Source: a virus. From it: DNA of 41,702 nucleotides. Location of the stretch: IMG/VR virus record IMGVR_UViG_3300034655_000019; one strand, 5' to 3'. Of the stretch, positions 1 to 41,702 are shown one piece after another (position 1 is the first letter of the stretch; the number at the start of each line of letters is the position of its first letter). The position numbers and the translations under genes were made by a program. A model generated the notes under the pieces. It had not been told where the DNA came from and ran no database searches. It worked only from the letters and a program-made list of their open reading frames with translations.

Positions 1-127
1 TGATGGGGCTAGACACCACCGGCATGCCCGGCGGCGGCGGCTTCAATCTTGGCTCGCTAGGTTCGCTCTACAGCAGCGCAACGAAATTGCCCTACGTGGG
101 CGATGCCATTAGTGGGGTGGGCAGCGC
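1..127. repeat. Terminal overlap, copy 1 (identical to 41576..41702)
   Basis: Base-by-base reading: tgatggggctagacaccaccggcatgcccggcggcggcggcttcaatc...ggtgggcagcgc at both ends. Confidence 0.95.
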
Positions 128-2423
128 GCTCGGGTTTGGTAGCTCTGCCGCTGCAGGCGGCCTGTACGCCAATGCGCTCACCGGCAGCGCAGCAGCAGGG
201 GGCTTATACGCTGGCGCGTCAACGGGTGCTGCCGTGGGTGGCCTTTACGGCAACGCTTTAACTGGCGCTGCAACTACCGCAGGCGGCGGCTTTATGAGCG
301 CTGCAAGCGCCGCCATGCCGTGGGTAGGTGGCGCGCTGCTGGTCGATAACGTGCTCGGGCTGGGCATTGTTGACGGCATTGTGGGCAGCATTAGCTCCCT
401 CTTCGGCGGCCGCAAAACCGCCCCTAAGTTCGAGTTAGCCACCGTAGGGCAGGACGTAGACCCCACCCGGCATGGTCTGTTTGAAAACTACGGGGAGGGT
501 GTGTACAGCCGTGGGGCGCTGGGTACCGTAGGGTTTTATGACCCTAACACTGCCCGCTTGGAAGAAACGTTCGACGGCTTCGATAACGCCAAGGCGTTTT
601 TAGACGGCATCACCGCGCTAGATAACGCCCTGGTGGGGGCAGCCGCCAACCTAGATAACGGCGCAGAGAAAACGCAGGCCATGGCCAGCGCCGCCCAGGC
701 TGTGCGCTTAAACGCAGGCGATGCCGCCGGGATCGCGAACCAGCTCGCCACGCGTACGCTTGCCGTGGTCGATGTGTTAGATGGTGATTTTTCCGCATCG
801 TTACGCGGACTAGGGTTGGATGCCGAGCAAATTACCGGGCGCGTGGTGCAGGCCGCTAACACCATGCAGCTCCTCGACAGCAATAGCGCGCGCCTTAATT
901 TGCAGTTCGACGCCAGCGCCGCCGGGGCCATGCGCGCCGCCGATGGCATGGCGCAACTCATGGGCGGTGCCGACAACCTGAACGCTTCGCTGGGTAGTTT
1001 CTACGACACGTTCTACACCGAAGAGGAAAAACTACAGCACCTTACGGAAGATCTTTCCAGCACGTTTGCCAGTATGGGGCGCGAACTGCCCACCACCCGC
1101 CAAGGCGTGCGGGATGTGGTCGAAAGCCTGGAGCTCATGGGCGCGGCTGGGCAAGAGCAGCTAGCCACCATTTTGCAAACCACCCCGGCGCTGCGTGAGT
1201 ACGTGGCCGCCATGGAGGCCCAGCAAACCGCCGCACAAACCGCCGCGCAGCTCAGCTACAGCAGCATTGTCGGCATCGACGGCGCGCTAGATGACTACAA
1301 CACCGCTGTTTCTCTCGCTGAACGGCTCGCCAGCCAGCGCCGCCAGCAGTTGCAAGAAGAGCAGCGGGCGTTTGATCAGCTAGGCCAGCTGCTGGATTCA
1401 CTGATGCTCTCCAATCAGTCGATTCTCGATCCGATGGAGCGCCTCAACGAAGCCCAGCGGCAGTATGCCCAGTTAGAGATCAGAGCGCAGGCAGGCGACA
1501 CCCAAGCCGCTGGCCAGCTGCAGGGCGCGTCTAGCGCGTATCTGGACGCAGCGGCGGCGGTGTACGGGCAATCGTCTAGCCAGTACGCGATGATTTTTAA
1601 CGAGGTTACCGCGTCGGTGCGCTCGCTGGAAGATCAATACGGCGATTCCCTCGCCACGCTGGGCAGTATCGAGAGCATCGATCGACAGCTTCTACGTGAG
1701 CAACAGCGTGCACGGGATACACTCACGCGCACGCTTAGCGAGCAGATTCAAGCCAATGCCGAGCTATCCAGCTTGGGCGGCCTACTGGAGCTGCTGCCCA
1801 ATCATCTCGCTAACGCGCTATCGGGCATTTTGGGCCAAGCCGTCACGCCCAATGGCAATACGTACATACCCGGCGGTTTCGATGCCGAGGGTGACGCGCT
1901 GCTAACCGGCGCACGCGGCGGCGTGGCCGACGCGTTCCGCGACGTGTTAGGCCGCGACCCTGACGATTCAGGGCTTGCTTACTACGAGAGTGAATACAGC
2001 TCGGGCCGTATGTCGCTCGATGAAATTCGCCGCCGCTTGAGGGACAGCGACGAGGCGAATAATCGCGTGCATGGCTCGCACGCCACCGGCCTTTGGAACG
2101 TCCCGTTCGATGGCTACATTGCTGAGCTGCACAAAGGCGAGCTTGTCGCGCCTGCCGACACTGCACAGCGGTTACGTGAGCTGCCCATGCCCAACCTGCC
2201 GCCCATGCCGTTTTCAAACATGGGCAGCAATCAAGCCACTGCCGCTCCTGCTATCAACCTGGAACCTCTACTACGCAAAATCGGCGCGTTAACCGCAGAG
2301 CTATCACAGCTTCGCGGGGAACGTGCCGATGATGCGGAGCGTGCAGCGCGTCAGCGTCAGGCTCAGTTACGCGAGCAAGAGCGCGCCCGTGGCCGTGCGA
2401 AAAAAGGAGTGAAAACGGTATGA
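1..2423 (+). CDS. Tail tape measure protein, C-terminal part (5' part is 39211..41702 across the circular junction)
   Basis: Open frame from the window start. Gly/Ala-rich hydrophobic segment (GGLYANALTG repeats), long Ala/Gln coiled-coil. DUF4214-like motif DAFRDVLGRDPDDSGLAYYESEY. C-terminal HKGELVAPA motif typical of lambda-family TMP ends. Confidence 0.9.
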   Translation, partial: MGLDTTGMPGGGGFNLGSLGSLYSSATKLPYVGDAISGVGSALGFGSSAAAGGLYANALTGSAAAGGLYAGASTGAAVGGLYGNALTGAATTAGGGFMSAASAAMPWVGGALLVDNVLGLGIVDGIVGSISSLFGGRKTAPKFELATVGQDVDPTRHGLFENYGEGVYSRGALGTVGFYDPNTARLEETFDGFDNAKAFLDGITALDNALVGAAANLDNGAEKTQAMASAAQAVRLNAGDAAGIANQLATRTLAVVDVLDGDFSASLRGLGLDAEQITGRVVQAANTMQLLDSNSARLNLQFDASAAGAMRAADGMAQLMGGADNLNASLGSFYDTFYTEEEKLQHLTEDLSSTFASMGRELPTTRQGVRDVVESLELMGAAGQEQLATILQTTPALREYVAAMEAQQTAAQTAAQLSYSSIVGIDGALDDYNTAVSLAERLASQRRQQLQEEQRAFDQLGQLLDSLMLSNQSILDPMERLNEAQRQYAQLEIRAQAGDTQAAGQLQGASSAYLDAAAAVYGQSSSQYAMIFNEVTASVRSLEDQYGDSLATLGSIESIDRQLLREQQRARDTLTRTLSEQIQANAELSSLGGLLELLPNHLANALSGILGQAVTPNGNTYIPGGFDAEGDALLTGARGGVADAFRDVLGRDPDDSGLAYYESEYSSGRMSLDEIRRRLRDSDEANNRVHGSHATGLWNVPFDGYIAELHKGELVAPADTAQRLRELPMPNLPPMPFSNMGSNQATAAPAINLEPLLRKIGALTAELSQLRGERADDAERAARQRQAQLREQERARGRAKKGVKTV

Positions 2424-3871
2424 CGGACGCGGAGTACAACGACTGGCTGAGCGACCTAGCCGCGCCTCGTGTGCTGTTGTGTGAGCTGGACTATGCGGGC
2501 GGTACCGAATACCTCGCTAACCGCCCGTATATCTCAAAGCCCACCGATGACCCGCCCAACCGGATCTATGACGACCTGATTGCCGAGGCCATCGACATCA
2601 CCACGCGCATCGATGGCGAGATCGAGTTTGGCGAGATCCAACTGATTAACGATGGCGAGATCACCCATTGGTCTACGCGGGCCTGGGAAGGGCACGCGAT
2701 ACGGCTTTACTTGGGCGGCCCTGGCTGGCCGCTGGCAGATTTTCGGTTGCACGCCCAGGGCATTAACGCGGGGATTAATAACGACCGCCGCGGTGAACTG
2801 TCGTTCGATATGGTGGATCAATCCGCGCTGTTTGATGAGCCGATCGATACCGGGCGGCTTCCCGATGACGCCGGGCCGGTACCGCTGGCATTGGGCACGG
2901 TGTACAACGCCCCGGCGTTTCGCACCAGTGACGGCACGCAGTACGAATACAAAGCCTCTTATCTGCCGTGCGTGTCGCTGACGCCCAAAGAGGGTGGATC
3001 AACCACGCTCAACGTGACGACACACCCAGCGGAAGGCCGGTTTGTGCTGGATGCCCCGACCTCGTTGGATCTCACGGTCGATATTGCCGAGGCCCACAAC
3101 ACGCCTGCGTTAATCGCTGAGTGGGTGGCGGGTTACTACGGCATCACCGTAGGCGAGATCGCGCTACCCGCGTATGCCGCCGGGCTGTACTACTCCGGCG
3201 AAGTGACCGGCAGGCAAGTGCTCGATGACTTGTGTTCAGGTTTGGGGGCGTATTGGTACCTCAATGCGCTGGGTGCGTTGGTGGTACGTCAGCATGTGAT
3301 TCCCGCCACGCCGGAGGTGGTCATTGATGTAGACGACATTGAGTACGACCGCATTGCGATGGTGGACACCCAGCAGCCCTGGCGGCAGCTCACGCTGCAT
3401 TGGGGCCGCAACTACGCGCCCATTCGCACGCTCGCGGCGATTGTCGAAACCGACACGCCCACCGAGGCGGCGCGGCTGCAGCGTGAGTGGTCATCATCGG
3501 TGGCCACGCAACCCGTGGATGATCACCCCCAAGCGGAAGCCGTAACGCGTGATAGCTGCATCCAAGACGACGCGGACGCGGCCACCGAACGCGACCGGTT
3601 GCTAACGCTTCGCTGTGTGCGCGCCGATGTGTGGGAGATGGATGCACGGTTTCCGCCGGTGTTTCTCGGGCAAGGCGTCGAGATTGACCACCCGCGTACA
3701 TCGGGATTGATCGGGCTGATTATTTCGGTTAGCCGTTCGCCCACGCGCTCTACTACCACGATTCAAGTTTGGTTCCCGGCCCCGTGGGTGCCGGGGCAGT
3801 TCACGGCCTCGGTCGATGCCCTCGACATTGCCGTACAAGACACCCTTCCCGCGCTATTTGAAGAGGCGTAA
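2420..3871 (+). CDS. Tail-tip structural protein directly after the tape measure (distal tail/hub position), family not recognised
   Basis: ATGA start/stop overlap with the TMP gene; 483 aa; synteny only. Confidence 0.6.
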   Translation: MTDAEYNDWLSDLAAPRVLLCELDYAGGTEYLANRPYISKPTDDPPNRIYDDLIAEAIDITTRIDGEIEFGEIQLINDGEITHWSTRAWEGHAIRLYLGGPGWPLADFRLHAQGINAGINNDRRGELSFDMVDQSALFDEPIDTGRLPDDAGPVPLALGTVYNAPAFRTSDGTQYEYKASYLPCVSLTPKEGGSTTLNVTTHPAEGRFVLDAPTSLDLTVDIAEAHNTPALIAEWVAGYYGITVGEIALPAYAAGLYYSGEVTGRQVLDDLCSGLGAYWYLNALGALVVRQHVIPATPEVVIDVDDIEYDRIAMVDTQQPWRQLTLHWGRNYAPIRTLAAIVETDTPTEAARLQREWSSSVATQPVDDHPQAEAVTRDSCIQDDADAATERDRLLTLRCVRADVWEMDARFPPVFLGQGVEIDHPRTSGLIGLIISVSRSPTRSTTTIQVWFPAPWVPGQFTASVDALDIAVQDTLPALFEEA

Positions 3872-3873
3872 CG

Positions 3874-5436
3874 ATGCCCACTATCCCGCAAGAGATCAGT
3901 CAGTCAACGAAAACGCTGACGGATAACGCCACCATCGTCGAGCAGTTCGCTCAAGGGGCCGCGAACACGTTCATTCCCGTGCGCGGCGGCACCCTGCGCC
4001 CGCTGCTCTACTGGCAAGGCACGTTTCAAAACAAAGTGACCGAGCTGGCACAGCCCTATGTTGACCATCTGGTTCAGGCTAATCAGGTGGCAGATTCAAA
4101 AGTTCAGGCCGCGTCTGACAGCGCCGCCGCTGCTAATCAATCCGCACAGGAGGCCGCTGCGAGCGCGGCGTCAGTGGATTTTCCCACGCGGTTAGCAGAG
4201 CTCAACGCACAGCAAACCCGGCTGGCCCGGTCGCTGGCAGCGATTGGCGACCACGGCCAATCCATGCACATGGACTTTCTGCGTCAGGCGTTCGCGCTGG
4301 GGAATCTGGAAGGGCTGAACCGCACATTATCGTTCACTGAGCTGTTCCCGGACTTTACGCGGGAAAGCCCGAAATGGGTGTTTGATGCCACTGGCACTCT
4401 GGTTGAGGTGGGGATCGATGAGCCTGCGTTTGATCATGATCCATTAACGGGTGAGCCCCTAGGGCCGTTGATTGAGAGAGGGGCGACGAATCTGCTGAGC
4501 AGTTCAACGTTACATTCCTCAGTGAGGGGAGTCGAGTTAGTCGGAGCTGCTCCTATTAGCGCCCCCGATGGATCATCGGATGCGAAAGCGTATAGGGTCA
4601 CAGATTTGGGCGTACTTCCTTTTTTGCGATATGGATCTCCTATTTCTGGCGACGATGGGATTGGAAAGGCGTCTAGTATATTTGTTAGGGCTCCAGCCGG
4701 GGCTAGCGTTTCTGTAAAAATTGAATCTGATGACCGTGGGATTAAAACATTCTCTTTAAATGGCGCGGAATGGTTACGCATAGCGACTGATAGTGTCGGT
4801 ATGAGCAAGCCCTTCAGTGGCTTTTTTGATCTAGAGTTTCGTGGGTCTGACGGCTGGCAGGTTGGCGATGAAATTTATGTTTGGGGCGCCCAGCTAGAAG
4901 AAGGCAGCAAGCCCACCTCCTACATTCCAACAACAAACGGACCTGTAACCCGCGCACCTGACAACCTTGGCCGCTTGCTGGGCGATGAGTACCGGCAGGA
5001 TGAGGGCACTATTGTATTCAGCTATAGCCCCCCTGCGCTGTCGCAGGGTGACACCCCCTTTATCTATAGCATTAATGATGGCACACACAACAATTCAATG
5101 AGTTTGGTGTTCAGTAACAGCACGCTAACGTCGGTCAGCTACGCAGATATGCGTGCTGATGGCTTTCCAGCGGTGTACTTCGGCACTGGCTCAACGGCAT
5201 TCGGGCCGTTCGAAAAAAACGCTATTAGATATAGCCGTGACGGCTCATTGGCGCTTGCTAAAAAAGGTGATTTGTACAAAGCGACAGGCGAGCCACTTTC
5301 TACGCTTGGGCTAAATAACCTAATTTTAGGTGGGCGCGTGCAGTCAACCGCTAACAACCTGAATGGCCACCTTCGTTACCTGCTTTATATCCCCCGCGCT
5401 GTCTCTGACGCAAAGCTCCAGGAGTTGATCACATGA
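3874..5436 (+). CDS. Tail fibre / receptor-binding protein with LamG/ConA-like C-terminal domain
   Basis: Ala/Gln-rich coiled N-terminus. Motif VWGAQLEEGSKPTSYIPTTNGPVTRAPDNL, typical of phage fibre jelly-roll domains. C-terminal half is visibly AT-richer. Confidence 0.7.
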   Translation: MPTIPQEISQSTKTLTDNATIVEQFAQGAANTFIPVRGGTLRPLLYWQGTFQNKVTELAQPYVDHLVQANQVADSKVQAASDSAAAANQSAQEAAASAASVDFPTRLAELNAQQTRLARSLAAIGDHGQSMHMDFLRQAFALGNLEGLNRTLSFTELFPDFTRESPKWVFDATGTLVEVGIDEPAFDHDPLTGEPLGPLIERGATNLLSSSTLHSSVRGVELVGAAPISAPDGSSDAKAYRVTDLGVLPFLRYGSPISGDDGIGKASSIFVRAPAGASVSVKIESDDRGIKTFSLNGAEWLRIATDSVGMSKPFSGFFDLEFRGSDGWQVGDEIYVWGAQLEEGSKPTSYIPTTNGPVTRAPDNLGRLLGDEYRQDEGTIVFSYSPPALSQGDTPFIYSINDGTHNNSMSLVFSNSTLTSVSYADMRADGFPAVYFGTGSTAFGPFEKNAIRYSRDGSLALAKKGDLYKATGEPLSTLGLNNLILGGRVQSTANNLNGHLRYLLYIPRAVSDAKLQELIT

Positions 5437-5852
5437 TCGATGCCATTCTGTATGTCGCAAATTTCCCCGCGTTAGTTGGCCATCTTGATACTCACCACTC
5501 CGAGATGCTGGAGCGCGATGAAACCGGCGCGCTAACGCAACCGCCGGTGGTCACCGGCTTTGCACGAACACCCGCCGCCATGACGGGTATTGAGCTGATG
5601 GTGTACGCCCGGCTGAAAGATCAATTGGCCGATCAATGGCGCGGCATGCAAGGGGTGCGCGTACTGGCTGAGGCACCGTTTGATGGGCCGGGCACGACCG
5701 ATGCGGTCTATGCCGCGCTGTTCGCTGACCCGGAAGCGAAAGCCATTTATGACCGTGTTTACCCTCATGAGCCGTACACCATTACTGACCCCGATATGGG
5801 TGAAGTAGTGGTAATGCCACCCGAGCGTTTCGGCGCGATGGCAGGAGGGTGA
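5433..5852 (+). CDS. Hypothetical tail-module protein
   Basis: ATGA overlap with the upstream fibre gene; 139 aa; no family recognised. Confidence 0.5.
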   Translation: MIDAILYVANFPALVGHLDTHHSEMLERDETGALTQPPVVTGFARTPAAMTGIELMVYARLKDQLADQWRGMQGVRVLAEAPFDGPGTTDAVYAALFADPEAKAIYDRVYPHEPYTITDPDMGEVVVMPPERFGAMAGG

Positions 5853-5855
5853 TGG

Positions 5856-6674
5856 ATGGCTAACAACCTACGCATGATCGTCAACAACGCACACGATGGC
5901 GCCCTGTTGTCCGCTACCACCAACGCCTTACCGATTGCCTACACACAGCAATCAAAACGTGTGAAGCCGTGGCGCTCTGACGGCACTGGTGAGCAGGTGA
6001 TAGAGGGCACGCTACCCGCCCCGACGCTGTTATCCGGCGGCATCCTGTATCGAAACAACCTCTCTGCGGGTTCGCGGGTGCGCCTTGAGATTTTGAACGG
6101 CATCGGCACCGCTTGGGATTCAGGGCTTAGGTCGGTGTCAGGCGTGATACCGCTGGGGGAATTCCGGTTCGGTATCGACAAGTGGGGCGCTACGTCCACC
6201 GATGACCTGCCCGTTAAAGAGTCACGGTTCTGGTTTCCATCAACGCTGGCCACGGGCTACCGCTGGACCATCACCGATGCGGATAACCCGGATGGGTACA
6301 TCGAGATTGGCCGTATCGTCATGGGGCCGGTCATCTCACCGAAATTTAACCCTAGCTTTGGGCTGAGTCTCGAAGCCGAGGATTTTAGCCAGCACCGGCG
6401 TACTGAGGGGCTTTCGCTTTATACGATCGGCGACGGAGAGGCGCGGCGGCTTGAGTTTGATTTAAACCACCTGATCGACACCGATCGCCAGAATTTGACT
6501 AGAGCGTTTCGGCGTGCCGGTAAGCGTACCGATATTTACGTGAGCGTTTTTCCCGAGGCTGGCGGCTTTGATGAAGCGGAGTATGCGTTCCTGGGGCGTC
6601 GAGAAAACAACTGGAAGCACACCCATAACCGGCCCAGAAACTGGCAATCCAAAATAGTCATTATCGAGGTGTAA
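5856..6674 (+). CDS. Hypothetical tail/baseplate-module protein
   Basis: GGAGGG RBS before the ATG; 272 aa; tightly packed in the tail operon. Confidence 0.5.
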   Translation: MANNLRMIVNNAHDGALLSATTNALPIAYTQQSKRVKPWRSDGTGEQVIEGTLPAPTLLSGGILYRNNLSAGSRVRLEILNGIGTAWDSGLRSVSGVIPLGEFRFGIDKWGATSTDDLPVKESRFWFPSTLATGYRWTITDADNPDGYIEIGRIVMGPVISPKFNPSFGLSLEAEDFSQHRRTEGLSLYTIGDGEARRLEFDLNHLIDTDRQNLTRAFRRAGKRTDIYVSVFPEAGGFDEAEYAFLGRRENNWKHTHNRPRNWQSKIVIIEV

Positions 6675-6676
6675 CC

Positions 6677-7417
6677 ATGGCCACCGCGCCCGCAGTCCCC
6701 AATTTTGCAGCAACAAATTTCGCGCTTGGCGACGATGACGAAGCCATCGACAAGCAGAACGCACAGAACGCCATGATGGTGAGCTATTTCAGCCAGTTCG
6801 GTGCGTTCGCCCACCAGCTCGAAACCGAGCAGCAACAGACGCTAGACAGCGCCAATCAGCTCCTGCAATCAATGAACGGCGTGTATCAAAACGTTGTTCA
6901 GGAACGTCAAGCCGCACAAACCGCCCGGCAGGAAGCCGAGGCCGCCCGCGATCAGGCACAGCAAATTGCCGTGGGCACGGTGGGAGTGACCGAGCTACAG
7001 CCGGGCGCGCTAGAAAATGCAATGGACTATGTGAGCGCTGAAGACGGTTCACTGACGGTGCGCAATCTGGATGTCGACTTTTCCACGCTGCTGGCGGGCG
7101 GGTATAAGCGCGCATCCCTGGCTAGATATGATGTTGCGTGGCAAATGGGCAATACCGGTTTCGACCTGGGGGGGCGGCAGGTATTCCGTGTTGATGCGAC
7201 GCAGCAGCGCACGCTAACGATCGTGAACCACCCCGGCGAAGATCGGGCGATGGTGGTGGTCATCAAGGTGTACGGCACGGTGCCGCCCATTTGGCCAAGC
7301 CAGTGGCAAGGCGCGTGGGTAGAAGGCGTGGAGCCGCTGCTAGGGGCCACTAAAACCACCATTGTGGGTTGGTGGGATGGTGACGAATGGGAGCTCTCAG
7401 TGGTGTCAAAGCTATGA
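6677..7417 (+). CDS. Second fibre-like protein (coiled-coil N-terminus)
   Basis: N-terminal Gln/Ala-rich heptad-like region (QERQAAQTARQEAEAARDQAQQ) resembling the N-terminus of 3874..5436. Confidence 0.5.
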   Translation: MATAPAVPNFAATNFALGDDDEAIDKQNAQNAMMVSYFSQFGAFAHQLETEQQQTLDSANQLLQSMNGVYQNVVQERQAAQTARQEAEAARDQAQQIAVGTVGVTELQPGALENAMDYVSAEDGSLTVRNLDVDFSTLLAGGYKRASLARYDVAWQMGNTGFDLGGRQVFRVDATQQRTLTIVNHPGEDRAMVVVIKVYGTVPPIWPSQWQGAWVEGVEPLLGATKTTIVGWWDGDEWELSVVSKL

Positions 7418-8043
7418 TGGAACTGATGATGATGCGGGGGGGAAACCGAGGACTGGAAACCCCCTGGCAATACGTGGGGTATGGGTACGAATACAGCTCA
7501 GCGCTGGCCATCACCGGGGCGCTCCCCACGAACGCTCAGCCGGGCGACCTGGTGGTATCGGTGATTTCAGCGCGGGCGTATAACGGTGATGTACGGGATC
7601 TCGACATGACCACCCCCGGCTGGACAGTGTTTAAAGCAGGGACGGTGGCCTGGGTCGCGGCCACGATTTACAGAGCAGGCATGGCCCCACCGGTGTGGGA
7701 ACAACCGTATTCCCGCTACGTGCGCGTGTTAACGTTTTGCTACCGCAATCCAGGGTGGTCGTCTATCAAGCTGGTCAGCTTACTGCCAGTTCAATCACCG
7801 GTCGATGTGGATGTGCAGGCACGTAATAGCCTGATTCTCAACATTGGTAGCACGACCGGTACATCCGGCTATTGGCGATTACCGAACACTGGAGAGTCGT
7901 TTTCTCAACGCTACAATACCCGTTCGTCACCCTCGCTGTACGTGACGTATGCAAATATCGCCACCCCGCGGCTGGTGGAAAACGTTTATGCGTACACGTC
8001 AGACGGCGGGGCTATTAGGAACATTATTTTAGTGGCGTATTAG
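7414..8043 (+). CDS. Hypothetical protein, last gene of the tail operon (alternative start 7387)
   Basis: ATG at 7414 overlaps the upstream TGA (ATGA); followed by a terminator at 8136. Confidence 0.45.
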   Translation: MMELMMMRGGNRGLETPWQYVGYGYEYSSALAITGALPTNAQPGDLVVSVISARAYNGDVRDLDMTTPGWTVFKAGTVAWVAATIYRAGMAPPVWEQPYSRYVRVLTFCYRNPGWSSIKLVSLLPVQSPVDVDVQARNSLILNIGSTTGTSGYWRLPNTGESFSQRYNTRSSPSLYVTYANIATPRLVENVYAYTSDGGAIRNIILVAY

Positions 8044-8135
8044 AAGGGAGTGGCCACCTAAGGTGCGGGATGCTGGGACGTTAGAGGCGCTCGACGCTAT
8101 CAGATGGTAAGGGCAATAAAGCGTAGTCGCACACC

Positions 8136-8156
8136 ACCGCCTTGAGCGGTTTTTTT
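8136..8156 (+). terminator. Rho-independent terminator ending the late/tail operon
   Basis: ACCGC-cttga-GCGGT stem followed by TTTTTT. Confidence 0.7.
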
Positions 8157-8163
8157 GTGCCTG

Positions 8164-8190
8164 AAAAACGCCCCGGTGGGTGCCGGGGCG
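8164..8190 (-). terminator. Hairpin with T-run on the minus strand (back-to-back with 8136 terminator)
   Basis: CGCCCCGG-tgggtg-CCGGGGCG; the minus strand reads hairpin then TTTTT. Confidence 0.45.
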
Positions 8191-8512
8191 GTGATTGCCG
8201 TTGCTGGTAAGTGTCGCTTATATGTTGCCTAAGTGTCTGCTGTTTGCGCCTAAGATTATGAATAAATTCAGCAGGTTAGTTTTAAGTTGCACTTTGAGAA
8301 TGCGTGTTTTAATAAAGGGGTAGGCGAAGCGATAGCGGCCTATTCTGCACAGAAGTCGCTCGGATTCTTGCCCAGGGCGTGCGTCGTGTTTTTATAGAGG
8401 TGTGCTGATTTGAGCATTATTTCGGGTAAACGGCGGTGCCCAGTAGGATCACTACCAAGCGCATAAACCCGCTTAGCAATTTTCCATTAGCGTCATGCGG
8501 TGTAGTATGATG

Positions 8513-8528
8513 CTGTATGTATACACAG
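8513..8528. promoter_or_regulatory. LexA (SOS) box
   Basis: CTGTATGTATACACAG = CTGT-N8-ACAG, 14/16 to CTGTATATATATACAG. Lies immediately after the TATGAT hexamer (8506-8511). Confidence 0.7.
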
Positions 8529-8568
8529 TTTTTAGGTGTGCGCAAACGCGCGCCGGGGAGGCGACACA

Positions 8569-8781
8569 ATGAGCGAGCAGCAGGGAACGACGCAGCGATA
8601 TAACACTAACGTACTGGTAGGCATTAACCAGCGCGATACGCTGCAGAACATTGATGTGATGATGGAATTTATGCAGGTGACCGGCGAAGAGTCGCACGCG
8701 GGCAGCCACATGATTCTAGCCATGGTGCGCGATGCGCTGGGGCATGAGCTGCAGCGCGCGGGCAAGCACGGCCCCCACTAG
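8569..8781 (+). CDS. Small (70 aa) hypothetical protein downstream of the LexA box; candidate SOS-inducible antirepressor
   Basis: ATG 8569 with GGAGG RBS 8 nt upstream. Product MSEQQGTTQRYNTNVLVGINQRDTLQNIDVMMEF...; no family recognised. Confidence 0.55.
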   Translation: MSEQQGTTQRYNTNVLVGINQRDTLQNIDVMMEFMQVTGEESHAGSHMILAMVRDALGHELQRAGKHGPH

Positions 8782-8948
8782 CCCCGCATTCACTCAGGCC
8801 CGGAGCGTTTTGAGAAAATTTTTTTAACACAGTTCGTGTCAAAACGCTTTTGGGATGCTAGGATTGGCAAACAGTGAATTGATGACCACCGCCGGACGGC
8901 GTTGGTTGGAAGGCAAAAAAGACATACAAATTAACTAGATAGACACCC

Positions 8949-8978
8949 AAAAGAAAAGCCCCAGTTGGCGCTGGGGCT
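8949..8978 (-). terminator. Orphan minus-strand rho-independent terminator inside the repA leader
   Basis: AGCCCCAG-ttggcg-CTGGGGCT 8-bp stem; the minus strand continues TTTTCTTTTGGG. No minus-strand CDS feeds it. Confidence 0.6.
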
Positions 8979-9035
8979 TCTCGGATGTTTTGGGCAGCAG
9001 ACTCTTAAGACTGGGCACAAAACCGACTCCCAAGA
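8949..9035 (-). ncRNA. Candidate antisense (CopA-like) countertranscript of the repA leader; 5' end not defined
   Basis: Terminator above plus a second imperfect stem-loop (ACTCTT...AAGAGT, 9000-9037). Only a weak -10-like TTAAAC near 9040-9045 on the minus strand. Confidence 0.3.
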
Positions 9036-9084
9036 GTTTAACTGTTGCACGAAGCGCGGGCAAGTCTCTACAGAGATTTTGCAA

Positions 9085-10050
9085 ATGGATGCTGCAGCAG
9101 AGAACGCGCAGCCCCTCACGTGGGGGCGCGTGCCGTACGAACACCCAGGCAAGTGGTGGGGCACTGGTAACCGGTGTGGCCACGACCCCGCTAAAGGGGA
9201 ATTTGACCGCTATTGCCAACCGCTGAAAAAGGGCAGGCTACCCGCCACCCTGCAGGCGTTGGTAGACGGTGCAAAAGCCTACTACACCAGCCCCGGCTTA
9301 TTACCCACCCTGGCCAATCTGAATGGCAAGGCCAACGCCGATGGCAACCCCCGTTGTAACCGATCCGAGGCCCGCGCCGCTGAGTCGCTGGTGCTTTCTG
9401 CCATCATTCAGTTTACCGAGTTCGCCAGCCTGCGGGTGGGCACCCCGCTAGCCGATGGTGGTTTCAAGCACCGCAGCTGCGCTGAAATTGCCCGCGTGGC
9501 GGGCCTGCTGGCACCCGGCAGCACACCAGAAGCCCCCGAGCCTAGCCAACGCTTTTGGCGCGCCTTCCGGCGCTTGAAGCTGGCTGGCGCGTTCACCGTG
9601 CATTTGCAGCATGAAGTCAAAGCCGACGGCACGAAGCGGGCGCGGCCTGCTGTGAAGCTACTCAACCCGGATTTTCTGCTGGCGCTGGGGCGTGTGGGCT
9701 ACCAGAAGTTTAAGGAGTTCCGCGACTGGTGCAGCAACCGCATTAAGAAAGCCCGCCGTAAGCACCGCGAACAGCACCCCAAGGCGTACGACGCCGCCCA
9801 GGCCCGTAGCCGCCTAGCGATGGCAGGCAGCGGCCCCAGAGCGATGCAGAAGCAGCGCCGGGGTAAGAAGGATCTACCCGACGCCAACGATGAAAAAGAA
9901 CTGCAGCGCCGCTATAACCAAGAGGCAAACGCCTACTTTGCCCAGGTGGTGCGCGATAACCCCGGTGCCAGCCATGCCGAGGTGAACAAGCTGGTGCGCA
10001 TCAAGTACCCGCCGTATGAAGAGTGGCTAGACCGGCAGCGACGTTACTAG
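9085..10050 (+). CDS. repA: Plasmid replication initiator, IncFII RepA-like
   Basis: By-eye colinearity with R100/R1 RepA: SEARAAESLVLSAIIQF..RSCAEIARVAGLL..RFWRAFRRLKLAGAFTV, then a basic C-terminal tail. First ATG in the frame is at 9085. An ori-like region lies directly downstream. Confidence 0.6.
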   Translation: MDAAAENAQPLTWGRVPYEHPGKWWGTGNRCGHDPAKGEFDRYCQPLKKGRLPATLQALVDGAKAYYTSPGLLPTLANLNGKANADGNPRCNRSEARAAESLVLSAIIQFTEFASLRVGTPLADGGFKHRSCAEIARVAGLLAPGSTPEAPEPSQRFWRAFRRLKLAGAFTVHLQHEVKADGTKRARPAVKLLNPDFLLALGRVGYQKFKEFRDWCSNRIKKARRKHREQHPKAYDAAQARSRLAMAGSGPRAMQKQRRGKKDLPDANDEKELQRRYNQEANAYFAQVVRDNPGASHAEVNKLVRIKYPPYEEWLDRQRRY

Positions 10051-10235
10051 CCCGCTGCTAACCCCACCTAAAAACGCCACATAGCGCCCACGCCGGGCGC
10101 ATCGCCCGTGGTTAAGCGTTGCCCTGCCCTCACTTCCCCGCCTGTTTTAGCGCCGCGCTGGCGCAAAATCTCCCCGATCTAAGCCCGATAACACCCCCGG
10201 AAAGCCCAAACCCCGCCGCTGATTCGAACCCCCTT

Positions 10236-10340
10236 TAAAGATGTAAAATTAAGTGATTTGAAAATAGAATTAGGTAATATGAGATTAAATTAGCTGTACA
10301 CCGTTAATATGCTTCTCTTATGTAATTAAATAGGTTCAGC
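10236..10340. other. oriV AT-rich tract (candidate DNA unwinding element)
   Basis: About 105 bp, strongly AT-rich (aaagatgtaaaattaagtgatttgaaaatagaattaggtaatatgagattaaattag...) in a GC-rich replicon, next to a DnaA box. Confidence 0.6.
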
Positions 10341-10361
10341 TAACCCCCACTAACGTGGGGT

Positions 10362-10370
10362 TTATCCACA
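10362..10370 (+). promoter_or_regulatory. DnaA box, perfect consensus TTATCCACA
   Basis: Exact 9-mer read at 10362-10370, flanked by hairpin CCCCAC-taac-GTGGGG. Confidence 0.7.
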
Positions 10371-10390
10371 ATGCCCGCGCAAGCGCGGAA
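10371..10390. repeat. ori palindromic repeat copy 1 (ATGCCCGCGCAAGCGCGGAA)
   Basis: CCGCGC-AA-GCGCGG palindrome; second copy 53 bp away. Confidence 0.7.
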
Positions 10391-10423
10391 GCTCTTTTAA
10401 GGGCACAAGGTCAAGGGCTTTAA

Positions 10424-10443
10424 ATGCCTGCGCAAGCGCAGAA
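10424..10443. repeat. ori palindromic repeat copy 2 (ATGCCTGCGCAAGCGCAGAA)
   Basis: Differs from copy 1 at two symmetric positions (C:G to T:A), preserving the palindrome. Confidence 0.7.
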
Positions 10444-10671
10444 CCGCTCTACACTGACGCCCAGCCCTGCCGGGCTGGTTGTCCCAGGGGTTGCACCCCT
10501 GGACCCCGCTAAAAACCACCCCAAACCCCGTTTAGCAGTGGCAAGGGGTGCCGCATAGTTGGGCGGGCTAACGCCCGTTCGCCGCGCAGGTATAATTCCT
10601 GTTTATAGTTCAGTGGGCGGCTTGCATGTCGCTAGCGCGACATAACCCACAACCCCCGGTAAACTAAGCGC

Positions 10672-10956
10672 ATGACGCTACCGCCTTCCCTTCCCCGCAC
10701 GCTTGCCCAACTGCAGGCCACCACTTGCACGCACTGCAACGGCCACGGCTTTACGCATGGGCTTTTTCACCGCTTCCCATGCGCTGCGTGTGCCGAGGTG
10801 GGTTATGTGCAGCACCCAGGCAGCCGCCGGTTAGATCGCTTGGCCATTGGCGTGATTGCCCGCACCCGATCACAGCAGGCAGCGGCCCACGCCCGGCGTC
10901 AAAACACCGGCACGCCGGATAACTGGATACTCAAAAACAATTTCCGGGGTGATTAG
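10672..10956 (+). CDS. Small zinc-finger protein (DnaJ-type CxxCxGxG motif)
   Basis: CTHCNGHGF and CAACAEVGY motifs; perfect TATAAT at 10591-10596 upstream. Confidence 0.45.
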   Translation: MTLPPSLPRTLAQLQATTCTHCNGHGFTHGLFHRFPCAACAEVGYVQHPGSRRLDRLAIGVIARTRSQQAAAHARRQNTGTPDNWILKNNFRGD

Positions 10957-10999
10957 CGGCTGCTATAGTGGGAATATGTCACGCTAACAGGTGCCCGCT

Positions 11000-11272
11000 A
11001 TGCCCCGCCCCAAGCAAATGAACGCCGATGAAGTGGCCACGTGGTTAGCTGTGCTGCTAGATGCTGCCTTTGACCCCGCCCACGATGCCGTAGAACAGCA
11101 AGGCAAGGCCCAACTGCTGGCGCTGGCCAGCGACTTTACCCACTACCCCGACGATTACCCGGACGCCCGCCGGGCTGAATTGCTATTGCGGTGGGTGTCG
11201 ATCTGGCTACCCGGCGAATGGTGGCAGCGGTTGCAGGGCCGGGTAAGAAAGCGGCGTTCACGTGGCGCTTAG
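11000..11272 (+). CDS. Hypothetical protein
   Basis: ATG 11000 with AGGTG 7 nt upstream (the track starts at GTG 10991); 90 aa. Confidence 0.4.
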   Translation: MPRPKQMNADEVATWLAVLLDAAFDPAHDAVEQQGKAQLLALASDFTHYPDDYPDARRAELLLRWVSIWLPGEWWQRLQGRVRKRRSRGA

Positions 11273-11916
11273 TGTGCCTTTTCGCGCATAGCCCGCTTTA
11301 CCTTTTTCACAGTGGTTTCACCGCACCCGGCTAGCTCGCAAATGCGCGCCGTGGTGAACGGTTTGCCTTCACCATCGCGGGCGTTCAATAGCGCTTCAAT
11401 TCGCTGGTGTAGTGCCTTGTTGGGCCGCTTGCCCTGGTACTTGCCTTCCTTCTTTGCTTGCTCTATCCCCTGGCGCTGGCGCGTTCGCCGGTCGTCGTAG
11501 TCTTTGCGGGCTACCGCTGCGAGTACGTCTAGCATCATGGTATTCAGCGCATCGAGCATGCGGGCGGTAAAATCCTCGCCCTGGCTGGGCGTGGCCATGG
11601 CTGCGTAGCTAGTGGGAAGGTCCAGCGACACCACCCGTAACCCTAGCGCCTCAATCTGCCCCCGCAGGTGCCGCCACTCTGCCGCCCCCAGGCGGGAAAG
11701 ACGGTCTACCGATTCTATCAGCAGCACATCACCTTGCTTGGCATCTTCCAGAAGCCTCCTGAGTTCTGGGCGCTGGCTGCTAGCGCCGCTCACATTCTCG
11801 ATATACCAGCTCACTACCTCACGGCGATGTTCAGCGGCGAAGTGTTCTAGCGTGCTGCGTGCCCGCTGGGCGTTCTGTTCTGCCGTGCTGGCGCGTAGGT
11901 ATCCCCTGACGTACAT
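11269..11916 (-). CDS. Serine recombinase (resolvase/invertase family), probable multimer resolvase
   Basis: N-terminal YLRASTAEQ catalytic-Ser motif, DRLSR motif, C-terminal HTH FTTARICELAGCGETTVKKV. Confidence 0.85.
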   Translation of the reverse strand: MYVRGYLRASTAEQNAQRARSTLEHFAAEHRREVVSWYIENVSGASSQRPELRRLLEDAKQGDVLLIESVDRLSRLGAAEWRHLRGQIEALGLRVVSLDLPTSYAAMATPSQGEDFTARMLDALNTMMLDVLAAVARKDYDDRRTRQRQGIEQAKKEGKYQGKRPNKALHQRIEALLNARDGEGKPFTTARICELAGCGETTVKKVKRAMREKAH

Positions 11917-11938
11917 GCGTTCCCCCTGGCGGTGTTTT

Positions 11939-11983
11939 GGGCGTTTTGGGTGGGCAGTTTAGCAGGTGGGCGTTTTGGGTGGG
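11939..11983. repeat. Two perfect 16-bp direct repeats GGGCGTTTTGGGTGGG (11939-11954, 11968-11983) upstream of the resolvase
   Basis: Read directly; a third degenerate copy GGTGTTTTGGG is at 11931-11941. Confidence 0.75.
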
Positions 11984-11996
11984 GGTTTGGCTAAAA

Positions 11997-12014
11997 CGCC
12001 TGATTGATCAGGCG
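11997..12014. repeat. Inverted repeat CGCCTGAT-TG-ATCAGGCG (candidate recombinase site)
   Basis: 8-bp perfect arms, 2-bp centre. Confidence 0.6.
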
Positions 12015-12052
12015 GGCCACCAGTGGGCGCTTAGGGAGTACCTAAAGTGACG

Positions 12053-12090
12053 TGTAGCTAAAAGCTATACGTGTATAGCTTTTAGCTACA
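12053..12090. promoter_or_regulatory. 38-bp near-perfect palindrome (18-bp arms), candidate TA operator
   Basis: TGTAGCTAAAAGCTATAC-GT-GTATAGCTTTTAGCTACA, ends 5 bp before an extended -10. Confidence 0.6.
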
Positions 12091-12095
12091 TGGCG

Positions 12096-12104
12096 TGTTA
12101 TAAT
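12096..12104 (+). promoter_or_regulatory. Extended -10 promoter element TGtTATAAT
   Basis: Perfect TATAAT (12099-12104) preceded by TGt. Confidence 0.55.
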
Positions 12105-12301
12105 CTTATCGTCGTCGCATTCCGTGGCGACTCGAAGGCGAGCTGAACGCGACCTTTCGAACATAAAAAAGGAGAGCAACCCATGCAACCAACTCAACAA
12201 GGCGCTACCGAGCCCATACGATAATCGCCTTGCAGGCAGCAACAAGCTGCTTAGCAAGGCTAAGGAGAGAAACACCCTTAAACAGCGATAGGACATACAT
12301 C

Positions 12302-12607
12302 ATGAAAAGCACAGCTGCTGAGGCAGTGGCTAAGCCACTGGCCCTCAATATGCGTGTTGACCCTAAAAAACGCGCCTTGATCGATAGAGCCGTAGCGGAG
12401 CTGGGGGGAGACCGAACCAGCTTTATAGTTGAAGCCGCCTGTAGACGCGCCGAAGATGTTTTGATGGATCGACGTTACTACATGCTGGATGAAGACGACT
12501 ACGCGTTCTTCGAGCAGGCCATTAACAAGCCTATATCGGAGAGACCGTGTCTACAGAAACTTTTACGAAAAGTCCCTTCATGGGAGTCAGTGCACCCGAA
12601 CGCCTAA
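12302..12607 (+). CDS. DUF1778 RHH antitoxin (TacA/AtaR/KacA type)
   Basis: LNMRVDPKKRALIDRAVAELGGDRTSFIVEAACRRAEDVLMDRR closely parallels TacA; overlaps the toxin gene. Confidence 0.85.
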   Translation: MKSTAAEAVAKPLALNMRVDPKKRALIDRAVAELGGDRTSFIVEAACRRAEDVLMDRRYYMLDEDDYAFFEQAINKPISERPCLQKLLRKVPSWESVHPNA

Positions 12608-13062
12608 CGCAAGAGCATGACTTGTCAGCTTTCGACTGCGATAAGTCTTCACTCAATGGCTTTTTAAAAGAGCGAGCGTTAGAAAATACTGCAACCAAAG
12701 CGACAATTACCTACGTGGTGTGCCGCCCAGGAACAAAGCAAGTGGTCGGCTATTTTAGCGTTTGTCCTGGCGGCGTTGATCGAAACGAATTGCCGGGCAA
12801 ATATAAGAAAAACATGCCGAGCATGGTGCCTGTCATCATTCTAGCGAGGCTTGCAATAGATAATTCTATTAAGGGCAATGGAGTTGGTCAGGATTTATTG
12901 CAGGCCGCGTTACTGATGGCTATTGAAAGCTCTTACCACATGGGTGCAGTGGGTATGATGGTTAATGCTGCCGATGATGCGATAGATTTTTATCTAAAGC
13001 ATGACTTCGACGCTTTCCCAAAAGATCCATCGAAGCTAATCACCTCGCTGAAGCTAGAGTGA
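12580..13062 (+). CDS. GNAT acetyltransferase toxin (TacT/AtaT/KacT type)
   Basis: MGVSAPERLTQEHDLSAFDC..., NMPSMVPVIILARLAIDNSIKGNGVGQDLL, colinear with Salmonella TacT. Start at ATG 12580 rather than GTG 12547. Confidence 0.85.
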   Translation: MGVSAPERLTQEHDLSAFDCDKSSLNGFLKERALENTATKATITYVVCRPGTKQVVGYFSVCPGGVDRNELPGKYKKNMPSMVPVIILARLAIDNSIKGNGVGQDLLQAALLMAIESSYHMGAVGMMVNAADDAIDFYLKHDFDAFPKDPSKLITSLKLE

Positions 13063-13075
13063 GATGTGTTTGCCA

Positions 13076-13098
13076 CCCCGCCACCCGGCGGGGTTTTT
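13076..13098 (+). terminator. Rho-independent terminator after the TA operon
   Basis: CCCCGCC-accc-GGCGGGG then TTTTT. Confidence 0.8.
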
Positions 13099-13163
13099 AT
13101 TTATATACCGTTATTTTCCTTGCCCGCTGCTTAGCCAGGTCATTAACCTGATTGATTGCGACG

Positions 13164-13189
13164 AAAAAGCCCGGCGCATAGGCCGGGCT
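13164..13189 (-). terminator. Rho-independent terminator ending the minus-strand par operon
   Basis: AGCCCGGC-gcatag-GCCGGGCT; TTTTT follows on the minus strand. Confidence 0.75.
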
Positions 13190-13196
13190 TGTTAGA

Positions 13197-13433
13197 TTAG
13201 GTGTACGTCTCAATGCTAAATTCCTTGCCCTCTAGGTTGCCTGCTTTCCATGCTTCCGCTTGGCAGGTGCCGAGCTTGTAAGGCATTGCGTCTAATTCGC
13301 CCTTTGGCTTTCCCGCTAAACGCCAGGCTAAGGTTGAGCGCATACCGTTCATGTGTTCGACACTGCGCGTGTGGGACTTCATAAACTCGTCTGCAATACG
13401 ATTGGCTTTTTGCCGATGCTCGATGGTGATCAT
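13197..13433 (-). CDS. Hypothetical protein
   Basis: 78 aa, followed by a terminator. Only a weak resemblance to the RMF-type motif (AG..G....PY......AW..G). Confidence 0.45.
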   Translation of the reverse strand: MITIEHRQKANRIADEFMKSHTRSVEHMNGMRSTLAWRLAGKPKGELDAMPYKLGTCQAEAWKAGNLEGKEFSIETYT

Positions 13434-13443
13434 ATTTTAGCCC

Positions 13444-13587
13444 TCAGTGAATACGCACGATGCGCTCTAACGCCCGCCTGCTAGCGGCCGGGCACTGGTA
13501 TAGGTAGGCGCACAGCAGGTGCAGCGGCAGCGTATGCAGCTGGTTTAACGGTGTGCGGGCAATCGTGGTATATTCGTTTGCTGACAT
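13444..13587 (-). CDS. Small hypothetical protein (47 aa; the track extends to 13644)
   Basis: ATG at 13587 (MSANEYTTIART...); the upstream extension looks non-coding. Confidence 0.3.
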   Translation of the reverse strand: MSANEYTTIARTPLNQLHTLPLHLLCAYLYQCPAASRRALERIVRIH

Positions 13588-13672
13588 GATAGCTAATCCC
13601 CATTGGTATTGTGTCGTTGCGTAACGCCCGCCCGGTCTAGCCACCGGGTGGGCGTTTTAGTGTGGCTCACTT

Positions 13673-14032
13673 TCAGAAGCTCACCAGCTCAAAGCCGTAG
13701 CGGGCTTTGAGGTCTTCGTGGTGCTGGTCCCACCACTCCTCATCTTTCCATGCCGCCCGGCCTTCGTAGCGGGCGGTAATGTCGTCTAGCATCGCGCCGA
13801 AGGCGCTTAACGCGTCTCGATAGCTGTTGTACGGCGCTTCCTGCAGGGTGAATCCCACTAGGGCGGGGCCGGTGTCGCAAGCGACCGCGACGGCATAGCC
13901 GCCTTCGCATGGGCCTATCGAGGTGCTTTCTAGCACGCTCTTATAGTGGTGCGACATAAGCTCGGCAATGGCGCACAGTGCCAGCTCATAGCTAGGTATC
14001 AGGCGGTCAAACTGCTGGATCTCATTGTTCAT
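13673..14032 (-). CDS. Hypothetical protein
   Basis: 119 aa, starts 3 nt after the parG-like stop; acidic/Trp-rich C-terminus. Confidence 0.5.
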   Translation of the reverse strand: MNNEIQQFDRLIPSYELALCAIAELMSHHYKSVLESTSIGPCEGGYAVAVACDTGPALVGFTLQEAPYNSYRDALSAFGAMLDDITARYEGRAAWKDEEWWDQHHEDLKARYGFELVSF

Positions 14033-14034
14033 GG

Positions 14035-14277
14035 CTAGCCCTTCCCTTTTTCCCGCTTGTACGCTGCCCAGGCTTCCTTGAGTACGTCCACCATTTGCAT
14101 GTCATGCTCTACGGCAAACGCTTTAAACTCCCGGCGCATTTCAGGATCAACGCGGAAATTCAGCGGCACCTTTTCGCCGCTTTCCGGTTTGCTGGTGTTG
14201 TTGCCCACTACCGGGCCGGGGGTGGCTGCCGTGGGCGGTGCGCCTTTGCTGCTGGGTTTCATGCTTGGCTTTGCCAT
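14035..14277 (-). CDS. Ribbon-helix-helix centromere-binding/regulatory protein (ParG/omega-like)
   Basis: Disordered basic N-terminus, then RHH pattern KVPLNFRVDPEMRREFKAFAVEHDMQMVDVLKEAWAAY. Immediately downstream of parA. Confidence 0.7.
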   Translation of the reverse strand: MAKPSMKPSSKGAPPTAATPGPVVGNNTSKPESGEKVPLNFRVDPEMRREFKAFAVEHDMQMVDVLKEAWAAYKREKGKG

Positions 14278-14298
14278 GGTGTTAGCTCCTGCGTTTTA

Positions 14299-14322
14299 GC
14301 GTGCTAGCGTTATATAACGCTT
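14299..14322. repeat. ATAACGC heptad locus A (GCGTGCTAGCGTTATATAACGC), between parA and the parG-like gene
   Basis: Contains the 14-bp perfect palindrome GCGTTATATAACGC (14307-14320) and the rc of ATAACGCTAGCACGC. Confidence 0.8.
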
Positions 14323-14965
14323 AATTAACAAGCGATTCAAAGCGGTTGATGATGTTTTGTATCAGTTCATCCGCTTGGGCCTTCGGGCCTTTGAATGGGG
14401 TTTCAACAATCGACAGCCCTTTATCTTGGGCTAATACAAACGCGTCGCGCTCGGGTACTTGGCCATCGAGTACAAAATAGGGCGTATGGGCGAGGTAGGC
14501 GCGGGCATCCTGCAGCTGCGTTTTACTCTTGCCCACTTTGCTCAGCGCGATGGCGATGCGCTCAATGGGTACGCCCTCTTGGCCGGTGAGTGTGTTGGCC
14601 AGCCTTACGGTGGGTTCAAGGTCGTCAACGCTTAACGCGGTGGGTAGAACGACGAGATCCGCAAGCCGGGCCACTTCGGCGGTGGCTTTGGTGGCATGGG
14701 GCGCGCCGTCGAAAATCATTAGGTCGTAGGTATCGGCTACCTTTAGAGCGCTGGCCACCGTGCCGAACGTCTCTACGGCCACCTCTGGCGTTACGCCGCT
14801 TTTGAGGCGGCGTTGTAACCAGGTGAAAGAGGTGGATTGGTTAATATCGAGATCCGCTATTTTTACATTCCAGCCCGCAGCGGCGTAGGTGGTGCCCAGC
14901 GCCCGGCTTAGGGTGCTTTTGCTGACGCCGCCCTTTTGGCTAACGAAGGCTATCTTGTGTCCCAT
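14321..14965 (-). CDS. parA: ParA partition ATPase (small type Ib, deviant Walker A)
   Basis: KIAFVSQKGGVSKSTL deviant Walker A; 214 aa without an N-terminal HTH; AAGGGGA RBS. Confidence 0.9.
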   Translation of the reverse strand: MGHKIAFVSQKGGVSKSTLSRALGTTYAAAGWNVKIADLDINQSTSFTWLQRRLKSGVTPEVAVETFGTVASALKVADTYDLMIFDGAPHATKATAEVARLADLVVLPTALSVDDLEPTVRLANTLTGQEGVPIERIAIALSKVGKSKTQLQDARAYLAHTPYFVLDGQVPERDAFVLAQDKGLSIVETPFKGPKAQADELIQNIINRFESLVN

Positions 14966-15005
14966 TGGTGTTTCCCCTTATATGTTCGTTGCGTTTTTGC
15001 GCGCT

Positions 15006-15116
15006 GGCGTTACAGCGTGAAATAACGCTAGCACGCAATAACGCTAGTATAGGAAAGCGCCGCTAGGGGTGCAAGATAAAACGCTATAACGCTAGCGTTA
15101 TTTAACGCTTGGCGTT
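15006..15116. repeat. ATAACGC heptad locus B, about 8 heptads in both orientations upstream of parA (candidate centromere/operator)
   Basis: GCGTTAC..AATAACGCTAGCACGCAATAACGCTAG...AAAACGCTATAACGCTAGCGTTATTTAACGCTTGGCGTT. Confidence 0.8.
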
Positions 15117-15124
15117 CAGGCAGC

Positions 15125-15148
15125 AAAAAGCCCGCGCGGTGGCGGGCT
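15125..15148 (-). terminator. Rho-independent terminator after the ORF6N gene
   Basis: AGCCCGC-gcggtg-GCGGGCT; TTTTT on the minus strand. Confidence 0.75.
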
Positions 15149-15171
15149 TGGGTGGGCTGGCGCGGGTGGGC

Positions 15172-15954
15172 TTACTGTTTGGCGAGTAAGCCGTTGTGGA
15201 TTAGCACTTGCTTGGCTATCGCTTTCCAGTTGGGGCGCTGGCCGATGTGGTGTTGGCCACCGGCTAGCTTGCTGATCCATGCGGTGTAGGGCTGGCCTTC
15301 GCCTACCACCTCTTTTAAAAACGACTGTTGGAAGTCATACCTAAAATCTTCGTATTGGCGCACCTTGGGGCGTAGGGCTTGGAGGCGTTCCATCACCGCC
15401 GGGAAGTCGTCCTGGCTTAAATCTTCGATGCGTTTTAGGCAGTAGTCGGTGCGGACGCCGTTGTAAAACCAGCCGGTGGCGCTTTGGCGCATGCCGTGGA
15501 AGTTGCGAAACACGGCGTTAGCCGCGTTGGTGAGCTGTTCGCGCTGGCGGTGGTCGATGGGCGTAGGGATGGGCTCGGCGGTGGTGGGCTGCATCGCGCC
15601 TTTGACGCGGAAATAGCTTTTGACGAGCTGGCGCTGCACTTGCCATGCGAGGTCGTCGGTAAACGATTTGACCAGCATAAGGTAGCCGGTTTCGGTCACT
15701 AGGTTGGTTGCCCGCGCCTTGGCTGGGAATAGGTCTGCGTAGCGCGTACGAAATTCGTACGCGCAACTTAATTCGATTGGGTGAAAGTCCTCGCCTTCAA
15801 TCATGTGGCGTTTGTTTTTATGGAAAGTACGTCGCGCTGTTCCTTCTGGCCGCTGGTGTACAGCGTCAATCATGGCGAAGGTAACAACGGGTTCGTTTTG
15901 GTATTCGATATAAGGCAGGGAGGTGCCAGAGATAGAAATGGTGGGTGTGTTCAT
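15172..15954 (-). CDS. ORF6N/KilA-N domain DNA-binding protein (antirepressor-like)
   Basis: EPVVTFAMIDAVHQRPEGTARRTFHKNKRHMIEGEDFHPI...TETGYLMLVKSFTDDLAWQVQRQLVKSYF fits the ORF6N pattern. ATG 15954 with AAGGAAG RBS; the track's upstream extension is rejected. Confidence 0.6.
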   Translation of the reverse strand: MNTPTISISGTSLPYIEYQNEPVVTFAMIDAVHQRPEGTARRTFHKNKRHMIEGEDFHPIELSCAYEFRTRYADLFPAKARATNLVTETGYLMLVKSFTDDLAWQVQRQLVKSYFRVKGAMQPTTAEPIPTPIDHRQREQLTNAANAVFRNFHGMRQSATGWFYNGVRTDYCLKRIEDLSQDDFPAVMERLQALRPKVRQYEDFRYDFQQSFLKEVVGEGQPYTAWISKLAGGQHHIGQRPNWKAIAKQVLIHNGLLAKQ

Positions 15955-16267
15955 TTTGGGGCTTCCTTTGATTTGAGGAAGTCCGCCGCATCGCTTCCAA
16001 CCGATGGTGGCGAACCGTACGCAGGTTGGAAGACCGGCCAAAGGTAACCGGCGCGCCGAAGCGCCCCACGCACGGCCCGCCATAGTCATCATGCGGGCAT
16101 AAAAAAACGCCTACACGATAAAACGGGGCGCTGTGCGCCTTTGGTTGCGGGCTTCCAAACCCGGTCGCTGATTTTGCAGCGACACGGGGAGAGTAGCGCT
16201 AGGGCGGGTGGGCGTCAATGGCTGGCCTCGCTGGCGCGCTTCATCGCGGCTAGGCAGCGGCGGCAGT

Positions 16268-17086
16268 TCACGGCTTTGGCCTCTTTGTTTCGGTCATGTC
16301 GGCTTGCTCGATCAGCTGGTCGCTAAAGCGCAGCCCTTTTAGTTGCAGGGTGTCGGTGAGTACGCCGCTGACGCGTTCATCAATGGTGATGGCGAGGTTG
16401 GTGGCTTGTCGCCCGCTTTCGAGTAGCTGCTGTATTTCGTCGCTGTCGAGATCCACTTGCGTGGCGGCTATTTTGCCGTCGTCGCCTTTGGCTTTGAGCG
16501 TGGCTTTGTCGCCTAGCTGCAGGTTGGCGGGGCGGCTTTGGGCGTCGCTTACCCAGGTGGTCATGGCGCGGATGGGTAGCGTTTGGGTGCTGAGCGGGGT
16601 GGCTTTGAGGCTGCCGAGGGTTTCGCGTAGCAGGTCTAACAGCTCTTCGCAGCGGGCGCGGCTGCCGCTGTTGATGATGATGCGGTTTTTTTCTACGTCC
16701 CACCATGCGTCGATTTTGACGCTATCGATAAAGGCGCGGGGTAGCAGCTCCTCGGTGATCTGTTCTTTGAAGGCGGTTTTTTCTTTGCGCGTGACCTTGC
16801 GGCCTTCGTTGGCTTCGACCTCCGCTGCCTTTTCCTCTACCGCTGCTTTCACCACTTTGGGTGGCAGCATGCGTTGCTGTTTGAGCATGCTGAGCAGGCG
16901 GTGGCCTTGGCTTTCGTGCAGATAGGCGTTGCTGGCGCGGCCTGCTGGGGGGGTCCAGCCGTGGCGCTTGGCATCGGTATTGCCTAACGGCTTGGCGGCT
17001 TCTGCTTGCAGCGTTTCATGCAACGTTATGCTGTCGATCGCTTGGGCGTTGTGGAGCTGGTAAACGGTGATGTTGGTAAACCACAT
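16268..17086 (-). CDS. rdgC: Recombination-associated protein RdgC homologue
   Basis: MWFTNITVYQL..., GWTPP, LPRAFIDS and LGSLKATPLS are colinear with E. coli RdgC (MLWFKNLMVYRL, GWVPP, LPRAFSRF, LGSLPVVPLS). Confidence 0.8.
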   Translation of the reverse strand: MWFTNITVYQLHNAQAIDSITLHETLQAEAAKPLGNTDAKRHGWTPPAGRASNAYLHESQGHRLLSMLKQQRMLPPKVVKAAVEEKAAEVEANEGRKVTRKEKTAFKEQITEELLPRAFIDSVKIDAWWDVEKNRIIINSGSRARCEELLDLLRETLGSLKATPLSTQTLPIRAMTTWVSDAQSRPANLQLGDKATLKAKGDDGKIAATQVDLDSDEIQQLLESGRQATNLAITIDERVSGVLTDTLQLKGLRFSDQLIEQADMTETKRPKP

Positions 17087-17114
17087 GGCTGGGCTTCCTG
17101 TTTCGGTTTTGTTT

Positions 17115-17147
17115 GCGTTATTGCGTGCTAGCGTTTTTTAACGCTGC
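17115..17147. repeat. ATAACGC heptad locus C, upstream of rdgC
   Basis: GCGTTATTGCGTGCTAGCGTTTTTTAACGC. Its 21-nt core (17115-17135) is the exact rc of 15024-15044. Confidence 0.8.
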
Positions 17148-17633
17148 TTGCTGGAGCCGCTGCTGGCGGCGTTCGCGCTTTTGCTGGGCGCGGGCTTTGC
17201 CACCTAGGCGGGCGGCTTGGCTAGTGGGCATTACCGGGGTGTTGAGCGCTTTATCTAGCGGCCAGTTGCGGCTAATGCGGTGATACACCAGCTGGGGGCT
17301 TAGCCCTGCTGCAAGGGCGCGTTCGCGTAGGGTGTTTTGCAGTTTGGCTTTGCGCGCCTGCAGAAAGGCGAGGGCGTCTTCATCGCTTAGCTGGCTTTCG
17401 GGGTGTTCGCGGCGGTAGCGGCTTAGGGCGCATTCATCTAGCCCGGCGGCTAGGCTCTTTTGGCGCTTGCTGGTGGCGATGGGCTTTATGCCACCCTTTT
17501 TGAGTGGTTTGGTGGCGGCTTTTTTCGCGTCCATGGTTTTCAGGCGATAGAGAAACGTTCTGCGCTGAATGCCGTTTTGCTCTGCGATGCGCTGCCAGTG
17601 GCTTAGTGGTAGGTCGGTCGCCATAATTTTCAT
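17118..17633 (-). CDS. Putative DNA-binding protein with repeated HTH-like segments
   Basis: Three AAGL/..Y.R-type helix-turn-helix-like repeats; basic C-terminus; ATGA coupling with the upstream gene. Confidence 0.4.
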   Translation of the reverse strand: MKIMATDLPLSHWQRIAEQNGIQRRTFLYRLKTMDAKKAATKPLKKGGIKPIATSKRQKSLAAGLDECALSRYRREHPESQLSDEDALAFLQARKAKLQNTLRERALAAGLSPQLVYHRISRNWPLDKALNTPVMPTSQAARLGGKARAQQKRERRQQRLQQAALKNASTQ

Positions 17634-17932
17634 GCCATCACCCCGTAGGCGGTTAACCGGCGTTCTTCGTGGTCGCCGTAGTGTGGGTTTTCAAAACAGA
17701 ATTCTGAGCGGATGCGGTGCGGGAAGTGGTAGCCGTCGCAGTAGCACGTGTATTTACGCCAGCCCCGGTTATCGGCCCATTTGTCGACTACCAGCGTGTT
17801 GAATTGGCCGCAGTGTTTGCAGCGGATGCGGCGGGTGTAGTCATTCGGGTGCTTGGCCTTGACCTGCCGCCCACGGCAGACGCGACAGCGGCAGTGCCTA
17901 CGGCGCGGGCCTGTGAGGATGTGCGGTTTCAT
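17630..17932 (-). CDS. Cys-rich zinc-binding hypothetical protein
   Basis: CRCRVC, CKHC and CYCDGYHFPH motifs; 100 aa. Confidence 0.45.
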   Translation of the reverse strand: MKPHILTGPRRRHCRCRVCRGRQVKAKHPNDYTRRIRCKHCGQFNTLVVDKWADNRGWRKYTCYCDGYHFPHRIRSEFCFENPHYGDHEERRLTAYGVMA

Positions 17933-18330
17933 GTGCGGCGACCCCCTGCGCTACTGCCCCGCTGAGTACGCATTAGGCGGGCGCTGGCGGTTTGCGTGGG
18001 GCGGCGGGGTAGGCGCTGGGCGATGGCATCTTGTTGGGCGCCATTGCCGAGTGTGGCGACGATCAGTAGCACGGTGAGGCAGCGAGGTAGCAGCACGCCC
18101 AGCACGAACGCGCGGGTAATGAGGTGCGCTTTGCTGAACGCGCCCAGCTTGGCCCGCAGGCTGCTTTCGAGCTGCTGCTGTTGGGCGCGGCTGGTGCCGT
18201 TGATGGCGGCAATGGCGCTGGGGGCGTTGCCGTTGGCGAGGGCGAGCAGGTGGGATAGCTCTTGCTCGCTGAGGGCTTGGCCGGGTTGGGCTAGGGCGTC
18301 GTCGTCGCGCCATGGGGTGGTGTTAGTCAT
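17929..18330 (-). CDS. LuxR/GerE-type HTH protein with hydrophobic C-terminal segment
   Basis: LSEQELSHLLALANGNAPSAIAAINGTSRAQQQQLESSLRAKLGAFSKAHLITRA fits GerE spacing. Followed by LLPRCLTVLLIVATLG. ATG 18330 overlaps the upstream stop. Confidence 0.55.
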   Translation of the reverse strand: MTNTTPWRDDDALAQPGQALSEQELSHLLALANGNAPSAIAAINGTSRAQQQQLESSLRAKLGAFSKAHLITRAFVLGVLLPRCLTVLLIVATLGNGAQQDAIAQRLPRRPTQTASARLMRTQRGSSAGGRRT

Positions 18331-18580
18331 GGTGGCCACCCGTGGCGAGTTCGGCTAGCGCGGCCTTGATCTCTTCTAAATCGCGGCGGTGGCGGTTAAT
18401 GAGAGCAAAAAGGTTGTCGAGTTCTTCCGCTGGGTACTCGCCTTCATCTAGCGCGCATTGGGCCATTTTTTCGAGGCCGCAGGCGATAGCCACGCTTTCG
18501 CGCAAGGCTTGGTGTAGCGCTTGGGGCGTGCAGGCGATGGGGGGCGAGGCGGTAACGGGGGCTAGCGCGTGCGTGGTCAT
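18323..18580 (-). CDS. Hypothetical protein, first gene of the leftward early operon
   Basis: AAGAGGG RBS; 85 aa; directly downstream of operators 18598-18634. Confidence 0.5.
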   Translation of the reverse strand: MTTHALAPVTASPPIACTPQALHQALRESVAIACGLEKMAQCALDEGEYPAEELDNLFALINRHRRDLEEIKAALAELATGGHHD

Positions 18581-18597
18581 TAGTGAAACCCTCTTGA

Positions 18598-18614
18598 TTA
18601 CACAGTCTGTGTAA
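18598..18614. promoter_or_regulatory. Operator OL-1: TTACAC-AGTCT-GTGTAA
   Basis: Perfect 8-bp arms TTACACAG/CTGTGTAA. Confidence 0.65.
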
Positions 18615-18617
18615 GAG

Positions 18618-18634
18618 TGACACTAAATGTGTTA
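18618..18634. promoter_or_regulatory. Operator OL-2: TGACAC-TAAAT-GTGTTA
   Basis: Same ACAC-N5-GTGT core, centre 20 bp from OL-1. Confidence 0.6.
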
Positions 18635-18645
18635 TTCGGCAAGCC

Positions 18646-18673
18646 AAAAAAACGGCACTTTGTGGGTGCCGTT
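18646..18673 (-). terminator. Rho-independent terminator after the repressor gene
   Basis: AACGGCAC-loop-GTGCCGTT; 7 T on the minus strand. Confidence 0.8.
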
Positions 18674-18707
18674 CTAGGATTGGGGTGTTTTTCCGCTGGG
18701 CGGGGGC

Positions 18708-19361
18708 TTAGCGTTCGTGCTCGATGATGGCGACGCGGCCGATGATGTTGAGCTGTTGTAGCTGCCCGGTGGTGAGGGTTTCATCCGGGTATTGGTGGCT
18801 GTTTTCGGCGCTCATGGTGTAGCTGCCGTTGATTTCCGGGCGTATCCAGCGCAGCCAAATGCGGTCGCCTACGAGGATGGCGAAGAGGTCGCGCACGGCA
18901 TCGGGCTTGCGGCTCATGTCGATTAGCGCTAAATCGCCCTTGCTGATAACCCCTTCCATGGCGTCATCTTCGGCTTTGACGGTGATAATACTGCTGGGTT
19001 TTAGCCCTTTTTCGGCTAGGTAGTCGTCGCGGTAGGCGGCTACATCGGTGGCGTTTTGCACGGTGATCGAGCCGCCACGGGTTTTAACCGTGGTGCGGTC
19101 TAGCACGACGTAGCTGCTGTCGATCATGCGGTTTGTCCAGCCGACAAAATAGCCGGGGTTGCAGCCAGTTACGTTGCCGATGTCTTCCAATTCTTGATAG
19201 CCGGGCATGCGAATGCCTAGCTCCCAGTTGGTATAACGAGAGCGCACGTAGCCGAGCGCTTCGACTGCGTCGCGGATCGACCACCCTAAGTGGGTGCGCA
19301 CTTCCACTAGTCGCTGTGCGATTAGCTCTTTTTTGTCCTGTCTGTCGCTTTGCTGTGACAT
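18708..19361 (-). CDS. CI-like repressor (XRE HTH + S24/LexA-like domain with apparently substituted catalytic dyad)
   Basis: N-terminal HTH (LGWSIRDAVEALGYVRSRYTNWELG). C-terminus aligns to UmuD/LexA/CI: VKAEDDAMEGVISKGDLALID versus [22 protein letters not shown], and RIWLRWI versus EFTVKKL. Confidence 0.8.
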   Translation of the reverse strand: MSQQSDRQDKKELIAQRLVEVRTHLGWSIRDAVEALGYVRSRYTNWELGIRMPGYQELEDIGNVTGCNPGYFVGWTNRMIDSSYVVLDRTTVKTRGGSITVQNATDVAAYRDDYLAEKGLKPSSIITVKAEDDAMEGVISKGDLALIDMSRKPDAVRDLFAILVGDRIWLRWIRPEINGSYTMSAENSHQYPDETLTTGQLQQLNIIGRVAIIEHER

Positions 19362-19456
19362 TTTCCGCTTCCCGTTATCTATCCCGCCGTTGATGCCGTC
19401 CGTGTGCGCCTTCGGTGATTAATTTTCGGGTAAATATTACCTCTTAGGCAATAGTA

Positions 19457-19473
19457 ATACACAAAGCGTGTAA
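19457..19473. promoter_or_regulatory. Operator OR-1: ATACAC-AAAGC-GTGTAA
   Basis: In the cI/cro divergent region. Confidence 0.6.
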
Positions 19474-19492
19474 GTGTGGAATAAAAAAACCT

Positions 19493-19777
19493 TTGTACGT
19501 GGGCAATCTTCGCGCTAGGCTTAACACACTTCGTGTTAAATGGTGCGCTAAAGTGTTGCTAAATGATTGGATTGATCAAGTGGGCGGGCCGGACTGTGCG
19601 GGCGCGCTGCTCAGCGAGAAGCCCCGTACGGTGATGAGCTGGTATCGCTTTGATCGTGCCCCGAGTTTACGCACCGCTGGGCGCATCGTGCGGTTGACCG
19701 CTGGCGCGGTGGATTATAACGGCATCTATGGCCCTTGGGCGGCGGTGCTGGCTGAGCGTGATGGGGTGGCGGCGTGA
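19493..19777 (+). CDS. Cro/YdaS-like DNA-binding protein (true start probably downstream, e.g. GTG 19556)
   Basis: LNDWIDQVGGPDCAGALLSEKPRTVMSWYRFDRAPSLRTAGRIVRLTAGAVD fits the Cro/YdaS HTH family pattern. The track start is TTG and would include operator OR-2. Confidence 0.6.
   Translation: MYVGNLRARLNTLRVKWCAKVLLNDWIDQVGGPDCAGALLSEKPRTVMSWYRFDRAPSLRTAGRIVRLTAGAVDYNGIYGPWAAVLAERDGVAA
19522..19538. promoter_or_regulatory. Operator OR-2: TAACAC-ACTTC-GTGTTA
   Basis: Perfect arms (7 bp with flanks TTAACAC/GTGTTAA). Confidence 0.6.
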
Positions 19778-20340
19778 GTGGGTTTGTTCACCCCGCCGGG
19801 CTTGCGCACAGCGAGGGCGTGGCCACCGTGGCGGCTGAGTATGGGTTGATTGGTTATGCCCGCTATTTGCTGGTGCTGGAAACCCTAGCCGCCGCTACCG
19901 GGCCGGTACAAAAAACCTATGTGGCGTGGGGCGATTTGATGCAGGCCGACGACGATAGCGCCCGTGAGTTCATGGCGTTTTACCAAGCGCAGGGGCTGTT
20001 GATCGTCGAGGATGATGGCGAATCACTCACGGTGCATTGCCCGACGCTTGAACGCGCAGACCCTGCCCAGGCACCCGCCGATGACACGCTTTACCACCAT
20101 GCCGAGCAGTGGGCGGCGTGGTTTATCAATGATCTGGCTTACCCGCCCCACGTGGCGAATCACCCCGACAACTTGCGCTATTTCGCCCGCTGGTGCGTTT
20201 CCCGCGTGACCGTGGGGGATATGAGCGCGGCAGTCGAGGCGGCGTTACGTCAGGGCGATGCGGCCAAGGTGACCGTGTTGCACGACATTTTGCAGGCGCA
20301 CCGCGCCCAACGACTCAGAGAGGCCGTCGAATGCTATTGA
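19774..20340 (+). CDS. Early protein with DUF4373-like N-terminus (possibly replication-associated)
   Basis: VATVAAEYGLIGYARYLLVLETLA resembles the DUF4373 core; GTGA coupling to cro. Confidence 0.35.
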   Translation: MSGFVHPAGLAHSEGVATVAAEYGLIGYARYLLVLETLAAATGPVQKTYVAWGDLMQADDDSAREFMAFYQAQGLLIVEDDGESLTVHCPTLERADPAQAPADDTLYHHAEQWAAWFINDLAYPPHVANHPDNLRYFARWCVSRVTVGDMSAAVEAALRQGDAAKVTVLHDILQAHRAQRLREAVECY

Positions 20341-20741
20341 TTGGAATTGCTGGCGCTAACGCGACGGCACGCGAGCGCGTGGCGCGGGCAATGCGTGATG
20401 CGCAGATTTGTACCGTGTCGGTCTACACCGATGCGCCCGCGCAGCGCTTTGGCTCTCATGCCGAAGTGGCCCGCCGCATGCAGCGCTTGGAGGGGATGAT
20501 TAGCGCGACCCCGGCCAAGGGCGCGGAGTGCTTGGTGGTGGCCCACGTGGTGCATCGCGTAGAAGCCGAGCGCATCCGTAAACTGGGTGGCCATGTAGTG
20601 CATGTAGAGGGCGTGCCGAGCGACGAGGTGCCCATTGTGCGCGGGGATCTGCTGGCCACCGCCACCAAAGACGGCCACCGCCATTTTATCGATGGTGAGG
20701 CGGCGCTGTCTGAGCTGTGGGCTAAGCGGGGTGTGGCGTGA
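20331..20741 (+). CDS. dNMP-kinase-like protein with degenerate P-loop
   Basis: MLLIGIAGANATARE (no GK[ST]) and LVVAHVVHRVEAERIRKLGGHVVHV resemble the phage dNMP kinase layout. ATG 20331 overlaps the upstream stop. Confidence 0.3.
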   Translation: MLLIGIAGANATARERVARAMRDAQICTVSVYTDAPAQRFGSHAEVARRMQRLEGMISATPAKGAECLVVAHVVHRVEAERIRKLGGHVVHVEGVPSDEVPIVRGDLLATATKDGHRHFIDGEAALSELWAKRGVA

Positions 20742-20977
20742 GCCGTTACGCCAAAGGCGCGGCGATGCTGTGCAATAACCCCCTATTTCGTGACTATCTT
20801 ACGGCTACCACCGGGCGCAGTGTGCCGGATGCCGCCACGGCGGCGGCAGAGGTGCGTCTGGCGTGTGGGGTGCTGAGCCGCCGTGAATTAGACGGAAACG
20901 AGCAAGCCGGGCGCGAATACCTGGCGCTGGTGGAGCGGTTTAACGATTGGCTGGGGGCGCGCAATGCAACGGCATAA
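20738..20977 (+). CDS. Hypothetical protein
   Basis: 79 aa, GTGA coupled. Confidence 0.4.
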   Translation: MSRYAKGAAMLCNNPLFRDYLTATTGRSVPDAATAAAEVRLACGVLSRRELDGNEQAGREYLALVERFNDWLGARNATA

Positions 20978-21296
20978 CATGCGCCGCCGTGCGCCCAATG
21001 CGGCTAAGTACAACAACAAGAAAGTGACCATTCACGGCCATACGTTCGACTCGAAAAAAGAGGCGAATTACTACCTTTACCTGCTGAGCGAGCAGCAAGC
21101 CGACCGCGTGACCATGTTCCTGATGCAAGTGCCTATCGCCCTACCGGGTGGGGTGAAATACATCGTTGATTTTGTGGTGTTCCGCGCTGATGGCTCGGTG
21201 GAGTGGATCGACGTTAAAGGCGTGCGCACTGATATGTACAAGCTGAAAAAGCGGCAGGTCGAGGAGCTGTACCCGCTGACGATTGTGGAGGCGTAG
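20964..21296 (+). CDS. DUF1064 family nuclease-like protein (putative Holliday-junction resolvase)
   Basis: KYNNKKVTIHGHTFDSKKEANYYLYL...YIVDFVVFRADGSVEWIDVKG matches the DUF1064 signature. Confidence 0.7.
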   Translation: MQRHNMRRRAPNAAKYNNKKVTIHGHTFDSKKEANYYLYLLSEQQADRVTMFLMQVPIALPGGVKYIVDFVVFRADGSVEWIDVKGVRTDMYKLKKRQVEELYPLTIVEA

Positions 21297-21298
21297 CG

Positions 21299-21724
21299 GT
21301 GGGGCGTCGGGCGGCAAATGATCTGGATGATCTGTTAGAGCGCTGGGCGCGCTGGTGCCTGCACGGTGGCGGCGCTGCGCTGGGTACGTCGCTGCTGGGC
21401 GTGTTGATCGATAACGGCGGGGTAGTGAGCCGTTCGACCGTGGGCGGGTCGGTCCCCATGGGCGCGGAGTCGTACCCGCTCGAAGAGCGCATCGAGTATG
21501 CGGTGGTATCGCTGGCGCGTGAGGATCTGTTGACCGCCGACGTGTTGCGCTTGGAGTACAACGCGGGCGTGGCGCGGGTGGTGAGCCGCCGCAAGCTGCG
21601 TGGCTATGACCACCGCAATATAGGGCAGCTGCAGAAGGCCCACGCGTTAGAAATGGGGGTGAGAACGTACAAGCGGCGGTTGGCTAAGGCCCGTTTGCAT
21701 GTTGAGCAGGTGCTAGGGCTGTGA
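21299..21724 (+). CDS. Putative late-gene regulator (antiterminator Q-like / sigma region-4-like HTH)
   Basis: LERWARWC..., VLRLEYNAG..., C-terminal GVRTYKRRLAKARLHVEQVL; GTG start with GGAGG RBS; last gene of the early-right block. Confidence 0.35.
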   Translation: MGRRAANDLDDLLERWARWCLHGGGAALGTSLLGVLIDNGGVVSRSTVGGSVPMGAESYPLEERIEYAVVSLAREDLLTADVLRLEYNAGVARVVSRRKLRGYDHRNIGQLQKAHALEMGVRTYKRRLAKARLHVEQVLGL

Positions 21725-21870
21725 CTTCCAAAGCGGTTAACTGTGTATTCCGCGTGACCGTTTTGGAAGGCAGGAAGCCTAAGACGTTTTCTATGGTAGT
21801 GCCTGCCAGCACGACCAAGAAGGCAGCAAGAACAAGCGTTATCGCCCGCTTTGGGGCGCATCGAGTGGTA

Positions 21871-21903
21871 AGCGTGAAATAACGCTAGCACGCTATAACG
21901 CAG
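21871..21903. repeat. ATAACGC heptad locus D, upstream of the 21959 gene
   Basis: AGCGTGAAATAACGCTAGCACGCTATAACGC, about 30 nt shared with 15014-15043 (1 mismatch). Confidence 0.8.
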
Positions 21904-21958
21904 ACACTGGCAATGAGCGTTGGCGCGCTATTCAAAACCGACAGTAGGAGTTACGGCC

Positions 21959-22615
21959 ATGATTGAAGCCGTTGAAGTGGCAAGAGAGAAGGATGGTAGC
22001 TTTACGCACCCTGATTGGGAGGCTCTGTTAGATTCGTTGGGTGATATGGAGCACTTGCCCCGATACATTAAATCGCTTTTTGAAAAGTCGCATGGATGCA
22101 CTATTGAGGTAGTGACCTTTGAGGGCTCTGTTGATGAAGATAGTCCCGCATACCAAGAGTATGTTGAGGAAGGCGGGGGCTTTGCGCTATGGGAGCTAGA
22201 GAAGCCTACTGCAGGTGCGGTGCTGCTTTCTATTCACGATACGGAAGATGGCCCTGTTCAGTGGTGGGCGGTGCCTTCCGCTTCATTTTCTTACGACTTG
22301 GTAGCGCATCTTGATCGGCAGCGGGCCTTTTCGGTTAAAGCCTTTGGCCCTGGTGCCCGCGCTGAGGGGATTAGCGACCACATTATAAAAGAGCTTGCCG
22401 AGGTGGCAGCTGCCCCAGAGGATCTTTCCGAGTGGATTGATATTGTTCTGCTGGGTTTCGATGGCGCTTGGCGCGCTGGCCATAGTTCAGCCGCTATTGC
22501 TGGCGCTTTAGCCGGTAAGCTGGCAAAGAATGAGCAACGGGACTGGCCTGATTGGCGAACGGCAGACCCTAACAAAGCCATTGAGCATAACCGGGAGGCG
22601 TCTGCTAATGCCTAA
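21959..22615 (+). CDS. DUF550/MazG-like dATP/dGTP pyrophosphohydrolase domain protein with extra N-terminal domain
   Basis: C-terminal half GISDHIIKELAEV...LSEWIDIVLLGFDGAWRAGHS...KNEQRDWPDWR...AIEH. ATG 21959 with TAGGAG RBS. Confidence 0.55.
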   Translation: MIEAVEVAREKDGSFTHPDWEALLDSLGDMEHLPRYIKSLFEKSHGCTIEVVTFEGSVDEDSPAYQEYVEEGGGFALWELEKPTAGAVLLSIHDTEDGPVQWWAVPSASFSYDLVAHLDRQRAFSVKAFGPGARAEGISDHIIKELAEVAAAPEDLSEWIDIVLLGFDGAWRAGHSSAAIAGALAGKLAKNEQRDWPDWRTADPNKAIEHNREASANA

Positions 22616-22994
22616 TCTCAATCAGCCCCGATTAGTGACCGGCCATGCCGTGAGCCGCAACGGGCGCGGTGACATGGGCCAAGCGGTGATCGCTCACGGG
22701 CCGTACTCCCCAGGCGGTGCCCAAAACCATTACCTCATTGGTGTGGGCGCTGAGTGCGAATTGATGACTGGCGGTGCCCAGGTGTTGGGGTGTATCAGCT
22801 TTCAGGACGGCAACCCGCAAGAGGTTGGGCCTAATGGCGTGACGCTGGAAGCGGTGCTGGCGGTGTGTGCCGACCGCCTGGAGCGCTTTCAAGATGGGCC
22901 GCATGCGAACCTCTATAACGCTGAGGCACTGCTAGGGATTGAGCGTGCGCTAGAGGCGTTGAAAGATCGCACGCGGGAGCGTGATGGCTTATGA
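22608..22994 (+). CDS. Conserved-looking hypothetical phage protein
   Basis: ATG 22608 overlaps the upstream stop; C-terminal RLERFQDGPHANLYNAEALLGIERALEALKDRTRER motif; family not recognised. Confidence 0.45.
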   Translation: MPNLNQPRLVTGHAVSRNGRGDMGQAVIAHGPYSPGGAQNHYLIGVGAECELMTGGAQVLGCISFQDGNPQEVGPNGVTLEAVLAVCADRLERFQDGPHANLYNAEALLGIERALEALKDRTRERDGL

Positions 22995-23509
22995 GCGTCG
23001 CAGTTAAGCCGATTCTTGATCCTTGTTGCGGCGGGCGCATGATGTGGCATGACCGTGATAATCCATCGGTAGTGTTTGGCGATTGCCGATCAGAAAAAAT
23101 CACAGTTACTGACCGCAGCCACGGTAAGCATGAAGGCACGCGAACGTTGCTCATTGAGCCAGACGTGTTGCTCGACTTCCGAAACCTTCCGTATGCCGAT
23201 GGCACGTTTAAGCTCGTCGCTTTTGACCCACCGCATCTATGTCGAGCAGGGCCGCGAAGCTGGCTAGCAGCGAAGTACGGAAAGTTGAGCGACAACTGGC
23301 AAGACGATATTCGCAAAGGTTTTGAAGAGTGCCTGAGAGTGCTGGAGCCCGGCGGCACCCTGGTTTTCAAGTGGAACGAAACGCAGGTCAAGATAGGCGA
23401 AGTCATAAAGCTTGCCCCGCAGCCGCCGCTATTTGGCCATCTATCAGGCCGTAAGGGGCTAACGCACTGGCTAGTGTTTATGAAGCATGATGAGAACGAC
23501 GGCCTTTAA
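22991..23509 (+). CDS. SAM-dependent DNA methyltransferase (N6-A/N4-C type, DPPH motif), orphan
   Basis: Motif I ILDPCCGG, motif IV FDPPH; no adjacent endonuclease. Confidence 0.7.
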   Translation: MSVAVKPILDPCCGGRMMWHDRDNPSVVFGDCRSEKITVTDRSHGKHEGTRTLLIEPDVLLDFRNLPYADGTFKLVAFDPPHLCRAGPRSWLAAKYGKLSDNWQDDIRKGFEECLRVLEPGGTLVFKWNETQVKIGEVIKLAPQPPLFGHLSGRKGLTHWLVFMKHDENDGL

Positions 23510-23517
23510 ACCAGTCT

Positions 23518-23563
23518 TTTAAAACGCTATAACGCTAGCGTCATATAACGCAATAACGCAACG
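23518..23563. repeat. ATAACGC heptad locus E, upstream of the integrase
   Basis: AAAACGCTATAACGCTAGCGTCATATAACGCAATAACGCAAC; the first 21 nt are shared with 15078-15098. Confidence 0.8.
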
Positions 23564-23621
23564 GCTCAGCCCGGCGCATTGACCCCCGAGCGGGGGCGTT
23601 GCTGTCTCGGAGTTTGAGCCA

Positions 23622-24890
23622 ATGCCTAAAACCCTCGCTGTTACCCTGTCTGATGCTGCGATTAAGCGGCACCTACCTGACCCTGATATTTTCCAGTTGC
23701 GCGACCCGCGCTACCCGGTGCGGGTGCGCTTTCATGCGAGCCGTGATCGTGCCAGCTGGTACGTGGTGCGCTACGCGGGCGGGCGTGGCCACTGGCACCG
23801 GGTGGGCAATTACCCGGAGTTGACGACCCGCGCTTTGCTGGCGCGTTTGCCTGAGTTGGAGGCCAAGCTGGCGCTTGACCCGGCGGGGCCGGTGGGCGTC
23901 GATGCGTGGGAAACCGTGGCCGACCTGCTGTGTTGGTATCGTGACCGTTCGGCTTCCCATGGCCGTTTATCCGCTACTCGAAAATCATCGATCAAAACCG
24001 CCGTTAATCGTCACTTGCTGCCCCTGTTCGGTGCCCGGCCGCTGGCGGGCATTACCCCGGCGTGTATCGACAGTGGCTTGGTGTGGCCGCTGCAAGAGCA
24101 TTATTCGGTGGCCTATGTGCGCCTGATTTTCGGGGTGATCAAGGCCGCGTTTAAGCAAGCCCGCAAGCTGAACCTGCTGGATACTGACCCCTTCGCTGGG
24201 GTGAATGTGGGTGATTTCATCGACGCAAAAACCCCAGCTAAGGCGGGGGCGCTGACCGCTTCCGATGTGCCTGATCTGATAAGCGCGTTGCGTTCGTGCG
24301 ATCCGCCGGGGTGTTTCCTGCTGTTGTTAATGCTGCTGTTTGGCACCCGTATTAGCGAGACGCGGCTAGCCAAGTGGGGGCAGTTCGATCTCGAAGCGCG
24401 CACGTGGACCATCCCCACCGACAACACAAAATCAAAGCGACAGCACCGCCTGCCGTTAACGCCCATGGCCGTGACGCTGCTAACCCGTTACCGCGCTTAT
24501 CAGCAAGCCAATGGTTACCGGGGAGTGTATTTGTTCCCTGGTGCATCGAAAGGTAAGCCGCTATCCCGTTCAGCCGTGTTTGATCTGGTGGTGAGTGCCA
24601 GTGGTGCGCGTTGGCATTCTCACGATCTGCGTAAGCTCGCCCGTACCACATGGGCTGACCTCGGGGTCGAGTATCTGGCCGGTGAGTTGTTGCTGAACCA
24701 TGCGCTATCGAAGCTCGACCGTACCTACATTCATACCTACGCTGAGCGGCAGATTCTCGATGCGTTGGAGCGCTGGCATACCTGGCTATGTGAGCGCGGT
24801 TTTAGCGTGTTTCTGACCGAGACAGAGCCGAGATTGTCGTTTTATCACAACAGCGACCAGCCCCAGTGGTGGCAAGGGGTGGCGGGGTAA
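23622..24890 (+). CDS. int: Tyrosine integrase, P4-type (DUF4102-like N-terminal arm-binding domain)
   Basis: GTRISETRLAKWGQFD, HDLRKLARTTWADLG, LLNHALSKLDRTYIHTY (R..HxxR..Y catalytic pattern). Confidence 0.85.
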   Translation: MPKTLAVTLSDAAIKRHLPDPDIFQLRDPRYPVRVRFHASRDRASWYVVRYAGGRGHWHRVGNYPELTTRALLARLPELEAKLALDPAGPVGVDAWETVADLLCWYRDRSASHGRLSATRKSSIKTAVNRHLLPLFGARPLAGITPACIDSGLVWPLQEHYSVAYVRLIFGVIKAAFKQARKLNLLDTDPFAGVNVGDFIDAKTPAKAGALTASDVPDLISALRSCDPPGCFLLLLMLLFGTRISETRLAKWGQFDLEARTWTIPTDNTKSKRQHRLPLTPMAVTLLTRYRAYQQANGYRGVYLFPGASKGKPLSRSAVFDLVVSASGARWHSHDLRKLARTTWADLGVEYLAGELLLNHALSKLDRTYIHTYAERQILDALERWHTWLCERGFSVFLTETEPRLSFYHNSDQPQWWQGVAG

Positions 24891-24974
24891 TGAGCAAACC
24901 TATCTGTTAAGAGTATCCAGCACCTGCCGCGATGGTGGTTGGCATGCTGGTGTGTAACACTCTTGAGGGGCATT

Positions 24975-24991
24975 TAACACTCAACGTGTTG
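24975..24991. promoter_or_regulatory. Fifth operator-like site TAACAC-TCAAC-GTGTTG, upstream of the lysis/late genes
   Basis: Same ACAC-N5-GTGT core as the immunity-region operators. Confidence 0.5.
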
Positions 24992-25017
24992 CATCCGGTG
25001 GCACTTTGATCTATCGT
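24989..25017 (+). promoter_or_regulatory. Candidate late promoter (TTGCAT-17-TATCGT)
   Basis: -35 overlaps the operator-like palindrome; the hexamers are only moderate matches. Confidence 0.3.
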
Positions 25018-25088
25018 TTATGGCATGTGGGGTATTTCCGTTCCCTTGGCCCCGCAGCAAGCCCTTTAATGTTCTCTGCTTAGACATG

Positions 25089-25112
25089 CCGCCCCTCACC
25101 GGGCGGTTTTTT
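25089..25112 (+). terminator. Rho-independent terminator just upstream of the holin (tR'-like)
   Basis: CCGCCC-ctcacc-GGGCGG + TTTTTT, extended by AGACAT/ATGTCT. Confidence 0.8.
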
Positions 25113-25136
25113 ATGTCTGCGATTTGGTGATTGCTT

Positions 25137-25430
25137 ATGAAAGTCGACGCTGGCCGTGTGATTGCGTACGTGGGCGGCAGTGGCGTGTCTGCTGTGTCGC
25201 AAACGTCCAAGGCCAGCGCGGCCGCCGTCATGGATATTTCACCCTCGCCCGGCGAGGTGGTGTCGCTACTGAATGCGCCATGGTTTGAGATGGGAGGCGT
25301 TCACGTGGTGACGGCTGATGTGGTGAGCGTGGGCGGCTTGGTGTTCGTCGGGCTGCGCTTGGCGTTCGATATTTGGAAGCATTTTGACAACCGCAGGAGA
25401 GAGCGCAATGGCCAACAAGAGAGCGATTAG
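25137..25430 (+). CDS. Putative holin/pinholin
   Basis: Hydrophobic segments (VVSVGGLVFVGLRLAF) and charged C-tail KHFDNRRRERNGQQESD; directly upstream of the endolysin. Confidence 0.5.
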   Translation: MKVDAGRVIAYVGGSGVSAVSQTSKASAAAVMDISPSPGEVVSLLNAPWFEMGGVHVVTADVVSVGGLVFVGLRLAFDIWKHFDNRRRERNGQQESD

Positions 25431-25974
25431 CGCCGGAGTGGGCGCAGTAATGGCGATAGCGGCGGGCATCATCGTGCCGTTCGAGGGCACCAAGCTGGAG
25501 AGCTACCGAGACGCGGTAGGCGTGTGGACGGTTTGCACCGGGCACACGGCCACCGCAGCCCCAGGCCAAACGCTCACCCCGGCAGAGTGTGACGCGTTGC
25601 TAGAGCAGGACATGCGCGAGGCGCTGAGCGCGGTGGATCGCATCATTACCGCGCCCCTTCCCGATGATACCCGCGCCGCGTTCGTTTCGTTCACGTTCAA
25701 CGTGGGCGCGGGCAACCTGCAGCGTTCGACGCTGGCCCGGCTGGCGAATGCTGGGGAGCTTGAGGCTGCATGCAATGAGTTGTCCCGCTGGGTGTATGCC
25801 GGTGGTGAGCGGTTGCGCGGGCTGGCAAGACGCCGCGCCGTTGAGCGTGATGTGTGTTTAGAGGGGGTGCGGGATGCTGAGCAGGATGCTAACGAAGCTG
25901 ATTCCGTGGGCGCTGGTGATAGCGCTGGTCGCTGGCATTGGTTTGATGTGGCGACTCAGTGGGTTACAGGCTGA
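25408..25974 (+). CDS. SAR endolysin, GH24 lysozyme family
   Basis: N-terminal signal-anchor AISAGVGAVMAIAAGIIV. Catalytic E-x8-D-x5-T in FEGTKLESYRDAVGVWTVCTGHT. AGGAGAGAG RBS. Confidence 0.85.
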   Translation: MANKRAISAGVGAVMAIAAGIIVPFEGTKLESYRDAVGVWTVCTGHTATAAPGQTLTPAECDALLEQDMREALSAVDRIITAPLPDDTRAAFVSFTFNVGAGNLQRSTLARLANAGELEAACNELSRWVYAGGERLRGLARRRAVERDVCLEGVRDAEQDANEADSVGAGDSAGRWHWFDVATQWVTG

Positions 25975-26296
25975 GTTAGAGCAGGCCCAGCAGCAGCACG
26001 CGAAAGCACAAGCCGCGCTTGATGTGACCGCCGCGACGTTGGCGGTGCAGGTAGAGCGTAACCGGCTGTTAGTTGAAGCGTTAGATGTGCGCGAACGTGA
26101 ATTAAACGACGGCGCGCAGCGCATCGACCGACTGCGCGCCCAGGCCGAAGCCATGGGGGTGAACGATGCGGATTCAGATTCTAGGGCGTGGGCTGGCCAG
26201 CCTGTGCCTATCGGCGTTGCTGATTGGGTGCGCCGCCTCACCCGCCCCGACACCAGCGGAGCCGACACCCCAAGCGCTGCCGTGGTTCCTGATTGA
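25874..26296 (+). CDS. i-spanin (Rz-like)
   Basis: N-terminal TM LIPWALVIALVAGIGLMW, then a coiled-coil periplasmic domain. Confidence 0.75.
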   Translation: MLSRMLTKLIPWALVIALVAGIGLMWRLSGLQAELEQAQQQHAKAQAALDVTAATLAVQVERNRLLVEALDVRERELNDGAQRIDRLRAQAEAMGVNDADSDSRAWAGQPVPIGVADWVRRLTRPDTSGADTPSAAVVPD

Positions 26297-26438
26297 TCCA
26301 CGCCCCGCGCCCGTCCGAGAGATCCACACCAACCGCGACCTGCTGCAGCTGCTAGCCGACTACGAAGCCCTGCGCATCCGCTTCAACGCCGACCGCCGCG
26401 CCGTGGCGTTGATATTCCGCAATCGGCAGGCCGAGTAA
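26166..26438 (+). CDS. o-spanin lipoprotein (Rz1-like), overlapped architecture
   Basis: Lipobox LLIGC, Pro-rich mature N-terminus. Starts inside Rz in another frame and extends past it. Confidence 0.75.
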   Translation: MRIQILGRGLASLCLSALLIGCAASPAPTPAEPTPQALPWFLIDPRPAPVREIHTNRDLLQLLADYEALRIRFNADRRAVALIFRNRQAE

Positions 26439-26681
26439 TGCACCAACGCGGTGCAAAAAAAACGCGGGTCCTTCCTAGCAAGTGATGCCTAGACCACGGG
26501 GGCAGGCAGTCGCGGATTTCGGGAAATTTTCGGGTTTTCAGGATGTACCACCGCAGGTGGGGTTAATCCCGTGTGGTTGCTCAGCGCGTTAACTGTGCAA
26601 GTTGTACATCGAGCAGCTTGTTTTTAATCGAATCATGTACAGCTGAGCGGGGGTTATCAGCGCCGCAAGAGGTGGGCATCT

Positions 26682-27182
26682 ATGGGTGAAGTGGTCGAGA
26701 GCAAAGATGCCTATAACTGGTCGGTGAGCAGGATTGGTCAAGCGTTCGGATTAGACCGCCGCACGGTGGCTAAACGGTTGCAAGAGAGCGGCGTCATGCC
26801 CGCCGGGACGCGTCGAGGAAACCCCACGTATGCACTTTCAGACGTTGGCCCGGCGCTGTTCGGAGAAAAGACGCCGGTAGCGGGCGGGCTGGATTTAGAC
26901 CAGTTCCCCGATGCGCGTAAGGCTTGGTATCAGTCGGAAAACGAGCGCCTTAAATTTGAGGTGGCCATAAAGCAGCTGATACCGGCGCATGAGTTTGCCC
27001 GCGAGTTAAGCACCCTGGCCAAGACGGTGGCGGCGGGCCTGGATTCATTGCCCGATGCGTTGGAGCGTGACGCCGGGCTAGACCCTGACGCCATCGAACG
27101 TGTACAGCACGTTATCGACGCGCTGCGCGAGCAGATGTACCAAGCGGCAACGGCGGATATGGAGAGCCCAGAAAATGGCTAA
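26682..27182 (+). CDS. Terminase small subunit
   Basis: N-terminal HTH SVSRIGQAFGLDRRTVAKRLQESGV; 8-nt overlap with terL; AAGAGGTGGG RBS. Confidence 0.7.
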   Translation: MGEVVESKDAYNWSVSRIGQAFGLDRRTVAKRLQESGVMPAGTRRGNPTYALSDVGPALFGEKTPVAGGLDLDQFPDARKAWYQSENERLKFEVAIKQLIPAHEFARELSTLAKTVAAGLDSLPDALERDAGLDPDAIERVQHVIDALREQMYQAATADMESPENG

Positions 27183-29256
27183 CACCGCTAACGCTGCCGC
27201 CATTCGCCATGACATAGCCACGCTGTTACGCCCGCCGCGCCGGGTGCGTGTGAGTGAGGCGGTGGCCGAGTCGATGTACGTTGTACACGGCAACGGCACC
27301 AAAACGCTTTGGAAACCGGACAAAACCCCCTACATGATCGAGCCCATGGACTGCATGGGCTCCCGCAAATATGACGCGGTGATTTTCGTAGGCCCGGCGC
27401 GAACAGGTAAAACCATCGGCCTCGTTGACGGCTTTATTTGCTACAAGATCATCAACGACCCTGGTGATGGGCTGGTCGTACAAATTACCGAAACCAAGGC
27501 AGCGGAGTACAGCAAAAAGCGCTTGCGCCGTAGCTTCAACGCTTCGCCCGAAATTACCAAGCGGTTAAGCCCGCGTGGCCACGACAACAACGTTCACGAC
27601 ATCATTTTTCGCGCTGGCAACATGTTGGCGATTAAGCACCCATCGAAGAACGTTTTTGCATCGTCTGATTACCAATTTGTGCTACTGACCGACTACGACC
27701 GTATGACGGAAAACGTAGGCGGTGAGGGTTCCGGCTGGGTGCTGGCGAGCAAACGTACCCAAACGTTCGGCAGTACCGGCATGACGCTGGTGGAGAGTTC
27801 GCCCGGCAGGCCGGTGCTCGATGCCGATTGGCAGCAGCCCGACGACGAGCCGCACCGGGCACCGCCCACCACCGGCATACTGGATCTTTACAACCAAGGC
27901 GACCGCCGCCGCTTGTACTGGCAGTGTCCAGAAAGCGCCTGCCGCCGCTGGTTTCAGCCGATTCAAGAGAATTTCAGCATGAAAAGCGGGTGTGTGTTTT
28001 GCCCGCACTGTGGCGCTGAGGTCGACCAGCGAGTTAAGCGCGAGCTTAACCAGCGTGGCCGCTGGGTGCCGGAAGGCTGCGAGCTGACGTTAGACGGCGA
28101 GCTGCTAGGCACCCCGCGTGAAACCCGCATCGCGTCATTCTGGATGGAAGGTCCGGCGGCATCGGATCAAACATGGCAATCGCTGGTGAGCAAGCTGCGC
28201 GCCGCCGAAGAGACGTTTCAGGCCACGGGCAACCAAAAAGATTTGCAGTCGGTCACCAACGTCGATTGGGGCCGCCCCTATGTAAACCGCACGCCGGGGG
28301 AGAAGCGCTCAGGTCAGCGCCTGAAAGATCGAGGCGAAGCCTACCAGCATCGAACCGTGCCCCACGGTGTGCGCTTTCTTACGGCAGCGGTAGACGTACA
28401 GGGCGGCAAAAACCGCCGGTTCGTGGTGCAGGTGCATGGCTGGGGGCCGAACCGCGAAACGTGGCTAGTGGACCGCTTCAACATCAAAGAGGATCGCGGC
28501 CCCGACGGCGACCAGCCACCCAGGCAGATTAACCCTATGACGCAGCCCGAGGATTGGGACTTGCTGACCCGCGACGTGCTCAAGCGCACCTATAAGCTGG
28601 GCGACGGCAGCGGGCGGCGTATGCCGATTCTCGCCATGGGCGTGGATACCGGCGGGGAAGGCAAAGGCACTGAAAGCGTGACCTCGCAGGCGTACGAATA
28701 CCACCGCCGGTTAAGAGCCGGGGGCGATGGCCTGCAAGGCCGCGTGTACCTGCTGAAAGGCGGTAGTAGCAAAACTAATAGCCGCATCCGTAAAACCGAG
28801 CCCGACAACACCAAGCGCAAAAGCCGCAGCAGTGGGGCGCGTGGCGATGTGCCGTTGTACCTGTTGGGCACCGATCTGTTGAAAGACACCGTAGCGGCGA
28901 TGATCGACCGCGAACAGCCCGGCGCGGGCTACATGCACACCCCTGATTGGTTGGGTATGTGGTGGTTTGACGAGCTGACCTACGAAGTACGCGACCCCGC
29001 CACCGGCAAATGGGCGCGCCCTGGCAGCAAGCCAAACGAAGCCTTCGACCTGTTCGTTTACAACCTCGCCATTTTCATTCTGCTGGGGGGCGAGAAGATC
29101 AACTGGCAAGCCCCGCCCACGTGGGCCGACCACTGGGACGCTAACTTGCTGCTAAGCGCGCCCACCACCGGCACCGAAGCAAGCCAACCACCACCCCAGG
29201 CACAACCCGCGCCCCAAGCGCGTCGCCGCCGTCGCGTTGTTAAGCCCCGAATTTAG
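27175..29256 (+). CDS. Terminase large subunit, lambda GpA family
   Basis: Walker A FVGPARTGKT, zinc-ribbon CPESACRRW...CPHCG, GpA-like order. ATG 27175 (the track start 27100 is rejected). Confidence 0.9.
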   Translation: MANTANAAAIRHDIATLLRPPRRVRVSEAVAESMYVVHGNGTKTLWKPDKTPYMIEPMDCMGSRKYDAVIFVGPARTGKTIGLVDGFICYKIINDPGDGLVVQITETKAAEYSKKRLRRSFNASPEITKRLSPRGHDNNVHDIIFRAGNMLAIKHPSKNVFASSDYQFVLLTDYDRMTENVGGEGSGWVLASKRTQTFGSTGMTLVESSPGRPVLDADWQQPDDEPHRAPPTTGILDLYNQGDRRRLYWQCPESACRRWFQPIQENFSMKSGCVFCPHCGAEVDQRVKRELNQRGRWVPEGCELTLDGELLGTPRETRIASFWMEGPAASDQTWQSLVSKLRAAEETFQATGNQKDLQSVTNVDWGRPYVNRTPGEKRSGQRLKDRGEAYQHRTVPHGVRFLTAAVDVQGGKNRRFVVQVHGWGPNRETWLVDRFNIKEDRGPDGDQPPRQINPMTQPEDWDLLTRDVLKRTYKLGDGSGRRMPILAMGVDTGGEGKGTESVTSQAYEYHRRLRAGGDGLQGRVYLLKGGSSKTNSRIRKTEPDNTKRKSRSSGARGDVPLYLLGTDLLKDTVAAMIDREQPGAGYMHTPDWLGMWWFDELTYEVRDPATGKWARPGSKPNEAFDLFVYNLAIFILLGGEKINWQAPPTWADHWDANLLLSAPTTGTEASQPPPQAQPAPQARRRRRVVKPRI

Positions 29257-29267
29257 GAGGCCCACCC

Positions 29268-29495
29268 ATGGCCAACACCCCCGAACAGCTTGCCGAGGTT
29301 CGCCAAGCCATCGTAGACCTGGCAACGGGTAAACGCGTCGTATCCATTAACCAAAACGGGCGGCAGGTGCAGTTTGCCCAAGCCGACTTACCTGCGCTGC
29401 AGTCGCTGGAAAATCAGATAGCCGAACGCCTGCAGGCGCTCAGCAAGCGCCGCCGTAGCCGTACCCGCCTAGTGATGACCAACAAGGGGCTTTGA
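29268..29495 (+). CDS. Head-tail joining protein, gpW family
   Basis: 75 aa, between terL and the portal as in lambda; QLAEVRQAIVDLATGKRVVSINQNGRQVQF pattern. Confidence 0.75.
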   Translation: MANTPEQLAEVRQAIVDLATGKRVVSINQNGRQVQFAQADLPALQSLENQIAERLQALSKRRRSRTRLVMTNKGL

Positions 29496-29496
29496 C

Positions 29497-30993
29497 ATGA
29501 TCGCCAGTAAGCCCCGAATCCGTATGACCGTGAGGGACGGGCGGCAAGTGCCGGTGCGCGCCTACTACGAGGGCGGCAGCACCCGCCGCCGTATGGCAGG
29601 CAAAGGAACGATGGTTACCGGCCCTAACGGGCCTATTGAAAACTCGCTGCCCATCCTGCAGGCGCGCAGCCACTACGCCATTAGAAACAACGCCTACGCC
29701 GCCAGTGCGAAAGAGAAATACGTCTCCAACCTAGTGGGCACCGGCATTAAGCCCCAATGGGGTAACCCGGTCATCCAAGCGCTTTGGGATCAGTGGGTCG
29801 AAGAGAGCGACGCGGACGGCGTAGACAATTTCTATGGCCAACAGGCGTTGGCCGCTGGCGCGCAGTTTGAAGCCGGGGAGGTGCTGGGGCGCTTTCGCTA
29901 CCGGCGCACAAGCGACGGCCTAAGCGTGCCCCTGCAGCTGCAGGTGGTGGAGTCCGAACACCTTGACCCCGCCTACTCGCAAGCCTTTGGCGGTCGAACG
30001 ATCAAAATGGGCATCGAGTTTAACGGCATCGGCCAGCGAACCGCCTTCCACCTATGGCGCTATCACCCCAACGAGCAGTTGACCGCCGCGTACAACGAAC
30101 GGGTGCCGGTGCCAGCCGATAACGTGATTCACATGTACCGCCGCACCCGGCCCGGCCAGCTGCGCGGGGTGCCCGAGCTAACCAGCGTCATCGTGCGGCT
30201 GTACGAAATTGACGAAATGCAGGACGCCACGCTAGCACGGCAAAAGCTGGCGCAGCTGTTCGGCGCGTTCGTCAAACGCAAGACGAACCAAGACCCCGAA
30301 GAGGACGGCCCAGCGTTCGGCGAGCTGGTGAAAAAGCCCGGCGAAGTGGAGCCGCTAGAAGAGTTCACCCCCGGCGGCATCCACTACATGGAGGATGACG
30401 AAGAGGTCACGTTCTCAACGCCGCCCGATATTCAAGGGCAATACACCGAGTGGCTGCGTACCGAGCTGTTGGCGGTGGGCGCGGGTGCGGGCCTGACTTA
30501 TGAGCAGATGACCGGCGACCTAAAGGGCGTCAATTACAGCTCGATACGGGCCGGGCTTTTAGAGTTCCGTCGCCGCGCTGAAATGCTGCAAGCCTCGCTG
30601 ATGGTTCACCAGTGGTGCCGCCGGGTGGCGGCCAAGTGGCTTGATGTGGCCGTGACCAGCGGGGCGCTGCTCATTCCCGGTTACTGGCAACGGCGCAAGG
30701 AGCTGCTGGCCATCGACTGGATCGCGCCGAAGTGGAGCTGGGTAGACCCGCTGAAAGAAGTCAGCGCCGACCTACTGGAAGTGCGCGCCGGTTTTGCCCC
30801 GCGCAGCGAGAAAGCGGGGGAACGCGGCTGGTCGCTCGACCTGCTGGATGCCGAGATTGCCCATGGCAACCAAAGCGCCGACCGCCACGGGCTGGCGCTG
30901 GATTCAGACCCGCGCATCACCGCCAAAAACGGGGCACTGCAGAAAGCGCTCGAAGCCCTGGCCACCACCGACGAAGACAACGAGGACGACTAA
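29497..30993 (+). CDS. Portal protein, lambda family
   Basis: 498 aa, position and conserved stretches (YAIRNNAYA, GIKPQ, WRYH) typical of gpB-like portals. Confidence 0.85.
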   Translation: MIASKPRIRMTVRDGRQVPVRAYYEGGSTRRRMAGKGTMVTGPNGPIENSLPILQARSHYAIRNNAYAASAKEKYVSNLVGTGIKPQWGNPVIQALWDQWVEESDADGVDNFYGQQALAAGAQFEAGEVLGRFRYRRTSDGLSVPLQLQVVESEHLDPAYSQAFGGRTIKMGIEFNGIGQRTAFHLWRYHPNEQLTAAYNERVPVPADNVIHMYRRTRPGQLRGVPELTSVIVRLYEIDEMQDATLARQKLAQLFGAFVKRKTNQDPEEDGPAFGELVKKPGEVEPLEEFTPGGIHYMEDDEEVTFSTPPDIQGQYTEWLRTELLAVGAGAGLTYEQMTGDLKGVNYSSIRAGLLEFRRRAEMLQASLMVHQWCRRVAAKWLDVAVTSGALLIPGYWQRRKELLAIDWIAPKWSWVDPLKEVSADLLEVRAGFAPRSEKAGERGWSLDLLDAEIAHGNQSADRHGLALDSDPRITAKNGALQKALEALATTDEDNEDD

Positions 30994-30995
30994 CC

Positions 30996-32180
30996 ATGCC
31001 TTGGTTTACAGCTCAAGCAATGGCGGAAAATCCGCGTATTGCACATATCGCTATTGATAACCCGATTGGCTCGGATTGGGCACCGGATTGGATTAGCGAT
31101 TTTACCGGCGAAAAGCCCGCCCGTGAGTTCATCGCCGCGATTGATGCGCTTGGCGAGCTAGACGAGATCCATGTAGAGCTGAATTGCCCCGGCGGCGATG
31201 TGGCCAGCGGCGTTCGCATTTACAACTACCTCAAAAATCACCGGGCCAAGGTGCACACCAAAGTAACCGGCATGGCGGCCAGTATCGCGGTAACGATCAT
31301 GATGGCGGGTGATACCCGCACCATGGGCGTGGGCACCACGGTAATGACCCACCGGGCCAGCTCGCTGATGGTGGGTTTCTACAACGCCAAGGAAATGCAG
31401 GAAACCGCCGCCAACCTCACGAAATTCGATGATGCCATCGTTGATGTGTTCGTAGGGGTGACCGGCAAGACCACCGAAGAGATTAACGGCTTGCTGGATC
31501 AGGGCGACACGGTAATGGGCGCGGATGAGGCGCTGGCGTGGGGCATTGCCACCGCTAAAGATGCCCAACTGCAGGCGGTGGCCTGTGCTGATATGTCCAA
31601 GTTCAAAAAGCAGCTAGAAGAGCATGGCGAGCTGATTAACCTGCGCGCCCAGCTAGCCGGGCAGCAAACCACCATGAGCGCCGCCGATGCCCTCGCCCTG
31701 GCGTTCGATCTGACTCCCGAAGAGGCCGAAGCCCAAGCCGCTGATTTGGGAGACCAGATTATCGCCCTACGGCAGCAAGCCCCCACGGCTAACGCCGAAG
31801 GGCAGCCGCTGGCAGTTATTGCCAAGGCGCTCAGCTTAGACCCTGCTGATATTCAGCAAGCGCCGGAAAGCGCCGTTCAGGCTATCCAGCGGTTGCAGGC
31901 GGCACAGCCGGAGCAGGTGCTGGCCACCGAGCGTACCCGCGTGACCAGCATCATTAAAGCCTGCCAGACCACCGGGCAACCCCAGCTTATGGAAAAGCTG
32001 ATTAGCAACGGCATGGATACCGAGCAGGCCACCGGCTACGTGTTCGACGTGGCCGCCGCCCACGGCGAAGGCCAGCACATTCATAACAGCCACTCCCCCG
32101 AAGGCGGGCAAGCGAGACAGGCGAAGGTTAACTATGCCAACGCCTACGCCCGTTTTAACCGCAAGCCAGCCAAGGCGTAA
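30996..32180 (+). CDS. ClpP-like head maturation protease fused to scaffold domain
   Basis: IHVELNCPGGDVASGVRIYNYL, TGMAASIAVTIMMAG (Ser), MTHRAS (His); Ala/Gln-rich C-terminal scaffold. ATG 30996. Confidence 0.85.
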   Translation: MPWFTAQAMAENPRIAHIAIDNPIGSDWAPDWISDFTGEKPAREFIAAIDALGELDEIHVELNCPGGDVASGVRIYNYLKNHRAKVHTKVTGMAASIAVTIMMAGDTRTMGVGTTVMTHRASSLMVGFYNAKEMQETAANLTKFDDAIVDVFVGVTGKTTEEINGLLDQGDTVMGADEALAWGIATAKDAQLQAVACADMSKFKKQLEEHGELINLRAQLAGQQTTMSAADALALAFDLTPEEAEAQAADLGDQIIALRQQAPTANAEGQPLAVIAKALSLDPADIQQAPESAVQAIQRLQAAQPEQVLATERTRVTSIIKACQTTGQPQLMEKLISNGMDTEQATGYVFDVAAAHGEGQHIHNSHSPEGGQARQAKVNYANAYARFNRKPAKA

Positions 32181-32217
32181 GCCTGTGATGGTGTAACCCC
32201 AACCTTGGAGCATTCTC

Positions 32218-32583
32218 ATGCCAACGACCTACACCGAAGGCACCCGCACGGGTGAACACGTTTTATCAGAAGCCAATGGTGCCCGTTCCCGTGAAGTGGG
32301 CACCCTGGCCAGTGGCAACCTGCCAGCGGGTGCCGTACTGGCGCTTAACGGCGCGGGTGACTACGTCCCGCTAGCGCCTGCCGCCGCCGATGGTACAGAG
32401 GTAGCTAAGGCCGTGCTTTACGGTGCAGCCGATGCCACCGAAGCCCCACAGCCGATTACCGTGCATGTTCGCGCCTGCGAGGTTCACGGCGCGCTGCTGG
32501 GCTGGCCAGAGGGGGCCGACGAGGCCGCCATTACCGCAGGCACCAACGATTTGGTAAGCCGTGGCGTGATCGTCCGCGATTGA
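32218..32583 (+). CDS. Head decoration protein, gpD-like
   Basis: 121 aa between the protease and the capsid gene; N-terminal pattern TGEHVLSEANGARSRE and V..L.G.G.YVPL typical of the HDPD family. Confidence 0.7.
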   Translation: MPTTYTEGTRTGEHVLSEANGARSREVGTLASGNLPAGAVLALNGAGDYVPLAPAAADGTEVAKAVLYGAADATEAPQPITVHVRACEVHGALLGWPEGADEAAITAGTNDLVSRGVIVRD

Positions 32584-32634
32584 CGCCACGCACTGCCAAA
32601 CCACCTGTACACCCCTTATTGAGAGAGGCACCCC

Positions 32635-33639
32635 ATGCCTGGAAGTATTTTTGAAAGCGATGCGTTTAGCCTTAAATCCCTAACCGCATCCATTAACGAA
32701 GTGGAATACGCCCCCCGCCGCCTTGGCGAGATGGGCGTATTTGACGCCCAAGGCATTACCACTACGCAAGTCGTTATTGAGAAGGATGGCGACAAGCTGG
32801 CGCTGGTAGAAAACAAGCCGCGCGGTGGCGTTGGCCAAGTCGTGGCAGGCTCCAAGCGTACCGGCGTGCCGTTTATGACGGCGCACCTGCCAACGCGAGC
32901 TACCATCCTGGCCGATGAGGTGCAGAACGTCCGCGCCTTTGGTTCTCAAGATAGCGCCGAACAGCTGCAGGTAGTCATCAATAACCGCTTGGCCATGATG
33001 GCCCGCCGCATTGACGTTACCCATGAGTTTCACCGGGTAGGTGCGGTCAAAGGGCAAGTGATCGATGCCAACGGCACAGTGCTTTATGACCTGTTCCAAG
33101 CCTTCGGGATGACCCAAACCGTGGTGCCGATGGATTTGGGCACCGCCAGTACTGAGCTGCAAGGCAAGTGCCTGGATATTCTCGAAGCCATGGAGCTGGG
33201 GCTGGGCGACCTGTTCTTTGATGGGGCAACGGTCCTGTGTGGTAAGAATTTCTGGCGTAAGTTCATCACTCATAAAGCGGTTAAAACGGCTTATGAGCGC
33301 TGGGAAAACGGCTCACGTTTGCGGGCGGATGGCCGCGAAGCCTTCCCGTTTGGCGGGCTGATGTGGGAGCGCTACCGGGGTACGGTAGGCACCACTAAGT
33401 TTGTTGCCGATGAAGAAGCCTACGCGTTCCCCATGGGTAGCGAAGAGCTGTTCTTGAGCCGCTTCGCACCGGGTGACTATGGTGCAACGGTCAACACGCT
33501 GGGGCTGCCGTTCTACAGTTCTTCCAAGCTGCTTGACCATGATAAGGGGGTAGAGCTGGAAGCGCAGTCCAACCCGGCGCACCTCAACACCCGCCCCAAA
33601 GCCAGCATTAAGCTAGTGTCTGGCGCGACCGCCCCATAG
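32635..33639 (+). CDS. Major capsid protein, lambda gpE family
   Basis: MPGSIFESDAFSLKSLTASINEVEYAPRRLGEMGVFD matches the gpE-family N-terminus; 334 aa. Confidence 0.85.
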   Translation: MPGSIFESDAFSLKSLTASINEVEYAPRRLGEMGVFDAQGITTTQVVIEKDGDKLALVENKPRGGVGQVVAGSKRTGVPFMTAHLPTRATILADEVQNVRAFGSQDSAEQLQVVINNRLAMMARRIDVTHEFHRVGAVKGQVIDANGTVLYDLFQAFGMTQTVVPMDLGTASTELQGKCLDILEAMELGLGDLFFDGATVLCGKNFWRKFITHKAVKTAYERWENGSRLRADGREAFPFGGLMWERYRGTVGTTKFVADEEAYAFPMGSEELFLSRFAPGDYGATVNTLGLPFYSSSKLLDHDKGVELEAQSNPAHLNTRPKASIKLVSGATAP

Positions 33640-33646
33640 GTGGCCT

Positions 33647-33952
33647 ATGGCCTTCTTTGACCAGTACGCCAACCGCCTCAATGAGGCGGTTGTGAAACAC
33701 CTCACCGACGGCCTATGCACCTACACCCCCACCAGCGGCCCCGCGCTGCTGGCGGTGCCGTATCAGCTGGATCTAAGCCACGAAGTTTACGATCAGGACC
33801 AAGTGGCCATGCGTGTGGCCACCATCCTGTTGCCTGTTGAGCGGGTGCCGGAATCCCGGCAGGGCGATACCGTCGCGGTGCCGGGGCGGGCGTGGCGGGT
33901 ACAGCAGGTGCTGGAGGACGATGGCCAGTGGAGGCGGGTGTGGGTCTCCTAA
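33647..33952 (+). CDS. Head-tail adaptor/head completion protein (putative)
   Basis: 101 aa, position after the capsid gene; C-terminal GDTVAVPGRAWRVQQVLEDDG pattern of adaptor proteins. Confidence 0.5.
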   Translation: MAFFDQYANRLNEAVVKHLTDGLCTYTPTSGPALLAVPYQLDLSHEVYDQDQVAMRVATILLPVERVPESRQGDTVAVPGRAWRVQQVLEDDGQWRRVWVS

Positions 33953-33967
33953 CGCCAAGGGGGAAGT

Positions 33968-34570
33968 ATGCCCAACCTACAGTTTGATGTTCGCGAACTG
34001 CAGGAGCTGAAACAGCAGTTCGACCCCAAAGACGTAGAAACTGCTCTAAAGCGTGCGGTGAATGCGGCGTCCAAACAAGCGGCCACCCGCCTAACCAAAG
34101 AGACGTTTAATCGCTATGACGTCAAATCGGGTGATATTCGTAAACGCCTGCGTATTGAGCGGTACCGCCGCGACGTCGACCGCGCCGTTCTCTATACGGG
34201 CCGCCGTTTGCCGCTGGTTCAGTTCAAACCCACTGAGCGCTGGGTGTCTGTGAATCCCAAGCGCCGCGTTCAAAGCGGCCCCCGCAAAGGCAGTATGGCC
34301 CGCCGCCGGGGCGTCAGCGTAAGGATCCGCAAAGACAAAGGGCGGAAACTTGTTCAGGGCGGCTGGTTGGCGAAGGGCCATATCCTGCGGCGTAAAGATA
34401 AAGGGGATACGCAAAGCCAGCCCATCATGCGCTTTGGCCCATCAATCCCCGAAATGGTGGACAACCCGCAAGTGATTGAGTCGGCACAGGATCTAGTGCG
34501 AGAAGTGTTGCCTAAGGAGTTCAGCCGATCACTTGATTACATACTCCGCAAAAAGGCAGGCCTGACATGA
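33968..34570 (+). CDS. Minor tail protein Z-like
   Basis: Architecture parallels lambda gpZ (RAVNAASKQAATRLTKET...RKRLRIER...LPLVQFKP, basic middle, KEFSRSLDYILRK end). Confidence 0.6.
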   Translation: MPNLQFDVRELQELKQQFDPKDVETALKRAVNAASKQAATRLTKETFNRYDVKSGDIRKRLRIERYRRDVDRAVLYTGRRLPLVQFKPTERWVSVNPKRRVQSGPRKGSMARRRGVSVRIRKDKGRKLVQGGWLAKGHILRRKDKGDTQSQPIMRFGPSIPEMVDNPQVIESAQDLVREVLPKEFSRSLDYILRKKAGLT

Positions 34571-34965
34571 CCGACCCGGACATTATCGACGACCTGTTAA
34601 CCCATTTGCGCGAACAGTGCCCAGGCATGGCCACCGTACAAGAAGCGTGGTTTGCCGACCCCATCGACAACTTCGAAGCCCAAACCCCCGCCGCGCTGGC
34701 CTATTTTGCGGAGGATGCCGCCAAAGGCGATGCCCAGACCACGCGCCCGGTGCAGGAAGTACGGCTGACCTACGGCATTTGGCTGGTGTGCAAACGTGAC
34801 CAGTTCAAAGCCCAGCGGCAAGCATTGCGCGAAGCGCTGATGGGGCACGGCTTTAGCCCCCAGCACAACCCGATGCAGTACCGGGGAGGGCAAACGACCG
34901 ACATTCGCGGCGAGCTCATTTGGTGGCGAGAGTTCTGGACCACCGACACCTGGCTGCGCAATTAG
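34567..34965 (+). CDS. Tail completion/terminator-like protein (putative)
   Basis: ATGA coupling; 132 aa; synteny only. Confidence 0.45.
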   Translation: MTDPDIIDDLLTHLREQCPGMATVQEAWFADPIDNFEAQTPAALAYFAEDAAKGDAQTTRPVQEVRLTYGIWLVCKRDQFKAQRQALREALMGHGFSPQHNPMQYRGGQTTDIRGELIWWREFWTTDTWLRN

Positions 34966-34991
34966 CTATCACCACCACTGAACACCCAAAC

Positions 34992-35013
34992 CCCGCCGCG
35001 TGCGGGTTTTTTT
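34992..35013 (+). terminator. Intra-operon terminator-like hairpin
   Basis: CCCGC-cgcgt-GCGGG followed by 7 T. Confidence 0.55.
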
Positions 35014-35031
35014 ATGCCTGGAGGAAACCCC

Positions 35032-35217
35032 ATGCCCAATGCAGGAGGCCGCTACGAAATCCGTGGCGGCAAGCGTGTGCTCGTGCACAACACGCAGCCC
35101 ACGCCCGCCAAGCCCGTCACGGCGGCAACGAAGCAACCCGCCGCACCGGTGAAAACCGATGCAGCACCCAAGCCCGCTAAGGCAGCGGCCAAGCAAGAGG
35201 TAGATACCAATGAGTAA
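35032..35217 (+). CDS. Small Pro/Ala/Lys-rich hypothetical protein
   Basis: GGAGGA RBS before ATG 35032; MPNAGGRYEIRGGKRVLVHN then a low-complexity tail. Confidence 0.45.
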   Translation: MPNAGGRYEIRGGKRVLVHNTQPTPAKPVTAATKQPAAPVKTDAAPKPAKAAAKQEVDTNE

Positions 35218-36157
35218 GCAATGGCGCCGCCGCCTAGCCGTGGTGGCCGTAGAAACCCAGTACGGCGTAGCGCCTGACCCCGCCACCGCCACCATTCTAG
35301 AAGTGGTCATGCTGGATGCAGGCAACCCCTACGCAGGTAACACCGTCGAGCGTGAGCGCATGCGCTACGGCTTCGGCAACTTTGAGCAGATCAACACCGG
35401 CCCCAGCGTTGAGCGCCAAATTCGCGTGCCGTTCTCCGGTTCCGGCACCGCTGGCGAGCCGCCTGCGTATTCCCCACTGCTGCGTGCCTGTGGGCTCTCC
35501 GAAACCATCGACAACACCGTCGATAGCGAAAGCGTCACCTACCAGCCCGTTTCTCAGGGCATGGATAGCGTGACGATCTGGTGGTATGAAGACGGCCAAG
35601 TGCAGGAAATTCGCGGCGCGCGTGGCACCTACGAAATCGGCGCGGATGCCCAAAGCCTACCGTACTGGCAGTTCAACCTAACCGGCCTTTACAGCCGCCC
35701 CGAAAACGCCCCCACTGTGCAGGGCGTAGAAAGCACGATTGCCGGAGAAGTGCCGATCAACAAACAGAACAGCACGTTCACCATGTTCGGCTACCCGGCG
35801 CGCCTGCAAGCGTTTAGCCAAAACGCAGGCAACCAAGTGGAATACCGCAATCTCGTCGGCTACGAAGGCGTACACATCACCGACCGCCGCGTAACGGGCA
35901 ACATCACCATCGAAGCCCCGGCCCTGGCAGACTTCAACGCCTTCGAGAAAGTTGAAAGTCACCAGCTGGTGACCCTGGGTGAAGTCACACTGACCCACGG
36001 CACAGCTCCCGGCAACATCATCAAGGCCGAAGGGCTGCAGGCGCAGGCGGCGAACATCACGCCCAGCGATAACCAAGGCATCATGCACTACGGCATGGAA
36101 ATCCGTTACCTGCCCACCGGCAGCAACGACGACGACGTGAAATACGTCTTCACCTAA
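35210..36157 (+). CDS. Major tail (tube) protein
   Basis: 315 aa, immediately upstream of the chaperone pair and TMP; followed by an attenuator hairpin. Confidence 0.7.
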   Translation: MSKQWRRRLAVVAVETQYGVAPDPATATILEVVMLDAGNPYAGNTVERERMRYGFGNFEQINTGPSVERQIRVPFSGSGTAGEPPAYSPLLRACGLSETIDNTVDSESVTYQPVSQGMDSVTIWWYEDGQVQEIRGARGTYEIGADAQSLPYWQFNLTGLYSRPENAPTVQGVESTIAGEVPINKQNSTFTMFGYPARLQAFSQNAGNQVEYRNLVGYEGVHITDRRVTGNITIEAPALADFNAFEKVESHQLVTLGEVTLTHGTAPGNIIKAEGLQAQAANITPSDNQGIMHYGMEIRYLPTGSNDDDVKYVFT

Positions 36158-36180
36158 CCCAACCAACCAACCAGCCACAC

Positions 36181-36210
36181 CACGCCGTCCAATGGGCGGC
36201 GTGTTTGTTC
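36181..36210 (+). terminator. Terminator/attenuator after the tail tube gene
   Basis: CACGCCG-tccaatggg-CGGCGTG then TTTGTTC. Confidence 0.55.
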
Positions 36211-36238
36211 TACCCCTACCCATTTCAAGGAAAACACC

Positions 36239-36580
36239 ATGTCATTAGTGCTGAAAAAGATCCCCACCACCACCGTGGATGTACCTGTTCAAGTGCCGGG
36301 CGAAGAGAAGCCCGCCACCATCCAAGCCACGTGGAAGCTGCACGACTGGGACACCTACCGCGCTACGGTCGAAGCGCAGCAGAAGGGCGAGAAAAACGAC
36401 GAAGAGCTGCTAGATGATTTGGAAAACGTGAGCGGCATCAAGGACGAAAACGGCAACGACATGCCGTTCAACAAAGAGCTGGTCGAACAGCTCATGCAGG
36501 CCACCTACATTCGCCGCCCGCTGATTCTCAGCTGGTTCGCTGCCCAAGAAGGCCGCAGCCAGGCCGCTGCAAAAAACTAA
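36239..36580 (+). CDS. Tail assembly chaperone (gpG equivalent)
   Basis: 113 aa acidic protein ending at the slippery site; position before the TMP. Confidence 0.75.
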   Translation: MSLVLKKIPTTTVDVPVQVPGEEKPATIQATWKLHDWDTYRATVEAQQKGEKNDEELLDDLENVSGIKDENGNDMPFNKELVEQLMQATYIRRPLILSWFAAQEGRSQAAAKN

Positions 36581-37089
36581 CCGGCGCTGGCCGGTGGTGG
36601 GCGGGTGCCCGGTCGATCAAAGACCACACCGAGGAAGACGCCAAGGCGTGGGGCATCACGCGTAGTAAGCCCCGCGCTCCCGCGCCGGAAACCTACGGCG
36701 TATGGGAGGAACACTGGCCAGCGCTGGAACTGTTTCTCGCCATGCGCACCCAGTGGCGCGTGGTCGCAGGCATGGGCGGCGCCCATCACCAGGGGATTGA
36801 CTACACCGCCCTCTACGGCCACCCCAAGTTCGCCCGACTGGGGTTCGACGAGCAAGACGTGCTGCTGGCGCAGGTGCAGCACATAGAAGCGGGGGCGCTC
36901 GACGCCCTGAGCGAACACCACGCCCTGGCACAGCAGGAGGCCGAAGAGCAGCAGCGAATCACCCAGGCCATCGAGGAACGCGCCGAGCTGAGCTATCAGC
37001 TGGAATGCCAGCAGCGTATCAACGCGCAGGAGCTGATGAATGTGCAGCACCTGCACGCTGGTTATGGCGATGGGGCGTTTGTGGCGTAA
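36239..37089 (+). CDS. Tail assembly chaperone G-T fusion (gpGT equivalent) made by a -1 frameshift at 36571-36577
   Basis: -1 frame reads KKLTGAGRWWAGARSIKDHTEEDAKAWGI...WPALELFLAMRTQW (DUF1799-like), with no independent RBS/start near its beginning. Confidence 0.7.
36571..36577 (+). promoter_or_regulatory. -1 programmed frameshift slippery heptamer A_AAA_AAC
   Basis: Zero-frame gcA AAA AAC taa. The -1 frame is open from here to 37089. Confidence 0.75.
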
Positions 37090-37275
37090 GAGTTTAAATC
37101 TACTTTGACTGAGGCTAGTATGAATGCGCTCCTATCAAATAACGAGGCTCGCCACGCGGGCCATTGAAACACTGGGCCCTGGCTGCCCAGGCATAGCCCA
37201 TGGATGAAAGAAAATTAGCAAAGTTGCCCTTGCTCCTTTATGGTTTTGATGGGAACCATTACAAGGGGAAGGGGC

Positions 37276-38658
37276 ATGGATTGGTCGCTGTATGAGGATC
37301 CTCAGACAGGTCGTTTTAAGCCTAAAAAACTGTCGATTACAAAAAGCCCAATAAAAATCAAAGAAGTGACAGACCTTTACAACATGCGGCAGGACCTTAA
37401 AGGGCTGCCGATGGATGAGGCAAAGCTTGTATTCAAGCAGTTTTTCAATGACGAATATGCCCATGAGCTTGAAGTAGAAGAGCTAGAGGTCGCTTTCAAC
37501 CGGGCAACAAAAGCGACATTGGGCAAGGCGTTCTGTTTCAAGGGGCATTTTTCTGCCATCGAAGAGCTATTGGATATGCACCCAGGGATAGAGTCGATTC
37601 CTCTACCTTTATCAGATGCTCAGACGCACCAAGCGGTGAGGTTTAATCTCATCAAAAGATGGACCCCCACTGACCAAGAAGAGTGGGAGTCATTGCTATT
37701 GGGTGGGTATAAAGCGACAGAACTCAAAGCGATGATGATAGAAAACGGCCTAGAGCCGAAGGGTAGAAAAGCCGACTTGGCCCGTGACTTAGCCGCCTTT
37801 GCGATGTGCAATCCTGAAAAAATGCCTCCGTCTTATGAGTTTTTGCCAGGTGATGAACTTAAGCCTGCCTTACAGGAGGCGATCACCAATATGGTGCGTG
37901 GTTTAAAAGATGAGATCGAAAACCACCCCTACTATTACCAATACATCGCTTGGCAGGAGTTGCTGATGACTTGGCCAAGCTATGATTGGCCCTGGCTTCC
38001 TGAGCTCATAAAATCACATGGTGGAGCCCCTGCGGCGGCGGCAGTGAGCGCTCGCCTCATAGGCCAAAAAGTGTCGTCTAGTGAGCCGTTCGAACCTGAC
38101 GATTGGAAAGGGTCGGCCACTTCCACGGCGCGCCTAGAAATAGCGGTGCCTGAACAAAAGGTTGAGCCGCCCAGCGTCACTTCAACGCCTCAACCAGCAA
38201 AGCCATCTCCTTCGCCAGCGCCCTCAAAGAGCGAGAGCACCTGGGCCGCCAATGACTTTGACGAGCCGATAGAGGTGCTTTTTAAGTATCAAGGCGAGCG
38301 GGATGCAGCCCCTAAAGAAAGGCATGTTCAAATTGAGCGAGTCTCTACGAAAGGCGGCCGCGTATTCCTGAAAGGCATGTGTTTGAAAAGCCAGGGCATG
38401 AAGATGTTTATGGTTGACCGGATTAAGGGGGATATTGTTAGCCCTATTACAGGGGAGCTGGTTAGGCCGAGTGATCATACTCGAGTTGAAATATTGAGAG
38501 AGGCGCTGCAAGCGCTGGCAGTCGCACACCCCGTTGTTACGCCTGTCATCGATGCCCCCGACAATCTGCCACCCGAAGCTCCTGCGCCCAATAAGCCACC
38601 TGGAAAGCTGGGCATTATGCGGCGTTTCTTCAATAAGCTGGGGCTGAAAAATGAATAG
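37276..38658 (+). CDS. SAP-motif + WYL-like domain protein with C-terminal amphipathic helix (moron gene 1)
   Basis: AAGGGGA RBS. SAP-like KATELKAMMIENGLEPKGRKADLARDL; PSA-rich linker. WYL-like ERHVQIERVSTKGGRVFLKGMCLKSQGMKMFMVDRIKGDIVSPITGEL. Terminal KLGIMRRFFNKLGLK. Confidence 0.6.
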   Translation: MDWSLYEDPQTGRFKPKKLSITKSPIKIKEVTDLYNMRQDLKGLPMDEAKLVFKQFFNDEYAHELEVEELEVAFNRATKATLGKAFCFKGHFSAIEELLDMHPGIESIPLPLSDAQTHQAVRFNLIKRWTPTDQEEWESLLLGGYKATELKAMMIENGLEPKGRKADLARDLAAFAMCNPEKMPPSYEFLPGDELKPALQEAITNMVRGLKDEIENHPYYYQYIAWQELLMTWPSYDWPWLPELIKSHGGAPAAAAVSARLIGQKVSSSEPFEPDDWKGSATSTARLEIAVPEQKVEPPSVTSTPQPAKPSPSPAPSKSESTWAANDFDEPIEVLFKYQGERDAAPKERHVQIERVSTKGGRVFLKGMCLKSQGMKMFMVDRIKGDIVSPITGELVRPSDHTRVEILREALQALAVAHPVVTPVIDAPDNLPPEAPAPNKPPGKLGIMRRFFNKLGLKNE

Positions 38659-39142
38659 CATGCGATGCTTCGCTTTGTTTCTGGGCTTCCCTGTCTTTGC
38701 TATGGCAGATTGCGGTAATCCTGAGTGTGTAGCGGTAGAGTATTTCAAGGCTCATATAAGCCAAGATGTAGAGACACTTTACACACTAACGGTAGAGTCA
38801 AAGCGAGGTGATTTAGAAGAATTTGCGGACTCGTACTACGAGATGCACTACACACCTTCCGTATTTAAAGAGTACTGGGAGGAAAATGCTCATATTGAAG
38901 TTGCTGGTGTTGAGACAGGTGACAAAGTTTCAAGGGTCAATATTGAGGGGCGCTATCCTGACTGGATTAGCGTTGCCACCGACCGGACGATGATGGGGAA
39001 AGACCTTATTTCGGATAGCGATTGGCTTTCTTTTGTTGACGCGCTGGAAAATATGGATGTTGAAATGATTACTCAGTATGACGATGTTTTTCTTATCCAT
39101 GACGAGGGACGCTGGCGCGTCTTAAGGCCTGTTTTCCATTAA
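38651..39142 (+). CDS. Secreted NTF2/DUF4878-like protein (moron gene 2)
   Basis: Signal peptide MNSMRCFALFLGFPVFAMA, Cys right after (ADCGNPECVAVEYFKAHISQD); 8-nt overlap with gene 1. Confidence 0.55.
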   Translation: MNSMRCFALFLGFPVFAMADCGNPECVAVEYFKAHISQDVETLYTLTVESKRGDLEEFADSYYEMHYTPSVFKEYWEENAHIEVAGVETGDKVSRVNIEGRYPDWISVATDRTMMGKDLISDSDWLSFVDALENMDVEMITQYDDVFLIHDEGRWRVLRPVFH

Positions 39143-39163
39143 CTGATCAACTTGATTAAATGT

Positions 39164-39186
39164 GCCCGCCACGTGCGGGCTTTTTT
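39164..39186 (+). terminator. Rho-independent terminator closing the moron cassette
   Basis: GCCCGC-cacgt-GCGGGC + TTTTTT. Confidence 0.8.
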
Positions 39187-39210
39187 GTGCCCGCAATTTG
39201 AGGTGGCCCC

Positions 39211-41702
39211 ATGGCTCAAACCTATAAAACTGGCTTAATCATCACCGGGGATGCCAGTGGTGGCATTCGGGCCATTAAGGCTACCGAGGACGAACTCGGC
39301 AAGCTCAACCAAGGCTTTGACCGCGGCTCACGTCGTAGCCGTCAGTTTAACCAAGACGTTAACGCCACTAGCCAAGGTTTGGCCGTGCTGCGCCGCGCCG
39401 CTGCGCCTATTGCCGGTGCTATTGCGGGCATGTTTGCGGCTAACTCGCTGCAAAACCAGATCAACTGGGCCGACCAGCTGCAGAAAACCAACCTGCGCAT
39501 TGGAGCCAGCACAGAAGCGCTGAGCCAGTACAACTACGTCGCCAGCCTTTCCGGCGTCGAGTTCAACCAGCTGACGACGGCATGGCAGCGCCAAACCCGG
39601 CGTATTGCCGAAGCCGCTGCAGGCACAGGGGTAGCCGTCGCGGCGCTGGATCGCCTCAATCTTAGCGCCCAAGAGCTGAACCAACTGGCCCCAGAAGACC
39701 AGTTCGAGCGCATCGCGGAAGCCATGCAGGGCGTGGAAAACAGCAGTGAGCGCGTGCGCCTTGCCCAGCAGCTTTGGGATAGCGAGGGCGTAAAACTGGT
39801 GCAGATCGTCAACAGTGGCACCGATGCCATTGCTGCCATGCGCGCGGAGGCTGACGCGCTGGGCCTAACGATCAGCCAAGACACCGCCAACGCCATGGCA
39901 AGCTATAACGATGAAGTCGATCGCCTAAAGTTTGCCGCGCAGGGTGTCAGCCAAACGCTGCTTTCTGAGCTAGTGCCTGCGATGACGGCAGGGCTACAAA
40001 ACGTCAATGCGTTTATCCAAGAGGCGGGCGGCGCGGCCAGCATTTTGAATGAAGTGAAAGACGTAGCCGCCATCACCGCCGCTGTGCTGGCGGGCCGTTA
40101 CGCCGCGGCCATGGTGACGGCTAGCCAAGCCACGTTACAGAAGCTAGCCGCTGACCGTGCGGCTGCAGCGCAGTCTGCTCTCAGCATGGAGGCAGAAGCG
40201 GGGCGCGCCGCCATGCAGGCCCGCACAACCGCAGCAGAACTGAACACGGCGGCGGTACGTGCCACCATTGCGGCTCAAGAGGCGGCGCAGGAGCGCGCCG
40301 CAGCAGCGCAAGACGTGCAGCGGTTGCAGCGCCTGCAAGCACAGCTAGCCGCAGAGAAAACCCTGGCCGCCCAGCGCTTAGCCGAACAATCCAATGCCGC
40401 AGGCCGTATGCAGGTGCAGGCGCGCATCAACCAGTTACATACCGCAGAACTGACGGCCACTAACCAGCTAACCGCGGCAACCACCCGGCTCAACCAGGCA
40501 GAAGCCGCCGCCGTATCAACCAAGCGGCTAGCCACTACTGCCAGTATCGAGAAAACCAGAGCGGATACTGCCGCCACTGCCGCCGTGGGCCGCTACACTG
40601 CTGCAACGCATGCGACCACCAATGCCAATACGCTGCTGGCCGCTTCTGGGCGCGCTGCATCGAGTGCGCTGGCGCTGGTGGGTGGGCCGCTGGGTCTTCT
40701 AGTCGGTGCAGGTGGCTTGTTGTATGCCTTCCGTGAGGAGATTGGGCTGGTTCGTCAAGCGGTCGAGCCGACGACACGGCGTATCGACAACCTGACCGAT
40801 GCCATCAACCGTAACAGCGTGGCAGCGGTTGAAGCGGGTATCGTTAACCTGTCGGCTGAGTATTTCACGCTAGGGCAGCGTGCAGCGGCGACAACGGCTC
40901 AGATTGAGCGGCTAAACGCTGCTCAAGAGAATGACCGCCAAGGCGCTCAGGCCCGCTTGCAAAACAACATGCGTTTGCGCGACTTGCGCGAAGAACTAGC
41001 GCAGATTGTCGCCGAGCAGGAAGCGGCGGGCGAAGCGTCTACACGCCTGCGTGAAACGCTGGAAGGGCTAGGCGAGACAGCGGTTCCTGCTACCAGCTCA
41101 TTAACGGATTTAGGCGACACCACCCGCGAAGCCGCCAAACAAACCACCACGCTCGCCAACAGCTACGAAAACCTGCTCGACCGCATCCAGCCCAACCGTC
41201 GCGCCGCACGGCAGTACGCGCAGGATGTGGGCACGCTGAACCTAGCCCTGGCCACGGGCCGCATGACCACCGTGCAGTACATGCAGGCCATGGGCATGCT
41301 GCAGGAGTCGTTTCAGGCGGCGCAGCGGGAAACAGAAAACACCGCTAATGCCTCAGAAGACGCCAGCCAGCGCATCGCCAACAGCTTCCTCAGCTGGGAA
41401 ACCGTCGCGGATAACACGCTGCGCCGTATTGATGATTCCGGCCAAAGCTTGTGGCTTGGCTTGATCGATGGTTCTGAAAGTGCGCTCGATACTGTGAAGC
41501 GGGGCTTCCAGCAAACGCTGGCAGAAATCGCCCACATGCTCACCACGCAAAAACTGACCTTCCAAGTCGCGGGCATGATGGGGCTAGACACCACCGGCAT
41601 GCCCGGCGGCGGCGGCTTCAATCTTGGCTCGCTAGGTTCGCTCTACAGCAGCGCAACGAAATTGCCCTACGTGGGCGATGCCATTAGTGGGGTGGGCAGC
41701 GC
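39211..41702 (+). CDS. Tail tape measure protein, N-terminal part (continues at 1..2423); absent from the supplied ORF track because no stop precedes the window end
   Basis: ATG 39211 after GAGGTGG. Own translation: MAQTYKTGLIITGDASGGIRAIKATEDELGKLNQ...LSAQELNQLAPEDQFERIAEAMQGVENSSERVRLAQQLWDSEGVKLV (lambda-family TMP N-terminal motif). Open to the window end. Confidence 0.9.
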   Translation, partial: MAQTYKTGLIITGDASGGIRAIKATEDELGKLNQGFDRGSRRSRQFNQDVNATSQGLAVLRRAAAPIAGAIAGMFAANSLQNQINWADQLQKTNLRIGASTEALSQYNYVASLSGVEFNQLTTAWQRQTRRIAEAAAGTGVAVAALDRLNLSAQELNQLAPEDQFERIAEAMQGVENSSERVRLAQQLWDSEGVKLVQIVNSGTDAIAAMRAEADALGLTISQDTANAMASYNDEVDRLKFAAQGVSQTLLSELVPAMTAGLQNVNAFIQEAGGAASILNEVKDVAAITAAVLAGRYAAAMVTASQATLQKLAADRAAAAQSALSMEAEAGRAAMQARTTAAELNTAAVRATIAAQEAAQERAAAAQDVQRLQRLQAQLAAEKTLAAQRLAEQSNAAGRMQVQARINQLHTAELTATNQLTAATTRLNQAEAAAVSTKRLATTASIEKTRADTAATAAVGRYTAATHATTNANTLLAASGRAASSALALVGGPLGLLVGAGGLLYAFREEIGLVRQAVEPTTRRIDNLTDAINRNSVAAVEAGIVNLSAEYFTLGQRAAATTAQIERLNAAQENDRQGAQARLQNNMRLRDLREELAQIVAEQEAAGEASTRLRETLEGLGETAVPATSSLTDLGDTTREAAKQTTTLANSYENLLDRIQPNRRAARQYAQDVGTLNLALATGRMTTVQYMQAMGMLQESFQAAQRETENTANASEDASQRIANSFLSWETVADNTLRRIDDSGQSLWLGLIDGSESALDTVKRGFQQTLAEIAHMLTTQKLTFQVAGMMGLDTTGMPGGGGFNLGSLGSLYSSATKLPYVGDAISGVGS
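41576..41702. repeat. Terminal overlap, copy 2 (identical to 1..127)
   Basis: Same 127 nt as the window start; lies inside the tape-measure reading frame. Confidence 0.95.

Follow-up and report, generated by a model that had tools for sequence, protein, structure and literature searches.

The segment at positions 37090-39190 of the window (the whole 41,702-nt stretch of DNA analysed) comprises two genes placed between the G/GT tail chaperone gene and the tape-measure gene of a temperate, lambda-like phage from the Halomonas host lineage, and we find that this 2.1-kb segment is a moron island consisting of two separable modules. Gene 1 founds an undescribed protein family, in which we recognise a predicted succession of an N-terminal module, a SAP motif, a linker, a WYL domain and a putative membrane anchor; gene 2 encodes a predicted exported protein. 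Both genes are real and evolve under purifying selection: dN/dS is 0.15-0.25 in gene 1 and, on the basis of very few changes, 0-0.26 in gene 2. The prophage probably employs both of them against rival phages. The phage genome is circular and has a size of 41,575 bp, as follows from the 127-nt terminal repeat and the frame continuity of the tape-measure gene. The features of the island and its flanks are listed in Table 1.

Table 1. Coordinates of the island features and the flanking genes.
Feature	Position	Strand	Description
Tail tube	35210-36157		left flank; annotation based on PHROG/Pfam
Tail chaperone G + T	36239..37089	+	Pfam Phage_TAC_4, DUF1799, PHROG tail families; left island border
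Chaperone G	36239-36580	+	
Chaperone T	frame open from 36502, stop 37089	+	-1 frameshift extension; DUF1799
Junction segment	37090..37140	+	carries the candidate promoter of the first-pass annotation; outside the conserved gene 1 module
Left end of gene 1 module	37141..37206	+	two hairpin-forming repeats
70-nt upstream element	37207..37275	+	promoter-like hexamers, then leader with Shine-Dalgarno GGGGAAGGGG
Gene 1	37276..38658	+	460 aa; SAP motif, linker, WYL domain, C-terminal tail
N-terminal module	37276..38070	+	aa 1-265 (~265 aa); pLDDT >90
SAP-like helix-extended loop-helix	37705..37815	+	aa 144-180, embedded in the N-terminal module
Pro/Ser/Ala-rich disordered linker	38071..38250	+	aa 266-325
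WYL domain	38263..38475	+	aa 330-400, then helix aa 404-416
C-terminal basic-hydrophobic tail	38605..38649	+	KLGIMRRFFNKLGLK; aa 444-458; putative membrane-targeting helix
Gene 2	38651..39142	+	163 aa; predicted Sec signal peptide aa 1-19 (38651-38707)
Intrinsic terminator	39164..39186	+	GCCCGC-CACGT-GCGGGC + TTTTTTG; right island border
Tape-measure gene	39211..41702, across the circular junction to 2423	+	1,595 aa; PHROG tape-measure families

The left border of the island is sharp: all related loci diverge right past the stop codon of chaperone T, whose frame would be entered at the slippery site A AAA AAC (36571-36577). The first-pass annotation had described the segment as an AT-richer insert, and indeed its GC content of 0.492 is the lowest of all 2.1-kb windows in the genome (mean 0.584, sd 0.027); the GC content at third codon positions is 0.53 in gene 1 and 0.46 in gene 2, compared to 0.66-0.75 in the neighbouring structural genes. 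It had also been suggested to compare genomes where the chaperone and tape-measure genes abut, and one such case was found, a Zobellella relative (L029) with an empty site and only 20-40 nt between the stop and the start codons. The other relatives have 0.4-6.7 kb of differing cargo at this junction; in particular, in L010 the cargo differs from that of our phage, although the tube and DUF1799 proteins are both 95% identical. Gene 1 itself is present in only one of the 19 related Halomonadaceae prophages sharing the tube and chaperone genes. In this phage lineage the junction is a hotspot of recombination, and the insert is horizontally acquired accessory DNA, as had been proposed. It has two hallmarks of a moron, patchy presence at one site and base composition deviating from the flanking genes. 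As candidate expression signals it has a conserved upstream element with weak sigma-70-like hexamers and a strong terminator, the latter common to the whole site. The location had been considered undescribed; however, the HK97 gene 15 moron occupies the same chaperone/tape-measure junction (PMC3594210). As the hotspot is well bounded, from the chaperone stop codon to the conserved terminator, it could be mined for more cargo in Halomonadaceae prophages.

At the right border, the scan recovered the strong terminator noted earlier, with a 6-bp all-GC stem (39164-39180) followed by TTTTTTG; the hairpin starts 47 nt upstream of the tape-measure start codon, and the terminator ends approximately 25 nt before it. 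The stem and an invariant tail TTTTTTGTGC were observed in 14 related loci irrespective of their cargo. Thus, the terminator is a feature of the phage backbone, and not a part of the cassette to which it had been assigned. Five loci (L002, L003, L007, L008 and L021) contain a GCCCGC-N-GCGGGC hairpin where the gene 1 module starts on the left, there without a T-run. We also considered a GCCCGC hairpin marking every module junction; apart from the right border and this left end, the idea did not hold.

The position of gene 1 might suggest a component of the virion, of tail assembly or of DNA ejection, expressed with the late operon: gene 1 shares its strand and place with the tail operon, and in every Halomonas-clade locus only a small envelope gene comes between it and the tape-measure gene downstream. 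We consider this highly improbable, since 18 of the 19 prophages with the same tube and chaperone genes do without gene 1, its base composition deviates from that of the structural genes, the terminator stands between it and the tape-measure gene, and the protein matches no PHROG structural family. Moreover, P2-like prophages carry distant relatives of gene 1 in the interval from the integrase to the S24 repressor; hence, the distribution largely refutes a tail role. The cassette precedes tape-measure genes of two types (the one in L042 shows ~41% identity over the N-terminal 300 aa), and thus there is no sign of co-adaptation between the cassette and the tape measure.

The start codon of gene 1 is well defined, as nine homologues all begin with MDW/LSLYED and the Shine-Dalgarno sequence lies upstream of the ATG. 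The family has 62 relatives among 1.84 billion representative proteins, and no described relative in PHROGs, NCBIfam, PADLOC, PDB, BFVD, or in Pfam beyond WYL and SAP. Neither the region (megablast) nor gene 1 (tblastn) had a match among 50,697 deposited phage genomes, where the single match of one distant relative (P0025) was to a Yersinia phage, over a short stretch of WYL; four single distant relatives (P0025, P0012, P0021 and P0019) used as queries against IMG/VR found nothing. In PADLOC-DB v2, gene 1 matched the generic CRISPR-associated WYL model (9.4e-7) and no system-specific one. The structure was modelled with AF2 from a 36-sequence alignment (mean pLDDT 84.5), superseding a model built from 10 close homologues (mean pLDDT 48).

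The N-terminal module is confidently modelled, but beyond the embedded SAP no Pfam family covers it, and it has no match in PHROGs, NCBIfam, PDB or BFVD, and no matching fold in the structural comparison. Its conserved positions are M1, D2, the basic strand K17-K29, D/E30, D33, E64/E66/E68, P218 and W226. A conserved acidic cluster is present in the gene 1 protein. A PD-(D/E)xK-type or other enzyme was considered and not adopted, as fold and profile matches were absent; nor did gene 1 show a recognisable effector domain of any kind, nucleases included.

The SAP motif seen in the first pass is below the threshold in the single protein (Pfam PF02037, 13.8 bits against the cut-off of 23.9), though the family profile matches SAP domains of Ku70 (1.5e-6), Hcc-1 (5e-5), MKL1 and Tho1 (~3e-3; Tho1 3.6e-3), the model contains both helices (147-156 and 165-178), and 9 of the 36 relatives have a Pfam SAP match at E up to 0.01 (best 1.2e-11). 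We therefore retain this assignment; the Foldseek matches to SAP (probability 0.75-0.87), obtained with the poor first model as the query, were non-significant. The Pro/Ser/Ala linker, also noted earlier, coincides with residues 268-323, which have pLDDT <50 in the model, and varies in length and sequence among homologues.

In the WYL domain, Pfam PF13280 matches residues 334-384 with 25.1 bits (gathering score 21.8) and also matches 20 of the 36 relatives; the region is modelled with pLDDT >92; the family profile matches PafBC (5.6e-7); and Foldseek aligns it with probability 1.0 to BrxR (7t8l/7qfz), CapW (7tb5/9c5g), PafBC (9fnd) and DriD (7tzv). The triplet equivalent to WYL is flanked by basic residues, R362-VFL-K366, similarly to the RWHVR motif of CapW, although the flanking Arg/Lys are not conserved across the wider family. 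Both the SAP and WYL folds anticipated for gene 1 were thus recovered by profile and by fold.

The C-terminal tail had been interpreted as an amphipathic helix. A helix is predicted at 448-454 with low AF2 confidence, and the pattern K.G[IF].RR.L..LG is kept in all Halomonas-clade members, but the hydrophobic moment of the tail, in 15-mers and 11-mers alike, is no better than in shuffled sequences (11-mer values of 0.54-0.69 are reached by 11-49% of shuffles). On the other hand, of 50 more distant relatives, about 39 replace the tail by one to three C-terminal transmembrane segments, and the WYL domain of this clade also occurs fused to an N-terminus with three transmembrane segments. Hence, membrane association of the gene 1 protein is favoured, and membrane targeting holds up as an idea, with the tail as a putative targeting element.

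The promoter proposed for the cassette, TTTAAA (37094-37099) and TAGTAT (37117-37122) with a spacing of 17, is present, but it matches the consensus at 8 of 12 positions and was not called by the promoter scan. Homology to L039 and L042 begins only at ~37140, the junction segment being partly similar to the left end of the island in two other loci only (L002 and L038), and this segment is absent where gene 1 directly adjoins the chaperone gene, which argues against it as the cassette promoter. At its left end, the gene 1 module contains a degenerate repeat GGCTCGC-CACG-CGGGCC and a second one, CTGGGCC..GGCTGCCCAG; in the alignment, both are kept in loci where another moron lies upstream of gene 1. 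The next 70 nt contain TTAGCA (37215-37220) and TATGGT (37239-37244) separated by an 18-nt spacer, also with 8 of 12 consensus positions. This element is near-invariant in 10 loci, including three with an unrelated left flank (L001, L006 and L036); hence an expression signal of its own is favoured for the module. Judging from the alignment, the 70-nt element travels with gene 1, and we infer that it may have promoter activity. The leader of gene 1 folds with z=-3.6. A leader hairpin sequestering the Shine-Dalgarno sequence was rejected, as covariation was unsupportive (78.6% of cells pair, 77.0% in shuffles); the RNAalifold consensus of the leader is -0.5 kcal/mol.

Gene 2 overlaps gene 1 by 8 nt, as stated in the first-pass annotation, and the identical overlap is seen in three other contigs. 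Its N-terminus looks like a signal peptide by inspection (MRCFALFLGFPVFAMA followed by D), in agreement with the initial suggestion, and there is no further hydrophobic segment; the mature protein contains cysteine and is probably soluble and periplasmic. The proposed DUF4878/NTF2-like start was not recovered, since DUF4878 is not listed in the Pfam search at E up to 1, and the only hint at the NTF2 clan is a full-length but sub-threshold alignment to Lumazine_bd_2 (13.6 bits, cut-off 22.1, E=0.12). The sequence search of PDB gave nothing, PADLOC nothing credible, Pfam no more than weak sub-threshold hits, and no family of Pfam or PHROGs was matched, including any gp15/YebO families present there. 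Gene 2 is an orphan accompanying only the closest gene 1 relatives (99.4-99.6% nucleotide identity in L039 and L042), with no homologue outside its own cluster and no tblastn match in all other related loci.

Relatives of gene 1 are followed by one of five unrelated envelope protein types, that is, gene 2 and four others, or by none: a downstream gene is missing in L010 and in P2-like prophages, in which a convergently oriented repressor gene comes next, and the fusion of WYL to three transmembrane segments has no partner either. Vice versa, the partner types with two transmembrane segments and with a signal peptide occur in six loci without gene 1 (L017, L020, L022, L023, L024 and L027), also preceding the tape-measure gene, and a profile search for hidden gene 1 relatives in these islands found none. 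In the majority of related prophages whose site is occupied, the last gene before the tape measure encodes a membrane or secreted protein; no correlation of the partner type with the tape-measure type was seen. Thus, the two genes are separable, and the two-gene cassette is no obligate pair.

These observations bear on whether gene 1 could be a ligand-sensing regulator that uses SAP for DNA binding and WYL as a sensor of single-stranded DNA or a nucleotide, switches the envelope gene or other prophage genes, and is sequestered at or released from the membrane. The closeness of the WYL fold to BrxR, CapW and PafBC suits such a protein, the conserved upstream element could contain an operator, the stop codon of gene 1 overlaps the start codon of gene 2, and a constant gene followed by variable cargo resembles BrxR/CapW upstream of diverse defence systems (PMC11662680). 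Still, we regard a regulator as rather unlikely, as HTH and WCX are absent and Foldseek aligns the WYL barrel alone, most relatives have permanent transmembrane anchors, some have the N-terminal module and the anchor yet no WYL domain, the family occurs without a downstream gene, and the partner types occur without gene 1.

It could also be that the two are unrelated lysogenic-conversion genes having no anti-phage role, gene 1 being, for example, a DNA-membrane tether of a prophage maintained as a plasmid, and gene 2 a periplasmic protein altering host physiology. The phage encodes ParA, a resolvase and an integrase, one relative is a 45.8-kb plasmid, a membrane anchor combined with a DNA-binding motif suits a tether, and the modules are separable. 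We doubt this explanation, given that relatives with gene 1 are also found integrated in chromosomes (L002, L021 and the P2-like prophages), gene 1 is missing from the majority of relatives that share the backbone, and the slot is common to toxin, nuclease and candidate defence genes.

The latter point favours an anti-phage reading: among the cargo of this slot is a DEDDh exonuclease-BRCT protein matching the PADLOC candidate PDC-S48 (6e-25), and the islands also contain PIN, HEPN, YafO, Fic and antirepressor-like genes. In its specific form, which we advance tentatively and with somewhat less than even confidence, this is a lysogen-expressed anti-phage or exclusion function, in general terms the guess of the first-pass annotation and still the best of the explanations weighed, where the gene 1 protein would act on nucleic acid at the inner membrane and gene 2 would provide a gp15-like envelope factor. 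In the lysogen, the 70-nt element would drive transcription of both genes, which would end at the backbone terminator. The gene 1 protein, situated at the cytoplasmic face of the inner membrane, would bind or sense nucleic acid, presumably double-stranded DNA via SAP and single-stranded DNA or RNA via WYL, and would interfere with the DNA of a superinfecting phage at or just after its entry, the outcome being exclusion or a membrane-directed abortive response. On the periplasmic side, the gene 2 protein would exclude phages independently, in the manner of HK97 gp15; it may cooperate with gene 1 but is not needed by it. We counted against this reading that SAP and WYL would also suit a regulator, that the only PADLOC match is generic, that there is no effector domain, that the hexamers match at 8 of 12 positions, that the hydrophobic moment is at the level of shuffles, and that the cassette stands before two tape-measure types.

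A bolder and, in our estimate, unlikely version of the anti-phage reading is that gene 1 represents a new class of prophage inner-membrane "DNA-entry checkpoint", nuclease-free, with SAP and WYL and with exchangeable partners setting the range of excluded phages, common to lambda-like and P2-like phages of marine Gammaproteobacteria. The tethered SAP and WYL pair would catch or detect the nucleic acid of a phage where it is injected, and periplasmic or membrane partners would determine which phages are kept out. 

The family appears to combine two nucleic-acid-binding elements with a membrane anchor, and it occupies slots linked to lysogeny in two phage types that are unrelated to each other. 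If gene 1 does exclude phages, it would be a case of a WYL domain serving in an effector or sensor at the membrane, and not in a soluble transcription factor. Prophage morons are a main source of newly found anti-phage mechanisms, and injection-stage defence by membrane-bound proteins touching the incoming DNA and the tape measure has been shown only recently.

Among known systems, the element to which the name moron was first given, HK97 gene 15, codes for an exclusion protein of the inner membrane and has its place between the genes of the tail chaperone and the tape measure (PMC3594210). It shares with the island the genomic site, deviant base composition, an envelope-located product, patchy presence among relatives, and expression signals (putative in our case) together with a terminator (in our case common to the site) (PMC3594210). 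However, gp15 is one small inner-membrane protein of the YebO family, whereas the island has two genes with no sequence relation to it, the gene 2 product being a predicted soluble exported protein and that of gene 1 a 460-aa cytoplasmic multidomain protein, and a role of the island in exclusion is putative.

WYL domains bind single-stranded DNA as a signal of damage or infection (PMC11662680), and the barrel of gene 1 superposes on those of BrxR, CapW, PafBC and DriD (rmsd 2.2 A across 65 residues with 7t8l_B and 7qfz of BrxR). Unlike gene 1, BrxR, CapW and PafBC have a winged HTH and a WCX domain: no N-terminal winged HTH was found in gene 1 with Pfam or NCBIfam, the Foldseek alignments to BrxR and CapW cover the WYL part of 65-88 residues only, and the WYL domain is followed not by WCX but by the helix, a Pro-rich segment and the short tail. 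Instead, gene 1 has the new N-terminal module with SAP, the long disordered linker, and the anchor or tail; it is also prophage-borne at moron sites, whereas proteins of the BrxR/CapW type are encoded upstream of a defence operon.

P22 SieA and T4 Imm are membrane-located anti-phage systems acting at genome entry. SNIPE, a defence protein bound to the membrane, acts on DNA as it is being injected, and it also associates with tape-measure proteins (PMC13190303). The logic proposed for gene 1 would be similar to that of all three, a constitutively membrane-associated protein that has a part for binding nucleic acid and is placed where phage DNA enters, although there is no homology to them and gene 1 has no recognisable nuclease. 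In E. coli MinD the C-terminal tail is KKGFLKRLFGG. By eye, helices of the MinD/FtsA type resemble the short basic-hydrophobic tails of the gene 1 family, for instance KKPGFISRLLAKLGG in relatives; given the shuffle-level hydrophobic moment, the stronger argument for a membrane role is that the tail takes the position of the transmembrane anchors of its homologues.

The first and last 127 nt of the window are identical (1-127 and 41576-41702), forming an exact direct repeat that represents an assembly overlap; hence the window is a complete closed circular genome with a true length of 41,575 bp. As the genome encodes a CI-like HTH/S24 repressor, an integrase, ParA and a resolvase, the phage is temperate. 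The tail genes are arranged as listed in the table. A canonical -1 slippery heptamer, A AAA AAC (36571-36577), is situated directly 5' of the chaperone G stop codon, and the overlapping T frame is open there, thus forming the usual G/GT frameshift pair. Directly 3' of the heptamer there is a GC-rich inverted repeat (ACCGGCGCTGGCCGGT). Another hairpin, strong and terminator-like (36181-36203; 10 pairs, 8 of them GC; weak T tract), lies in the gap between the tail tube and chaperone G genes and may attenuate transcription inside the late operon.

Features of the window, of the gene 1 protein and of the loci (L numbers) compared with the window
Sequence	Feature	Position	Remark
Window	Tail tube	35210-36157	
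Window	Chaperone G	36239-36580	
Window	DUF1799 'T' part	end 37089	frame open from 36502
Window	Gene 1	37276-38658	
Window	Gene 2	38651-39142	
Window	Strong terminator	39164-39186	
Window	Tape-measure gene	39211..41702, then 128..2423	across circular junction; 1,595 aa
Gene 1 protein	N-terminal module	residues 1-265	well-ordered in AF2 model
Gene 1 protein	Helix-loop-helix within N-terminal module	residues 147-178	AF2 model
Gene 1 protein	Pro/Ser/Ala linker	residues 268-323	disordered in AF2 model
Gene 1 protein	Beta-barrel, then one helix	residues 330-400	AF2 model
Gene 1 protein	C-terminal helix		low confidence in AF2 model
Window; L017; L024; L027	Right-border hairpin (examples)	39164-39190; 13193; 15301; 16383	
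L002; L003; L022; L007	Island cargo	7994-8434; 6609-7073, 7427-8585; 13387-13947; 2767-3198	Fic, YafO, HEPN, PIN
L024; L027	DEDDh exonuclease-BRCT	13815-14801; 14995-15888	
L001, L007	Gene 3' of gene 1		different secreted protein
L002, L003, L008, L021	Gene 3' of gene 1		2-TM protein with C-terminal domain
L006, L036	Gene 3' of gene 1		3-TM protein
L038	Gene 3' of gene 1		101-aa secreted protein
L010	Fusion form		no gene 3' of fusion
L009; L033; L035	Distant family members	10001-11539; 3011-4624; 1296-2798	500-537 aa, multi-TM C-termini

The GC content of the 2.1-kb insert between the chaperone and tape-measure genes (0.492) is the genome minimum among equal-size windows (mean 0.584, sd 0.027), in agreement with the first-pass annotation, which had described the insert as AT-richer than its surroundings and as containing two genes. 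GC3 is 0.53 in gene 1 and 0.46 in gene 2, below the range of 0.66-0.75 seen for the structural genes. In comparisons with contigs from other samples, the dN/dS of gene 1 is 0.15-0.25, and gene 2 shows 99.4-99.6% nucleotide identity and 0-1 amino-acid changes. Thus, both genes are real, as had been proposed, and they are under purifying selection. The second AT-rich stretch of the genome (~11350-14500, GC ~0.52) may be another accessory region; it overlaps nearby small ORFs and the minus-strand resolvase gene (11269-11916).

Scanning species-representative genomes with the tail tube protein, we obtained 19 related Halomonadaceae prophages, only one of which carries gene 1. The chaperone and tape-measure genes had been said to be normally adjacent in long-tailed phages, and this is the case in a Zobellella prophage, where the empty site measures 20-40 nt from the chaperone stop to the tape-measure start; the other related prophages have 0.4-6.7 kb of varied cargo between the two genes. 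In the prophage L010 the tube, G and T proteins are 90-95% identical to those of the window, and the island differs. At the left border, all loci diverge right after the chaperone stop codon. The right border is formed by a hairpin, GCCCGC-loop-GCGGGC, followed by the invariant TTTTTTGTGC, approximately 45 nt 5' of the tape-measure start; the loop varies and the stem is kept. Since 14 loci retain the hairpin and TTTTTTGTGC whatever gene precedes them, the strong terminator that had been assigned to the cassette does exist, but belongs to the backbone and marks its border.

The cargo of the islands elsewhere includes YafO, Fic, PIN and HEPN (the HEPN gene being preceded by a 267-aa gene), and the antirepressor-like proteins Bro-N, pRha and P22_AR_N. 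A DEDDh (RNase T-like) exonuclease-BRCT fusion, matching the PADLOC candidate system PDC-S48 (6e-25), sits in exactly the slot of gene 1 in L007, with the same secreted partner type 3' of it. The island is associated with toxin, nuclease and candidate defence cargo, its distribution and composition are of the moron type, and Halomonadaceae prophages have at this site a hotspot for toxin and defence genes. HK97 gene 15, for which the word "moron" was first introduced, lies at the chaperone/tape-measure position and codes for an inner-membrane protein of superinfection exclusion (PMC3594210); this is the same site as that of the window island. Hence the location, which the first-pass annotation had not recognised as described, is the archetypal moron position; as a kind of element, the island is already known and probably serves prophage competition.

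The start of gene 1 is fixed at 37276, as its homologues (n = 9) all begin with MDW/LSLYED and the Shine-Dalgarno sequence is conserved. A search of 1.84 billion representative proteins gave 62 relatives, so the family is rare. A first AF2 model, based on an alignment of close homologues only, was poor; the final one, based on 36 of the 62 relatives, has a mean pLDDT of 84.5. The beta-barrel of this model is a WYL domain: its Pfam score exceeds the gathering score, the family profile matches PafBC (5.6e-7), and Foldseek retrieves BrxR, CapW, PafBC and DriD at probability 1.0 (BrxR: rmsd 2.2 A over 65 residues). The helix-loop-helix is a SAP motif; the window protein alone scores below the threshold, while the family profile is significant against the SAP domains of Ku70, Hcc-1, MKL1 and Tho1, and SAP is significant in 9 of the 36 relatives. 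Both domains, as well as the Pro/Ser/Ala linker, had been proposed from the sequence and are upheld. Outside SAP, the N-terminal module has no match in Pfam, PHROGs, NCBIfam, PDB or BFVD, and no catalytic fold was recognised in it; conservation is highest at the extreme N-terminus, a basic strand, an acidic set (D/E30, D33, E64, E66, E68), P218 and W226.

The Halomonas-clade proteins end in K.G[IF].RR.L..LG. Among 50 more distant relatives that have the N-terminal module, about 39 carry one to three C-terminal hydrophobic transmembrane segments in place of this tail, and some of these comprise the N-terminal module and an anchor without WYL. Two proteins (P0074, P0017) carry the gene 1 clade's WYL domain behind a 3-TM N-terminus; this N-terminus shares 47% identity with the separate gene located 3' of gene 1 in L006. 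Every architectural variant of the family thus has a membrane anchor, or the C-terminal tail in its place, and this is the main support for the putative membrane-targeting helix suggested earlier; the hydrophobic-moment test of the tail gave no clear signal either way.

The 3-TM-WYL fusion (226 aa) is found in Vreelandella venusta prophages (L010 10001-10681, also L011 and L012), directly before the tape-measure gene and without a partner gene; just upstream of it in L010 lies a remnant (58 aa, 9828-10004) of a partner of the 2-TM type. Six proteins with WYL-only matches to the family profile (P0062, P0065, P0066, P0067, P0070, P0071) have N-terminal transmembrane segments and share the C-terminal ending ...G[IV].VIDE..F..L, BRCT-like by eye; judging from sequence, they would be another membrane-attached WYL architecture.

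The N-terminus of gene 2 is signal-peptide-like, ending in AMA followed by D, and there is no further hydrophobic segment. No homologues were found beyond its own 90% cluster, and the Pfam matches are all sub-threshold (Lumazine_bd_2, E = 0.12). Hence the signal peptide of the first-pass annotation is retained as a prediction, whereas DUF4878, which had been assigned to the following NTF2-like start, is not among the matches. Gene 2 is present only with the closest gene 1 relatives (93-97% identity), the 8-nt overlap being kept; elsewhere gene 1 is followed by other partners or by none. Among these other loci, L021 comes from the lysogen Vreelandella venusta NBRC 102221, L002 from Halomonas sp. 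MS1, and L001 from plasmid CP080628 of H. qaidamensis. Six other prophages lacking gene 1 have a partner of the 2-TM or the secreted type directly 5' of the tape-measure gene, and a family-profile search of their islands revealed no hidden gene 1 relatives. As the partners vary and also occur without gene 1, the two genes are separable modules. Thus, rather than the coupled cassette initially proposed, genes 1 and 2 in the window are neighbours, predicted to be co-transcribed, and not an obligate pair. That they are unrelated conversion genes, or a DNA tether, we consider unlikely. Where the site is occupied, the gene closest to the tape-measure gene on its 5' side mostly codes for a membrane or secreted protein, and gene 2 is best read as the window phage's occupant of a gp15-like envelope slot.

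The candidate promoter proposed earlier (37094-37122) agrees with the consensus at 8 of 12 positions, was not picked up by the promoter scan, and is absent from loci in which gene 1 comes straight after the chaperone gene, so this assignment is abandoned; its position is within a junction segment of 50 nt that is not part of the block shared by the window with L039 and L042. A 70-nt element directly 5' of gene 1, containing TTAGCA-N18-TATGGT and a Shine-Dalgarno sequence, is near-invariant in 10 loci, including those with unrelated left flanks, and this conservation suggests that it is the promoter of gene 1. In the leader (37225-37276), an upstream CTCCTTT can base-pair with the Shine-Dalgarno region, enclosing an inner ATGGTT/AACCAT hairpin (-27 kcal/mol, z = -3.6); this Shine-Dalgarno-sequestering hairpin was rejected, having no covariation support across ten homologous leaders.

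The window and L042 are 95% identical at the nucleotide level over 37142-39326, a block that extends from the left end of the module through genes 1 and 2 and the terminator into the tape-measure gene, of which it takes in the first 115 nt; further on, identity between the tape-measure proteins is ~41% (N-terminal 300 aa). Within gene 1, a segment of ~200 nt (~37476-37700, aa ~68-142) has only 57-62% nucleotide identity to L042, the remainder of gene 1 and the whole of gene 2 being 97-100% identical, and it matches a patch of the protein alignment that resembles another subclade. Such a segment within a near-identical gene is a sign of recombination within the N-terminal module. L039 has an antirepressor-like gene ahead of the same gene 1 module.

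Distant family members are found at the prophage edge, flanked by the integrase and the convergent HTH/S24 repressor, in Pseudoalteromonas P2-like prophages and IMG/VR contigs; hence the family is used by unrelated temperate phages. This gap is a typical position of lysogen-expressed genes. In L033 it also holds a DUF4760 gene, and in L009 an M78 peptidase gene. Given this location, and since most relatives that share the tail module lack gene 1, a role in tail assembly is excluded, and we assign a structural role of gene 1 hardly any probability.

The following course of events may be proposed. Genes 1 and 2 would be expressed in the lysogen, the gene 1 protein would be held at the cytoplasmic face of the inner membrane, its SAP and WYL domains would bind nucleic acid, and superinfecting phage DNA would be interfered with at or after entry. 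The WYL domains of CapW, BrxR and DriD bind single-stranded DNA (PMC11662680). That gene 1 is instead a regulator seems to us improbable, on a par with the conversion-gene or tether reading. For exclusion of superinfecting DNA, the island is a good, well-delimited candidate, not an established system.

What is new is the gene 1 family itself, combining a new N-terminal module containing SAP with WYL and a membrane anchor. It has no entry in Pfam (except WYL and SAP), PHROGs, NCBIfam, PDB, BFVD or the specific PADLOC models, and no member is found in 50,697 deposited phage genomes. A comparison may be made with the recently described SNIPE, a membrane-bound defence protein that acts on DNA during injection and associates with tape-measure proteins (PMC13190303); the likeness to gene 1 is one of analogy, not homology.
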